Assembly: GCA_963847445.1 (NCBI GenBank)
Contig: CAWJZV010000034.1
Location: 96,001-160,000 of the forward strand
Source: an uncultured delta proteobacterium
GTDB taxonomy: Bacteria; Desulfobacterota; Binatia; UBA9968
Reading direction: 5' to 3'
Length of the DNA stretch: 64,000 bases
The notes below the pieces were generated by a model. That model had not been told where the DNA came from and made no database searches. It saw nothing but the letters and a program-made list of their open reading frames with translations. Below, in pieces: positions 1 through 64,000 of the stretch. A program made the position numbers and the translations under genes. The stretch's first letter is position 1. Each line of letters opens with the position of its first letter.

Positions 1-354
1 CCGGGCGCAGAAAATTCTCCGTTGTCGATCCCGGTGACTCTGACAGTGTCCCCCACTGTTACGACGTTACCCCAGATCACTACTCCGATACCGGGTTCAG
101 CACTTCCGGGTTCAAGCGTCACCTTCGGCTGGGCCACCAACGGGGCGAATGTAGACAAGTGGCAACTGTATGTCGGGTCCAGTCAAGGCGCGAAGGACCT
201 TCACGACAGTGGCAAGTTTGGCGGAAGTTCCACCACCTCTAAAACTGTATCCGGGTTGCCGGTCGATGGACGCACAATCTGGGTGCAACTTCGTTTCAAG
301 ATCGACGCGAATTGGCAGTTCGCCGATTTTCAGTACAGCGCCGCTCCGAAGTAA
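1..354 (+). CDS. C-terminal part of a probably secreted beta-sandwich (Ig/BACON-like) protein, 5'-truncated by the window edge
   Basis: Frame open from base 1 (PGAENSPLSIPVTLTV, typical end of a BACON-like module), then a TPIPGSALPGSSVTFGW...LYVGS...SGLPVDGRTIWVQL module; TAA at 352-354. Confidence 0.6.
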   Translation, partial: PGAENSPLSIPVTLTVSPTVTTLPQITTPIPGSALPGSSVTFGWATNGANVDKWQLYVGSSQGAKDLHDSGKFGGSSTTSKTVSGLPVDGRTIWVQLRFKIDANWQFADFQYSAAPK

Positions 355-552
355 TTCTTTGAGAGCCATGGGAAGACTTGGCGTGATCCGCTCTGCAACT
401 GTGGTGGCGGACTGAGTTCCTTGCACCGAAACTCACGATTGCCATGAACGGTTGGAGCAGATCATAATCCGAATCCCACCCTTCAGGCCATCCACTGCAA
501 CCCCGGCGACGACAAAAATTCGCCAAACCAAGCGTTATCATACGACCGGACG

Positions 553-1430
553 ATGAGATCTCCTGATTTTTAAAAGGCGGAGCGCCAAAGTGTCGCATGA
601 CGGCGATGCATCATTATCTCAACGAGCATCCAGAGATCTTCATGTCCGAAAAGGAGCTGCAGTTCTTCGGCAGTGACCTGGTTTTTGCCGCGCCTCGCCT
701 TCAAAGAGAGAACTATTTGCTTGCTTTCTTGTCGGCGACCGCAGAAAAGAACGCGGCGAAGGCGCTGTGTGGTATCTCTATTCGAAGCGGGCTTCCGCAG
801 AAATAAGAGATTTCTGTCTCTCCGCGCGCGTCATCATCATGTTACGCAACCCCGTCGACGCGATGTACTCCCTCTTTATTGTCACCGCGTGTACAGCGGC
901 AATGAAGTCTCCAGAATTTCGAAATGGCGTTGGCTGCCGAGCATAACTGCAGCGCGCAAGTCTCTGCCGCCGAACCCGTCGAATCTCGTGGGATGCTTCT
1001 ATCGAGAGTCGGTCAAATTTACGCGCCATATACGGCGAAATTTTATGACCTTCGGTCGGGAGAATGTGAGCACGTCATTATTTTGGAGGATTTGCAGAAA
1101 GATGTCGCCGGCGTTTACAAACATCGCTGCGAGTTTTTTGGCGTCGATCACCGTTTTCTACCCGACTTCCCCATCATCAATCCCAGGCAACGTGCGCGAA
1201 GCGCATTGATCAGGAATCTGCTTTATAATCCTCCCCCGCTCTTTTTCGTTGGCTAGCCAGAGCCTTGGGGCTTCGGCGGAATAGACACGGCGGGTACCAA
1301 GGCTGGCTGAAGCGCTTGAATACTAACCACGCGAAACTACTACCAAAAACCCGGAACTGAGACGTGGCCTGCAGAAATAGTTTTTCCCCGCAGTCGAGCA
1401 GAATCAGTAGTTAGCTCCGCCGTGACCTAA
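553..1430 (+). pseudogene. Sulfotransferase family protein, disrupted
   Basis: ATG 553 MRSPDF, frameshift, then GAPKCRMTAMHHYLNEHPEIFMSEKELQFF (PAPS-binding loop), IIMLRNPVDAMYS and FYRESVKF; pieces lie in three frames with stops; end approximate. Confidence 0.7.
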
Positions 1431-1542
1431 TACACTCGGTGCAACCGATGAAAGAATATACGAGCCTGCGCGTCTCTCCCTATGCGGCGAACGCGTTGCG
1501 CATGCCCTTGGCGCCCTAGGATTTGCATCGGTCGGAAAATTC

Positions 1543-3057
1543 TTGTTCTGGTGGCGAGGATTCGGTGTTGCCTACACGCAAGCACCGCTTTACACGTCAA
1601 ATCAAAACACCAAATTTCTTATTGGTTTGGCAGACGGTGGTTTGGGATTTCTGAACGAGGACTGGCTGGCCAATACCTTGGACCCTTTTCCGCTCTTTAG
1701 CTTCTTAGTCCATGCGACTTACCGCTACCTTCACGCCAACGCGTTCTACTTCTACAATATTGTTATCTTCGGAGTTTATCTTTATAGCGTGTCGGGGATC
1801 GTGGCGAAGATCTGCAACATCAAGGAACCACGACCTAAATACCTTACGTTCCTGGTCGCTACTATTGCACTTCATTCTTACGCTTTAGACTCTCTCTCTC
1901 TGAGAATCTTTGGTTTTGAATTGGCACAGCTCCACTATGGATTGGCCGAATATCATATCATCGGGCGAATATTTCAGCCTAGCGTATTTGGCGTTTTCAT
2001 ACTCTTGTCAATCTACGCGTTTCTTAATAAACGGTTCTTTTCGGCTGCTTTCCTGTTGGTTTTCGCGGCAATAGTTCATCCCACTTACCTTTTAATTTCT
2101 GCGGTACTGACAGTCTCATATATGTTAGTTGTTTACGCGAGAGGAAAAAACGCAAAAAAGTCGCTCTCTCTAGGGCTTTTCAATCTCACGTTGATACTGC
2201 CGGTCTTGGGCTATCTCTTCATCTACTTTAGCCCAACGTCGCCTGAGTTATGGAGCAAATCGAAAGCGGTGTTGATCAATATCAGGAGCCCGCATCACTT
2301 CAACCCGGAAGTTTGGCTTGGCGGGCTGTGTGTATGAAACTAGGCATTACGGCAGTGGCTATTTATCTGGTCAGAAACACGCGGCTTTTCCCGATCATGT
2401 TATTACCTTTTGCGATTGCCGTGATTCTGAGCATTACACAGGTAATATGGGGAAATAACGGCCTTGCGGCTCTTACGCCCTGGCGTATGTTCATTGTCTT
2501 AGTGCCGGTGGCGCTCGCGATTATTGTCGGACATCTCGTTTCGCGATTTTTCGAGAAAGTTCTTCAATCCGACCGGAGAACGATATGCCGTAGCGACTCT
2601 GGTAAATTTTACGGTACTGCTGGTGCTGGTTCTCTATGGCGCGAATACGCAGATGAAACGATTTGCGAATTACTACGGCGGCGAAGCGATGCCGATGATG
2701 AACTATGTAAGGGAAGCGAAATCTTTCGGTGACAACTTTCTCATACCCGTCGAATTGGAAGACTTTCGACTTTATACAGGCGCGCCTATCTTGGTAAATT
2801 TCAAGTCAGGGCCGTACAAGGATACTGAATACATGGAGTGGTATCAGCGCTTCATCGGAGCTAGCGATTTTTACAATGCCCGGGACGAGGCCGCTTGCGA
2901 CATTCTTCAACGGTTGCTCGATAGGTACAAGCTAACGCACGTTGTCGTCAAAGGCGCCCATCCCGGCGCACAGTGCGGGAATTTGGCGAAATTATATAAA
3001 GATGATCACTATAGCGTTTATAGAATACAGAAAGAGAAGTCATCAATAGGTAGCTAG
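1543..3057 (+). CDS. Polytopic membrane protein, DUF6798-like, possible GT-C-type transferase; frameshifted
   Basis: ORFs 1543-2337, 2250-2732 and 2524-3057 join; N-terminal YTQAPLYTSNQN...DWLANTLDP, many TM segments, C-terminal FRLYTGAPILVNFKSGP...EWYQR; true start may be slightly upstream. Confidence 0.65.
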
Positions 3058-3533
3058 CGGCTACTTCCGGGGAAAATGACCACAGCCCGCCGGCTAAAAG
3101 ACTGGCCACTACAATTATTAAGATCTCCACGGGCTTGGTCAAACCCAGTCAAGTTAAGGGTTTCAAGGGATGTCGGGCGGCTGCCGACCGACGGTCGCAC
3201 TATAGGGCTAGAGCTACGGTTCTAAGGCGCTCGGATTTCAGTCAAAGCGCGAGAAAGCCCGTGTAGACCACCGCAATGTCTCGCGGCGGGAACCGCGCAG
3301 CTCGCTACTTGAACTCATAAAAAGGCTCGTAGCCAATAAAAGCGAGCAGTGAGAATCGTGAGAAGCCGCGAGTCGCGCGCGGTACCCCGTGTTAGCGCTT
3401 ATTAATCGAGCGACCCCTTTCGTATCGCTGGTTTGGTCCGGCAGGCCGGTACGAATGACAGGCGTGACATGCCTCATCGCGTCAGCTCGCGGTCCTAATC
3501 CATCTCCTTCCGTTGTTCGAACACAGCGCAGAC

Positions 3534-5214
3534 ATGAAAAGAGATCCTTCTCGATTGGCTGATCGGATTTTCGATATTGCTGTCGTCGGCGGCGGAATCT
3601 ATGGGATTAGCGTGGCGAGGGATGCCGCTTTACGAGGATTGACGGTAGGCTTAGTCGAGCAAGGCGACTTCGGCAACGCCGCTTCCTCGAATCATCACAA
3701 GATCATCCATGGCGGTTTTCGGTATCTGCAACACGCGGACTTTTCAAGGATGCGCGAATCAATTAGGGAGCGCAACGTTCTTATGCGAATCGCTCCGCAT
3801 CTCGTCCACCCATTGCCGTGTGTCATACCGACTTACGGTCACCGTCTAAAAGAAAAACTCATGCTCGCGGTGGCGCTGAAGATAAATGATTTGATCAGCT
3901 TTGATCGGAATCGAAAGCTGCGAGAGGAGCCAAAAAATCCCCGCTGGCCGCATTTTATCAACGGCGCAGTGTCTACAGCTTTGCCCCAATATCGATCAAC
4001 GCGGGTTGAACGGAGGCGCACTTTTTTTCGACGCCCAGGTCGACAACCCGGACCGTCTCAACTTATCGGTTTTGTTTTCCGCCGCAGAAGCCGGGGCGGA
4101 CTTCGCAAATTACGTGGAGATGACTGAATTCCTGCGAGACGGTCCTGCGGTTTCAGGCGTACGCGTTAGGGATACGCTTTCGGGAGCGGAGTTTGCGATT
4201 CGCGCTCGGGTTGTTGTCAATTGCACCGGTCCTAGGCCGGATCAGATTCTCCACTTGCTCGGACGGCCGCCGATCGAAATACCTACTAAGCTGTTGAAAG
4301 CGATAGTGCTGGTAACGCGGCCTGTAGTGGGCAACACAGCCGTTGGCATACGCAGTAGAGCGCCGTATACCGATCGAGACGCCGTTGTTCAAAAGGGGTA
4401 CAGGTTCTTTTTTATCACACCCTGGCGACATACGTCGCTGGTCGGCACGTTTGAAACCCCGTACAAAGCGGATCGCGACGGCCGGGATGTAAGTGAAAAC
4501 GAGATTACGGATTTCCTCCGACAAATCAACGATGCTTTCTCGGGTGCCCGCCTTCAACGGGAGGATGTGGTTGGGGTTTTGAGCGGCCTTTTGCCCGCTG
4601 CGGACGCGAGCGGGCCAAATGGTCACGTGCAACGCCAGAATCACTGGATCATACGAGATCACGGAGCCGAAGACGGTATATCAGGGCTGCTATCTGTTGT
4701 CGGAGTGAAATATACGACGGCGAGAGGCATTGCCGAGAGAACCGTCAACCTGGTTTTAACGAAACTTGGCCGCAAGTTTGTACGATCTCGAACTGCGGAA
4801 ACTCCAGTAGCCGGGGCCGTCATCAATGGCTGGGACGAATTTGCCGATCAAGCGGCGAAAGAACGCACTCGGCAGATCAGCACCGAGACGCTAAGGCATT
4901 TGTTGCAGTGCTACGGATCTGAATACCGCACAATTCTGCGCTATTGCGACGAAGATTCAAGCTGGAGCCGGTCAATCAGCGGTGACGCGCCGACGATACG
5001 GGCTGAAGTGCTCCATGGCATACGGTCCGAGATGGCCCGCAAGCTGAGCGACGTCATTTTCCGACGCACGGAATTAGGGACTGCGGGACATCCAGGAGAC
5101 GCTTGCCTTCACGCCTGCGCGGAAATCATGCGCGCGGAATTGGACTGGAACAAAGCGACGATGTTTCGAGAGTTGGACGACGTTCAGCAGGCGTTTTCGT
5201 ACGAACGACAATAA
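3534..5214 (+). CDS. FAD-dependent glycerol-3-phosphate dehydrogenase/oxidase-like (GlpD family); frameshift near 3930
   Basis: DIAVVGGGIYG...ARDAALRGLTVGLVEQGDFG, KIIHGGFRYL, GVKYTTAR, C-terminal DVIFRRTELG. Confidence 0.85.
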
Positions 5215-5218
5215 GCCC

Positions 5219-6420
5219 GTGCAAGCTGATAATCTGAAAATTCTGATGATCGCACCGACGCCGTTTTTTGCGGACCGTGGATGCCACATCCGTATTCTAG
5301 GCGAAGCCAAGGCGCTGATTAACTTAGGCCACGAATTGATCCTATGTACGTATTTTCTCGGCCGGGATATCGAAGGTGTCCCGGTTGTGCGTACCTTGTC
5401 CGTTCCGTGGTACAACAAGCTGTCTGCCGGACCATCGTGGCACAAGTTCTACATCGATCTGTTACTGTTGGGGAAAGTCGTCTCGGTGTGCCGTACATTT
5501 CGGCCCGATGTCATTCACGCGCATCTACATGAGGGAGTCGTTATCGGCAAGATCGCGAGTCGGCTTTTTGGGATTCCGCTGGTCGCGGATCTTCAGGGCA
5601 GTCTTACCGATGAACTCCTGGCTCACAGGTTTATCCCGGAGGTTCGCATCTTGGTAAAACTCGTCCGCTGGATTGAGAAAAAGATCAACCAGATGCCAAT
5701 ACACCTGATCGTCAGCTCCAAGCAGACTGCCCAGAGTTGCGTCGACACTTATGGTATCTCTGGAAACCGGGTCAGTTCGGTGACCGACGGCGTCGATCTC
5801 GATATTTTTTCACCGCGCGAAAAAGATTTGGTTCTGCAGGCGGCTTTAGGCATTCACAAAGGCGGTGGGAACGATGAATGATAGGGTGGTCATTTTCGTT
5901 GGCGTGCTCTCTGAGTATCAGGGAATTGACTTGCTGCTGGAAGCCATTCCTCTGGTCGTTCGAGAAGTGCCTGAGGTGAAGTTTTTAATTGTCGGATATC
6001 CCGGGGAACAAGTTTATCGGGAAGGGCGCGCGCGCTGGGTGTGGAGAGATGGACCCACTTCACCGGCAGGATTCCTTACGAAGAGGTGCCGCGTTATCTC
6101 TCGTTGGCCGACATTGCGGTTTCTCCGAAAATTTCCGCCACGCGAGGCAAATTTAAAACTGTTTACGTACATGGCTATGGGACTTCCGACCGTGGTTTTT
6201 GACAACCCTATCAACCGTGAAATTCTCGACGATCTCGGAGTGTATGCCAAAAATGGGGATGTAGAATCGCTGGCAGCCGCATTGATCCAGTGTTCTTCAA
6301 GACAGAGCATGGGCTCAACAGCTTGGCAAGCTAAGTCATCAAAAGGCCGCCGCACTTCATTCGTGGCTGCAAGTGGGCAAGCGATTGGGAGACATCTACA
6401 ATTCGATAGCCCCTTACACG
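5219..6420 (+). CDS. Glycosyltransferase family 4 (GT-B); frameshifted
   Basis: APTPFFADRGCHIRI, PDVIHAHLHEG, FVGVLSEYQGIDLL, KLFTYMAMGLPTVVFD; end approximate. Confidence 0.85.
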
Positions 6421-6445
6421 GGCTCGGGTTCAAAGGAGCAAGCCG

Positions 6446-7477
6446 ATGGCCAACGAAAAGGTGCTGGTTACTGGGGGAGCCGGTTTCGTCGGTTCCCATT
6501 TAGCAAACGAATTAGTTAGGCGCGGCTACCGTGTCACGGTCTTAGATGATCTCAGCGGCGGATTTGCGGAGAATGTCCAGCAGAAAGCCCGGTTGATCCA
6601 AGGTAGCGTATCCGACGAAAATCTAATCAAAGTTATCTTCTCAAGGGAAAAGTTCGATTATGTCTTTCACCTGGCTGCATATGCTGCGGAGGGGCTCAGT
6701 CATTTTATTAAGAAGTTCAACTATGAAAATAATCTTATCGGGAGCATTAATCTCATCAATGCGTCGATCAACCACGAGGTGGAGTGCTTTGTCTTTACTT
6801 CTTCCATCGCGGTTTACGGGAAAAACCAGCTTCCGATGACCGAAGAAATGGTTCCGGTGCCGGAGGACCCATACGGCATTGCCAAACTGGCTGTGGAGCG
6901 CGAGCTGCAGGTGAGCCATGAGATGTTCGGGCTTGATTACATCATCTTCAGGCCGCACAACGTGTACGGCGAGCAGCAGAATATCGGCGATCGTTATCGC
7001 AACGTCGTGGGAATCTTCATGAACCAGATCATGCGGGGCGAGCCGATGACGATTTTCGGCGACGGTGAGCAGACTCGGGCTTTCACATACGTTCGAGATG
7101 TTGTACCGGTGATGGCCGATGCTCCTCTCAATCGCCTGGCCCGCAACCAAATATTTAACCTCGGGGCGGAAACGCCCTACACGGTGAATGAGCTCGCCAA
7201 ACAGGTGGCCAAGGCCATGGGCGTTCCCCCGAAAGTGAAGTATCTGGACGCGCGGAGCGAACTCAAGCACGCCTTTAGCAGCCACAAGCGGGTAGAGGAG
7301 GTTTTCGGTCACAAGCCTAACTTCACGCTGGAAGCCGGCTTGGCGAACATGGCTAGTTGGGCCCGGCAGGTCGGGTCCCGGGAAAGCAAATTTTTTGGCG
7401 AGATCGAGATTGCCAAAAACATGCCGGCCAGCTGGCAACAATCACTATCGCGGCCACGCGCGAAGGTGGGAACATGA
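6446..7477 (+). CDS. NAD-dependent nucleotide-sugar epimerase/dehydratase
   Basis: [18 protein letters not shown] (YxxxK), RPHNVYG; intact 343 aa. Confidence 0.92.
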
Positions 7478-8466
7478 GAGTCTTAGTCACCGGTGGCACA
7501 GGATTCACCGGCAGCCACCTGGTTAAGCGGCTGCTGGACAAGGGTCACGAAGTCTCCGTCCTCGATAATCAGAAGGGCCTATTTTACGAGGAGCTCAGGG
7601 ATGCAGGAGCAAAGATTGAACTGGCAACGATTACGGACAAGAGCCTGGTGGACAGAATGGTGAAAGGACAAGAAGTGATACACCACCTCGCCGCAGCCTT
7701 TCGACAGCTTAACGTGCCTCAGCGTTACTACTGGAGTGTGAACGTTGACGGCACTCGGCTCTTGCTCGATGCGGCTCATCGCTTTCAGGTGCGCAGATTC
7801 GTCTACTGCAGCACGCCAGGGCGTTCATGGCCATATCAAGAACCCACCGGGTAATGAACGGTCACCGATCGCCCCCGAGGATTACTATCAGTCGACCAAG
7901 TACGAAGGGGAAAAGGTCGTGCAGGAATATTTCAACAAGGGGCTCGATGCAGTGACGCTTCGTCCTACCGCCATTTATGGTCCCGGCGATCCGGAACGCT
8001 TTCTGTATGCTGTTCCGCATGGTGAAACGGCAGTCGTTTCTTGATGTTCGGTGATGGTGAAACCTTCTATCATCCGGTGTACATCGACAACTTGGTCGAT
8101 GCATTTGAGCACGCCGCCGCGCAAGGATAGGCATTCGCGGCAAACGTATATTATTGGCGGATGAGCACTATTACTCTTTGAACGACCTAGTTCAGCATGT
8201 TGCTGACGCCTTAGGAGTCTCGGTCCAAATCCGGCATCTTCCATTTCTGCCACTGTGGACTGCCGCCGTGGTTATGCGAGATGGCCTGTAAACCCCTCCG
8301 CCTTAGACCGCCGCTTTTCCGCCGCCGTGTCGACTGGTTTCGGCAGGTCCGTGCCTTTAGCATCGACAAGGCCAAGCGCGAGCTGGGATACGAGCCGAAG
8401 TTGGGCTTAAGAGAAGGTTTGGCCTTAACGGCTCGCTGGTACGAGACGCAAGGTTACTTGGCCTGA
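7474..8466 (+). CDS. NAD-dependent epimerase/dehydratase (extended SDR); frameshifted
   Basis: ATG 7474 overlaps upstream stop; [41 protein letters not shown]. Confidence 0.85.
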
Positions 8467-8476
8467 GAAGCAGCCA

Positions 8477-10255
8477 ATGATGGTATTAGGCATTACCGAC
8501 GGCGACGATAGTGGAGCGTGTATTATATGCGACGGAGTTGTACTTGCCGCGGTGAATGAGGAACGCTTGAACCGTAAGAAGCAGGTGATTGGCTTTCCAT
8601 CGCTTTCGATTGGAGAAGTCATTCGACTGAGTGGCATACAAGCCGCGGACGTAGAAACCGTGGGTGTGGCCGCAATAAGCGAAAAGTTCAATCCGCAACC
8701 CTTAGAAAACAACGGATGGTTTAGAACGAAGGAGGGTTTCGCAAAGCGCTTTCGCGACGACGTCTCCTCAGCTCTAGCTCCATATGTGGGAGACTACGGG
8801 TTGGCCAAAAAGATCTATCATCAGATGCGGGTCAGAATTAGCCACGAACGGCGAGCAGGTATTCCTAGGCTGCTGCGGGACCTCGGCGTTCAGGCTCCGA
8901 TTCGTTATTACAATCATCACCTGTGCCATGCGCTTTCCGCTTATCACACGAGCGGCTTCGATTCGGCGCTCACTTTGACACTGGACGGCGGGGGAGACGG
9001 CTCATGCTCCCATACGTATCTAGCCGACGGGCGGTCATTTCGGCGCCTGTCGACTCTGGACAGTTTTCATTCCATCGGAAACTTCTACGCTTATGTTACT
9101 TATCTGTGCGGGTTCAAGCCTGCCATTCATGAAGGGAAAATTACCGGACTGGCCGCCTACGGGCGGCCTGAATATGAGGACCTCTTCAGCCGCTTAATAG
9201 GCTACCGCGATGGACAGATCATCAATACCGGAAATGTTTATCGTTGGAGCGCCATTCGTGAGATTAAACGGACGCTGCCGGCATCTTTCAAATTGGAAGA
9301 TCTTGCCGCGAGTATTCAGACGGTTCTCGAAAAGACTACCCTGGACTATGTCCGGCATTGGATCGGACGATCCGGAGCGAGGAATGTCGCGCTCGCGGGA
9401 GGAGTATTCTCCAATGTCAAGTTGAATCAGATGATCGCCGAGCTCCCTGAGGTCGACGCGCTCCATGTATTTCCTCAAATGGGAGACGGAGGGTTGGCCG
9501 TCGGCGCGGCTTATGCTTTCCCAGCGCCGAACGGGCGCGGCGAAATGTTCACCCGCCGCCTCGAAAACGTGTATCTTGGGCCGGCTTATACTGACACGGA
9601 AATGCGCGGCGAATTGGATGCGGCTGGTCTCCTCTATGCGCACCACCATGACGTGGAAAGGCAAATCGCCAAACTTCTTGCGGCGGGAAAGGTTGTAGCT
9701 AGGTTCGAAGGCAAGATGGAGTTTGGCCCGAGGGCTTTAGGAAATCGCTCGATTTTATACGGGCCGACGGATCCGACGATCAACGACTGGTTGAATAAGC
9801 AACTGAAGCGAACAGAGTTCATGCCCTTTGCGCCTTCTGTTCTGGCGGAGTATGCCGACCAGTGTTTCAATACCAGCAAAACGGGATCTCACGCTACTCG
9901 ATTCATGACGATGACTCTTAATTGCACTGATTGGATGAAACGAAATTGCCCCGCGGTTGTCCATGTCGACGGCACCGCTAGGCCGCAAATGGTAGATCAA
10001 CAGACCAGCCCGAGTTTTTACACAATCATCGACGAATTTCGGAAACTTACGTCTTTACCCTGCGTTATCAATACCAGCTTCAACATGCATGAAGAGCCTA
10101 TCGTCTGTAGTCCACGCGATGCCATCCGCGCATTCAAGCTCGGCCAGCTGGATTATTTGGCGATGGGCAACTTTGTAGTCAGGAATTCGGCTCTATCGCT
10201 AGATTCTTTGATCCCAGACAGGCGATCCGTGGGCGGCCTTCAACCCACTTACTAG
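8477..10255 (+). CDS. O-carbamoyltransferase (NodU/CmcH/TobZ family)
   Basis: AAVNEERLNRKK, HHLCHALSA, TLDGGGD, EGKITGLAAYG, GGVFSNVKLN, EFGPRALGNRS, HVDGTARPQ, NTSFNMHEEPIV. Confidence 0.95.
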   Translation: MMVLGITDGDDSGACIICDGVVLAAVNEERLNRKKQVIGFPSLSIGEVIRLSGIQAADVETVGVAAISEKFNPQPLENNGWFRTKEGFAKRFRDDVSSALAPYVGDYGLAKKIYHQMRVRISHERRAGIPRLLRDLGVQAPIRYYNHHLCHALSAYHTSGFDSALTLTLDGGGDGSCSHTYLADGRSFRRLSTLDSFHSIGNFYAYVTYLCGFKPAIHEGKITGLAAYGRPEYEDLFSRLIGYRDGQIINTGNVYRWSAIREIKRTLPASFKLEDLAASIQTVLEKTTLDYVRHWIGRSGARNVALAGGVFSNVKLNQMIAELPEVDALHVFPQMGDGGLAVGAAYAFPAPNGRGEMFTRRLENVYLGPAYTDTEMRGELDAAGLLYAHHHDVERQIAKLLAAGKVVARFEGKMEFGPRALGNRSILYGPTDPTINDWLNKQLKRTEFMPFAPSVLAEYADQCFNTSKTGSHATRFMTMTLNCTDWMKRNCPAVVHVDGTARPQMVDQQTSPSFYTIIDEFRKLTSLPCVINTSFNMHEEPIVCSPRDAIRAFKLGQLDYLAMGNFVVRNSALSLDSLIPDRRSVGGLQPTY

Positions 10256-10285
10256 CCGAGCGGTTAGCAATCACCGGTTAATCGA

Positions 10286-12112
10286 ATGGGAGCCATATAT
10301 GGCATTGTCGGGGAGACGAGTCGCTCCGCGGTTCGTTCCATGGGCGAACGCCTCACGCATCGCGGCGCGGCAGCAGCGGAGTGGACGCTCTCGCCAACGG
10401 TTCATCTGGGGCAGCGGTTCGAGGACGATCAGATAGTTTCATTGAAGCACCACTGCATAGTTTTCGACGGCTTTATCAATAACCTTAACGAGCTTATCAA
10501 GCTTCTGGGTCGAGACCCATCCCGCTGTGGAGGCGGATCCCGTACGAGATTGTCTTTGATATCGTTTGCAAGTTTGGGGTCAAGGGGTTTCAGCTCCTAC
10601 AAGGGCATTTTGCAGTGGCGCTATGGGACGAAAAAAATCACTGCCTCATTCTGGCGCGCGACCGGGTGGGAGAAGCGCCGCTGGTTTATGCGCAACTGCC
10701 GCATTGCTTTCTATTCGCAAGCGAGGTTACAAGGCGCTGTTGGCTATCGATGAATTGCCCGCGCGCGCCAACCGGGATGCCATTCAATATGTGCAATGTA
10801 CGAAGACTGCGCATGTCCACACGTGCTGTCTGGAAGGAGTCTATCAAGTTCCCCCCGGACATTGGCTGAAAGTCGATGGTAGCCGTTTAGAACGCAGCAG
10901 ATATTGGGATATCGCCCTGCCGGTGGCGAAAGCATCGGAACGCATGCAGGTAGTGGCTTTCCGGAAAGCTTTTGACCAGGGCCGTTCCAGAAACAAACCA
11001 CAGGCTATGATGAGATCGGTGTTGCGCTTAGTGGCCTCGATTCCGCAGCGACCCTTGCAGGGTTGCGGCAAACCGCACCATCGCGAGTTGTCCATACCTT
11101 TACGGCAGGTTTCGGGACGGACGATATGGACTTGGTCCTCTGCGCAGAGTTGGCGCGTCATTTCAGAACCATTCATCACGAAATTGTGCTCCGGCCCGAC
11201 GATCTTGGAGGAGATCTTACCTTATTTGGTTTGGCTCATCGGGAGATCCGGTCGGGAAGGGAAGACAAGCCCTTTATCTTTTCGTCACTAATCGTGAGGC
11301 GGCAAAGTATGTCAAACTGTTACTGACCGGATATTATTCCGATTATCTCTTTGGTGGCATGCCCCGTCACAAACTTGTAAAAGCCGCCGCGATGCCGTTG
11401 TTATCGCATCCGATTGAGGAGCTTTTACCGGTTTTTACTCAAACCGGAGAGATGCCCGATTCATTGCTCGGCCGCTCCCTGGTGAGACTGTATTTCCGCG
11501 GCAAGGACTATCCTCCCCCGACTGTCATCGGCGCGAACGGCTTTCCTGCGCTGGATCCCCTGCGTTGCAGCAATGGGCAGCCCTTAAACACGCACCTGCG
11601 GAGTCAGATTTTTTCGAATCCGGGCTTTTCCTCGGGAGAATCTCTATACGCTGCATTTGGCCTTTCCTACAATTCCCCGTTTATGGATCCCTCTGTCATC
11701 CGAGCCGCGTTCGAAATTCCCGATTGCCTGAAGATGCCCGCTTTTAACGGCAAGTACATCCTTCGCAAGGCATTTTCCGGACTGCTTCCGGAATCTATTT
11801 TAAGGCAGAGAAAAACGCTTTCTACGACTAAAGCACGATGAGCGTTTTTCTCGCATTCTGGATTCCTTGGCAGAACGTTTTCTCTCGCTCGACGTCGTGT
11901 CCTCCAGGGGGCTTTTTGAGCGCAGCTACATCGAGCAACTGCGCCGAAAAAGACGCCACCCCTACTCCACCGAGCAGGGATACCGTCTATGGTCGATAAT
12001 CCTAACCGAGATATGGTGTCGCATATATCTGGACCATCGGGGCGTTTCGGCTGAGATGACGGTCAGCTGCAAGTTTGCCGGTTGTTCTTCAGTAGAGGGC
12101 CTGGCAATGTAG
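10286..12112 (+). CDS. Asparagine synthase-like amidotransferase (AsnB family) lacking the N-terminal Cys; several frameshifts
   Basis: MGAIYGIVG, LTHRG, FAVALWD...LILARDRVG, ALSGLDS, SPFMDP, GKYILRKAF, RLWSIILTEIW. Confidence 0.8.
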
Positions 12113-13309
12113 AGCAGACATAGATCCGGCCGATCCAACCAAGCCCGACGCCATAGATCACTCCGGTAAGTCCCCAGGTGGCGCCAAAAATGGCGCCGGC
12201 GGCGCCCACAAGCACCGATATCCACATTGGTCAGATTTAGGTACATTAATTCGCGTTCACCGCCGAGCGCTGTAGCCGTCGCTTTGCCGATACCGCCGAG
12301 TACCTTTAAGACTCCTGTAACAATCCCGGCCATGGCACTGTCGGAAGAAAGTTCGTACTGTTCAGAAAGAAATGCATGAACAACAAGCGGCGCGAAGGTA
12401 AAGAATCGCAGCCACTTACAAGCAAAATGAGTAAGAGTGCAGCTCATCAGCTCTTGGGTGACGAGCCGGCGCCGCTCGCTTGCTAACATTGTCGTGCAAA
12501 GCTTCGGAAAAAGCGTGTACCCAACGCCCAATTGGAGAACTCGAAATGGTCCGATGACCACCGCGGCTAAAATTCCGAATACGGCCAAGTCTTCGAGCGG
12601 AAGAAGTTTCGGGATGAGGAGCCTTTCCAACTGCAATAGGAGCAACGCTGATGCATTGATTCCCGCATACGGCAAACCCTCGTCCCAGGAAAAACGGAGC
12701 ACACGAATTGTCAGCGAAAGCGCTCTGCTTGAACAGCCCGCCACCAGCCCAAGCTTGCCGCCAGCCGTAACCTACAACCATGAGGCCGATGGGCAATTGG
12801 GGGCTTTGATGACGAAGAAACGCCACAGTTAGCGAGGCAAGCAACAAAAAGGCATTGCAGATATGTGCAATTGACAGCGACCACATGAAACGTTGGGCGT
12901 TTTGAAACTTTGCAGCCGCAACAGTCGTGGCACCTCCGGCGATGGTGCCTGTAAGAAGCCACAGCACAATCGCCGCACTCAGGTCATAAATGAGAGCAGC
13001 GAAAATTACCATGCCCAACCCGACCGCGGCCGATGTAACAAGGGTCCGGGTTAAAAGCCATGGTCCGGAAACGACGGACTTGCGGTTGACCACTCCATCT
13101 ATGCCTGCCGGGGCAACTTCGCGCCCAAGTTCAATAAGGTGATCGCGGAGTGGGCCCGCGCATACTCGAGGATCGGCGGAGTAACGCGCTAACAAAAGAT
13201 TTGCGAATGCGACTGCCAAACTAGAGAAAGCAAAGAATACAGAGTTATAAAAAGTGCTTGATGAAAGAATCGATCTCCATGGAGAGTCCTGATTCATCGT
13301 CCTTACCAA
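11962..13309 (-). CDS. Polysaccharide flippase / Wzx-like membrane protein; frameshifted
   Basis: Two overlapping hydrophobic ORFs; QLERLLIPKLLPLEDLAVFG...VGYTLFPKL pattern of PST/MOP exporters. Confidence 0.6.
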
Positions 13310-13445
13310 TGCTAGAAAAACTTTGCTTTAAGTATCAAGAAAGCTAAAGCCGATTCTCAGGGCACTTTTGTTTATTTCTTTGCCTAGCCTAATTCGAGCC
13401 GGTGAAACTCACACTGCCCAAGTCCACGCACGACCGCAGTCGCAT

Positions 13446-14553
13446 ATGCGCTGATGTTGTCGATCCTGTTATTGTGGCCGTTTGACTTCCATATGCCTTT
13501 TTCAAAGAATGACGTCAGATGGATCGAGGGAATGAACGGCATAGAGTTCGTCGGACCTGGATCCATTCAGTTTTCGTCATTCGCCAACGCTCTGCACAGC
13601 GCCATTGCTTTCAGGCAATGGCCTGACTGTTGAGGTCTGGGCGGCTACCATGACCAATGACCAAGAGGGTCCCGCGAGGATCGTGTCTTATTCCAAGAAT
13701 ACGCGGTTAAGAAATTTCAGCCTTGGCCAGGCGCACGGTGATCTTGTCATGCGCATGCGAACATCCGAGAGCGACGTAAACGGAACAGATCGCGTTCTAA
13801 TCGGCAAAGGCTTGTTCCGACCAAACGAGCCTCAGCATGTCACGGTCACCTATGATTTCTCTCAACAACAAGTCTATGTCGATGGCGACATGCGCTTGCG
13901 CACGACGATGCCGTCGGGGCAGATTCACAACATGGGATCCGTCGTATTCTTTCGTAGTCGGCAATGAAGCTACCGGGAACCGTCCTTCGTTGGTAGAGCT
14001 ACTTTACTGGCAGTCTACAATAGGGCCTTATCGGATGACGAGATCCGGAGAAATTATGCAGCCGGCAGACTGTTTGCACCGCAATCGAACGGCGCCGGTC
14101 AACGCGTTGAGCGCGGACTGCTTGCGCATTACATATTCACCGAGGGAAAGGGAAAGCAAGTATTTAACCGCGGCGGGCAACTGCCGTCAGCTGATCTCGA
14201 CATCCCCGCACTAATTGAAACTAGCGGCCGATCATATTTGACGAGTCCTTACGCCGAATTTCGCTCGGAATCTCTAACATCACCGGGCCATCGACATTAT
14301 CGGGAACATACTTGTTTTCATCCCGTTGGGACTACTTCCTATATGAGGCGCTAAGAGGGTGCCGCCGGTCACCGCGTCAAGGAATACCGTCAGCTATCGC
14401 AGCCGAATTCTGTTCACGATCGTCATGGAATCATTGCAGTATTTTTCCCAGACTAGATATTCTTCAATGACCGACGTCATCGCCAACGCAATTGGCACGA
14501 TTTTGGGCGTGAGCATCGATACGCGCGCGGCCTGCGGCGACAATAACAGCAAC
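13446..14553 (+). CDS. LamG-like domain plus VanZ-family membrane protein; heavily frameshifted
   Basis: LWPFDF, GLTVEVWA...GPARIVSYS...NFSLGQ, HVTVTYD...VYVDG, GNEATG; VanZ motifs NILVFIPLG and MESLQYFSQTRYSSMTDVIANAIG; ends approximate. Confidence 0.6.
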
Positions 14554-15955
14554 ATGAACGGCAATATCTGGGGCTTTGTCTTTGACGCTAAAGTTTCACA
14601 AGAGTTCACTTTAGGCTGCTTTACGTCAGTGTAGCGACTGCGGATATTGCTCTTTTCGCCGCCTACTTCTTGCTTCGAACCCAGTCGTTTAGGCCTCTCG
14701 ATTTCATTCGGGTGCAGCTGGACCTCAGACATGAGAATGTTGCAGCCGTATGGTACTCAGGCGTAATTTTATTTTTAACCAGTATCGCCTCGCTTCTCTG
14801 TTTTCATGTAGATTCTAGAAGCGGGTCGTCCCTGAAATTCGGAAACATGTTGCGTTACGGTTGGCTTGTCATCGCGCTCACGTTCGCGGGATTCTCATTT
14901 GACGAGATCGGTTCGATACATGAGCGCTCGGACTTGATAGTGTCTGGAGCATCGTACACTCTGGGACTAGCCGGATGGGTTGGTGTGCTGTGGCCACTCA
15001 TGGCGCTCGTTTTTTCCTATTATGTCCTATTCTTTTATTTTTATCTTTCTCGTTCAAGGATTTCTCAGGTTATGGCCCTAATAGGCGGTGGGCTTCTAAT
15101 ATCCGTTCCAGTTCAGGAGTTTTTGGAATCAAAAATGCGATTGGGAGGGCAAACGCGGGGAACTCTTCTGGGTGTGTTAGAAGAAGGGTCAGAGATCATT
15201 GGTACTACACTTATTCTTATATCCTTCTTGGAGTTCGCCATTATGAGCAGCCGCCTGGCATCCGCGAAAGGATCTGTTTCTCCGGTTCCAGGTAACTTGA
15301 TTCAGATTAGAATCAGCGATCAATTCGTTAAACTGACATATTCCTTAGTTATGTTGTCGGCTATAACATCTCTAGCCATGGCATGGTTTTTAGTTCCGCA
15401 TTTAAGAGATTTACATCACCGAGGCAATCCAAGTGTATGGCACCCCAGCCTAGCCTTATTTGTTGCCGGCGTTGTAGCCTTCATCAATTTTTCGTTGGAA
15501 TGTAGGAACAAAAACAGGCTGCGTGGGTACTCGTTCAAATGGACGTGGGTGCTTGTGGGCGTAGTTTGTTTATGGTTCTCGGTCGACTTTGAATCTGGCA
15601 TTAACACCAGGATCTATACCGCTATAAAATCTATTTCAGATCTTTTTTTGTCTCGGCTCGAGGCGGAGAGACATTACTTTCGGTAACTATCGTTGCTATG
15701 GGTTTAGCTGCTTTTCTTGCTGTTGCCGGCATCAGGGTCAATCGTTCAAGTCGATGGTTATTTTGCCTCGGTGTCTTATCGTGGGCTGGAGTTTTTGCTA
15801 CTAGCTCATGGGAGATCAAAGAGGCGCTAAAGATTTTGAGTCCTTCATTATTTCTAGTATCCTTCATCGAGTCCATGAAAAATCTTTGCGGTCCGGTTTC
15901 TAATAAAAGTTCTTGCGCGGTTTTAAAGTCGAATTTGCTTCGCACCTCGAGTTGA
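14554..15955 (+). CDS. Hypothetical polytopic membrane protein; frameshifted
   Basis: ORFs 14670-15686 and 15698-15955 with many TM segments; motifs FSFDEIGSIHER and LEEGSEIIG. Confidence 0.55.
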
Positions 15956-15960
15956 CGCAA

Positions 15961-16563
15961 ATGGCTACTTCATTGGGGCATTACCTGTTGGGCCTTTCGA
16001 TCACGCAGGGTTCGGCTTCTGACAATGCGGAAAAAAGCAGGGGGCCGTGGTTGGCCTTGATTGCTTGCGTGCCTGATCTCGATGTCATTCCGGGCCTCTT
16101 TGTCGGCAAACTGGGCCAGTTCCATCATGGCATCACCCACAGCTTCGCTGCCGCGGTGATATTTTCGGTGTTCACATGGCTCTTGTTCAGGCCTCGCGGC
16201 GAAAGGTCTCTGAAGCTAGGTATTCTCGTCTTTTTTCTTTACGCGTCCCATGTCGTCCTGGACTATTTCACTGTGGATAAGGGGGCTCCGTATGGAATTC
16301 CACTCTACTGGCCGGTATCTCACGAGACCTACCAGTCGCCCTGGCCTTTGCTGCCGCATGTGCAACACACGCGCGCCCCTCTTTTCAGCGCGCACAACCT
16401 TTTGCTGATGGTCCGAGAGGGTATAATCTTTCTTCCTCTAATTGGATTCATCCGCGCATTGAAGCATTCTCAAGCCGCTTGGCCAGGACGACGAGCGTGG
16501 CTCTACGGCGGGTGGTTTGTCTTTGCGGTCTGGGCTTCAGTTTTCTCTCTTCATGAGGGGTAG
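15961..16563 (+). CDS. Membrane-bound metal-dependent hydrolase (YdjM/DUF457-like)
   Basis: MATSLGH, PDLD, HHGITHS, SHVVLD motifs. Confidence 0.85.
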   Translation: MATSLGHYLLGLSITQGSASDNAEKSRGPWLALIACVPDLDVIPGLFVGKLGQFHHGITHSFAAAVIFSVFTWLLFRPRGERSLKLGILVFFLYASHVVLDYFTVDKGAPYGIPLYWPVSHETYQSPWPLLPHVQHTRAPLFSAHNLLLMVREGIIFLPLIGFIRALKHSQAAWPGRRAWLYGGWFVFAVWASVFSLHEG

Positions 16564-16659
16564 CTCCAATCGGCCTGAGGTTTTATTTGAAGGGGCATCG
16601 TTAGAACTGTTGGCTATCTCCTGGAAGAATGCCAGCCGGCTCAGAAATGTATCGCTTAA

Positions 16660-18471
<1,812 letters not shown>

Positions 18472-18895
18472 ACTAGGCCGGATTAGGATGCTACGAGGAA
18501 ACCTGACGACACTCTGTTGATCGAGGTGTGGCCCCATAGAACTAAAACGTCGAACGAAGGCACCGGCGCAAATGTTTCATTTTGTACGCGGCGCTCGGCG
18601 CGATGTTTGACCTTTTCGCTGGTGATCTCGTCAGCAACCCGTCCCGATTACATCTTCAAGGCGGAACTGTTTTGCCTTCGTTCCGGAAGGTTGGTAGCTC
18701 TATCCCAATCTTACCGCGAATAATCCGGGCCACCAAGATGGTTGGGACCCGGTGCTCGTCCTCTCAAAACTTCTTAGCCTCTCCTACCGCTTTGCGAGCC
18801 AAGGTGACCGGCCATTCGATTGGCTAAGCATTCTTTCATCGGCGCCGGCGGCGATTCAATCTGTTACGATTCATTAAGGACGTAGGAAAAGTATC

Positions 18896-19687
18896 ATGGA
18901 AGAAGCAGGGCTTCTTTTTATTGTTCTTCTTGTCGGCGCAGGGGGACAACTTCTCGACGGCACGCTGGGAATGGGATTCGGAGTTTTCTCCGCCTCCGCA
19001 CTGCTCGCGGCCGGGTACCCGCCGGTTACGGTGGTCGCCACAGTAAACGCAGCGAAGCTTTTGACCGGCATCTTTTCCGGCATCGCCCACTGGAAGGCCG
19101 GCAACGTCCGCCGGGATTGGCTGCTGCCTCTTATCATACCTGGAGTCGTGGGAGGGGTGTTAGGTGCGTATCTGCTGGGTTCTTTGCCGCAGGAGAAATT
19201 TCGTTTCTGGATGGCTGTGGTGTTGTTGGGTATGGGCATTCTCATTCTATGCCGGACTCTTTTCCCCGCCATCTTTTCGGTCGGATCCGCTTCGGCTGGT
19301 GAGTCTCCCAGACGCTTATCCCGCCGCTTTTATCTCGGTCTAGTAGGTTTCGCCGCAGGGGCGCTCAATGCCATCAGCGGCGCTTATGGCCCCTTCGCCA
19401 CTTCGGGCGTGATGCTGATCGGCAAAGCAAAGCCCGCACGCGCCATTGGCACAGCCAACATGGCGGAGATATTTGTGGCAGGAGCCGTGATTTCCAGCTT
19501 TCTTTCCGCGCGAGGGCTGCAAACCGTATCCTGGGATTTGGCCATTGCCTTGGATTTGGGCGGGGCGTTGACCGCCCCACTGGCAGCTTATGCTTGCACG
19601 CGGCTTCCTTCCAGGGCGCTGCAGGTCGGAGTTGGGCTAGCTTTGATCAGTCTTAACGTGAAAGTGGTCATCGCCCAGTTCGGATGA
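18896..19687 (+). CDS. Sulfite exporter TauE/SafE family
   Basis: DGTLGMGFG, HWKAGNV, GVVGGVLGA, AIGTANMAE; about 8 TM. Confidence 0.85.
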   Translation: MEEAGLLFIVLLVGAGGQLLDGTLGMGFGVFSASALLAAGYPPVTVVATVNAAKLLTGIFSGIAHWKAGNVRRDWLLPLIIPGVVGGVLGAYLLGSLPQEKFRFWMAVVLLGMGILILCRTLFPAIFSVGSASAGESPRRLSRRFYLGLVGFAAGALNAISGAYGPFATSGVMLIGKAKPARAIGTANMAEIFVAGAVISSFLSARGLQTVSWDLAIALDLGGALTAPLAAYACTRLPSRALQVGVGLALISLNVKVVIAQFG

Positions 19688-19861
19688 TGCTCTTCCGGCT
19701 CCGCGAAATTTAATTTACCGACACGAGGTGCGAATTTTGCGAATCTTTGTAAGTGTAAAGATGCGCAATGCCAGCGCGCGTCGATCGCCGGCTGGCCTGC
19801 CACTCGACCGCCTCTGCTCCATTGTTCTCTTTTATGTTTTCAAACGATAGGAGTTGCTATC

Positions 19862-20182
19862 ATGCTCAAGAAAAGGACCGATACCGGGAGCTTAACCAAC
19901 ACAAATCCTCGCGATCCCAATGTCCGGCTCATGGAACCTTCACTCAGGCCACCAGCCACGGCTGCAGAGCGCTTGGCCGTGGCGGCGCTGAGGCAAGGAA
20001 GCACGACTTCTTTGAGTTCACTTGTAAACCATGTTGCCCGTGAGCTCTATAATCAAGAGGTAGCCAACGGCGCCTGGGCCCTGGATATCGGTATCTTTGG
20101 GCCTGATCTCTTTGCCCCAGACGTTGCCTTAGAACTTAGGGCCGGGAATCGCATACTGTGGGATATCGAAAATTCAGTGTGA
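19862..20182 (+). CDS. Hypothetical protein
   Basis: AGGAG Shine-Dalgarno before ATG; 106 aa with protein-like composition. Confidence 0.55.
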   Translation: MLKKRTDTGSLTNTNPRDPNVRLMEPSLRPPATAAERLAVAALRQGSTTSLSSLVNHVARELYNQEVANGAWALDIGIFGPDLFAPDVALELRAGNRILWDIENSV

Positions 20183-20992
20183 TAGTCGTCGGCGGATCTC
20201 TCCTTGCGGCCAAATCGGTCTCTTTTTTACCAAAGCATATAAATTTTCCGGCAATGAGATTGGCGTGTTTCTCTTTACAGCCGGTGCAATACTTGGCCAC
20301 ATAAATATGCATTGGTTTTACCACAACCTCCACTGTCAGTTGGCACGCGTCTTTGCAAATCCGTAGGTTGTCCAACGCTGCGATCCGACCAATAGATATC
20401 TGGGTCGACGGCTCTCGGGCCATCCGGGCAAGCCCGTAAACGTATAAGTTCTCCTACTCAGCTAAGGGATTTTTATTTTGTGAATGTCAATCGGAACCAA
20501 ATAGTCGCATTAGCGAAAGGCTGAAAGTAGTTGTTAGATGAGTCGGCCCTTGTCCCACTCGGCAGATCAAGCTGGTGATTTTCATATGATTTCTAGTAGG
20601 AGGTTAAACATGGAAGCGTTCATTTGAAGTTGCCCAATAAATTGCATTCGCGCCGTCGCTGCATATTGTCGTGCTTTTTTTTCCAATCCCACTTGCTCTA
20701 TTTCTCTCGTCCCCGCCACCCCTCCCCCAGATACGATCGGCCAGTCCGTGTCGGTTGTTGACAACCGATCGTCATTCGAATACGTAATTTCCCAGATCCA
20801 GTACTAAGTGCCTAGTATCGCATAACTGGCATACGTTTTTGTTTTTTGATTGAGTTTCTACGGTTTTAAGTTAAATCTTCACAAGCGGAGCTGCGTTGCT
20901 TCGAAGGATAGTCAGGATTTAACGGTGTCGACAATATTTGATCATTTTGAACTTTCAGCGCATATGCGTCGCTATCATGATTCCACCCATCA

Positions 20993-22503
20993 ATGACTAA
21001 ATTGACTCAACAAAACACTACGCAAATGCCCCTCGATGAGCCGTGCTCGCCGCGAATTCTACTCATCAATTCTGACACAATGGTTTGTGCAGCAACTACA
21101 GCGCCTTTTATTCTCAATGCGCGTATTCGGTATCTGTGATGCAGTCGGGTCAAGACGCGCTCGAGAAAATAGCCGATGGCTCAACGGATCTTGTGGTGAC
21201 GGACCTTCATGTGCCAGACCTCGATGGAATGAAATTCGTCGAGCGGATACGAAGGTTGCACGCTGACGTTCCAGTAATCGTGCTTACCCGGGAGAAAGAT
21301 ATTGAATTGGCGGTCAAGGCACTAAAGCTCGGCGTCAGCGATTACATCAGCATGCCGTTTAGCGCTGATGCGGTGCAAGAGTCTACGCGTTCAGCATTGG
21401 AGAAAGCTCATGTATTCACTGAGCTCAGACATATGCGGCGCGGTTTCGCAGAAAGCTTCGAATTCGTCGGTATGCTCAGCAAAACTCCTGAAATGTACCG
21501 TGTCTTTGAAACCATCCGGATGGTTTCAAACATGGATGTGACGGTGCTCGTGGAGGGTGAAACCGGAACTGGAAAGGAGCTTGTCGCAAAGGCGATTCAT
21601 GATCGAAGCGCGCGGCGCGAGGGGAAATTCGTGACGATCAATTGTGCGGGTGTGCCCGACGCGCTTCTCGAGAGCGAACTTTTCGGGTTCGAGAGAGGAG
21701 CCTTCACCGGCGCAGACCACTCGAGGGAGGGAATGATCGAGTTGGCCCATGGGGGCACTCTTTTCCTGGATGAAATAGAAAGCATGTCGCTATCGATGCA
21801 GGCAAAGCTTCTCCACGTCCTCGAGGATCGGAAGGTCCAACGGCTGGGTGGGAATCGGAAGTATGATATCGATATGCGGGTGATTGCCGCAACCAATGTT
21901 CCAGCCAAGGAGCTTGTTGCCGAACGAAAGATGCGGAATGATTTTTATTATCGCATCAATGTGGTTTCGATTCAGCTCATGCCGCTGCGACAGCGGCGAG
22001 CCGACATCCCGTTGCTGGTGCAGAATTTCCTACGAAAGCACCCCTTTGCGGCGCAAAAAGGAATTACGGAAATCTCTCGGCAAGCAATGAGCCAGCTCAT
22101 GCATCATTCGTGGCCCGGCAATGTTCGCGAACTGCAGAACGTGCTCGAGAAAGCCGTGGTCCTGGCTGTTTTACCGGTAATAGACAAGGTTGATATTTTG
22201 GATGAGCCTCCACCGCCTGGGATAAATCGAGCAAGCAAATCAACCGGCATAACCTTCGCGCAGTGGATCAGAGAACAAGAAAAGGCATACTTAGTCAAAC
22301 AACTCGAGGCTTTTCACGGGAGCATTGATCGGGCGGCGGCTAACTCCGGCATTTGTGTGAGAACGCTTTTTCGCAAAATGCGTCTTTACGGTCTTGATAA
22401 AAAACAGTTTCGACCCCAGGCGCCGGAAATTTCCTTGCCGCCGGAGGTGAGTTCTGTGATTGAAAACAAGGTCAGCGCAACAAACCCCCATTTCCGCCAT
22501 TAG
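20993..22503 (+). CDS. Sigma54-dependent NtrC-family activator (receiver-AAA+-HTH); frameshift near 21090
   Basis: Receiver VVTDLHVPDLDG, GETGTGKE, FGFERGAFTGA, LFLDEI, WPGNVRELQN, Fis-type HTH. Confidence 0.92.
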
Positions 22504-22910
22504 CTCACGACTAAATGGCCGGCTAGTTCTCAACGATTCCGGCACTCCCACCTGTCATCATCGGTTTCACTTGTGATACAGCGATTGGGTCAGCGCATGC
22601 CTCGCCAAGCCTTCTTTGATCGTCGTTTACCGCTGGATATCTTTGTAACATTTCAACTTTCTGCCCCCAGGTGAAGAACCCGCCACACTTTCCCCTCCTG
22701 CAGGCTCGCGCGCAGAACGCGTTTAATGACCGGGGTGTCTGATCATTTGTGCGCGTCTTGCGGTGTGTGTGCGCATTTTATAAGCGGCTCGATCAGCTAA
22801 CCGCGGACGCAAGGATTCGTTGCACGCGAGGGTCACGCAGGCAAGGAACATGCAGCCTGATGATTTTAGACCGCCTGGAGGTTTTAAGAGATTGTCTTTA
22901 TCAATCAGCG

Positions 22911-22985
22911 TGGTGCGCCCGACAGGAATTGAACCTGTACTTAGGGTTTCGGAGACCCTCGTGATATCCATTTCACTACGGGCGC
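22911..22985 (-). tRNA. tRNA-Arg (CCG)
   Basis: Reverse complement GCGCCCGTAGTGAAATGGATATCACGAGGGT-CTCCGAA-ACCCT...GGTTCAATTCC...GGGCGCACCA; cloverleaf with encoded CCA. Confidence 0.95.
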
Positions 22986-23015
22986 GTGGCAAATTTTCTA
23001 TCACCGGGTTGGCGA

Positions 23016-23291
23016 TCAGTCAACGTGCTTGGTCTCTATGGCCGCGGTGATGGGATGCATTGGCTCATCAATCAGCGGATTGCCCGCTAAAGTTCCTCGG
23101 CCTCTGATGTCGAATGGCTCGCTGCGAAAGTCGCTGAGTTCGCCGCCCGCCTCGGCGACGATCAAACTTGCCGCCGCAACCTCCCAGGGTTTCAGTTTCA
23201 GCTCCCCATAGCCGTCGATGCGGCGACATGCGACGTAGCATAGGTCCAGGGCGGCTGCGCCATTGCGCCTGATGCCCTGGCTGCAGGTCAA
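23016..23291 (-). pseudogene. Inositol monophosphatase (SuhB-like) C-terminal fragment
   Basis: QGIRRNGAAALDLCYVAC...LKPWEVAAASLIVAEAGG; N-terminal half with DPLDGT absent, no room before ispE. Confidence 0.75.
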
Positions 23292-23402
23292 GAAAGCTTC
23301 GAGGCAGCTTAGATAATGGTTCGCATGAGAAATGCGCTGGGTCTTGCGTCATGGGTTGCTGGACTTTCGCAATTATCCAGCGGCTATGTTAGCTAATGGC
23401 GC

Positions 23403-24266
23403 GTGAAGATTCGCGCGCCGGCAAAAATCAATTTGTGCTTGCGGGTGGTCGGCAAACGCGCCGATGGCTATCACCTGCTCGATACGGTCATGGTGCCGGT
23501 GTCGCTCTATGATGAGATCGACATTCAGCAGCGCACCGGCGCGCGCCGCGCGGCGCCGCGTGCGCCGGTAGAAATTCGCTGCAACCATCCGCAAGTACCG
23601 TTGGGTCGGGACAATGTCGCCTATCGCGCCGCAGAATTATTGATGCAAAAAACCAAGATTAATCGACCTGTTTGCATTCGCATTCGAAAAAATATTCCCA
23701 TCGGTGCCGGGCTGGGCGGCGGTAGTACCGACGCTGCCGCGGTGTTGGTCGGTCTTAACCGCATGTGGAAACTGCGCTTGTCGGTGCGCCAATTGGAGCG
23801 GCTGGCGCTGCAACTTGGCGCTGACGTGCCGTTCTTTATTCGCGCCAAGCCGGCGCGGGCGCGTGGGATCGGCGAAAAACTCCGCTTGCTGCCGAAGCTG
23901 CGGCGCCGCTGGCTGGTACTGGCCTACCCAGGATTCCCGGTAGCGACTGCGTGGGTGTACGGAAATTTTACTCTAAAGTTGACAAAAGTTAGGGTAAATA
24001 CTAGCATTGCGACGCCGCTGGAGAGCCTGGATACGCTCGAAAAACTGCTCGTCAACGATCTCGAGCAGGTCACCATAAGGAGATATCCTGAAATCGGTCG
24101 AGTGAAAACGAAACTGTCTCTGGCAGGTGCCGTGGCGGTTCTGATGTCGGGAAGCGGCTCTTCGGTATTTGGCGTTTTCAAGTCGAAACGATTGGCTGAG
24201 CGAGGCTTTCGTCGGATGCGGCATGAGGAGGGGATCCAAGCGTTCCTGGTGCATGTTTTGAATTAA
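23403..24266 (+). CDS. ispE: 4-diphosphocytidyl-2-C-methyl-D-erythritol kinase
   Basis: APAKINL, DGYHLL, PIGAGLGGGSTDAAA, MSGSGS. Confidence 0.96.
   Translation: MKIRAPAKINLCLRVVGKRADGYHLLDTVMVPVSLYDEIDIQQRTGARRAAPRAPVEIRCNHPQVPLGRDNVAYRAAELLMQKTKINRPVCIRIRKNIPIGAGLGGGSTDAAAVLVGLNRMWKLRLSVRQLERLALQLGADVPFFIRAKPARARGIGEKLRLLPKLRRRWLVLAYPGFPVATAWVYGNFTLKLTKVRVNTSIATPLESLDTLEKLLVNDLEQVTIRRYPEIGRVKTKLSLAGAVAVLMSGSGSSVFGVFKSKRLAERGFRRMRHEEGIQAFLVHVLN
23979..24007 (+). promoter_or_regulatory. Sigma70-type promoter inside ispE, probably for spoVG-tRNA-prs
   Basis: TTGACA (23979-23984), 17 bp, TAGCAT (24002-24007) in an AT-rich patch. Confidence 0.6.
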
Positions 24267-24334
24267 AGTTAGTCAAAAGCCCATAAAAAGAACTCTACCG
24301 GCGCAACATCTGGCTCGTCCAGAAGGGGGTCCCT

Positions 24335-24622
24335 ATGCAAGTTACCGAGGTTAGGGTCTTTCCTGTCGAGGAAGATAAGCTCAGGGCTTATGTCACTATC
24401 ACACTCGATCACTGCTTTGTGATCCGGGACTTAAAAATCATACATGGCGCCACCGGGCTGTTTGTCTCGATGCCCAGCAAGAAGCGCAAGGACGGAACCT
24501 ATAAAGATATCGCGCATCCGATCAATAATGAGACGCGCCGGATGATCGAGGAAAAGATAATCGCGGAATATCAAAAAGTGCTCGCCGACGGCGGGGCGCC
24601 GACACCGGTCCATGACGATTGA
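24335..24622 (+). CDS. spoVG: SpoVG-family protein
   Basis: MQVTEVRVFPV...FVIRDLKII...GLFVSMPSKKRKDGTYKDIAHPI. Confidence 0.95.
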   Translation: MQVTEVRVFPVEEDKLRAYVTITLDHCFVIRDLKIIHGATGLFVSMPSKKRKDGTYKDIAHPINNETRRMIEEKIIAEYQKVLADGGAPTPVHDD

Positions 24623-24670
24623 TCGGCTCTCCGGCGCGACCGGATGAGCTTCCCGGAGGAAGTTCACGGA

Positions 24671-24745
24671 TGGGCGGTCGCCAAGTGGTAAGGCCCCGGC
24701 CTTTGGAGCCGGTATTCGAAGGTTCGAATCCTTCCCGCCCAGCCA
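24671..24745 (+). tRNA. tRNA-Gln (TTG)
   Basis: TGGGCGGTCGCCAAGTGGTAAGG-CCCCGGC-CTTTGGA-GCCGG...GGTTCGAATCC...CCCAGCCA. Confidence 0.96.
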
Positions 24746-24903
24746 GTTTCTCCTGCGAAGATTGCCCGGCTGGCCTTTGCGACATAGATTTAGTAGAACT
24801 TGAGTGGCGCCGTTCACAGAGGGACGGCGCTGCTGTTTTTTGGTGGCAGAGGTGATCGGGCTACGAATTGACGGATTTGCCTGGCACGGGTAGTGAGAAA
24901 ACG

Positions 24904-25856
24904 ATGGGTCGCACAGCCGATTTGAAAATATTCGCGGGAAACTCCAATCCGCCGCTGGCCGCAGAGATCAGCCAGTATCTCAAAGTGCCGTTGGGCAAGG
25001 CGATGGTGGACAAATTTAGCGACGGCGAGAGCAAGGTCGAAATCAAGGAGAACGTCCGCGGCGCGGATGTGTTTGTTTTGCAATCTACCTCGACGCCCGG
25101 CAATGACAACTTGATGGAGCTTTTGCTGATGCTCGACGCCTTCAAGCGCGCTTCAGCTCAACGCATCACTGCGGTCATGCCCTACTACGGCTATGCGCGC
25201 CAGGACCGTAAAGTCATGCCGCGGGTGCCGATCAGCGCTAAGTTAGTCGCCGATTTGATTACTCGAGCCGGCGCGTCGCGCATGTTGACCGATTGACCTT
25301 CACTCGGGGCAGATTCAAGGTTTCTTTGACATTCCCGTCGATAACGTTTACGCCACGCCGGTGCTGTTGGATTTTCTGCGCAAGCAAGTCGATCATACCG
25401 AGGTTACTATCGTTTCGCCGGACGCTGGCGGCGTGGAACGGGCGCGCGCGATCGCCACGCGCTTGGATGCATCGTTGGCGATTATCGATAAACGCCGGAT
25501 CGGTCCCAATGTCGTTGCCGAGATGAATATTATCGGTGAGGTCAAGGATCGGATTGCGATATTGATCGACGATATGGTCGATACCGCCGGGACATTGACC
25601 ATGGCTGCCGAAGCGCTTAAGAAAGCGGGCGCGCAAGAAAATCATCGGTTGCTGCTCGCACGCGATATTGTCCGGGCCGGCGATCAAGCGCATCGAAGAA
25701 TGCCCGATCGAACAACTGATTGTCACCAACACGATTCCCCTTGGGCCGCAGGCCCAGGGATGCGGCAAGATTAAGACATTGTCGGTCGCTCACTTGATCG
25801 GTGAGGCGATTCGCCGCACCCATGAAGAGGAATCGATCAGCTCTCTATTCGTTTAG
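24904..25856 (+). CDS. prs: Ribose-phosphate pyrophosphokinase; frameshifts near 25290 and 25640, likely errors
   Basis: [43 protein letters not shown]. Confidence 0.93.
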
Positions 25857-25874
25857 TCAGAGGAGGTAGTTCCC

Positions 25875-26517
25875 TTGGATACTCTGGAAATACAGGTTGA
25901 AGCACGCGATAAGCAGCGTAAACGTGACGCCAGACGGTTGCTCCGCGACGGTAAGATTCCGGCGATTCTGTACGGTCCGAAAACTGACGGCGGTCACCTT
26001 GGCGCTCGACAAGAAACAATTCTCTCGGCGCGTCGCGGGCCTGCAAGGTTCCCACCTGGTCCGGTTGAAATCGGCGTCGGCGACGCTCGCCGAAAAGGTT
26101 GCCCTGGTGAAGGACATGCAATTTCATCCGATCAGCGGCGACGTGATCCATGCCGATTTCTACGAAGTCGATCTTTCCGCGAAGATTCAGGTGCATGTGC
26201 CGCTCCACTTTGTCGGCAAGGCGGTTGGTATCGTAAACGGCGGTATTCTTCAGCCGATCTTGCGCGAGATCGAAGTCGAGTGTTTGCCGCTCGATATTCC
26301 GGAATTTTTCAACGTTGACGTAACCGCTCTGGACATCGGCGATTCGGTTCATATTGAAGATTTGCAGATGCCTGACGGGGTCGTGTCGGTTGCCGAAGAC
26401 AACCTGGCGCTGGTGGCAGTCGTGCCGCCGACTGTTGAAGCCGTTGCAACGACGACGGCTGAACCCGTGGAAGGCGCCGCTGTTGCGCCGGTGGACGCTA
26501 AAGCGGACGCCAAATAA
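25875..26517 (+). CDS. rplY: 50S ribosomal protein L25/Ctc; frameshift near 25990
   Basis: GKIPAILYG, KDMQFHP...HADFY, VPLHFVG...GGIL, IGDSVHIEDL. Confidence 0.92.
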
Positions 26518-26565
26518 GGATAACCCCTAGGCGGCAGGTCTTGCGCTTTCATCGAGATTGGCAGT

Positions 26566-27150
26566 GTGAAAATCGTCGTTGGTCTAGGGAATCCAGGAAG
26601 CAAGTACGACGGCACGCGGCATAATATCGGTTTCCTGGTTATCGACAACTTGGCGCGGCAGCACAATATCGCTCTGGATCAGCATCGATGCGATGCTCTG
26701 ATTGGACTGGGGATAAGTCACGAAGAGCCTTTGTTATTGGCCAAGCCGGAGACTTTCATGAACCGCAGCGGCGTGGCGGTGGCGGCGCTGCTCCATCAGT
26801 ATGGAGTAACGGCGGCGGATTTGGTGGTCATCTACGATGACCTGGATTTGCCGCTGGGCCGGATCAGGATTCGCACCAAGGGTAGCGCCGGCGGCCATCG
26901 CGGTGTCAGTTCGATTATCGAGCATTTAGGCGGCGTGCCGTTTAACCGCATCCGCATCGGTATTGGCCGTCCGCCCGAAGGGACAGTTGCCATCGACTAT
27001 GTGCTCGCGCCCTTCGGTGCAGCTGAAATGGCTGATTTGTCCACGGCCGTCGAACGCTCCGCGGCCGCGCTTGGCTGTCTGATCCATCAGGGCGCGGCGG
27101 CGGCCATGGGTGTTTATAATCGCGCGCTTGACGAAAACGACACATTGTAA
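26566..27150 (+). CDS. pth: Peptidyl-tRNA hydrolase
   Basis: VGLGNPG...TRHNIGF, KPETFMNRSG, YDDLDLP, GSAGGH. Confidence 0.96.
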   Translation: MKIVVGLGNPGSKYDGTRHNIGFLVIDNLARQHNIALDQHRCDALIGLGISHEEPLLLAKPETFMNRSGVAVAALLHQYGVTAADLVVIYDDLDLPLGRIRIRTKGSAGGHRGVSSIIEHLGGVPFNRIRIGIGRPPEGTVAIDYVLAPFGAAEMADLSTAVERSAAALGCLIHQGAAAAMGVYNRALDENDTL

Positions 27151-27185
27151 ACGCCAAGTGTGTATGTTAGAAAGACAATTTTCCT

Positions 27186-27632
27186 GTGGAGGGTAGTAAC
27201 ACGGTAACATTATACGAAACTCTTTTTGTTGTTCATCCGGAAAAAGGGCCGAGAAATAAAGAATTTATCGAACGATTCAACAAGGTCGTCGAAGCTCAAG
27301 AGGGCACCATCGTGCAGGTCGAAGAATGGGGACTGCGCGATCTCGCCTATCGCATCGAGAAACAAGCCAAGGGTTTCTATACCTTGATGCGCTACAAGGC
27401 CACCGGCAAGGCGGTTGCCGAGCTCGAGCGTAATCTTAAGCTCACCGACGGCATTCTGCGCTACCTGACAACGCGAGCGGTAGAGGATAGCCCGATGACC
27501 AGTCCGTCGGCGCCACGGGTGTATAGTGATGAACCGCCGCGGCGAAACTACGACGACAGAAGAAACTACGACGACAGACGGAACTACGACGATAATAGGT
27601 CGCGTGGGGGCGACCGCGAACCTTCTGCCTAG
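27186..27632 (+). CDS. rpsF: 30S ribosomal protein S6 with repetitive C-terminal tail; start uncertain
   Basis: LYETLFVVHP, EEWGLRDLAYRIEK, ELERNLK...ILRYL. Confidence 0.93.
   Translation: MEGSNTVTLYETLFVVHPEKGPRNKEFIERFNKVVEAQEGTIVQVEEWGLRDLAYRIEKQAKGFYTLMRYKATGKAVAELERNLKLTDGILRYLTTRAVEDSPMTSPSAPRVYSDEPPRRNYDDRRNYDDRRNYDDNRSRGGDREPSA
27540..27593 (+). repeat. 3 x 18-bp tandem repeat encoding RRNYDD
   Basis: cggcgaaactacgacgac / agaagaaactacgacgac / agacggaactacgacgat. Confidence 0.9.
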
Positions 27633-27791
27633 ATCGGCGTGGTATCCTTCGGGTCGCGTGAGGTTGGCTTTGATTTGCCGATCACTCGAGTTCCGGATAA
27701 TCGCCCGGTTCCCCAAAATGGTTGTACTTCCAGTCGCACGAATAGATCCACGGCTAGGAAGAGCAAGACGAAACAAGAGGTAGCGTAATTT

Positions 27792-28085
27792 ATGGCACAG
27801 TACGAACGGAGCCCGAGACCTAGCCGCGAGCGGTCCGATGAAGACAAGGGCGGCCAGCGTCGCCGGCCGATGTTCCGGCGCAAGGTTTGTCGTTTTTGCG
27901 CCGATAAGAGCCTGCGGATCGATTATAAGGATCTGCGGACGATTTCTTCCTTCGTCAGCGAGCGCGGCAAGATGACGCCGAGCCGGATCACCGGCAATTG
28001 CGCGCGCCATCAGCGGCTGCTGACGACCGCGGTCAAGCGCGCGCGCAGCATTGCCTTGCTGCCGTTTACTACCGCCAACACCTAA
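27792..28085 (+). CDS. rpsR: 30S ribosomal protein S18 (Zn-binding type)
   Basis: [40 protein letters not shown]. Confidence 0.96.
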
Positions 28086-28108
28086 ATTCGTTTCTCTGGC
28101 CAACATCC

Positions 28109-29062
28109 ATGCAGCGGCTAGAAGTCATTACCCGGTTTCTATTGGCTCTAGCCTTGAGCGTGTTTTTGTTCATGAGCGGGATCAGTTTGCCGCCCATCGG
28201 CGCGCTACTGCTGCCGTTTGTCGCCCAGCCGGTGCTGTTGTTTGGCGTCAAATACGGTATTGGCCATGGCCTCGGCGTGGTACTCGTCGCGCTCTTGCTG
28301 TTGGCGATCTTTGGCGGCACCGAACTGAGCTTGCTGTACGGCGTATTCGCCGTCCTGGCGGGAGCGCTGTTGGCGCTGGTCGGCCGGCTGCGCAGGGTTG
28401 AGTATCTTGTTGTCGCCGCGGCCACGGCGATGTTTGCTTGGGCGCTCGGTGTGGCCCGCTACTTTTTCGGCTCTTGGGCGGCGCTGGCGGGAGACTTCCG
28501 CGCCGGTGTGTCCCAACAGTTCGCGGCAGCGACGCGCATGCAGGAACAGCTAGGTTTCTCCAAGGAAAGCTTGGAACTGGTAAAAGAAAGAATGCCACAG
28601 CTGATCGATATGACTTTACAGCTCCTCCCGGGTTTGCTGTTTTTGACCTTTGCGATTGTCGCCTTGATCAATCTTCTTTCGCTGCGGCGCCGTTTCCCCG
28701 AGCGCCGAAGCGCATGGTTCGCGATCGAAAATTTCCGCAACTGGAAAGCGCCGGAACCGCTGGTCTGGGGGCTGATCGCGAGCGGCTTTAGCTTGTTTTT
28801 CCCGCTTGCCGACCTCGCGCGTCTGATCGCCATGAATCTGTTGCTGATCGTCGGTGCTTTTTACTTTGCCCAGGGGTTGGCGGTGATCGCGTTTTTTTTT
28901 CACAAAAACAACGTGCCGCGGTTCCTGCGCGGCATTACCTATATCTTGATCGTGTTTCAACAAATCTTTACGCTGATGGTTGTTGGGCTGGGGCTGTTCG
29001 ACCTATGGGGCGATTTTCGCCGCTTGGGTAAAGACAACCTGACTCCGAGCCAAGCGTCCTAG
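28109..29062 (+). CDS. DUF2232 / YybS-family membrane protein
   Basis: Multi-TM protein between rpsR and rplI; FAQGLAVI and GLGLFDLWGDFRR. Confidence 0.88.
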   Translation: MQRLEVITRFLLALALSVFLFMSGISLPPIGALLLPFVAQPVLLFGVKYGIGHGLGVVLVALLLLAIFGGTELSLLYGVFAVLAGALLALVGRLRRVEYLVVAAATAMFAWALGVARYFFGSWAALAGDFRAGVSQQFAAATRMQEQLGFSKESLELVKERMPQLIDMTLQLLPGLLFLTFAIVALINLLSLRRRFPERRSAWFAIENFRNWKAPEPLVWGLIASGFSLFFPLADLARLIAMNLLLIVGAFYFAQGLAVIAFFFHKNNVPRFLRGITYILIVFQQIFTLMVVGLGLFDLWGDFRRLGKDNLTPSQAS

Positions 29063-29072
29063 TGGAGGAACC

Positions 29073-29519
29073 ATGGAAGTTATTCTCAAAGAAGATATCG
29101 CCAATGTCGGCAAGATCGGCGAAGTCGTGCGCGTGCGCGACGGTTATGCGCGGAATTTCTTACTGCCGCGCGGGCTGGTGCTGGAGGCCAACAAGAAAAA
29201 TTTGAAGACCTTCGAGCATTCAAAAAAAATCATCGCCGATCAGAAAACCAAGGTGCTGCGCCAAGCTCAAGCCGTGGGCGATCAATTGGCCGGCGTGTCA
29301 TTGATCATTCCGATGAAGGTCGGCGAAGAAGGCAAGCTGTTCGGTTCGGTGACTAACATGCAGATCGAAAAGGCGCTCAAGGCCAAAGGACTCGTCGTCG
29401 ACCGGCGCAAGATTCATTTGAACGAAACGATCAAGGTCGTCGGCGACTACGACGTGCCGGTCAGGTTGTCGGCGGATCTGACGGTAACGCTCAAAGTGTC
29501 GGTGGTGGCGGACAGCTAA
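29073..29519 (+). CDS. rplI: 50S ribosomal protein L9
   Basis: MEVILKEDI...GYARNFLLP, GKLFGSVT. Confidence 0.96.
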   Translation: MEVILKEDIANVGKIGEVVRVRDGYARNFLLPRGLVLEANKKNLKTFEHSKKIIADQKTKVLRQAQAVGDQLAGVSLIIPMKVGEEGKLFGSVTNMQIEKALKAKGLVVDRRKIHLNETIKVVGDYDVPVRLSADLTVTLKVSVVADS

Positions 29520-29560
29520 AGCTAGGCGTATTCATAGAGTCCAATCATCGGTCCGATCAC

Positions 29561-29600
29561 GATGGGGTGGGCGCGTCAGTGTCCCATCCCATTTTTATTT
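29561..29600 (+). terminator. Intrinsic terminator after rplI
   Basis: atggggtggg...cccatcccat hairpin followed by ttttattt. Confidence 0.7.
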
Positions 29601-29681
29601 GTGGCGGTTCCCTGGTGCGCCGGTGGCAATCGAATTGCGGTAACCTCGCCGGGTGAAGCCTGCGCAGACGAAGTATTACCA

Positions 29682-30575
29682 ATGAGATCCACAGCAGCCA
29701 CCTCGCCTGCGCTATTTGGCATCGAGCGCGGCCGGCTACTTATCCTGGCGGCCGCGATTCTCTGGAGTCTCGCCGGCGTGTTTATCAAATTCCTCGATAT
29801 CCATGCGCTGGCTATCGTATTTTACCGCAGTTTGTTCGCTGCGCTGGTATTCATGCCGTTTTTGAAGCGGCGTGATTTTCGCTGCAGTGGCACGATTGTG
29901 GTTTCGGTCTTGAGTTACACCGCGGCGATCAGCGCGTTCGTCTCCGCCAATAAACTGACCAGTGCCGCTAATGCCATCGTGCTCCAGTATACGGCGCCGA
30001 TCTTCGTGTTTTTGTTTTCGTGGCTGGTTATGCGGGAAAAAATCGCCAAGGCCAATCTATTTGCCCTGGCGGTGGCGATGCTCGGTATCGGCATCATTTC
30101 ACTCGACAGCGCCGGTGAGCCCGAGATGGCGGGGGTCGCGCTTGCGCTGGTGAGCGGCGTGCTGTTCGCGGCTTATATGATCAACCTGCAACGCACGAAA
30201 GGTATCGCTCCGGTGTATTTGACCTGGGTCAACAATCTCTTCTGCGCGTTGTTGCTCTTCTGGTTTGTTCAAGCCCAGCTGGCGTTGACGGTGAATCAGG
30301 CGATGATTCTCGCCGTCATGGGGGCGGTGCAACTCGGTGCGCCTTATTATCTCTTTTCCAAGGGACTGCAGACGGTGTCGTTGCCGGAAGCATCGCTGAT
30401 CGCGTTGATCGAGCCAGTGCTCAATCCGCTGTGGGTCGCATTGATCGTCGGCGAGTTGCCGTCAACCGCCACCGTTCGGGGCGGCGCGTTGATCTTGTTC
30501 GGTCTCGGCGTGCGCTATGTTTGGCCGTTGGTCATAACGCACACCGAAGACGAGCGCTACGAATCAGAGAAGTGA
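29682..30575 (+). CDS. EamA/DMT-family transporter
   Basis: About 10 TM; ANAIVLQYTAPIFV and EASLIALIEPVLNPLWV. Confidence 0.9.
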   Translation: MRSTAATSPALFGIERGRLLILAAAILWSLAGVFIKFLDIHALAIVFYRSLFAALVFMPFLKRRDFRCSGTIVVSVLSYTAAISAFVSANKLTSAANAIVLQYTAPIFVFLFSWLVMREKIAKANLFALAVAMLGIGIISLDSAGEPEMAGVALALVSGVLFAAYMINLQRTKGIAPVYLTWVNNLFCALLLFWFVQAQLALTVNQAMILAVMGAVQLGAPYYLFSKGLQTVSLPEASLIALIEPVLNPLWVALIVGELPSTATVRGGALILFGLGVRYVWPLVITHTEDERYESEK

Positions 30576-30585
30576 TTTCGTTTCC

Positions 30586-31005
30586 TCATCCGGCAACGCG
30601 CACGTTGCCGGGATGACGGATCTTGTCCATTTCCTCTTTAGGTAGCGTCTTGATGTCCTTGCGCAGCTCGTAATTGATATGCTGGATCGCTTCCGACGGC
30701 CCGGAGCGGTTGCCCATGAGCACCATCGGACCGCTGCCGGTATTCTCTAACTGATAGAACGAGCCGCCGGTGATGGTTGCCACCTTGCCGGGTGTCATGA
30801 CCACCTTGCCGCCGTCGGGAAAGTGCATGGTGCATTCACCGTCGATGACGTAGAACGTTTGATCGGCGTTGTGGCAGTGCATGTCGTCGGCGTCGCCGGG
30901 CTTGGGGTAAACATGCACCCAGGCGTGAAACTTATTGGTGTTGAAGATGACTTGGCGTTTGCCTTCGCCCGCCTTCTTAACCATATCCACGATTTCGATG
31001 GGCAT
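30586..31005 (-). CDS. Cupin domain protein
   Basis: MHCHNADQTFYVIDGE cupin motif 1, LENTG; GAGGAGG SD. Confidence 0.8.
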   Translation of the reverse strand: MPIEIVDMVKKAGEGKRQVIFNTNKFHAWVHVYPKPGDADDMHCHNADQTFYVIDGECTMHFPDGGKVVMTPGKVATITGGSFYQLENTGSGPMVLMGNRSGPSEAIQHINYELRKDIKTLPKEEMDKIRHPGNVRVAG

Positions 31006-31143
31006 AATTCCTCCTCGGTAATTGTTCCTGTCAAATTATCGCTCTCCGGCTATGCTGTCAAATTCCGCATAGGCCAGGATTCACATTCAAAATCGATTTG
31101 TGATAGTTTTTGGCCATTCAATTTCAGAGCTTAGGAGGCAAGT

Positions 31144-32010
31144 ATGTCGATGAACTGGGGAATGGCGAATCGTTTGGCGCGAATTATCAAATCGGACGGC
31201 CGGGCGGTGATGCTCGCCGTCGACCACGGCTACTTTCTCGGACCGACGAGCGGTTTGGAAGAGCCGCGCAAAACCATCGAACCGTTGATGCCGCATGCCG
31301 ACTCGATCATGCTGACGCGCGGCGTGTTGCGTACCTCGGTGGACGCCAAAGCCGACAAGCCGATCGTGCTTCGCGTCTCGGGCGGCACGAGCATTCTGAA
31401 AGAATTGTCCAACGAAGATATTACCGTGTCGATCGAAGAGTGCATTCGGCTCAATGTCTCGGCGATCGCGTTGTCGATTTTCGTCGGCTCGGAGTTCGAG
31501 AAAGAGACTTTGGTCAGCTTGGCCAAGCTGGTCGACGAAGGCGAGAAGTACGGCATCCCCGTGCTCGCCGTTACCGCAGTGGGCAAGGACATGGCGCGCG
31601 ACGTGCGCTATCTCGGCCTGTCCTGCCGCATCGCCGCCGAGATGGGCGCGCACATCGTCAAAACCTACCACTGCGACAACTTCGAAGAGCTGATCGGCAG
31701 CTGCCCGATCCCGGTCATCGTCGCCGGCGGCAAGAAGACGCCGGAGATGGAAGCCTTAGAGCTAACTTACAACGCCGTCAAAGGCGGCGCGGTCGGCGTC
31801 GACATGGGCCGCAATATCTTCCAGTCCGATTCGCCCGTCGGAATGATCAAAGCCGTGCGCGCGATTGTCCATGAGAATGTTTCGGTCAAAGAGGCGTTCA
31901 AGATTTATGAGAGTGAGAAGACAGTAAGGCGCGAAAGGCTGCGTAAGAGCGAGCTGACGTCAGAGGAAGGGGACTGTCGCGACCATCTCCTACGTTCGCG
32001 AACACGATGA
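31144..32010 (+). CDS. lsrF: LsrF-like class I aldolase/thiolase
   Basis: WGMANRLARI, MLAVDHGYFLGPTSGLE, AAEMGAHIVKTY, AGGKK, DMGRNIFQ. Confidence 0.88.
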   Translation: MSMNWGMANRLARIIKSDGRAVMLAVDHGYFLGPTSGLEEPRKTIEPLMPHADSIMLTRGVLRTSVDAKADKPIVLRVSGGTSILKELSNEDITVSIEECIRLNVSAIALSIFVGSEFEKETLVSLAKLVDEGEKYGIPVLAVTAVGKDMARDVRYLGLSCRIAAEMGAHIVKTYHCDNFEELIGSCPIPVIVAGGKKTPEMEALELTYNAVKGGAVGVDMGRNIFQSDSPVGMIKAVRAIVHENVSVKEAFKIYESEKTVRRERLRKSELTSEEGDCRDHLLRSRTR

Positions 32011-33042
32011 ATGATGCGCGTCGCGATGTACTACAACAACCGGGACGTTCGTCTCGAAGAACTGCCGGTTCCGAAGATTGGTCCCGGCGAATTGCTGTTG
32101 CGTACGCGAGCGAGCGGGGTTTGCGGCAGCGACTTGATGGAGTGGTATCGCATCAAGAAGGCACCGCTGGTCCTGGGCCATGAGATTACCGCCGAAGTCG
32201 TAAAACTGGGCGCGGGCGTCGATACGTTTAAGGTCGGCGATCGGGTTTTCTCCACTCACCATGTGCCGTGCGGCACAGTGCCGCTATTGCTTGGCCGGGC
32301 ATCAATCGGTTTGCGACCTGTTGCGCACGACGCATTTCGAGCCTGGCGGCTTTGCCGAGTACATTCGCGTGCCGAAGATTAACGTCGAGTTGGGGACGTT
32401 GCGCATTCCCGATTCGATGACCTTCGATGAAGGCTCGTTTATCGAGCCGTTGGCGTGCGTCGTGCGGGCGCAGCGATTCGCCAAGCTCGCGCGCTGGGCA
32501 GACGGTTTTGGTGATCGGCAGCGGTATTTCCGGCTTGCTGCACGTTCAGCTCGCCAAGGCGCGCGGCGCGGCTCGCGTTATCGCCACCGATATCAGCGAC
32601 TATCGATTGAATGCGGCCAAACAGTTCGGCGCCGATGCGACGATTCACGGCGCGGAAGACGTGCCGGCGCGGCTAAAAGAATTCAACGACGGCCGCCTGG
32701 CCGACCTGGTGATCGTTTGCACCGGCGCCATGCCGGCGATTCAGCAGGCGACGAAATCGATCGATCGCGGCGGGACGTTGCTTTTCTTTGCGCCCACCGC
32801 GGCGGGCGTCGATGTGCCAATTCCGCTGTTCGATTTCTGGCGCGATGAAATCACCGTGGTCACCTCGTACGCCGGCAGCGGCGACGATTTGAAAGAATCG
32901 CTTGGAACTAATCAGTGATCGCAAGGTGCGGGTTGCCGACATGGTGACGCACCGATTGCCGCTGGCGGAGACGGGTGTGGGTTTTCAATTGACGGCGAGC
33001 GGGCAGGATTCGATCAAGGTGATTATCGATCCGTTGCTTTGA
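32011..33042 (+). CDS. Zn-dependent alcohol/polyol dehydrogenase (MDR); frameshifted
   Basis: GVCGSD, GHE, HHVPC..C.YC..GH.SVC, GSGISGL, THRLPL. Confidence 0.88.
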
Positions 33043-33071
33043 CCGGGCGCAGCGTGCCGCGCCCCTGCCGG

Positions 33072-34058
33072 TTATTTCCCGATTCCCAATTCTTTTCTCG
33101 CCTTGTCCAAGAAACTGTAGTCGACGACATCAGCGACGGTCACCGGCTTGGTGACCTTGGCGCTGTCGCGGGCGAGGTCGATGAGGACTTGGACCGATTC
33201 CGGTTTGACGTAGGCGTCTTTGGTCAGCACGCGACCGACTTGGCGCGACATTTCGGCGGCCATCTTGCGGTCATTCACTTTCCATTGTTTCATCAAGATG
33301 TTGGTCACGGCTTCCTGGTTGTTCTTATCCCAGACGAATTGCAGGCCGCGCAGGGTGGCGCGTACCATGCGGTAGACTTCGTCAGGGTTTTCGCGGATGC
33401 GTTTGTCCGAAGTGCCGAAGCCGTTCTGGGGAAATTCGATGACGTCGCCGAGAAAAAGCAGTTCGTTATAACCCTTTTCCTGGGCGATGATGTTTTCCGG
33501 CACGGAAATCAGCGATGCTTCGACGACGCCGGATTCCAATACGGCGAGCCGGCTCGCGGCGTTGCCGGACATTTGCAGGACCGAAACGTCCTTGCCGGGC
33601 TCCAGGCCGATTTGTTTGAGCGCTTGATTGGCGAGTAGCGTCGCCGAGCCGCCGGGCGAACTGCCGGCGATTTTTTTGCCTTTGAGCTGCTTCAAGTCTT
33701 TGATGTTTTTCTGGCCGATCAAAAATAGCAGCGGTTTCGACACGGTGAAGAGCAAGACTTTCATCGGCCGGCCTTGGACTGCGGCGCCGATGGTGCCGGT
33801 GACGGCGCCGTTGAAGTCGACGTCGCCGTTCAACACCGCCGTGCTGGCCAAGTTGGCCGGCATGAAAATGATCTCCAGGTCGATGCCTTCGTCTTTGAAA
33901 AAGCCGCGATGGAGCGCCGTGTAGAGCGCGAGGAATGAGACATTGGTCGACGAGCTGGCCATGCGGACTTTTTTGAGGGTCTGGGCGTCATGGACGGCAC
34001 GAGTAGCCAGCACTGCGGCAGAAAGACGAGAATGCCAATGATCAACGCTTTTTTTCAT
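33072..34058 (-). CDS. ABC-type substrate-binding protein, NitT/TauT/SsuA family
   Basis: GFFKDEGIDLEI, DLKQLKGKKIAGSSPGG, DVVDYSFL; signal peptide region frameshifted. Confidence 0.88.
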   Translation of the reverse strand: MKKSVDHWHSRLSAAVLATRAVHDAQTLKKVRMASSSTNVSFLALYTALHRGFFKDEGIDLEIIFMPANLASTAVLNGDVDFNGAVTGTIGAAVQGRPMKVLLFTVSKPLLFLIGQKNIKDLKQLKGKKIAGSSPGGSATLLANQALKQIGLEPGKDVSVLQMSGNAASRLAVLESGVVEASLISVPENIIAQEKGYNELLFLGDVIEFPQNGFGTSDKRIRENPDEVYRMVRATLRGLQFVWDKNNQEAVTNILMKQWKVNDRKMAAEMSRQVGRVLTKDAYVKPESVQVLIDLARDSAKVTKPVTVADVVDYSFLDKARKELGIGK

Positions 34059-34094
34059 GATTTCTGTCTCCATCGGTCTAGGCGTCAAATTAAC

Positions 34095-34123
34095 CTGGAT
34101 TCCCGCGTTCGCGGGAATGACGG
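34095..34123. repeat. dRS3/REP-like palindrome
   Basis: ctggATTCCCGCG-tt-CGCGGGAATgacgg. Confidence 0.8.
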
Positions 34124-34158
34124 ATAAAGCGCGAGTTCCTCAGTGTTGGATCGATTTC

Positions 34159-36067
34159 TCAATCGAGCTGGCTCCACTCTTTGAATTCTTCGAGCCCCAA
34201 CTTTTGCAGCGTGTCCATGTATGGCCGGCCGGTGTGTTCGTGGCGGCCGGAGATTTTGTAATATTCGTAAACCAACTCAGGCAGCCACTTGGCGATGGTG
34301 AAGCCTTTGTACTTGCCGTCGGGGATCGGTTCCAAAAAGCGCGGACCGACGTCTTGCCAGTCATGTTCGGCGATCCAGCCGCGCTGGGTGCCGAAGACGC
34401 TTTGTAAAATAATCGCGCGGTGGCCGGCGTCGACGAGTTCGTCCAAATTCACGTCCCAACCGGTGGTCGCGTTGAGCGCATCGAGCATGCTCTGCACGCC
34501 GTCAGGCGGTTTGTCGTTTAACGCGAACCAGCAGCCGCCCATGATGCCGCAGGCCTGGCGGACCTTCTCGGTAATTAAATGCGAACTGGTCCAACCGTCC
34601 GGTTGATTGGGATCGAGCGGGCCCCATTTTTCCCGGTATTTCAAATCGGCGGGCGGTTCGGTGCCGCCGGCGCCCTGGGGCTTCATGCCGCCGCTGGCGA
34701 CCAGTTCGCGGAGCATTTGGCTCAAGCATCGGCCGCCACTCATGCTGGGCCGGCGTGCCGCCTTTGGTGTGCACCACCCAGTTCTTGGCTTCGCCGCCCA
34801 GCTCTTCCGCCAGCTCTTTGGGACCGTCGGCGAGAATGTTGCCGAGCCAGGTTTCGCGCCGGGCGCAGCGTTCGAGCAACGTCTCGACCGCGTCCATGTC
34901 GCCCCATTCCAACTTCAAGCCGTCGGTCTTGTCGGGGCCGAGCACGCCTTTCTCCCAGGCTTCGAAGGCGAGCCCGGCGCCGCAGGCGAAGTGGCTGCAC
35001 TCGATGCCGAGATCGTTGATGCGTTCGGAGAGATAGAGCACGTCGTTGCCTTTGAAGCCAAGGTTGTAAAACGTGTCCATCCACTCGCTGCCGGCGTTGA
35101 AGTGGCCGATCTTGCCTTTGAAGCGGCCTTCGCCGATCTCGACATCCCATGGGCACATGCGCGGGCATTGAAAGCAGGGACGCAGCGTGACGCGATTCTG
35201 ATCGAGCCCCTTGGCTTCGTCGGTGATGATCGTGCTGCGCCAGTTCAACTTCGTAATCGCGCCCCAGTCCTCGCCATGGCCGACGCTGGTGAGCCGTTTC
35301 TTCACGGTGGTCTTGCGCGACGCGATCGCTTTGGACCAGCGCACGCCGGCGTCGATTAATCTGTTTTTGTCATGCAAGCGCGGCCGCTTGGTGCCCCAGG
35401 CGACCAAGGCTTTGAGTTTCTTCGAGCCCATCACCGCGCCCAGACCGTGCGCCGCGGTGTGATTGTAGTCGTTGACCAGCATGGCGGCGCGCACCAGGTT
35501 TTCACCGGCGGGACCGATGGCGCCGACGCGCGCGTCTTGATGGCCGGATTCTCTGCGCAGGGTGTCTTCAGTTTCGCGAATGCCCTTTCCCCAAACCCCG
35601 CTCGCGTCGCGCAGCTCGACTTTGTCCTCGCCGATGTAAAGATACTTGGGTGTCTGCGCCGCGCCGGTGACGATGATGCCGTCGTAGCCGGCGCATTTTA
35701 ACGACGTGCCGAAATAGCCGCTGGTGGCGCCGCGGCCGAGGGTGTACTTGGTCGCCGGACTCAAATAGACGAAACACATCTTGGTGCCGCCGGGAGTGAA
35801 CCCAGTGCCGGTGATCGGGCCGGTCATGCCGACGATGACATTGCGGGCATCGTAGGGATCGATGCCGAGGGGCAGTTCGTTGAGCAAGACATACTCGGCA
35901 AAGAGTTGGCCGCCCCAATATTTTCTTAGCAGCGGTTCTTCGGGAAGATTGATGTCGGTGAGTTTTCCCGCCGTCATGTCGACGCGCAGGATCTTTCCCA
36001 TGTAGCCGCCGGGCAAACGGGTTTTGCGTACGCTCGGAAAGAAGTTGACGTATTCGGGGTTTGCCAT
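34159..36067 (-). CDS. Aldehyde:ferredoxin oxidoreductase-family protein, divergent paralog A; frameshift near 34725
   Basis: GYMGKILRVDM, LKCAGYDGII, IGPAGENLV, GAVMGSKKLKA, CFQCPRMC, GGCWF, TLQKLGL. Confidence 0.88.
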
Positions 36068-36092
36068 CGTGTGCCTCGATTAAGTTAAGACT

Positions 36093-36217
36093 CGTTCCAA
36101 TAGTTCCAATCGTTCCAGATGTTCCAAATGTTTCGGATGCTGTCGCTCCGCTATTCCGTAGTCCTTAAACGACTGGAACTTTTGGAACGGCATGGAACGC
36201 GAACGCGCAGCGTTCGC
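36093..36217. repeat. 9-bp-period inverted repeat element, (GTTCCAAnn)n...(nnTTGGAAC)n
   Basis: cgttccaatagttccaatcgttccagatgttccaaat ... ctggaacttttggaacggcatggaac. Confidence 0.8.
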
Positions 36218-37273
36218 TAATCCGCCGCTGCCCATAACACTCGATCCGCCGGCAGGTCTATATCTAATCTCTCCCAGCTGTCGCCCTGGTCGCGGCTGAT
36301 CATTAGATCGCCGGCGCCGCCGGCACCTGACGCGTGGCCGCGGGCGACATTGCCGAAGCCGGCGAAGACCGATTTGTGATCGGTCGGATGATGCACCAGC
36401 GCCCAGACCATGGAGTCGAGTTCTTCGGCGAGGCCGTTGGTAACGCGGCTCCAGGATTGCGCGCCATCGGTGCTTTTGAAGATCGCCGCTCTGGCACCGC
36501 GATTTTCTCGACGCCAGAAGCCCGGAGAGGCGTCGGCGGCGCCGATCAGCATGGTCGCTGGCTCACCGTTGCCCTGCGGATTCGAGAAATAGAAAATCGT
36601 GGAAATAGTCGCGGGTCATGCCGTTTTCCGCGCGAGTCCAACCGACTTCCGGTTTGTCGCTGGTGAAGAAGCCGCGCGCGCTGGCGACATAGTAGCGGTC
36701 GGCACGTTTGGGAAAGTTGGCGATCACATGGATGTCGAGATAGTCGATGCCTTTGCTGACATCTTCCCAGGTGGCGCCGCGGTCGAAGCTGCGCACGATG
36801 CCGCCATGCTCGAGGCATAAGTAAATTGTTTGCGGATCGTCCGGATGAATATGAATGTTGCGCACATGGCCATGGTGCGGCGCTTGCGGATACCACCAGT
36901 TCTTGCGCACCGACTGCGGCAGCTTTTTCAACGCGGTGATTTCTTGCCAACTGTTGCCGCCGTCTTCGCTGCGAAACAGACCCACCGGCTCGATGCCGGT
37001 GTAGACGACTTTGTCGTCGCTGGCATCGACGGTGACCGAGCGGATATCGCCTTCGAATACCTTCGCCCAGCTCTTGCCGCCATTGGTCGTGCGATAGAGA
37101 CCGTCATGGGTGACGCCGACGAACACGGTCTCCGGCGACTGCTTGCAGCCGTGAATCGAATCGATGATGCCGTCTTCGAAGTGACGCGCGACTTCCTGCC
37201 AGCCGGAGTCCGTAGACTTCCAGGCGATCAAGCCATGTTGGGTGCCTGCGTATAATCGTACGCCTTCGCTCAT
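36217..37273 (-). CDS. BNR/Asp-box beta-propeller protein; frameshift near 36570
   Basis: Repeated S/TxDxGxSW boxes (TTNGGKSW, SEDGGNSW, SFDRGATW, STDGAQSW, SRDQGDSW); no signal peptide. Confidence 0.82.
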
Positions 37274-37287
37274 ATTAAACCTCCTGG

Positions 37288-37441
37288 GGTTCCAATGGTT
37301 CAATCACTTCGTTCCGTTCAACCGCTACGCTCCGTTCAACCCCCACCTGTGTCCTCCCCCGCGAACGCGGGGGAAGGATTCGGAAGTGTACCGAGTGCAA
37401 CGAGTGGAACCGACTGCGAACAGCTTGGAACGATTGGAACG
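37288..37441. repeat. Composite repeat with GTTCCA/GTTCAA arms, a central GC palindrome and TTGGAAC arms
   Basis: gttccaatggttcaatc...cgttcaacc; tcctCCCCCGCG-aa-CGCGGGGGaagga (37352-37378); ttggaacgattggaac. Confidence 0.75.
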
Positions 37442-37453
37442 CTCTTTCCGTTC

Positions 37454-38183
37454 CTACGGAAACAGTTCTATTCTCCCCGTGCCGCCTTGATTGATCCCAC
37501 TGCGATTCGATGCGCGAGAAAAATTCCCAAGCCCGGTTGGCGCGGCGCTCGAAGTCGATCTCGGCATTGAAAGTTTTGCATTCATCGGCGCTAAAATGCT
37601 CCACCGGGCCGAGCGCTGCGGCTTGCATGGTTTTCTTGGCGTCGTCTTCCAAGATCAACGACGCGAACAAGACTTCCGCCAAACTCTTGCCGGCGACGAC
37701 GATGCCGTGGCCGCGCATGAGCAGGGCGCGGTGGTCGCCGATGGTTTTCAGCATGGCGTCGCCGCGTTGCGGCGTGGTGACCAGATGGGCTTCCTTGTAG
37801 AGCGGCACGCCTTCGCCGAAGACCGTGCCTTGCAGCGTCACCGGGTGAAACTCGCGCTTGGCGATGGCGAACAGTGTCGCGTAGGGCGTGTGCAGGTGAG
37901 CGACGGCGAGAGCATCCGAGCGCGCCCCGTGCAGCGCCGTGTGAATCGGCCACTCCACCGGCGGCGGAATCGTGCCGGTGGTCGGCTTGCCGCTCAGATC
38001 GATGGGGATCATGTCCGATGCCGTGAAGTTCGCCTTGTCCGAGCCCGAACCGGGAGTGACGAAGATCGTCTTAGTTTCCGGCTGAAACACGCTGACATGG
38101 CCGAACAGGCCGATGAGCCCCTGCATGGCGAAGATTCTCGTGCACGTTGCGAGCTGCTCGCGTAGTTGCTGTTCCGATGCCAT
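37454..38183 (-). CDS. Class II aldolase/adducin-family metalloenzyme (decarboxylase-like)
   Basis: FGHVS, EWPIHTALH, AHLHTP, LMRGHG; likely true end GGTGRIELFP* (TAG 37454) after a frameshift. Confidence 0.88.
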
Positions 38184-39182
38184 CTACTTGGTTCTCCTTT
38201 GTGCGGCTTCCAGTTCCTCTTTGACTTCCTTGACCAGCTGTAAGTGCAGCAGCCGTTCCGGCGCAATATCTTCTTTGAAGCCGAGGGGGATCTTAATATC
38301 GTATTCGAGAAAGTTCTTGATCCCTTCGGCCGACGGCATGCCTGGCACGCCTTGGGGCAGGGCGCGCACGTAGTTCTTCGTGCCTTCGACGATCATCGCT
38401 TTCGAGGCTCTGCCCAGTTGAAGTTTCTTCATGGCCAAATCGACGGCCTCTTCGGGCCGGTCGCGCACGAACATCAACGCACGTATCGCCGCGCGCAGCC
38501 AGCGTTTCACCTGCGCGGGATTGTCGCGCAGCTTGCGATCGGTGGTGACGAAGCCTTGGAAGGGCATGGGAAACAAGTCGCCGAGAAAACCCAACGACAC
38601 GAGGCCTTCTTTTTGCGCGAAGACCAGGCCGCCGGGATCGACGATGGCGGCGTGCGCCGCGCCGGTTTTGATCGCGGTGATCCGAGTATTGGTGTCCGAG
38701 CCCATGGAGATGCGAATCATCTCGCGCGACGCCACGCCGCCGCGCTCGGCGAACATGGTCATCATGCGATCCTGGGTGTCGCCGGGGCTGCCGACGGCGA
38801 TTCTTTTGCCCTTCAAATCGGCAGCGGTCCTGATGCTCGGGTCCGCGACCAGGTAGAAGGTGACCTTCTCGGTCTGAAAATAGATGCCCTTCACCGGCGC
38901 GCCTTTCAGTGCGGCGCGCATGCCGCTGCCGCCACCGCCGCTAAAATCGACGTCGCCGCTAAGCAATGCGGCGGTGGCGAGGGGACCGGAGATGACCACG
39001 GTTTCGTTCTCCAAGCCTTCGTCTTTGAAAAAGCCGCGGGCGTCGGCGACGTGGATGGAGAGGTAGTTTAGATTCGCCTGAGGAATTGCGGTGCGAATTT
39101 TTTCGGCGTGGGCGATGATTGGCGGACGAAAGCGTGATTGCCGCGACGAAAATTGCCAGAGACGGAACAACCCAGGTTCCAC
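38184..39182 (-). CDS. ABC-type substrate-binding protein, NitT/TauT family
   Basis: GFFKDEGLENE, AALLSGDVDF, DLKGKRIAVGSPG; start uncertain. Confidence 0.85.
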   Translation of the reverse strand: MEPGLFRLWQFSSRQSRFRPPIIAHAEKIRTAIPQANLNYLSIHVADARGFFKDEGLENETVVISGPLATAALLSGDVDFSGGGGSGMRAALKGAPVKGIYFQTEKVTFYLVADPSIRTAADLKGKRIAVGSPGDTQDRMMTMFAERGGVASREMIRISMGSDTNTRITAIKTGAAHAAIVDPGGLVFAQKEGLVSLGFLGDLFPMPFQGFVTTDRKLRDNPAQVKRWLRAAIRALMFVRDRPEEAVDLAMKKLQLGRASKAMIVEGTKNYVRALPQGVPGMPSAEGIKNFLEYDIKIPLGFKEDIAPERLLHLQLVKEVKEELEAAQRRTK

Positions 39183-39194
39183 TCGGAGCTGGGT

Positions 39195-39218
39195 CTGGAT
39201 TCCCGCCTACGCGGGAAC
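39195..39218. repeat. dRS3/REP-like palindrome, second copy
   Basis: ctggaTTCCCGC-ctac-GCGGGAAc. Confidence 0.75.
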
Positions 39219-39272
39219 GCCGAACCAAGGAGTCGGTCGCTTTGAGGTGCCATTGCGCAGCTGAATTCGACG

Positions 39273-40080
39273 TTAAGAGAAATACCGATAGAGCAGCCGC
39301 TTCGGGTGAGTGATCGCGAGCCACAGAGCACGCATCTTGCCGGCGATGCCGCAGCGCGGCGTGAACAGGTCCTTCAACATCAAGCCGAGCGGGATTTTAT
39401 GCTTGGGAAATCTGCCGGCGGCGATGTCGCGCACGCCGTATTTGTCTTTGCCTTCCTTCAAGACATAGACGACGCTGCCGCCACCGGCTTCTTTGTCGCC
39501 GTAGGTGTAGCCGCCCACCGCTTCGGCCTGCTTCTTGGCTTTGTCGGCGATCTCTTCGGTGAAGCCGAAGTCGAAAGCGTTCACCGGACAGGCCTGAACG
39601 CAGAAGGGCTGCTTGTCCTCGCTGATGCGGTCGCTGCACATGGTGCACTTGCTCGCCTTGCCGGTGATCTCGTTCTTGGTGATGACTTCCCAGGGACAGG
39701 CGTGGATGCAGTATTCGCAGCCGATGCAGACATCCTTGTTGATGACCACCGGGCCTTCTTCGTACTTGGTAATCGCCTCGACCGGGACAAACCGCGGCGC
39801 AGGCGGCGAAATCGCAGTGCATGCAGCTGTTTCGCGCCCAGATCGGCGACAACCCCTCGAGCACCGGCGGTTCCATGGTGATCCAGTTGGTGCTGGAGAG
39901 TTCGTAGGCGCTGGTGCGGTCGTGGTCGTTCCAATCCTTGCACGCCTGCACGCAGTGACGGCAGCCGATGCATTTGGTCGCGTCGAATAAAATGCTGCGC
40001 GGCTTGCCATCGAGCAGCCGGCCAGTGGGCACCAGGTTGCCGTATTCTTGAGTCAGAGTGTCCGTCGGTTTGTTCGCCAT
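39273..40080 (-). CDS. 4x[4Fe-4S] electron-transfer subunit (DmsB/FdnH-like); frameshift near 39790
   Basis: CIGCRHCVQAC, CMHC...ACAAVCP, CIGCEYCIHACP, KCTMC...PFCVQACP; no Tat signal. Confidence 0.9.
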
Positions 40081-40144
40081 GCGGGTCCTTTCGCGCTTAC
40101 TTTCAGCGTGGGTGTATCACTTAACCTTTTGGCGCCGTCAACAG

Positions 40145-40198
40145 AATGGCAGTGAGCAATGGATAATTGATAATGGAGAATGGAAAATGGAAGATTGA
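40145..40198. repeat. About 7-bp-period (AATGGA) tract
   Basis: aatggataattgataatggagaatggaaaatggaagattg. Confidence 0.65.
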
Positions 40199-40283
40199 CC
40201 TGCCGATTGGACGCTTGTGTTTTGCTAGCTGTCCCGACTAGCATGCCGTTAACTATTGCTTCGGATCGGGAAGGGGATGTCAC

Positions 40284-40967
40284 ATGGCTTCTGGAACATG
40301 GCGAGGGATTGTCGGTGTGGTGAAACCGACTTATGGCTCGGGATCGTTGGTGGAATTTATTCGACTCCTGCCGGAAGGGGTTGGCTGCATTCCAATGTAC
40401 GCCGGCATCAAGGAACATTCGGAACGCGGCTATCTCGGCGCCATGGAAAATTATCATGCAAAGGTCGCGGAGCTGGCGGAGATCGGCGTCGATCTTATGC
40501 ATCCCGAGGGCGGGCCGCCGTTCATGGTGCGCGGCCATAAGGCGGAGCAGGAGATCGTCAGCGCCTGGGAGGCCAAGTATAAAGTGCCGATCTTCACGTC
40601 AGGGATGTCGCAGGCCCAGGCGCTGCGCGCTTTAGGGATCAAGAAGTTTGTCGGCTGCACTTATTTCCGTGATCAGAAGATGAACGATGTCTTCACGCGC
40701 TACTTCACCGACTGCGGCTTCGAAGTGTTGGGCATGGAAGGCATGGACACCTCGCCCAGCGAAGCGGATGGAATTTCCAACGAGACGATTTACCAGCATC
40801 TCAAAGCGTCGTTCAACAAACATCCGACGGCGCAGGGAATTTATCTGCTCGGCTCCGGCGCCTGGGGGATGAAGGACATCATCGCCGCGGAGAACGATCT
40901 CGGCGTGCCGGTGGTTCATCCGGTCGCCGCGCGGGTTTGGTATGTGCAGAAGTTGTTGAAGAATTAA
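40284..40967 (+). CDS. Asp/Glu racemase superfamily protein (maleate isomerase / arylmalonate decarboxylase-like)
   Basis: WRGIVGVVKPT, LPEGVG, ALRALGIKK, YFTDCGFEV, ENDLGVPVV. Confidence 0.75.
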   Translation: MASGTWRGIVGVVKPTYGSGSLVEFIRLLPEGVGCIPMYAGIKEHSERGYLGAMENYHAKVAELAEIGVDLMHPEGGPPFMVRGHKAEQEIVSAWEAKYKVPIFTSGMSQAQALRALGIKKFVGCTYFRDQKMNDVFTRYFTDCGFEVLGMEGMDTSPSEADGISNETIYQHLKASFNKHPTAQGIYLLGSGAWGMKDIIAAENDLGVPVVHPVAARVWYVQKLLKN

Positions 40968-41035
40968 CAATCCGTTGAAGGGCGCGAGCCGGTTGTTGGA
41001 GGAGTTGCCATCAGTCGCTGGCTAGCGATATGCGC

Positions 41036-42949
41036 TCAGTCGAGTTGGCTCCACTCTTGGAATTCTTGGAGGCCCAGTTTCTCCAGCGTGTCTTTGAACG
41101 GTCTGCCGGTGCGCTCGTGCCGGCCGGATTGTTTGTAGTAGTCCCAGATCATGTCCGGCAGCCACTTGGCGATGGTGAAGCCTTTGTATTTGCCGTCGGG
41201 GATCGGTTCTAAAAATCTTGGGCCGACGTCTTGCCAGTCGAAGTCGGCGATCCAGCCGCGCTGGGTGCCGAACAGGCTTTGCAGGATCATGCTGCGGTGG
41301 CCGGCTTGTAGCGCTTCGTCCATGGAAAAATTCCAGCCGGTGATGGCGTTGAAGGCGTCGACGATGGAATTCAAGCCGTCTTTTTTGTGGCTCTCCTGGG
41401 CGAACCAGCAGCCGCCGAAGATGCCGGTGAATTGCCGGTACTGTTCGGAAAGCACATGGGACCAGACCCAGCCTTCCGGGTTGTCCATTTCCAGCGGACC
41501 CCAATGTTCGTTGTCGCGCAGATCCGGCGGCGGATTCTTCGAACCGCCGCCTTGCGGCTTCATGCCGCCGCTGGCGACCAGCTCTCGTAACATTTGACCG
41601 AGCAGCGGGCGCCATTCGTGCATCGCCGGCGTGCCGCCTTTGGTGTGGACCGCCCAGTTGGGCGCGTCGCCGCCGAGGGCTTCGGCCAATTGCTTCGGTC
41701 CTTCGGCGAGCAGATTGCCGAGCCAGCCTTCGCGGCGCGCCGCCATGTCGAGCAATTTACTGACGGCCTCGACGTTGCCCCATTCGAGTTTCACGCCGTT
41801 GGTGCGGTCCGGACCGAGCAGGCCTTTCTCCCACGCTTCGAACGCTACTCCGGCGCCGCAGGAAAAGTGGCTGCACTCGATGCCGAGATTATTGATCTTC
41901 TCGGCGAGATAGAGCACGGCATTGCCTTTGATGCCGAGATTGAAAAAGGTATCGAGCCACTCGCCGCCGGCGTTGAAGTGAACCACCGTGCCTTTGAATT
42001 CGCCCTCGCCCAACTTGGCGTCCCAGGGACACATGCGGGCGCACTGAAAGCAGGGACGGAGCACGACGTCATTGTCGGCGAAGCCGGCGATATGCGCCGG
42101 TTGAATGTCGGTGCTGCGCCAGTTCAAATTATTCAGCGCGCCCCAGGCGTCGCCGTGGCCGTACTTGGTTTTCTTTTTCTTGACGTCGTGTTGCTGCAAG
42201 ACGTTGCGCCAGCGCAGGCCGGCGTCGGCGAGCTTGGCTTTGTCGCGATGGCTCGGCCGCAGCGAGCCGCTGACGACGATGGCTTTGAGTTTTTTCGAAC
42301 CGAGCACGGCGCCGCCGCTATGGGCGGCGAAATGGTTGTAGTCGTTGGCGAGCATGGCGCCGCGGTTCAGGTTCTCACCGGCGGGGCCGATGCACAGCAC
42401 TCTGGCGTCGCGGTTGCCGACGATCTCGCGCAGGCGGTCTTCGGTGTCGCGGGTGCCGAGGCCCCAGACTTTCGCGCCGTCGCGCAATTCCGCCTGGCCG
42501 TCTTTGACGTAAAGATAAACCGGTTGCGCTGACACGCCTTCGACGATCACGCCATCGTAGCCGGCGGCTTTGAGATAGGTCGCCCAATAGCCGCTGGTGG
42601 CGCCGCGGCCGAGCGTCTTGTTGGTTAACGGACTCAAGTAGACCGCGGTCATCTTCGTGCCGCCCGGCGTGAAGCCGTTGCCGGTGAGCGGGCCGGTCAT
42701 CATGACCACTTTGTTTTCCGGGCCGAAGGGCGTGGCGTCGAGCGGCAATTCGTTCATCAAAATATACAGCGCCAGCGCCTGGCCGCCGATGAATTTTTTC
42801 AAGATCGGCTCTTCGGGCAGATTCTCGTCCGTCAGTTTGCCGGTGGTCAGATTGACGCGGAGAATCTTGCCCATATAGCCGCCGGGGAGGGGAGTGGTGC
42901 GCTGTGCCGGAAATAGATTCATCTTCGTATTGCCTTCTGTGATCATCAC
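41036..42949 (-). CDS. Aldehyde:ferredoxin oxidoreductase-family protein, divergent paralog B; intact
   Basis: GYMGKILRVNL, LKAAGYDG, IGPAGEN, GAVLGSKKLKA, CFQCARMC, GGCWF, TLEKLGL. Confidence 0.9.
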   Translation of the reverse strand: MMITEGNTKMNLFPAQRTTPLPGGYMGKILRVNLTTGKLTDENLPEEPILKKFIGGQALALYILMNELPLDATPFGPENKVVMMTGPLTGNGFTPGGTKMTAVYLSPLTNKTLGRGATSGYWATYLKAAGYDGVIVEGVSAQPVYLYVKDGQAELRDGAKVWGLGTRDTEDRLREIVGNRDARVLCIGPAGENLNRGAMLANDYNHFAAHSGGAVLGSKKLKAIVVSGSLRPSHRDKAKLADAGLRWRNVLQQHDVKKKKTKYGHGDAWGALNNLNWRSTDIQPAHIAGFADNDVVLRPCFQCARMCPWDAKLGEGEFKGTVVHFNAGGEWLDTFFNLGIKGNAVLYLAEKINNLGIECSHFSCGAGVAFEAWEKGLLGPDRTNGVKLEWGNVEAVSKLLDMAARREGWLGNLLAEGPKQLAEALGGDAPNWAVHTKGGTPAMHEWRPLLGQMLRELVASGGMKPQGGGSKNPPPDLRDNEHWGPLEMDNPEGWVWSHVLSEQYRQFTGIFGGCWFAQESHKKDGLNSIVDAFNAITGWNFSMDEALQAGHRSMILQSLFGTQRGWIADFDWQDVGPRFLEPIPDGKYKGFTIAKWLPDMIWDYYKQSGRHERTGRPFKDTLEKLGLQEFQEWSQLD

Positions 42950-43037
42950 ATCCCCCTTTGAAAAAGGGGGACCGAGGGGGATTTACTTCTTGGACGATTG
43001 AAAAATCCCCCTTGCCCCCTTTTTCAAAGGGGGGATT
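42950..43037. repeat. Paired CCCCCTTT-n-AAAGGGGG palindromes (REP-like doublet)
   Basis: atccccctttgaaaaagggggaccgagggggattt ... aaatcccccttgccccctttttcaaaggggggatt. Confidence 0.8.
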
Positions 43038-43062
43038 TTCGAATCGTTCGATTCGTTGGACT

Positions 43063-44058
43063 CTATCTCGCGCCGAAGATCCCACGCATCTCTTCGCCGG
43101 CTGGACCATATTCCTTCGCCTGGCGCGGATCGCTGGCTTGCAGTTTCACGTTGCGCAGGGAAAACACTTGGGGATCGACGTCGCGATGGGCGGGAATTCG
43201 TCCCTGATCGCGCAACATGCGCTGGCCTTCGATGGAGAGAATAAAACCGATCAGCAGTTTGCCGGCATTGGGGTGGGGCGCGCCCTTGGCCAAGACCATC
43301 GGATGGACATAGGTAATTACCGGCTCGTCGAAAACATATTGCACCGGGCCGCCTTGGCCTTTGATGCGCGCGGCGATGTGGGCGTAGGTGTTGGTGACGA
43401 CGTGATATTCGCCGGCAGCCAGAAGTTGCGCTGTGATGTTGTGACCGTCGCGCACTGCCGGTTGTTGGGCGGCGAGCGCCTTCAAAAAATTGCGCGCCTT
43501 ATCCTTGCCCCAGCGCCGTTGCAGGCTGACGTACCACTCCGGGTCCTGCAGATTGACGCCGATGCGTCCCTTCCAACGGGGCGCCAACAGGTCTTCATAT
43601 TTCTTTGGCGCTTCATTGGGTTTCACCAGCTGGGTGTTGTAGGCCATGGAGTTGAGCAGCGAGTGGACGTTGACCCAATGGCCGTCGGGATCTTTGAACC
43701 CTTCGTCATAGGCCGCGGCTTCCGGCGGCACGAAGCGCTGGGTGAGCCCCGACTCTTTCATGAGCTGCACTTGAAACCCCGCCGAAGTTATGACGTCGAC
43801 GGCGAAGCGGCCGGCTTTCGCTTCGGTGTTGGCCCGTTGCAGGACGCGCTCGCTGGTGCCGCGGTAGAAGGACGGTTTGATCGCCGGATATTTTTTCTTG
43901 AAAGCATCGACCAGGGTGACGATCTGCTCGTTATTGAGCGAGCTGTAGAGCACGACTTCGCCTTCGGCGCGCGCGCCGTCATCGAGTGTGGCGGCGTGGG
44001 CTCGCGAGAAAATAGGACGGATACGACAAATACGGACAAATAGCGATCGCAGCATCAT
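43063..44058 (-). CDS. Extracellular solute-binding protein (Fe3+/thiamine/polyamine-like family)
   Basis: GARAEGEVVLYSS, MAYNTQLV...PKKYEDLL.PRWKG, APHPNAGKL. Confidence 0.85.
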   Translation of the reverse strand: MMLRSLFVRICRIRPIFSRAHAATLDDGARAEGEVVLYSSLNNEQIVTLVDAFKKKYPAIKPSFYRGTSERVLQRANTEAKAGRFAVDVITSAGFQVQLMKESGLTQRFVPPEAAAYDEGFKDPDGHWVNVHSLLNSMAYNTQLVKPNEAPKKYEDLLAPRWKGRIGVNLQDPEWYVSLQRRWGKDKARNFLKALAAQQPAVRDGHNITAQLLAAGEYHVVTNTYAHIAARIKGQGGPVQYVFDEPVITYVHPMVLAKGAPHPNAGKLLIGFILSIEGQRMLRDQGRIPAHRDVDPQVFSLRNVKLQASDPRQAKEYGPAGEEMRGIFGAR

Positions 44059-44073
44059 TAGCTTTCGCGTCGC

Positions 44074-45054
44074 TCACACATGGCCGATGAAAAGATCGTC
44101 CATCGGCAGCATGGTTTTCATCAAGCCCTGCTCGATCTGGTAGCGGTTCATGGCCGCGAGGGTGCGCTTTTCGTTCTCGCCCATGACGTAGTCGTAGGGA
44201 TCTTCGCCGAGCACGTCGCGTTCTCTTTGATATCCGGCGATTTCTTCCGCCGGCATGTACTGGGTCGAGACATCGCGCGCTTCCATGAAGGCGCGGGTCA
44301 GCTTCGCCGGAAGATCGGGGTGGCGCGCGACGACTTCCTTGCGGATCGACAGCACATGCATGATCGGGTTGATGCCGGTCTTTTTGACGTAGTCGATGAA
44401 TCTCTTGATTGTTATCGAACAGCGGTTTCACGCCAGCGTAGGCGGCCATCATCGGCGGGGTCTCGCCGCCGCCGAAGAATCCGGCATAACCATTGTCGCC
44501 CGGCACAACTGCGCCGTGCAGTTCGCCTTCATTTAACATTTTCGACAGCACCAGCTTCTCGCCGCCGAAGGGCGGCGGCGGATCGATGCGCTGGACTTTG
44601 ACCGGCAGCTCATGGCCGATGAACACTTCGCGGCCGGAGACGAACCACTGCATGTCGGTGGTCTTGATGCCATGGGCGTCGAGTAGATAGCCGCGCGCCC
44701 AGACCACCGCGGTGGCGCCGTAACGGAAGCAGCCGAATTTTTTGCCCTTGAGTTCCGACGGATGCTTCAGATGTTGCTCGCAGTGATAAATATTGCGCTG
44801 GCGCGGGCCGCGCTCGAAGAATACCGGTATCGCCAGCAGCTCTTGACCCTTTTCGATGGCGCGCATCAAGCTCGCCGCCGAGACTTCGCCGACATCCCAT
44901 TCGCCGTGGAGATATTTGTAATGGCGCTCGCCGGATGAGACGAAGTTGGGATCGACGTCGAGCTCGTAGCCTTCGATGCCGACTTTGCCGTCGATGATCG
45001 CCTGGCAGCGTGGGTGGTCGGGGAGGCCTAGGGTAATTTTGGTTTGTTGGCCAT
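44074..45054 (-). CDS. 4,5-dihydroxyphthalate decarboxylase-like protein (SBP fold); frameshifted
   Basis: AIIDGKVGIEG, EWDVGEVSAAS, AIPVF, ATAVVWARGYL, GINPIMHVLSIR, LGEDPYDY.M..N, QIEQGL. Confidence 0.72.
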
Positions 45055-45077
45055 TCGGTTACTCCTTCAAGATTTAT

Positions 45078-45161
45078 GGTTCCAGTCGTTCCAAAGGTTC
45101 CAAATGTTCCAATCGTTTTCGGACATCCTGGAACGATTGGAACTGTTGGAACGATTGGAAC
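45078..45161. repeat. 9-bp-period inverted repeat element, third copy
   Basis: ggttccagtcgttccaaaggttccaaatgttccaatcg ... ctggaacgattggaactgttggaacgattggaac. Confidence 0.85.
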
Positions 45162-45170
45162 TCCCCGGCG

Positions 45171-46245
45171 CTAACGAGCGCCGGGGAACATTTCCCGATA
45201 CCGGTTGCCGATCGCTTGATAGCGTCTTCCTATATCGAAAATATCCGGCATGCGCACGTCCTGGCCTTCGAGTCAGCTGGCTCTCGGGAGACTTAACTTT
45301 GGTGTGCGCGGGCATGCGATTGGTGCTGACGATAATTTTTTGGCCTTCTTCCGAGAGCAAATAGTCGGTGAACAAAGCGCCGGCGAAGGGATGGGGCGCG
45401 CTGGCGTTCACGAACACCAGGCTCGGCGTCGAGAAAGTAGGGCGGCGCCGGGGCGAACCAGAGCGGCGCGCCTTGACGGCTCAGGCTCAGAACCGAGTTC
45501 AAATTGGTTTCGACGGCCATGTCGAATTCGCCGGCGGCGACCAGTTGGCGTCATCAGCCGGCGGCCGCGCGGTGCGCAGGTTTTGCTCGTTTAAGCGCTT
45601 CATAAAGCGCTAGACCGGCTGTCTTCGCCGAGGTATTGCAACATGGTGCCGAACCAGACGTAGGACTGGCTGTCCATCGCCAGTTTGTTTTTCCAGCGGG
45701 GCTTCAAGCAGATCTTCGACGCTGCGCGGCGCTTCGTCTTTTTTTACCTGACGGGTGTTGTAGACGCTGACCATGACGTTGTTCATGTAGGCGGTCCACA
45801 GGCCGTCTTTGTCCTTGAAGCCGTCGCGGTAATGGTTCGCGTTCCGGCGAGCGGTAGCGGCCGAAGATGTGTTCTTTCGAGCAAGGCGAGCACGCCGAGT
45901 TGGCCGCTGAGGACGACATCGGAGAGCGGCTTCCCGCGCGGGCTTCCGCTTCGACCCGGGTGATGATCGCGGCGCCGGAAATATGCACGCTGGTGGCTTT
46001 AACGCCGGGATATGCGTTTCATGAAGCCGTCGGTGAGCGGCTTCATGGCGCTGACATCCATGTTGGCGTAGATGACCGCTTCACCTTCGGCCTTGGCGCC
46101 CTCCAGCAATTTCTGCTGGCGTTCCGCCGCCGGCAGTTTCTCCAACACGGCGAGCTTGGCATCGACGCTCTGCGCGTTTGATTCCAGTGGTGTCAGTAAA
46201 AGTGCCGCAACCAGCGAGTATCACCGGAAAGAATTCGCAGTTCAT
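45171..46245 (-). CDS. Extracellular solute-binding protein; several frameshifts
   Basis: LEGAKAEGEAVIYANM, DLLEAPLEK region (DLL.P.WK), APHPFAGALFTDYLLSEEGQ; ATGA overlap with upstream gene. Confidence 0.75.
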
Positions 46246-47238
46246 TTTCGCCCCGCAATGCCGAGTTCTTTGTGAACTTCCCGCAGCAAGGAAAAGTCGA
46301 CGAGCTGCGCCAATGGCGGGCTAGCCGGCAGCTTCAACGGCTGGGTGATGGTTAGATCAATATTCTTGCGCATGGCGTCGTCGGTGGCGCCGCCGGGGTT
46401 CTGGGCGTCGATGGCTTTGATGCAAACATTCGCCGCGCCCTCGATGACGTCGCGCGCGATGGGCGAAATCGGCCTGGGCAAACTTATAGGTTTCTTCTTT
46501 GCGCGTGAGCATCAATTGCAGGCTCTTGACCATGGCGCGGGTCCAGCGTTTGAGTTTATCGCGCCGATTCGCCAGAAGCGCGTCAGAGGTCGAGTAACCC
46601 GCCCAGGGCCAGGGCGCCCATGTCGGCCAGCACGCCGAGTTCGGTGAAGCCCTGCTTCTTCATGATGTACGCCGCGTCGGGATTGAAGGCGCGCGCCTGG
46701 ATGATGCCATTGCGCATGGCGACGATGGAAGTCTCGGCGCCGCCGATGGTCATGAACGTCACGTCTTTTTTCGGGTCCATGCCGTGATGCTGCAAGACCA
46801 TCGAGGCGGCGACTTCGGTGGTGGCGCCGGGGCCGGTGGTGCCGATGACTTTGCCTTTTAGATCTTGCACGCGCTTGATGTTGGGCGCGCCCATCAAGAC
46901 GAACAGCGATTTGTCATAGGGGAAAAAGTTCGCCTTCAAGGGCGCGCCGCGCGCCGCCGCGCGCATGGACGAACCGGCGATGCCGGCGACATCGATCTCG
47001 CCGGCTAGAAGTGCGGTGACGACGACGTTGCTATTGACCACGATCCACTGGATTTCCAAATTCTCCTGGGCGAACAGACCGGCGCGTATGCCGACGAACA
47101 ACGGCAGGTAGCCGAAATCTTTGGTCGACAAAGCGACGCGGAACTGCTCGGCGTGGCTGTTGCTTGCGAGCCGACGAGAAGCGTTGCGAGCCACGCGATA
47201 ATGACAATGTTATGAGATAGCGGTGACTGTTGTTTCAT
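46242..47238 (-). CDS. ABC-type substrate-binding protein, NitT/TauT family; frameshifted
   Basis: Signal peptide, GLFAQENLEI, ALLAGEIDV, DLKGKVIGTTGPG, LVDFSLLREV. Confidence 0.82.
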
Positions 47239-47268
47239 AGCGCTTTGGGGGATGTTGGATCGGATTGT

Positions 47269-47346
47269 CTCGCGCCAAGTCGCAAAGAACGCAAAGGCAA
47301 GAATTACGATTCCGAACTTAGCGATCCTTGGCGTGCTTTCGCGGGA
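47269..47346. repeat. 9-bp-period inverted element, CGCnAAG type
   Basis: ctcgcgccaagtcgcaaagaacgcaaag ... cttagcgatccttggcgtgctttcgcgggag. Confidence 0.65.
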
Positions 47347-47351
47347 GTGTC

Positions 47352-48302
47352 TTAATCAATGTATCCCTTCTCGCGGAAGTATTTTTTCGCTCCCGGATGG
47401 AGCGGGATGTTTAATTGTCCAGCTTCGCCGCCGCGGCAAAACTCGCGAATGGTCATGGGCCGTTTGTCGAAATGATCGACGGGGATATGTTTGTGGCAAA
47501 GGTCGACGGCTCTGGCCATGTGGTAGGCGACCTTGTCCGACAAATCGGCGTGGCAAAAAAATGTCCAGCCGCTGAAATCGACGCAGCGAATCGGCTTGTC
47601 CAACTTGGGATAATGCTTGCGCGTCAGCATGGCGCTGGGAAAGCCGAGCTTGGCCATATGTTTGACCGCGTTGTCGTTGATCGGCAAAAAGCGCATGCCG
47701 GCTTTGAGCGCCGTCGGTCCCCAGCTCTTCACGCCTTCGTCAAAGACTGCGTCAGCGTTGCCGGATAGAATCGCGTCGCGCCGCTCCGGTCCGCTCGGGT
47801 TGGGCGCTTCCATGATCTTGCCGCCCCATTTCTCAATGTCTTTGTAACTCATGCCGTAGGCTTTGAGCACTTCTTCGATGGCATAGATTGTCGTGGCCAG
47901 CTTGCCGCGCCGGCGCGTCGAGATGCGCAGGGGATATTTCTGCTTCTTGATGTCTTCGAGCGACTGGATGCCGGTGTCCGTGCGCACGGCGAAGATCAAG
48001 CGGTCCCAGGTCGGAAAGACGCCGATGGCGCGCAGCGGGATTTTCTTCTTGTAAAAACCGCAGCCGAGATAAGCCATCGCCGACAGGCCCACCGGATTGC
48101 CGAAGCCGAAAGAGTATTTCTTCTTGCCGACCAGGATCGCCGGCCCGGTGCCGCCCAACTCGGAGTCGCGCCAGCCCATGGCGATGTCGAGTTGCGATTG
48201 GCGCGGCAGCTCGATGCTATTGAAAAATGTATAGCCGACGACGTTGGCGATATCGACGCGCTTGGAGGTTGCGGCGATGGAGAGTTTAATCGGTTTGTCC
48301 AT
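47352..48302 (-). CDS. TAXI-family TRAP solute-receptor-like protein without signal peptide
   Basis: DTGIQSLEDI, GNADAVFD, IPLHPGAKKYFREKG. Confidence 0.8.
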   Translation of the reverse strand: MDKPIKLSIAATSKRVDIANVVGYTFFNSIELPRQSQLDIAMGWRDSELGGTGPAILVGKKKYSFGFGNPVGLSAMAYLGCGFYKKKIPLRAIGVFPTWDRLIFAVRTDTGIQSLEDIKKQKYPLRISTRRRGKLATTIYAIEEVLKAYGMSYKDIEKWGGKIMEAPNPSGPERRDAILSGNADAVFDEGVKSWGPTALKAGMRFLPINDNAVKHMAKLGFPSAMLTRKHYPKLDKPIRCVDFSGWTFFCHADLSDKVAYHMARAVDLCHKHIPVDHFDKRPMTIREFCRGGEAGQLNIPLHPGAKKYFREKGYID

Positions 48303-48338
48303 TGTTTTTTGTTCTCTTGAGGGTTGTTGCTTGAACGG

Positions 48339-48408
48339 GTCGAGGATGGACGATCGAGGATGGATGATGGCACTATTCGATCCTCTATCCTCCATCATCG
48401 ATCTCGCG
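48339..48408. repeat. 7-bp-period inverted element, GAGGATC/GATCCTC type
   Basis: tcgaggatggacgatcgaggatggatgatgg ... tcgatcctctatcctccatcatcgatc. Confidence 0.75.
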
Positions 48409-48410
48409 AT

Positions 48411-48851
48411 TTAAACCGCCTGCCGTGTGCGCCGGCCGCCGGGGCGGGCAAAGTGCAGTTCGAGATAGTTGCCTTCGGAGTCGAACATGTAGATCGTGTT
48501 GCCGCTGTCACGTTCGACGCTGCGGTGGAATTTGCCGAGCTCCTTGGCTTGTTTCATCGCTGCGTCATAGTCTTCCCAGGCCAAACTGAAGGCTTGGTGG
48601 GTAATGCCATCTTGGTCGACGGCGTCGCGGTTGAGCGGTCGCGGTCGGGCAAACAGCACGACGTCATATTCGCCGCAGCGCAGACGGTCGAGTTTTTGCG
48701 CCACGCCATGAACGGGAAATGAATCCGGGTTGCTCGGATTGCCGCCGACCCGGCCGAGATAGTCCATGCCCAATACGTTGGTGTAAAACTCTTTGGCGCG
48801 ATCCAAATCGTCGACCGGGATGCCCATGTGGTAAACCTTGGTGAGTTTCAT
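48411..48851 (-). CDS. VOC/glyoxalase-family protein
   Basis: YHMGIPVDDLDRAKEFYTNVLGM, HQAF, YMFDSEGNYLEL. Confidence 0.88.
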   Translation of the reverse strand: MKLTKVYHMGIPVDDLDRAKEFYTNVLGMDYLGRVGGNPSNPDSFPVHGVAQKLDRLRCGEYDVVLFARPRPLNRDAVDQDGITHQAFSLAWEDYDAAMKQAKELGKFHRSVERDSGNTIYMFDSEGNYLELHFARPGGRRTRQAV

Positions 48852-49413
48852 TACGTTTGTCCTTATCAAGGTCGCTGGCTCAAAACGTGCGCCGTGATCG
48901 GCGGGCGGACATGCCAATCTGCGATTTATATAACAAACCGAGGAATCTGCAAACTGCGATTGTTCAGCTCGGCTCAGTGCAGACTACCCGCTCTGCGGGT
49001 CTAAGTGATGGTCGTCGAGTCGAATTTTGAGAAATTTGGCTAGTTAAGAAAAAAGGGCAGGTGTTAATATCACGTCGGTCTAAAGAGAAAGTCCGTAAAT
49101 CAAAGGTTGACCCGGTTCCCAGCCGGTATTCACGATCGATTTTTGCGCGGGTCATCGCTCAACTCGGATGGCCTCCGATCAAATGATGATAATGGTTGAT
49201 CGAGTTCGAGCACTTGCCGAAGCAAACAATGTGATCATTCCACTGGTGGTTGTTGCAGGATGGTATTAAACCCTCATAACTTTTCCATTGTCATTAGAAG
49301 ACAATTGTAATCGGGATTCCGCCGCAGCATGGATATAGATTCAGCAGTATCGTCAGTTGCATGGATGAAGCGGTGCGCTGATGGCTCGTCTCGCTGCGCG
49401 GCTCACCGTCGCT

Positions 49414-50598
49414 TTATTCAAACTTCTCAAATGGCAGGCCGACATAGTTTTCGGCAAACACAGTTCGCCCGGCATCGGATGCGAGCAGGTAATCAAGCTC
49501 GGAAATTTGTAAACGCCTGCTCATGGGATCATCGTCGAATTTATGCAGAAGGGATGTATACCACCACGAAAAGCGGATCGCCTTCCAAACGCGGCGCAGG
49601 GCTGTTTCAGAATAACGATCGAGCAAGTCAGTTCGTTTTTCTTTATAATAGGCGGTCAAGGCGCGGGAGAGATAATAAATATCCGAAGCCGCAAGGTTCA
49701 GTCCTTTGGCGCCTGTGGGCGGGACAATGTGCGCGGCATCGCCTGCCAGGAAGAGCCGACCAAAGCGCATGGGTTCAGCGACAAAACTATGCAGGGGCGT
49801 GATGCTCATTTCGAGACGGGGACCCGTTGTAACAGAATCAGCCGCATCGGGAGGAAGGCGGCGGCGCAGTTCATCCCAAAAGGCATCGTCGCTCCAATTA
49901 TTCACTTTATCTTCGGTGTCACATTGCACATAGTAGCGACTGCGGGTGTGGGAACGCATACTGCACAACGCAAAGCCGCGTTCATGGTTGGCATAGAGCA
50001 GCTCATCCATGACAGGCGGCACATCGGAGAGAATTCCCAGCCAGCTGAACGGATAGGTTTTTTCAAAAGTTTTGATTTTATCTGCTGGAAGGCTTTGACG
50101 TGCAACGCCATGATAGCCGTCACATCCTGCGACAAAATCGCAGACGAGTTCCCCGCGTTGGCCGTTTTGCTGGTATAGGATTCGCGGGGAATCCGTATCG
50201 CATCCTTCCACGTTGATGACTGGCGCGTCGTAGTGGACCGTTCCCCCTGCCTCATCGATGTGCGCTTTCATCAGGTCGTGAGTGATTTCGGTCTGGCCGT
50301 AGACCATCACAACTTTTCCATTCGTATGTTTGGGAAAATCAAGCCGTTCCAGCCGGCCGTCAAAGGCAATATTAATGCCCTCGTGGATCAAACCCTCGCG
50401 ATCCATACGTTCGCCCGCTTTGGCTTCCCGCAGCAAATCCGCCATGCCTTGTTCAATCACACCAGCGCGAATGCGACCTAGCACATAGTCGCGGCTGCGA
50501 TTCTCGACGATCACCGTGTCAATCCCTTGCAGATGCAGCAATCTTGCAAGCAGCAGGCCCGCTGGTCCTGAACCGATGATTCCGACTTGAGTTCTCAT
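49414..50598 (-). CDS. pobA: 4-hydroxybenzoate 3-monooxygenase
   Basis: MRTQVGIIGSGPAGL, RIRAGV, VYGQTE, DFVAGCDGYHG, RSRYYVQ, AGDAAHIVPPTGAKGLNLA, AENYVGLP. Confidence 0.96.
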   Translation of the reverse strand: MRTQVGIIGSGPAGLLLARLLHLQGIDTVIVENRSRDYVLGRIRAGVIEQGMADLLREAKAGERMDREGLIHEGINIAFDGRLERLDFPKHTNGKVVMVYGQTEITHDLMKAHIDEAGGTVHYDAPVINVEGCDTDSPRILYQQNGQRGELVCDFVAGCDGYHGVARQSLPADKIKTFEKTYPFSWLGILSDVPPVMDELLYANHERGFALCSMRSHTRSRYYVQCDTEDKVNNWSDDAFWDELRRRLPPDAADSVTTGPRLEMSITPLHSFVAEPMRFGRLFLAGDAAHIVPPTGAKGLNLAASDIYYLSRALTAYYKEKRTDLLDRYSETALRRVWKAIRFSWWYTSLLHKFDDDPMSRRLQISELDYLLASDAGRTVFAENYVGLPFEKFE

Positions 50599-50701
50599 GG
50601 ACCAATTGTGGCGTGTTAAGAAACGGCAGGTTGAGCGTGGTTACGAACCTTGTCCCGTGGTCCGCAACCCGCAACGCCTGCGGGAAGCGTCCCCCGGTGA
50701 T

Positions 50702-51088
50702 TTACTTGGTCTCTCTAACGTTCGTATGGGAGCTTTCTTGGTTCCCGTCGGCAACATCCGCCGACGGGGCGCCCTGATTCAACCAAACACTAAATTCTTT
50801 CAACGAATGAGCCAACCGCCACTCGTCGAACACGGACCGAGCCATGGCGGAAGCCGGGCCGGCTAATTCACCGGCGACGCAAGTCTGAGAATAATTGAGC
50901 AGCCATGCTTCGAAGGCTTCCGGCTCAGGGTCGGCTTCGACGGCGCGATCCAGCAGCTCTCGTTTTACCGCTAGCCCGATGGCGTCGGGGGTTTGATCGC
51001 GCTTGCGTCTTTTCCGTTGCCCTTCGGACGCTTCGAGCGCAGCGAGCAACGCCTGGCAAACCTGCGCTGGGCGAACTGCCGGTGCCAC
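50702..51088 (-). CDS. Hypothetical protein, last gene of fdh operon
   Basis: 128 aa, abuts fdhE stop; LLAALEASEGQRKRRKRDQTPDAIGL...GAPSAD. Confidence 0.7.
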   Translation of the reverse strand: MAPAVRPAQVCQALLAALEASEGQRKRRKRDQTPDAIGLAVKRELLDRAVEADPEPEAFEAWLLNYSQTCVAGELAGPASAMARSVFDEWRLAHSLKEFSVWLNQGAPSADVADGNQESSHTNVRETK

Positions 51089-51975
51089 TCATGCTCTCCA
51101 AAAAGAAAATTTGTCAGTTATTTTATCGACGACCGTGACGCTGAAGCGGTAACCGGGTCCAGGGGGACGCTTGTAACCATGCTCCACCGCCGCGATATCG
51201 AGATCCACGCTGCCGAGATCGTCGAGCATAACTCTGGCCGCCGGAGTGGCCTGGAGGGTGGTGAAAGTTTTGACATAGCCGAGACAGCGCTTGCAGGCTT
51301 CGATCACGCGTGTGTTGCCACCCTGCTCCGGCACCAGCGAAAGCAACTGTTCATGGTCGGTCATGCCGCAGTACGCACAAACCAAACAGTTGCCTTGCCA
51401 CTCGCCGGCGCAGCGGCCGCAGCGAAAATAACGGCTGCGCTCGATGCCGCGCACTTCGGCGATGGCAGGCCAGCCACCGCATACGGGACAATAGCCTTCA
51501 ACCCAGCCTTGAGGCAGAGAATTCGCCCAGCGGCGATTGCAGGCGTGGAGGAAGGGCACTGGTAGCAGCGCTGTAACCGCTTGGAATGCTTCCGGGTCGG
51601 CGTGGCAGTTCACTGCGATCTGTTTTAGCGCGCTTTCATCCAGGCAAAGCGCAGCTTTGAACAGGAAAAGAGGTCATCGGTGGTCTCTTGCAGTACATCC
51701 TTGAGCGTCGCCATTTTTTCGGTGCCGCTAGCGGCTGGCGGTGTCGAGTCAGCTGTTGCGTCCAACGGCGCAGCGAATTGACTTCGAGCGCGATCGATGC
51801 GCCGGCGAGAAGCGGCACCTTGTTTTCCAGCGGCTCGGCGCGGTCCGGGATAAACGGCGTCCCATTGAGCGTCGGCGGCTTCGTTGAGGACCTCCTGAAC
51901 GACAGCGAGCCAGGGCTGCCACTCCGGCTGTTGGCGGCCGAGATCGTGGACATCGGTATCGATGGAAGCCGTCAT
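51089..51975 (-). CDS. fdhE: Formate dehydrogenase accessory protein FdhE; frameshifted
   Basis: CPVCG, CGRC..EW, CAYCG, CKRCLGYVK, DDLGSVDLDI. Confidence 0.88.
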
Positions 51976-52205
51976 CAGCGGCTAAGCGTGTCGGCCTGGC
52001 GCGCCGGAGCCAACGGCGGCGGTTGAACAGGAATGAGTTTTGGGGTTTTGTAAAAAGGGTCTGCGCCTTCATGCATGCGCACGACTTTGGTCCGGTTGCC
52101 GACGTCGGCGCCCGGACCGCCGCCGCGCGCTCGGCCGGTTTCCGGACTCGCGCAGGCGGCAAGAACGCAAATAACGGCTAGAAAGATAAGTGAAGTGTGC
52201 CCCAC
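51975..52205 (-). CDS. Small putative lipoprotein (76 aa)
   Basis: AGGAG SD, GTG start; MGHTSLIFLAVICVLAAC lipobox; stop overlaps fdhE ATG. Confidence 0.7.
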   Translation of the reverse strand: MGHTSLIFLAVICVLAACASPETGRARGGGPGADVGNRTKVVRMHEGADPFYKTPKLIPVQPPPLAPARQADTLSR

Positions 52206-52206
52206 G

Positions 52207-53113
52207 TCAAACTCCTTGAGCCGAAAAGACGATGACCAGGCGCAGAATGAAACCGCCGGCCAGGACCGCTGCGGCGGCCGCAGTGACGTTGAGATGGCCG
52301 AACCATTGTCTGCGCCAGTAGAGAGCCAAGGGAAGCAGCATGCCAACAACGATCACGCCAAAAAAGAGCAGCAGACCCCAAGCGTTCAGCCAGGCGCGAA
52401 ATACCGGTCCGAGGGAGATCATGACGGCGATGAGAACGATCAATTCCAACGCGACCACCCAGCTGTCCAAACGATGCAGCGCATTAACGCCGGGCAGCGC
52501 GCGACTCGGACCGTTGCGCCAACAGTATCATCAATGCCGCCGATATCGACGCCGCCGAAATCACGAACAGCATGCCAAGCAGCGGCGTGTCGGACCAGAT
52601 CGGTCGGTTGGTGACGGCGAGAAGAACTCCGGTATAACCGGCGACGTAGAAACCGAAGAGTCCGCCGATCACGGCGATCACCGAGCCGAGCAGGCCGGGA
52701 GGCCGCAGGCGGCGGGCCGCCGGCCGTTGCCAACGACCGTCTTCGGCAAGCGCGCTCAAGAAAGCGAGGAACGAAAAAATCCCGAAGATCGTCAGCGCCC
52801 ACGATCCCACCGACATCGGCGACCAGGGTTTGAAGATGGGTCGATAGGTGTTCGACTCGATCAGCATATGCCAAAACCGTTCGGGTCGGCTGAGGTCGAG
52901 AGTCAGCAGCAGCCCGCTGATAACGATGCAAGGAAACGAGATGTAGTATCCCAGCCGTGCCAGCGGACGGTCTTCCGGTCTGCCGAACAAATCGATCAGG
53001 ACGGCGAGAAAATAGCTTCCGCCGGCGAGGCCGCCGAAAAAAAAGTAAAAGACAATGTACCAACCCCAGTCCGGCGGCGCGCTGAAAAAAGTGCTGGAGG
53101 GGAATTGGTTCAT
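52207..53113 (-). CDS. NrfD/PsrC-family membrane anchor; frameshift near 52490
   Basis: PDWGWYIVFYFFFGGLAGG, DLSRPERFW, SPMSVGSW, YTGVLL...PIW, GGFILR. Confidence 0.9.
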
Positions 53114-53910
53114 GGTTGATCCTCCCGAGCGTTCACGCGGGCGCCGCGGTTGCGGAAATTGATGATGCCCATCAAACCGACCAGTATCGCGCCAAGGGCG
53201 GAGAACCAGGTGCCGGATTTGAGATTGCGCGTGGGCATTTTCGGATCGGGGGGCAAGCCGTAGACTTCCGGTTTGTCGACCAGCAGGTAGAACGAATTCA
53301 GCCCGCCGAGCATTTTTTCATCCGCGCCGTAAAGATAGGCTCTCTTCTCGCCCATCTGCTGGAGCTGGTCCACGCGTTTCTGCGCCCGTCCCTTCAACTC
53401 GTTTATGGTGCCGAACTGGATCGACTGTGTCGGACAGGCCTTCGAGCAGGCCGGCTCCAAGCCGCCCTGGAGGCGGTCGTAACAAAGCGTGCACTTCTGG
53501 GCGGTGCCCGAGGCCGGATTGACTTCGATGACGCCGAAAGGACAGGCCGAGATACAGTCGCGGCAGCCGTTGCAGGCGTCCGATTGGATGACCACCGTAT
53601 CGAACTCGGTGCGCACGATCGCGCCGGTCGGGCAGACTTCCAGGCACGGCGCGTTGACGCAGTGCTTGCACACGTCGCTCATCAGCAGCCAGCGGCCGTC
53701 CTTGCGGTCCTCGGTGAACTGCTCGATGAATTTCACGTGACGCCAGTGGATGCCGTCGAGCGCGCGCGTGTTGTCGTAGCTATCGCCGCTCAACGTGTTG
53801 ACGCCGCCGTTGGTGCTGGGGAGCTGGTTCCACTCTTTGCAGGCGACCTCGCACGCCTTGCAGCCGATGCAGACGGTCGTGTCGGTGTAGAAACCCATTG
53901 CCTCAGCCAT
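53110..53910 (-). CDS. fdnH: Formate dehydrogenase iron-sulfur beta subunit
   Basis: CIGCKACEVACKEWN, CKHC...CLEVCP, CNGCRDCISACP, KCTLCYDR...CSKACP; C-terminal TM helix. Confidence 0.92.
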   Translation of the reverse strand: MAEAMGFYTDTTVCIGCKACEVACKEWNQLPSTNGGVNTLSGDSYDNTRALDGIHWRHVKFIEQFTEDRKDGRWLLMSDVCKHCVNAPCLEVCPTGAIVRTEFDTVVIQSDACNGCRDCISACPFGVIEVNPASGTAQKCTLCYDRLQGGLEPACSKACPTQSIQFGTINELKGRAQKRVDQLQQMGEKRAYLYGADEKMLGGLNSFYLLVDKPEVYGLPPDPKMPTRNLKSGTWFSALGAILVGLMGIINFRNRGARVNAREDQP

Positions 53911-54007
53911 GGATCGCTCCATCATTAACCGCAGAGTCGACAAATTGCAGATTCGAGGATCGCTATCTTCTATCGTGCAATCTCGATCTTCGAATGCGCC
54001 ATAGCGC

Positions 54008-57000
54008 TCACGCCTTCTCGACGTTGCACACGAACGCCTTGCCCTCGTGCATCGACACGTTCGGATCGGCTATCAGCGACGTCAGCTCGTTGACGACATC
54101 TCCGGTGGACAGACCTTCATAGCCCCAGTGCCAAGGCATGCCCACCTGATGGATGACTTTGCCGTCGATCTTGAAGGGGCGCATGCGGCGCGTGACCAGC
54201 GCCTTGGCGCGGATCTGCGTCCGCGGGCTGGTGATCTCGCACCAGTCGAGGTTCTTGATGCCTTTCTCCTTGGCCAGCTCGGGACTGATCTCGACGAACA
54301 GCTCAGGCTGCAGCTCGGCGAGCCAGGGCAGCCAGCGGCTCATGCCGCCCGCCAGATAGTGCTCGGTCAGCCGGTAGGTCGTCAGCACGTAGGGGAACTT
54401 CGGGATCGCCCATCTTCGCCAAGACGTTGCCGTCAGCCTTCCAATGTTTGTAGACCGGGCTGGTCTGCTGTTTGTAGAGCGAGTTGGCGACCGGCGATTC
54501 GACCGGCTCGTAGTGGGTCGGCAGCGGCCCGTCGACCAGGCCCTCGGCACGAACAGCCAGCCCACTCCGTCGGCCGCATGATAAACGGCGCGGTGCCGGG
54601 GAGCGCGTCCATGCCGGCCGCGCCCGGCTTCGCCTTGTCGGTGGGCGGTTTCGCGGCGATATAGTCAGGCACGTCGTAACCGACCCATTTTTTTGCCTCC
54701 GCGTCCCACCAGACCCACTTCTTTTTTTCGCTCCAGGGCTTGCCGTCGGGGTCGGCCGAGGCGCGGTTGTACATCACCCGCCGGTTGGCCGGCCACGCCC
54801 AGCCCCAGTCGAGTTGCGCGCCGGGTTTGCCGGGCGGGTCGGGAGTGCGCCGGTCGGCGAGCAGCTTGCCCACGGCGCGGGATAGACGCCCGAGTAGATC
54901 CACGAGGCGCAGGTCGTCGAGCCGTCGTCCTTGAGCTCGCCGAAACCGACGCAATGGCGCGCCGGGATCGTCGGTGAAAAAGCCGTTGATCTCTTTGAGA
55001 ATTTTCAGCGCCGAAGGCTCGCCCTTCTTGCGCTCGGCTTCGTTCTCGTGCTCGTAGTCCCAGACGAGGTTTTTGAAGCCCTCGTCGCGCGGCAGCGGTC
55101 GAGTCGGCGTAGAGTTTCTTCAGCCGCTTGCCGAGATCGTAGGTGAACAACGTGTCCGATCGGCAATCGCCGGGCGCCTCGGCCGCCTTGTGATGGAACT
55201 GTAACAGCCGCTGGGTGTTGGTGAAGGTGCCTTCGAGCTCGGCGACCTGGGTGGCCGGCAAGAAGAAAACCTCGGTTTTGATGTCCGCGGTCTTGACCTC
55301 GCCGTTCTTGACTTCGGGCGCGTTCTTCCAGAAGGTCGCCGTCTCCGTGAGCCAGTTGTCCTTCACCACCAGCCATTCGAGCTTCCTCAGTCCGGAGCGT
55401 TCGAGCTTGGCGTTGATCGAGGTGGCGGGGTTCTGGCCGATGCAGATCATGCCCTTCACGTTGCCGGCGTTCATCGCCGCGAACATCGGCCATGTGCGAG
55501 TGGTCGCCGAGGATCTTCGGGTGCCAGTCGTAGCCGAAGTCGTTCTCCTTGGTCGCCGCGTCGCCGTACATCGACTTCAGGTAGGAGACCATGAACTTCG
55601 GCATGTTGGCCCAGTAGCCGGTCGGTATGCGTCTCGGCCGCGATGTAATCTTGCAGCGTGTCGTGTTGCTTCAGCGCCGGTCGGTGCCGCCAGATGTAAC
55701 CGTGGATCGAGTGGTAAAGCGTGGGAATGTCGGTCGAGCCCTGGATCGAGGCGTGGCCGCGCAGCGCCATGACGCCCGCGCCGGGACGGCCGATGTTGCC
55801 GAGCAGAAGTTGCAGCAGCGCGCAGGCGCCGATGATCTGGACGCCGTAGGTGTGCTGCGTCCAGGCGACGGCGTAGGCGAACGAAGTCGTCTCGCTCCGC
55901 GCCGGAATTGGCCAGAATGGTCTCGGCGACCTGGAGAAAAGTTTCTTTGGGGCAGCCGGTGGCCTTCTCGACCATCTCCGGCGTGTAGCGGGCGAAATGC
56001 CGTTTGACGATCTGGAACACGCAGCGCGGGATTCTGCAGCGTCTCGTCTTTCATGCGCCGGCCGCACAACGACGCTACCAGTGGCTCGAATGGTGGGCCA
56101 TGCGGGGCTTGGCGGCTGCCGGCGCGCTCGGCGCCGGTGTCGCCGCTTTCTCCGGTCGGTCCCGAGGCTGTTGCTCTCGCCGGACCGCGCGTCGCGCGGC
56201 CTCTTCGCCCTGAGCGCCGACTGGTGCGGCGTATTGCCAGGTCGCGCCGTCGTACTGATCGGTGAAACCGTTGAACGGCCATTCGGCGCATCGCCGCCTT
56301 TGGCCGGCGCAAGGCCGGAGAACACTCCGTCGAGATCTTCGGTGTCCTTGAAGTCCTCGTTGATGATCGTCGCGGCGTTGGTGTAGTTGGCGACGAATGT
56401 CTTGAAGAACGGATCCTTGTTCCACTTCTCGCTGTCGAGAACGTAGTTGATGACGCCGCCGAGAAAGGCGATGTCCGAGCCGGCGCGCACCGGCGCGTAA
56501 ATATCGGCGACGGCGCTGGTGCGGGTGAAGCGCGGATCGACGTGGATGATCTTGGCGCCATGCTCGACCTTGGCCTTCATCGGCCAGCGGAAGGCGACGG
56601 GATGGTTCTCCGCCATGTTGGAGCCCATGACGATGACGCAGTCGGAGTCGTACATGCTGCGCGGGATAGAGGGTGGCCGCGCCGCGGCCGAATCGGGTCC
56701 CCAGACCGGGGACGCTAGAGCTGTGTCATATCCGCGCCTGGTTCTCGATGGCGACGATGCCCAGGCCGCGCATCAGCTTTTGGTGCACATGGTTGAACTC
56801 GACCTCGAGGGTGGCGCCGCCGAGGGAGAAGATGGCTGGCGTCATATTGACGTGCTTGCCGTTGGGCAGCTTTTCGATGAACGTCTCGTCGCGGGTCTTC
56901 TTCACCAGCTCGGCGATGCGGTTCATCGCGCGCTCGAGGTCCCATACCTCCCAGTCGGTGGCGCCGGCGTTGCGATGCAAGCACCTGCGTCGGTCGATTG

Positions 57001-57303
57001 GGATTGACGTGGAGTTGGAAGATCGCCGCGCCCTTTGGGACAGAGCGTGCCCTCGTTGTGCGGACTGCGCGGATCGCCTTCGATGTTGACGATCTGCCCA
57101 TTGACCGTATGAACCAGCGTGCCGCAGCCGACGGAGCAATAGGGGCAGACGCTCGGGGTGACCTTGGCGTCTTTGATTCTGAGTTCCTGCGCGCGCGCGA
57201 CCGCCGGCCCTAGGTTAACTCCCGAACCGATCAGACCGCTGAGCGCCGTGCCGGTGCCCGCAGCGACTGAAAGCCGGAGAAAATCTCGTCGTGAAACTTC
57301 CAT
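54008..57303 (-). CDS. fdnG: Formate dehydrogenase alpha subunit (FdnG-type), Tat-exported selenoprotein; several frameshifts
   Basis: SRRDFL Tat motif; CPYCSVGC...LCPKG; ENQARI-U-HSS (TGA 56726-56728); GSNMAENHP, RGHASIQG, TTYRLTEH, VGMPWHWG. Confidence 0.92.
56697..56725 (-). promoter_or_regulatory. Bacterial SECIS element
   Basis: TGA-CACAGCTCTAGC-GTCCCC-GGTCT-GGGGAC; hairpin starts 12 nt after the UGA. Confidence 0.85.
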
Positions 57304-57442
57304 GTTTTGACTCCTTTTTCTGAAGCGAAAGGATGGAGTGAAAAACAGCAGACACTGGGAAGCGACATGATTTCACAATCGGTGAGCCGATATCTTTATT
57401 GCCGGACGAAGCTCGATGCACGACAACGGTGAAACGACGGGC

Positions 57443-57502
57443 ATCCTATCGCCGGGAGAATCAATGTCAAGGGAAAAATGGAGTCGTGAAAAATGGAGTC
57501 GG
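57443..57502 (-). promoter_or_regulatory. Sigma70-type promoter for fdh operon with upstream tandem repeat
   Basis: Minus strand TTGACA (57470-57465), 16 bp, TAGGAT (57448-57443); gaaaaatggagtcg twice at 57473-57502. Confidence 0.6.
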
Positions 57503-57524
57503 TGTTGAGGCTATGCTTCAACAC
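57502..57524 (-). terminator. Hairpin directly after tupC stop
   Basis: GTGTTGAGGC-tat-GCTTCAACAC inverted repeat; U-tract is offset. Confidence 0.5.
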
Positions 57525-57525
57525 T

Positions 57526-58617
57526 TCATTTTCGTTTGATCACATGAACCGCCGATGCGTTGAACGAAGCAACGACCTCGTCTCCCTCTGCTATCTTAAG
57601 TTCGAGGAATGACGGTCTGGTGATGAAGGCGACGAGACGGTTTTCCCCGCATGACAGCGTCACCCGGTAGTGAGCGCCCCAAGGAGTGACTTTCAGCGCC
57701 TTGCCCTGAAGCCGGTTGCACGCGCTCGATTTGGCGGCCTCCACTCCCGGCAGACTCACAGTGATATCCTCCGGTCGAAGGCAAAGAAACAGCTGCTCGC
57801 CGGGGTGAAAATTGCCGACCACCTGGGCACAGCCGCCATTAACGCGGACTTGGGCCGATTCGTCGCTCGCGCTCTCCACGACTCCAGGGATTTTGGTGTC
57901 GAACCCGACGAAGTGAGCGACCTCCAGGTTCTCCGGATGAGCGAAGACTTCCGTCGTCGACCCGGTCTGGAGCAGCTTGCCGCCTATGAGCACCGCAATT
58001 CGGTCGCCGAACATGAAAGCTTCGTCACGATCGTGGGTGACGAACACGGTGGTGATACCCGTTTCGCGCAGTATGCGCTCCAGATCAAGCAGCAGGCCCT
58101 CGCGCGTTGGCGGGTCGAGGGGAGAAAAGGGTTCGTCTAAAAAGAGCATCTCGGGGTCGAGCGCCAGGGCGCGAGCCAAGCTGGCGCGCTGGGCCTCGCC
58201 GCCGGAGAGGCTTCGAGCCCGGCGGCGCATAAGATGGCCGATGCCGAGCCGCTCGAGCCAGGGTTGAACCCGCCGTTCGATGGAGCGGCGGTCCAAACCG
58301 CGCAGTCTTAAGCCCAACGCCGCGTTGTCATAGACCGAGGCATTTAACAGCAGCGGCTCCTGAAAAACGCTCGCCATGCGGCGCCGGATGGCGAGGCCAT
58401 CGGATGGGATTACTTCGCGGTCATGAAAGTAGATCTTGCCCCGGGTCGGTTGCTGCAGTTGTCCCATCAGGCGGAGCAGCGTCGATTTTCCCGCGCCATT
58501 GGGTCCGATGACGGCGAGATTTTCACCGGTGTGAATGGCCAGAGAAGAAAATTCAAGGATGGTGGACGGACCGTAACGAACCAGGATGTCGCGAAGAGTT
58601 AGGAGGGCTTCGGCCAT
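57526..58617 (-). CDS. tupC: Tungstate ABC transporter ATPase with C-terminal TOBE domain
   Basis: GPNGAGKST, LSGGEAQR, LDEPF, VTHD; follows tupB. Confidence 0.88.
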   Translation of the reverse strand: MAEALLTLRDILVRYGPSTILEFSSLAIHTGENLAVIGPNGAGKSTLLRLMGQLQQPTRGKIYFHDREVIPSDGLAIRRRMASVFQEPLLLNASVYDNAALGLRLRGLDRRSIERRVQPWLERLGIGHLMRRRARSLSGGEAQRASLARALALDPEMLFLDEPFSPLDPPTREGLLLDLERILRETGITTVFVTHDRDEAFMFGDRIAVLIGGKLLQTGSTTEVFAHPENLEVAHFVGFDTKIPGVVESASDESAQVRVNGGCAQVVGNFHPGEQLFLCLRPEDITVSLPGVEAAKSSACNRLQGKALKVTPWGAHYRVTLSCGENRLVAFITRPSFLELKIAEGDEVVASFNASAVHVIKRK

Positions 58618-59312
58618 CGGATCTGCTCGCGCTGCTGAATGTGGGTGAGGAGAAGATTCACCGCAAAGGTGAGAAGGAGGAGAATCAAACCGAGGGCGAT
58701 GGCGATTTCAAAGTTGCCTTTGCCGGTTTCCAAAACGGTCGCGGTCGTCAGCACGCGGGTCTGGCCGCGAATGTTGCCGCCGACCATCATCGAGGCGCCG
58801 ACTTCGGAGATGACACCGCCGAAACCGGCCATGATCGCCGCGAGCAAAGGCAGCCGGGCTTCCTTGCAGAGCAACCAGAGGAGTTGCGGTGTCGATGCGC
58901 CGATTCCCAGTAGCTGAAGCGACAAATTGGGATTGAGGCTTTGGAACGCAGCCATGGTCAGGCCGGCGACGATGGGAAATGCGATCACCACCTGAGCGAT
59001 GATCATCGCCGTCGGCGTGTAGAGCAATTCCATATAACCGAGCGGGCCGCTGCGCCAGAGAAAGATCGTGACGAACAATCCGACGACCACGGGCGGAAGT
59101 CCCATGCCGGTATTAATCAGGCTGACGGCGAGGCTGTGGCCTGGGAAGCGCTTCATGGCGAGTAAAATTCCCAGGGGAATTCCGACGACGAGGGATAGTC
59201 CGGTGGCGGCGCCGGAAACCTGCAACGAGAAAAGGGTAATCCCGAGCACCTCGGCATCGCCGGTGAACAGAAGCCAACAGGCGTGCTTGATCCCTTGCCA
59301 GACGAGTTCCAC
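58599..59312 (-). CDS. tupB: Tungstate ABC transporter permease
   Basis: NTGMGLPPVVVGL, SEVGASMMVGGNI...TRVLTTA. Confidence 0.92.
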   Translation of the reverse strand: MELVWQGIKHACWLLFTGDAEVLGITLFSLQVSGAATGLSLVVGIPLGILLAMKRFPGHSLAVSLINTGMGLPPVVVGLFVTIFLWRSGPLGYMELLYTPTAMIIAQVVIAFPIVAGLTMAAFQSLNPNLSLQLLGIGASTPQLLWLLCKEARLPLLAAIMAGFGGVISEVGASMMVGGNIRGQTRVLTTATVLETGKGNFEIAIALGLILLLLTFAVNLLLTHIQQREQIRWPKPS

Positions 59313-59313
59313 G

Positions 59314-60189
59314 CTATTCTCCCACTTGGTCTTCGCGCATTCCCGCGACCGGAATGAACAGCGGCTGGCCGAACTTTTCGACGCCGAAGCTCTTGATCAC
59401 GGCCTGGGTCTCCGGCGCGACCATGAAATCGGCGAAGGTTTTTCCACCGGCGACGTTGATTCGCGGGCCGTTGGCGGGATTCACTTCCATCACCGAATAG
59501 ATGTTCAAGAGCGGCCTGTCGCCCTCCAGTAGGATCGCCAGAGTTACCCGCTTACGAAAGGCCAGATAGGTCGCGCGGTCGGTGATCGTGTAGCCGTTGC
59601 GGTCATTAGCGATGCCTAGCGTCGCGCCCATGCCTTGGCCCGATTCGATGTACCAAGCACCCTTGGGCTCAATTCCCGCCTGTTTCCAAAGCGACTTTTC
59701 AAGGTTGTGGGTGCCGGAGTTGTCTCCACGAGAGACGAACCGGCTCGCGCTCGCCGCGATCCGCTTCATCGCGTCAATGCTGCTCTTGGGGCTGCTTTTG
59801 GTCGATTTGACCTGGGCGGGATCGCTCGCCGGACCGAGCAGGATAAAGTCGTTGTACATGACGAGGCGGCGGTTGAGCAGCTTGCCGTCGGCGACGTATT
59901 TTTTCTCCAGGCTCGGCGCATGGACCAACGCCACATCCGCCTCTCCCTTGGCCGCCAACTCGAGAGCTTGGCCGGTGCCGACCGAGACGGTCTTTACGCT
60001 GTGGCCGCTCTTTTTCTCGAACAGCGGCACCAGAACATCCAGCAGACCCGAGTCCTGTGTGCTGGTGGTGGTTGACAGGATGATGTTTTTGCTGGCCGCT
60101 TCTCCGGCGGGAAGATGGGATGGGATAGCCAGAACGAATGCCAGGGCAGCGAGCAAGGTCGGGGAAGAGAATTTCTTTTGCATAACCAA
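59314..60189 (-). CDS. tupA: Tungstate-binding protein
   Basis: TTTSTQDSGLL signature, GTGQAL, VHAP, MYNDF, SRGDNSGTH, GQGMG. Confidence 0.95.
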   Translation of the reverse strand: MVMQKKFSSPTLLAALAFVLAIPSHLPAGEAASKNIILSTTTSTQDSGLLDVLVPLFEKKSGHSVKTVSVGTGQALELAAKGEADVALVHAPSLEKKYVADGKLLNRRLVMYNDFILLGPASDPAQVKSTKSSPKSSIDAMKRIAASASRFVSRGDNSGTHNLEKSLWKQAGIEPKGAWYIESGQGMGATLGIANDRNGYTITDRATYLAFRKRVTLAILLEGDRPLLNIYSVMEVNPANGPRINVAGGKTFADFMVAPETQAVIKSFGVEKFGQPLFIPVAGMREDQVGE

Positions 60190-60203
60190 CTCCTCAATCT
60201 AGC

Positions 60204-61097
60204 TTAGCTTGACGCGATCATCCGGCCGGAGTCGGAAGTGTCATAGCCGCCCAACGCCTCCACGCGGCTGCGGAAATCCCGCGATCCGACGATCTCGAGC
60301 AGGGCCTGAACGCCCGGAGAGAAGAATCGCGCTTTGGGGATCACGATGTCGAATCGCTCCCGGGTGAGAGGAATGAAGTCGAGGCCCAGCAGCTGAGCGG
60401 CCGTGCCCGAGGCGATTCCCACGTCGGCCTCCGCTCGGAGGATTTTCAACCCGACTTCGAGGTGTGTGGCGACCGCCACGTCGTATCCCTTGATCCTTTT
60501 CGCGGCGATGCCGAGGTTGGAAAATTGTTGGTCGATGTAGTGGCGCGTCCCAGAGCCTGCTTGCCGGTTGATCATCCGGACGCCGGGTCGTCCAAGGTCG
60601 GCAAGCGTTCGCAGACCGAGAGGATTTCCCGCTCCGAGCAATAGGCCGAGTTCGCGATGGAATAGCGGGACTAGCGCGACACCTGAGGCAATCGTTCTGC
60701 GGACGAAGGGGAGATTGTACTCGCCGGTCTCCGGATCGAGCAGATGAGATAGGGCGATGTCCGCGACGCCGTCGCGGAGCGCGGCCAATCCGCCGCTGCT
60801 TCCGGAAGTCGCGAAAAAGATCGATGCAGATGTCTCGCGAGCCGCGTAGAGTTCGCGCAGAATCCCGAGGCTCGGGTCATCGCTGCCCGCCGCGAGAAGA
60901 AATTGCTCGGTTTTTTTGCTGCTGGTGATGCCCCGGCTATTTTCTTCGATCCATTCATCGATCAGCCGCTTGGGGAAAACCCACTTTCCGGTGACCCGCG
61001 TACATGGGAGCTTGCCGGCCTTGGCCATGAAATAGACCTTCTTCTCATTGATCCCGATGTACTTCGCCAGTTCCTTGGTATTTAAGAATTCGTTCAT
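60204..61097 (-). CDS. Excisionase-type HTH plus molybdate/tungstate-binding PBP regulator (TaoR-like)
   Basis: LNTKELAKYIGINEKKVY...GKWVFP; AGSDDP, GSSGGL, INRQAGSGTR, ERFDIV, LGGYD. Confidence 0.85.
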   Translation of the reverse strand: MNEFLNTKELAKYIGINEKKVYFMAKAGKLPCTRVTGKWVFPKRLIDEWIEENSRGITSSKKTEQFLLAAGSDDPSLGILRELYAARETSASIFFATSGSSGGLAALRDGVADIALSHLLDPETGEYNLPFVRRTIASGVALVPLFHRELGLLLGAGNPLGLRTLADLGRPGVRMINRQAGSGTRHYIDQQFSNLGIAAKRIKGYDVAVATHLEVGLKILRAEADVGIASGTAAQLLGLDFIPLTRERFDIVIPKARFFSPGVQALLEIVGSRDFRSRVEALGGYDTSDSGRMIASS

Positions 61098-61150
61098 TAC
61101 GACCGCCGAGAGATGCGGCTCTTCTTTATTGCCGATTGGGAAAAAATGCA

Positions 61151-61191
61151 ACTAAAATTACAAAAAATAACTTTTACTGACAATAAATAAC
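61151..61191. promoter_or_regulatory. AT-rich phased direct repeats upstream of regulator-tupABC
   Basis: AC at 61160, 61170, 61180, 61190; units acaaaaaata / acttttactg / acaataaata. Confidence 0.5.
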
Positions 61192-61278
61192 GCGGATATG
61201 GGTGTCACGGCTTCAGTCCGCGCTATGAGACCGCAAGACGGGGACAACTGTGGCAGGATTACAGTTGGAGATCCTCGA

Positions 61279-61458
61279 TTACTTCAACCGCGCGCGCAGG
61301 CGCTCAATGAGGGCGGTAACTTCTTCGAGCCGAAGCTTCAGCTCGGCGTCAGCCTTGTTTAGCTCCTCGGGCGCTGCACCTTTATCGACCGCATCGTCGA
61401 ATGCGGTCACGGCAACGCCGAACACTTTCAGTACGCGTCGCGTTTCATCGCTGGGCAT
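61279..61458 (-). CDS. Small helical protein (59 aa), absent from the ORF track
   Basis: GGAGGAG SD; MPSDETRRVLKVFGVAVTAFDDAVDKGAAPEELNKADAELKLRLEEVTALIERLRARLK*. Confidence 0.75.
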   Translation of the reverse strand: MPSDETRRVLKVFGVAVTAFDDAVDKGAAPEELNKADAELKLRLEEVTALIERLRARLK

Positions 61459-61481
61459 AGCTCCTCCTTCATCGCCGCGGT

Positions 61482-63341
61482 TTAGAGATTCGAGTTCCGA
61501 GTTTTGGGTTGACCCGAAAGCCGAGACTCGAGACTCGAAACCGGAGCTTCAATTCCAAGCTCTCTTAGCTTGCTCTGAGGAATGAAGCCGTTCTCATCCC
61601 AGCCCCTTGCTTGGTAATAGCCGCCAATCATCTCGCGGAGATCGTTGACGCTTAGGCCGACACCCTGGGCGACGCCGGTAGGCAGGGTCTCGCGGAGCAG
61701 CCGCTCTGGCAGCCAGTCGTCTTCGGCGCGCCAGCCCTCGCGCTGGTTGAAAAGCTTTTTTAAGTTGTGAATGCGTTCGCCGGTGCGCTTGAGCTCGTCG
61801 CTGGAATAATCCCAGCCGGTGACTTTGCTGAGCAGTTCGGCGCCTTCACGGTAAAAGTCGCTGAAGCACTTGCGCAGGAATTTACAGACGATCAGCGAAT
61901 CGAGCACGGCGGCGAAATCCTCGGAGGCGGCGACAATGGAGCCCCTGCCGGGGTCGGATCGTAAACGATCGACATCGCCGGAAAAGTCGGCCTCGTAGGC
62001 ACCGGAGCGATTGTGGCAGGCGCCGCGCGGGCTAACCGCGAGACCCAGAGCCATGGTTTTCAAGCTGCGCGGTTCATAGCCGGGAAGCTCCAATCCTTTG
62101 ACATGCATCGCCCAACGCTGAGTATCTGGACCGGTTTCGATGGCGGCGCGGCGCGAGCCTTCGGCGAGCAAGGCACCGACGCCTTGGCGCTCAGCGATAG
62201 CACCGATGGCGGCGAAAAGAGCGTCGCACTGACCGAAGCGCAAGCCGAGCTCTGCCGCTTCGGGCAACAATCCTCTCTCGCTGCACTCCATCGCCCAGGC
62301 GAGGGTGCCGCCGGTGCTGATGGTGTCAATGCCAAATTGGTCGCAGAGCTGCGCGGCGTGGAGCACCGCCTGCGGATCTTTAATGCCGCAGAGCGGCCCG
62401 AGCGCGAATAAGGTTTCGTATTCGAGCCGCTGCTCCTCGCCGTTGAGAGCTTTGAACAGCCGCTCACATTGGATCGTGCAGGATGCGCATCCATGCCGGC
62501 GGCTGAAGTTGTTGATGGTGAGAGTTTCCCCGCTCAACGCCTCGGCGTGGTCAAAGGTCGACTGCTGAAAATTGCGCGTCGGCAAAGTTCCCAGCCGGTT
62601 GAATACCGCCAGGTTGGCCACGGTGCCGATATTTCGGTACTTGTCGGTGAGCGAGCCCAGACTCTGGCGGCGCAGAGAGCCGGCGATCGCGTCGACGCCG
62701 CTTGGATCGGCCACCGAAATCTCTCGGTTGCCGCGCAGAGCGATGGCTTTGAGATTCTTCGACCCCATCACCGCGCCGACCCCGCCGCGCCCGGCGTGGC
62801 GCCCTTCGTTGCTGATGGTGGCGAAGCGCACCAGGTTCTCGCCGGCTTTACCGATGGCGGCCACACGCATTGACTGAGAGCTCAGCTCCGCGCGAATCAT
62901 GGTTTCGGTTTCGCTCGGGCTGTGTCCTCTCAGGTTCTCAGCTTGGCTAATCTCGACTCGATCATTTTGGATCGAGATGTACACCATCGACGATGCCCGG
63001 CCGGTGATCACCAGAGCGTCGATGCCGACGCGCTTGAGCTCGAGGGCGAAGTGGCTCGACGACAGCGAGTCGGCGATAAAGCCGGTGAGCGGGGATTTCG
63101 TCACCACGGCGAATTTCGCCGTGGTCGTCAGACCGGTGCCGACCAATGGCGCGCTCGTGAAAATCAGCGGGTTGGCCGGCGCATACGGATCGACTCCCGC
63201 CGGCGCGAATTCGTAGAGCAGGCTCGTGCCTAGTCCGATGCCGCCAAGGAATGCGCGTAGACGCGACGCTTCAAGCGCGCGCCACGAGACCTTTCCGCAA
63301 GTCAGATCGATATGGAGCAGTCGTCCGTGAAAGCCATGCAT
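61482..63341 (-). CDS. aor: Tungsten-dependent aldehyde:ferredoxin oxidoreductase (canonical motifs)
   Basis: AGRGGVGAVMGSKNLKA, CASCTIQC, EYET, DQFGIDTIS, RGACH, DSLIVC, YYQARGWD. Confidence 0.93.
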   Translation of the reverse strand: MHGFHGRLLHIDLTCGKVSWRALEASRLRAFLGGIGLGTSLLYEFAPAGVDPYAPANPLIFTSAPLVGTGLTTTAKFAVVTKSPLTGFIADSLSSSHFALELKRVGIDALVITGRASSMVYISIQNDRVEISQAENLRGHSPSETETMIRAELSSQSMRVAAIGKAGENLVRFATISNEGRHAGRGGVGAVMGSKNLKAIALRGNREISVADPSGVDAIAGSLRRQSLGSLTDKYRNIGTVANLAVFNRLGTLPTRNFQQSTFDHAEALSGETLTINNFSRRHGCASCTIQCERLFKALNGEEQRLEYETLFALGPLCGIKDPQAVLHAAQLCDQFGIDTISTGGTLAWAMECSERGLLPEAAELGLRFGQCDALFAAIGAIAERQGVGALLAEGSRRAAIETGPDTQRWAMHVKGLELPGYEPRSLKTMALGLAVSPRGACHNRSGAYEADFSGDVDRLRSDPGRGSIVAASEDFAAVLDSLIVCKFLRKCFSDFYREGAELLSKVTGWDYSSDELKRTGERIHNLKKLFNQREGWRAEDDWLPERLLRETLPTGVAQGVGLSVNDLREMIGGYYQARGWDENGFIPQSKLRELGIEAPVSSLESRLSGQPKTRNSNL

Positions 63342-63344
63342 GAC

Positions 63345-64000
63345 TCAGCCTCCGGCATCCGCCGAAAGAATGAAGATCTTATCTCCTGGATTGACCTTGG
63401 CGTTGGGATTTTTGACAAACTCCAGCCCGTTAATGTTGCAGGCATAACCGCTCGATAGGCTGCTCCTGTCACGGTTGATGACTCGGCCCAGCAGCACTGG
63501 GTGCTCGGTCGCAAGCGCCGCACAAACATGAGACAACGTCGCCACTTGCGGTAACGACAATGAAACTTCTTTGGTTTTCGCCAAGAGCTGGGCCACGCCG
63601 AAAAGCTCCACGGTGACAGCGATAGAGTTAGAGACAGGGACAGAGACAGAGGTAGAGACAGAGTCGGAGTCGGAGACCGAAGGGGGGGCGGTCTCTGTCT
63701 CAAGTCTCTGTCCGCCGCGACCGGTCTCTATCTCAATTCTCCGTCTGTCTTGACCGGTCTCTATCTCGAATATCTGCCTCTCGTTCCAGCTTGCCAAGGC
63801 GGCTTGATAGTCTTCCGGTGTATTCATGTTGAGAAAGCTCAAGTTCTCCGGATCGAATGGGTGCATTTCAGCTTCGGTGATCTTGCGGGTACGGACTTTG
63901 TCGTAGAGAAAAATCGGCCGCAGCTCACCGCGCTCCAGTTGTTCTTTTAAAAGTGGCGCCACCTGTTTGCGATAGACCGCGTGGAGCGGCTGAAAGCGCT
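63345..64000 (-). CDS. MobA-like guanylyltransferase C-terminus fused to MoaD/ThiS sulfur carrier; 5'-truncated by the window edge
   Basis: FQPLHAVYR...SFLNMNTPEDY (MobA), low-complexity linker, VELFGVAQL...ACNING...ILSADAGG* (ubiquitin-like, C-terminal GG). Confidence 0.85.
   Translation of the reverse strand, partial: RFQPLHAVYRKQVAPLLKEQLERGELRPIFLYDKVRTRKITEAEMHPFDPENLSFLNMNTPEDYQAALASWNERQIFEIETGQDRRRIEIETGRGGQRLETETAPPSVSDSDSVSTSVSVPVSNSIAVTVELFGVAQLLAKTKEVSLSLPQVATLSHVCAALATEHPVLLGRVINRDRSSLSSGYACNINGLEFVKNPNAKVNPGDKIFILSADAGG

Follow-up and report, generated by a model that had tools for sequence, protein, structure and literature searches.

A widespread variant clade of AOR/WOR-family large subunits with an apparently remodelled second shell and a four-[4Fe-4S] partner gene

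Enzymes of the tungsten/molybdenum aldehyde-oxidoreductase (AOR/WOR) family carry DxxGL(D/C) motifs that bind the pterin. According to a review, the AOR of Pyrococcus furiosus (PfAOR; 1aor) consists of the L subunit only, and PMC13328260 and PMC12096430 list Thr243, Glu313, Tyr427 and His448 as the second shell of AOR sensu stricto. An 'otherwise conserved Arg' is also named as a second-shell residue in a review. In Class II WORs, such as P. furiosus WOR5/ASOR (6x1o, 6x6u), the large subunit is paired with a small subunit holding four [4Fe-4S] clusters, an arrangement that PMC13328260 counts in 40 of 92 clades. A review also describes many clades of the family as uncharacterised, and according to it Escherichia coli YdhV, reported as a Mo-bis-pterin enzyme, and Geobacter BamB are without the usual second-shell residues. 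For cofactor insertion, an archaeal-type tandem of MoeA1, a PBP fusion, and MoeA2 co-occurs with TupA (PMC11291035); in the text of that paper the pair is not linked to the AOR clade described here, and the term 'aldehyde ferredoxin' occurs zero times.

In this paper we describe two paralogous genes of this family, copies A and B, in a window of 64,000 nucleotides from an uncultured delta proteobacterium. Copy B (41036-42949, reverse strand) encodes an intact large subunit of 637 amino acids. Copy A (34159-36067, reverse strand) shares 65-68% identity with it and is read in two frames owing to one extra base near 34723, as judged from its relatives and from contigs of other sequencing runs. 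A Pfam search found the AFOR_N and AFOR_C domains in both; copy B scores 209.7 bits for the first (cut-off 29.8) and 163.2 bits for the second (cut-off 27). The AF2 model of copy B (pLDDT 88.5, pTM 0.91) has the three-domain AOR fold and superposes with TM scores of 0.79-0.84 on 1aor, 9g7j, 9mqx, 1b25, 6x1o, 8c0z and 4z3w, that is, on all solved AOR-family structures, so that fold and domains together identify it as an AOR/WOR large subunit (WorL). The superposition on PfAOR, which an initial annotation of the window had proposed, gave 0.84, and PfAOR is also the best sequence match (clade profile E 1e-79), but at 29% identity. Copy B is likewise 29% identical to the canonical AOR of the window (61482-63341, reverse strand; AFOR_C 398 bits), which has the canonical Thr, Glu, Tyr and His of the second shell and which we use as comparator.

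The expectation that A and B form a separate clade was borne out. In our tree the variant clade is monophyletic with 100% local support, and it comprises A-type, B-type and C21-type subclades, the last named after a third paralogue on contig C21. It lies outside every characterised or solved group, and we found no solved or named member in it. Clustering at 50% places the whole clade under one representative, the next full-length relative being 44% identical. Copy B belongs neither to GAPOR (NCBIfam equivalog NF040818, 25.6 bits where 1300 are required) nor to the YdhV and BamB clades (YdhV model NF007354, 182.5 bits where 868 are required).

The initial annotation had claimed that both copies keep the AOR scaffold with its four Fe-S cysteines and share one set of substitutions relative to the canonical AOR, and we recover every motif it listed. 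The Fe-S motifs CFQCxRMC and GGCWF are present in A and B, and the AGRGG, EYET, DQFGID, RGACH and DSLxxC motifs of the canonical AOR are replaced by AAHS/AAHG, EW(L/M)DT, N(N/D)LGIEC, SGGMKPQ and GI(F/M)GGCWF. These changes are conserved and do not reflect decay, as it had also argued, since each motif residue is invariant in 120 or 121 of the 121 clade members. Lys99, Cys300, Cys303, Cys307, Glu358, Cys359, His444, Met463, Lys464, Pro465, Gly509, Gly512, Cys514, Trp515 and Phe516 are found in all of them, and His210, Glu330, Trp331, Asp333, Asn353 and Gln466 in all but one. In a profile alignment, Cys300, Cys303, Cys307 and Cys514 fall on the [4Fe-4S] ligands 288, 291, 295 and 494 of PfAOR. 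The first DxxGL(D/C) motif reads N-x-x-G-I-E in the clade alignment, retaining the Gly of the PfAOR motif, and the second reads G-x-x-G-G-C; YdhV departs from these motifs in a comparable manner.

The altered positions had been read as cofactor and active-site residues, roles that were in part wrongly assigned. Several of the 'cofactor' changes are, by alignment, ordinary or common to YdhV: Asn for Asp338 is frequent in canonical sequences, and Lys for Arg76 also occurs in the window's own canonical AOR. The Arg of AGRGG aligns with Arg186 of 1aor, which a review counts among the second-shell residues. The Glu313 position retains an acid, either in place or immediately beside it; three alignments give Gly328, Glu330 or Asp333 there, the alignment around Glu313 and His448 being uncertain by one to three residues. 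His265 stands at Thr243, His444 at Tyr427 and Lys464/Pro465 at His448, so that, of the second shell of AOR sensu stricto, only the acid near Glu313 is kept. On this alignment evidence the main remodelling is that of the second shell, with Thr243 and Tyr427 each replaced by His, His448 by a Met-Lys-Pro-Gln loop, the AGRGG Arg by His and Asp489 by Gly. The Asp489, Lys450 and Asp343 positions are reportedly described as pterin contacts in the 1995 PfAOR structure paper, and therefore their change to Gly, Gln or Gly, and Glu, respectively, could weaken or alter pterin binding.

Among the known systems, WOR5/ASOR resembles the clade in lacking the conserved Thr, in having His for Tyr and in replacing the 'otherwise conserved Arg', as a review describes it. 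It differs in sequence (27% identity), in having His469 (the His448 equivalent) where the clade has its Lys loop, and in having Tyr199 at the Arg site where the clade has His210; according to the same review its second shell is Tyr199, Glu328, His446 and His469, a set that the clade does not reproduce, although it has the equivalent of His446 (His444). With YdhV the clade shares a His at Arg182, the loss of one residue behind the AGRGG site and a residue other than Asp at Asp489, and like YdhV and BamB it is without the usual second-shell residues. The column of the metal-ligand Cys (YdhV Cys336), however, is Trp331 in the clade, and the single sequence of copy B matches BamB in the N-terminal domain only.

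Unlike PfAOR, the clade has a partner gene for a WorS-like subunit. In the window it lies between A and B (39273-40080, reverse strand), matches Fer4 families, encodes no Tat signal and is split near 39782. Its intact orthologue at another locus (L001) has 268 amino acids and four Cys motifs, with 16 invariant Cys in the subunit. The complex predicted for B and this subunit, also among the predictions proposed initially, scored 0.84 against 0.18 for the best control, with at least 94% of contacts agreeing between three runs and a partner pLDDT of at least 85; the tool's mark is reached by 58 of 80 solved complexes and by 2 of 110 mismatched pairs. In the predicted complex, residues 296-310 around the Cys motif of B are opposite residues 38-59 and 162-166 of the Fe-S subunit. 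The score may mirror likeness to the solved WorL-WorS-type complexes 6x1o, 8c0z and 4z3w. With its adjacent four-[4Fe-4S] small subunit the architecture is that of a Class II WOR, for which such complexes have been solved. The description of the locus as an undescribed system was therefore overstated, given the published count of Class II clades and the many uncharacterised clades already on record in the sources cited above.

The genes around A and B recur with other members of the clade. Taking neighbours no more than 3 kb away from an AOR-like gene at 75 loci, we find the Fe-S gene at 37. A class II aldolase/adducin-family gene (37275-38183, reverse strand; Aldolase_II, E 6.8e-35) is found at 32 loci; 3,4-dihydroxyphthalate decarboxylase is among its best NCBIfam matches, with 88 bits, under the cut-off of 200. 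A 4,5-dihydroxyphthalate-decarboxylase-like gene (44077-45040, reverse strand), detected in two frames as two tblastn pieces, has homologues at 31 loci and also directly upstream of the C21 paralogue; its intact orthologue (P0274) has no Pfam or NCBIfam match but aligns over its full length with PDB 9jp7 (E 8.3e-29). A BNR/Ycf48-like propeller gene (36217-37303, reverse strand; one extra base at 36583) is present at 25 loci and a divergent arylmalonate-decarboxylase/maleate-isomerase-family gene (40284-40967, forward strand; Amdase, E 4.9e-14) at 24. The remaining neighbours, all on the reverse strand, are putative solute-binding proteins. A weakly PhnS-like SBP_bac_6 gene directly upstream of B (43063-44058) occurs at 23 loci, and a TAXI/NMT1_3-type gene (47352-48398) heads a conserved gene string. 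Two SsuA/NMT1-type genes match Pfam NMT1, one at 38184-39182 and one downstream of A (33072-34088; E 4.8e-25); their L001 orthologues, the former with a signal-peptide-like N-terminus, score 66 and 78 bits with SsuA_fam, under its cut-off of 163. SsuA-like, sulfonate-type binding-protein genes adjoin the window's genes, a point of likeness to WOR5/ASOR, though at scores under the cut-off. Conserved near variant genes are, in sum, three genes of decarboxylase-like type and several for anion-type binding proteins, these assignments being matches under the family cut-offs.

Two paralogues with an Fe-S gene between them had been noted at the outset, and the arrangement stands, except that copy A and the Fe-S gene are each split in the window. 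Copy A is read in frames 34502-36067 (real to about residue 448) and 34159-34743 (real from residue 7), and the Fe-S gene in frames 39397-40080 and 39273-40010. Three 1-bp insertions within 6.1 kb, in copy A, the Fe-S gene and the BNR gene, might mean that these are real recent pseudogenes in a decaying cluster in which only B works. In four runs, each from a different study, the contigs are one base shorter at 34723/34726 and again at 36583, and all three runs covering the Fe-S gene lack one at 39782/39787, but the source sample is not among these runs, of which the best holds 0.33 of the words. In the same assembly several Mo enzymes and, on C18, an aminoacyl-tRNA synthetase gene are broken up as well; on the window's contig so are the ADH gene (4 pieces), the MoeA-PBP gene (at least 4 pieces) and the 9jp7-like gene. 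Moreover, copy A has a dN/dS of 0.03-0.15 on either side of its break, indicating purifying selection, and its orthologue is a single open frame in relatives. Because the run contigs lack the extra bases, essential genes are split too and copy A is under purifying selection, the frameshifts are most likely assembly errors, and we consider decay very unlikely. Distinctly doubtful too, if less so, is an obligate A/B heteromer around the single Fe-S subunit. A-type and B-type genes do lie on the same strand, 4-8 kb apart with one Fe-S gene between them, at 19 of the 75 loci, and both are under purifying selection. But a lone AOR-like gene has its own Fe-S gene at at least nine loci (L042, L043, L045, L051-L053, L055, L057 and L070), the C21 paralogue has neither an A/B partner paralogue nor an Fe-S gene alongside, and A and B differ beside their active-site motifs, as isoenzymes with different substrates would.

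Loss or exchange of the pyranopterin, leaving an AOR scaffold that works with its Fe-S cluster alone or has taken up a different cofactor, would fit the changes at Asp489, Lys450 and the AGRGG Arg, the His at Arg182, and the loops 91-100, 201-210 and 461-466, where the AF2 model is least confident. Low pLDDT in cofactor loops is, however, expected of an apo model, and YdhV, with His at Arg182, Asn at Asp489 and neither the AGRGG Arg nor Asp343 in our alignment, is nevertheless reported in a review as a Mo-bis-pterin enzyme. In five genomes the variant-clade genes are the only AFOR_C matches, and all five link them to MoeA and MoeA-PBP: the tandem is about 1.1 kb from the variant gene in G325, G327 and G329, about 7 kb in G307 and on the same contig in G324, and a TupA-like gene is found 4 kb (G325) or 9 kb (G329) from the tandem. 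The tandem is the adjacent pair of the archaeal type, its MoeA-PBP member being a PBP_like fusion (PRK14498, 760 bits, above the cut-off of 534), and it is present at 23 of the 75 loci. In the window's lineage it adjoins the canonical AOR and is some 20 kb away from B. Next to this AOR there is also a TupCBA-like oxyanion ABC transporter with an HTH_17 plus PBP_like regulator (57526-61151, reverse strand; TupA model 220 bits, below the cut-off of 400). Both MoeA and TupA could supply further Mo/W enzymes encoded in these genomes. Because genomes with only variant-clade AORs keep them by MoeA/MoeA-PBP and a TupA-like gene, pterin use by the clade is likely, and we regard cofactor loss as highly improbable, even more so than decay. 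At the other extreme, A and B might be ordinary broad-spectrum aldehyde:ferredoxin oxidoreductases with neutral substitutions, given that PfAOR is the best PDB match, an acid is retained at the Glu313 site, and His for Tyr427 also occurs, according to reviews, in one characterised AOR and WOR5/ASOR. This seems unlikely: clade-invariant residues stand in for Thr243, His448 and the Arg of AGRGG, PMC13328260 and PMC12096430 describe the replaced residues as conserved in aldehyde-oxidising members, and the genome also keeps a canonical AOR.

The best overall explanation, which we hold to be probable, is that A and B are WorL-type catalytic large subunits of an uncharacterised AOR/WOR clade and that the frameshifts are assembly errors. 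Each large subunit would most likely hold a single [4Fe-4S] cluster together with a bis-pyranopterin cofactor of tungsten (or molybdenum), the latter probably loaded by the MoeA/MoeA-PBP pair that travels with variant genes, and A and B would each pass electrons to the cytoplasmic WorS-like protein encoded between them. The putative pocket would be lined by His at Thr243, Tyr427 and the AGRGG Arg, by the Met-Lys-Pro-Gln loop at His448 and by an invariant Glu330-Trp-x-Asp333 at the Glu311-Glu313 site; given this remodelling, the substrate is probably not a simple aldehyde. We suggest an anionic, carboxylated, possibly aromatic compound, which may be taken up through the adjacent anion-type binding proteins and whose turnover may also involve the three co-conserved decarboxylase-like enzymes. 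The observations of the initial annotation are thus partly confirmed and its interpretation partly supported: of the different chemistry or cofactor it proposed, a chemistry unlike that of aldehyde-oxidising AORs is plausible because three of their four second-shell residues are replaced, while the likeness to YdhV and the MoeA/TupA-like linkage speak against a change of cofactor. The variant clade, found in soil, is a widespread and so far unstudied line within the tungsten/molybdenum aldehyde-oxidoreductase family, and its consistently rewritten active-site residues point to an uncharacterised substrate rather than to the loss of the cofactor.

The two AOR-family proteins encoded on the minus strand at 41036-42949 (copy B, intact, 637 aa) and 34159-36067 (copy A, frame-split) belong to a variant clade that is real, conserved and uncharacterised, within a known enzyme family. 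Both contain AFOR_N and AFOR_C domains and they are 65-68% identical to each other, whereas B shares 29% identity with the canonical AOR of the window (61482-63341). The initial annotation described two paralogues with the same altered motifs and proposed a separate clade for them. All of the motifs it listed are found in A and B, with the standard versions in the canonical copy, and the domain assignment stands too, but A is not a single open frame and its split had been overlooked. In a FastTree tree of 96 rows, with E. coli YdhV as the named reference, the separate clade is recovered with 100% local support and a stem of 0.58, and it contains A-type, B-type and C21-type subclades. The rows comprise B, A (its break filled with X), the paralogue from contig C21 of the same genome, the canonical AOR, YdhV, 16 of the 120 clade members described below and the 75 best-ranked full-length representatives (560-720 aa); fragments and lower-ranked representatives were omitted. 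The clade and its sister, the representative P0121, fall in a non-canonical group of 47 rows, and the remaining 48 rows have canonical motifs.

The clade is far from characterised members of the family, although this distance is taken from PDB and NCBIfam scores, as PfAOR (Pyrococcus furiosus AOR), FOR, WOR4, WOR5, GAPOR, BamB and AorB are not rows of the tree. The best structure match of B is PfAOR, with an E-value of 1.1e-64 alone and 1e-79 with the clade profile, and the single-sequence match of BamB to B is confined to the N-terminal domain. B scores 182 bits against the YdhV model (cut-off 868) and 25.6 bits against the GAPOR model (cut-off 1300). When representatives at 50% identity were searched exhaustively, the entire clade was one representative, P0102, and the next full-length ones are 44%, 42%, 41% and then at most 38% identical. 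P0121 and the representatives P0129, P0140 and P0155 do not lie near a solved structure either (best matches 264-341 bits). The context of P0121 was considered as a functional lead, but its relatives (77-82% identity) occur in 2 of 53 loci, both from Chloroflexi-labelled MAGs, and it was rejected because these loci share none of the neighbours. In the literature we found nothing relevant on the clade under Binatia with AOR, nor on dihydroxyphthalate decarboxylase with tungsten.

A word-indexed search returned 3598 relatives; the best 120 clusters, formed at 90% identity, share 66-93% identity with B. Public assemblies from soil, sediment and groundwater are rich in the variant clade, with at least 120 clusters at 66% identity to B or more. 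Among these 120 clusters and B itself the substituted residues are essentially invariant. Lys99, Cys300, Cys303, Cys307, Glu358, Cys359, His444, Met463, Lys464, Pro465, Gly509, Gly512, Cys514, Trp515 and Phe516 are found in all 121 sequences, and His210, Glu330, Trp331, Asp333, Asn353 and Gln466 in 120 of the 121. As the clade is separate, distant from characterised members and conserved in its substitutions, it neither falls inside a characterised clade with the same motifs nor consists of homologues that lack them. Each of the 24 genomes sampled from the window's genus (G305 included) has matches to B, often in three copies, and so do 4/5 genomes of one sister family and 0/11 of another. Among 300 other genomes sampled evenly across the phylum, none matches at an E-value of 1e-150, which describes patchiness in the sample and not absence. 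The bin labels of related loci, as recorded, also include Chloroflexota, Verrucomicrobiia, Udaeobacter and others.

To place the substitutions we mapped B onto PfAOR by a clade profile alignment and an L-INS-i alignment of 21 rows including YdhV. Lys99 of B is found opposite Arg76, His206 opposite Arg182, His210 opposite the arginine of AGRGG (Arg186), His265 opposite Thr243, Asn353 opposite Asp338, Glu358 opposite Asp343, Cys359 opposite Thr344, His444 opposite Tyr427, Gly509 opposite Asp489 and Cys514 opposite Cys494, while His448 faces Lys464 or Pro465 and Lys450 faces Gln466 or Gly467. The segment Glu311-Tyr-Glu313 corresponds approximately to Glu330-Trp-Leu-Asp333 of B, with Glu313 opposite Gly328, Glu330 or Asp333 in three alignments, so an acid is kept here and its register varies by alignment. 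The DxxGL(D/C) motifs reportedly have a part in pterin binding, according to the 1995 structure paper. Some of these changes are not peculiar to the clade. Lysine at Arg76 is also found in the window's canonical AOR, and asparagine at Asp338 is frequent in canonical sequences. YdhV aligns with histidine at Arg182 and asparagine at Asp489, has neither the AGRGG arginine nor Asp343, and places its metal-ligand Cys336 opposite Trp331 of B. Published reviews describe a second shell of Thr243, Glu313, Tyr427 and His448 as conserved in aldehyde-oxidising members; YdhV and BamB lack it and have a cysteine ligand, and WOR5/ASOR lacks the threonine, carries histidine in place of the tyrosine, and its Tyr199 replaces 'an otherwise conserved Arg' (PMC12096430, PMC13328260). 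Taken with these lists and with the variation in YdhV and canonical sequences, the residue mapping suggests that what really sets the clade apart is the remodelling of its second shell (His, His, a Lys loop, His) together with the change of Asp489 to glycine, and not that its cofactor motifs are lost altogether.

The genes lie in a single conserved string between 33 and 48 kb, on the minus strand except for one gene. The string starts with a TAXI-type binding protein (47352-48398) and a broken, truncated SsuA-type/NMT1 binding protein (46583-47194), followed by SBP_bac_6 fragments, a 4,5-dihydroxyphthalate-decarboxylase-like gene (44077-45040, in two pieces), a second SBP_bac_6 protein (43063-44058) and B. 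An arylmalonate-decarboxylase-family (AMDase) gene at 40284-40967 is the one on the plus strand. The string continues with the gene for a WorS-like 4x[4Fe-4S] subunit (39273-40080, frame-split), an SsuA-type binding protein (38184-39182), a class II aldolase-family gene (37275-38183), a BNR/Ycf48-like gene (36217-37303), A, and a further SsuA-type binding protein (33072-34088). Past its end, on the plus strand, are a broken Zn-alcohol dehydrogenase (32014-33039) and an LsrF-like DeoC-family aldolase (31144-32010). An orthologue of this aldolase, L001:21058-21861 in a related locus, passes the LsrF model (3-hydroxy-5-phosphonooxypentane-2,4-dione thiolase; 412 vs 297 bits), and DeoC-family aldolase, Zn-ADH and cupin are kept at the string end in 14-16 of 75 loci. 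On the other side, a small VOC/glyoxalase-family gene (48411-48917) adjoins PobA (4-hydroxybenzoate 3-monooxygenase; 49414-50598, minus strand), which scores 623 bits against 539 and is above the equivalog cut-off. Within 3 kb of an AOR-like gene, counted over 75 loci, only 28 of which extend for 3 kb in both directions, the Fe-S gene is found in 37, the aldolase-family gene in 32, the decarboxylase-like gene in 31, the BNR gene in 25, the AMDase-family gene in 24 and the SBP_bac_6 gene in 23.

The architecture of the variant system has already been described. The intact orthologue of the Fe-S protein has 268 aa, four Cys motifs with 16 invariant cysteines and no twin-arginine signal. Its modelled complex with B scores 0.84 (runs 0.80, 0.84 and 0.88) against 0.18 for the best control, with at least 94% contact agreement between the runs and partner pLDDT of at least 85; the mark was reached by 58/80 solved complexes and 2/110 mismatched pairs in calibration. 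As like complexes are already solved (6x1o, 8c0z, 4z3w), this score expresses likeness and is not proof. The modelled interface joins residues 296-310 of B, around the Fe-S cysteines, to residues 38-59 and 162-166 of the Fe-S protein. This predicted arrangement would match the published Class II WOR, which is reported in 40/92 clades (PMC13328260). A putative heteromer of A and B, as first proposed, is not favoured.

The frame breaks raise the question whether A and its neighbours are decaying. A runs in one frame (34502-36067) up to about residue 448 and then in another (34159-34743) from 'SQMLREL', and the Fe-S gene has the same kind of split at 'CAAVCP|VEAITKY'. Both orthologues are unbroken in same-genus genomes and are single frames in other relatives, for example L001, L006, L009, L019, L025 and L041. 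Window positions 34100-40200 were compared with Logan contigs from four runs, each of a different study; these runs differ from the source sample, the best has 0.33 of the sampled words, and frameshifts were judged from relatives. The base at 34723 (34726 in one contig) inside A and the base at 36583 inside the BNR gene are absent from 4/4 runs, and the base at 39782/39787 inside the Fe-S gene is absent from all three runs covering the site. Compared with five orthologues, the part of A upstream of its break has a dN/dS of 0.05-0.14 and the downstream part one of 0.03-0.15; the range for B is 0.07-0.13.

The source genome, a MAG of 7.19 Mb in 48 contigs (91.8% complete, 6.9% contamination), contains similar breaks. 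These affect genes that cannot be dispensable, such as a class I aminoacyl-tRNA synthetase gene on contig C18, split into open frames of 740, 243 and 402 aa, and another on C7 with five stops within the match. Several molybdopterin oxidoreductases are fragmented, the Tat-signal Mo enzyme at 54665-57303 is spread over three ORFs, and on the window's contig tblastn finds the ADH in four pieces, the MoeA-PBP gene in at least four and the decarboxylase-like gene in two. We are therefore highly confident that the frame breaks are assembly indel errors. The broken window genes over about 36 kb imply an indel about every 3 kb, a density that suggests a noisy long-read assembly. The long-read MAG loci L038, L040, L054, L007 and L039 have their own scattered breaks in B or A, and as their positions differ this fits sequencing error over shared mutations.

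In many relatives MoeA and a MoeA fused to PBP_like are found directly upstream in the conserved string; the fusion scores 760 bits against PRK14498 (cut-off 534), and the pair occurs in 23/75 loci. In the window's own genome the pair, with a frameshifted fusion, is found at G000:C34:160680-163895, starting 680 bases past the window end and adjoining the canonical AOR. That AOR is part of a tungsten-type island (57526-63962) with a TupCBA-like transporter, an HTH_17 + PBP_like regulator and a ThiS/MoaD-like ORF (63345-63962). The Tup genes and the variant cluster have a separate Mo/W enzyme locus between them (53110-57303, minus strand), in which a 4x[4Fe-4S] protein (53110-53943) adjoins the Tat-exported molybdopterin oxidoreductase at 54665-57303. 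Among 41 relatives searched for AFOR_C at E-values up to 1e-30, where the variant type scores at most 171 bits and the canonical type above 340, several have variant-clade matches only, including G325, which is closed, and G327, G329, G307 and G324. MoeA genes are linked to a variant gene in all five, at about 1.1 kb in G325, G327 and G329, at about 7 kb in G307, and in G324 with one MoeA on the same contig. In G325 and G329 a TupA-like gene, 41-42% identical to that of the window, is found 4 kb and 9 kb from the MoeA tandem, respectively. The archaeal-type MoeA1-PBP/MoeA2 tandem is known from some bacteria, co-occurs with TupA and is proposed to be tungsten-specific (PMC11291035). This linkage and the published proposal make it likely that the clade uses a pterin-metal cofactor, and plausible that the metal is tungsten.

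The substrate can be approached through the neighbours. The decarboxylase-like protein has a full-length match to a solved 4,5-dihydroxyphthalate decarboxylase (9jp7; E-value 8.3e-29) and zero Pfam or NCBIfam matches. For the aldolase-family protein, 3,4-dihydroxyphthalate decarboxylase is one of the best named matches (88 bits, cut-off 200). The binding proteins belong to the SsuA, TAXI and PhnS types, with every match under its cut-off. The third paralogue of the variant clade (G000:C21:20020-23019, 67% identity to B) has a 60%-identical copy of the decarboxylase-like gene directly upstream, and no Fe-S, aldolase-family or BNR genes were found beside it. The decarboxylase-like neighbours, the binding-protein types and PobA suggest, with low confidence, that the substrate may be anionic, carboxylated and possibly aromatic. 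A more far-reaching reading, which we consider improbable as a whole, is that largely aerobic soil bacteria would employ this clade as a tungsten-pterin enzyme that does not oxidise simple aldehydes and uses a His/His/Lys-lined pocket to act on carboxylated aromatic substrates, in concert with three non-oxidative decarboxylase-like enzymes. The enzyme might then reduce an aromatic carboxylate, carry out a BamB-like reduction of the ring in a free di- or polycarboxylic acid, or perform an ASOR-like C-X cleavage. If this were true, soil carbon turnover would have a new route that depends on tungsten. The clade stands out by its abundance, its presence in all sampled genomes of the genus, its association with a proposed tungsten-specific insertion pair, and an active site that keeps its scaffold while most of the catalytic second shell is changed. 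These four features make it a well-defined target for studying new pterin-metal chemistry and the use of tungsten by aerobic soil bacteria.
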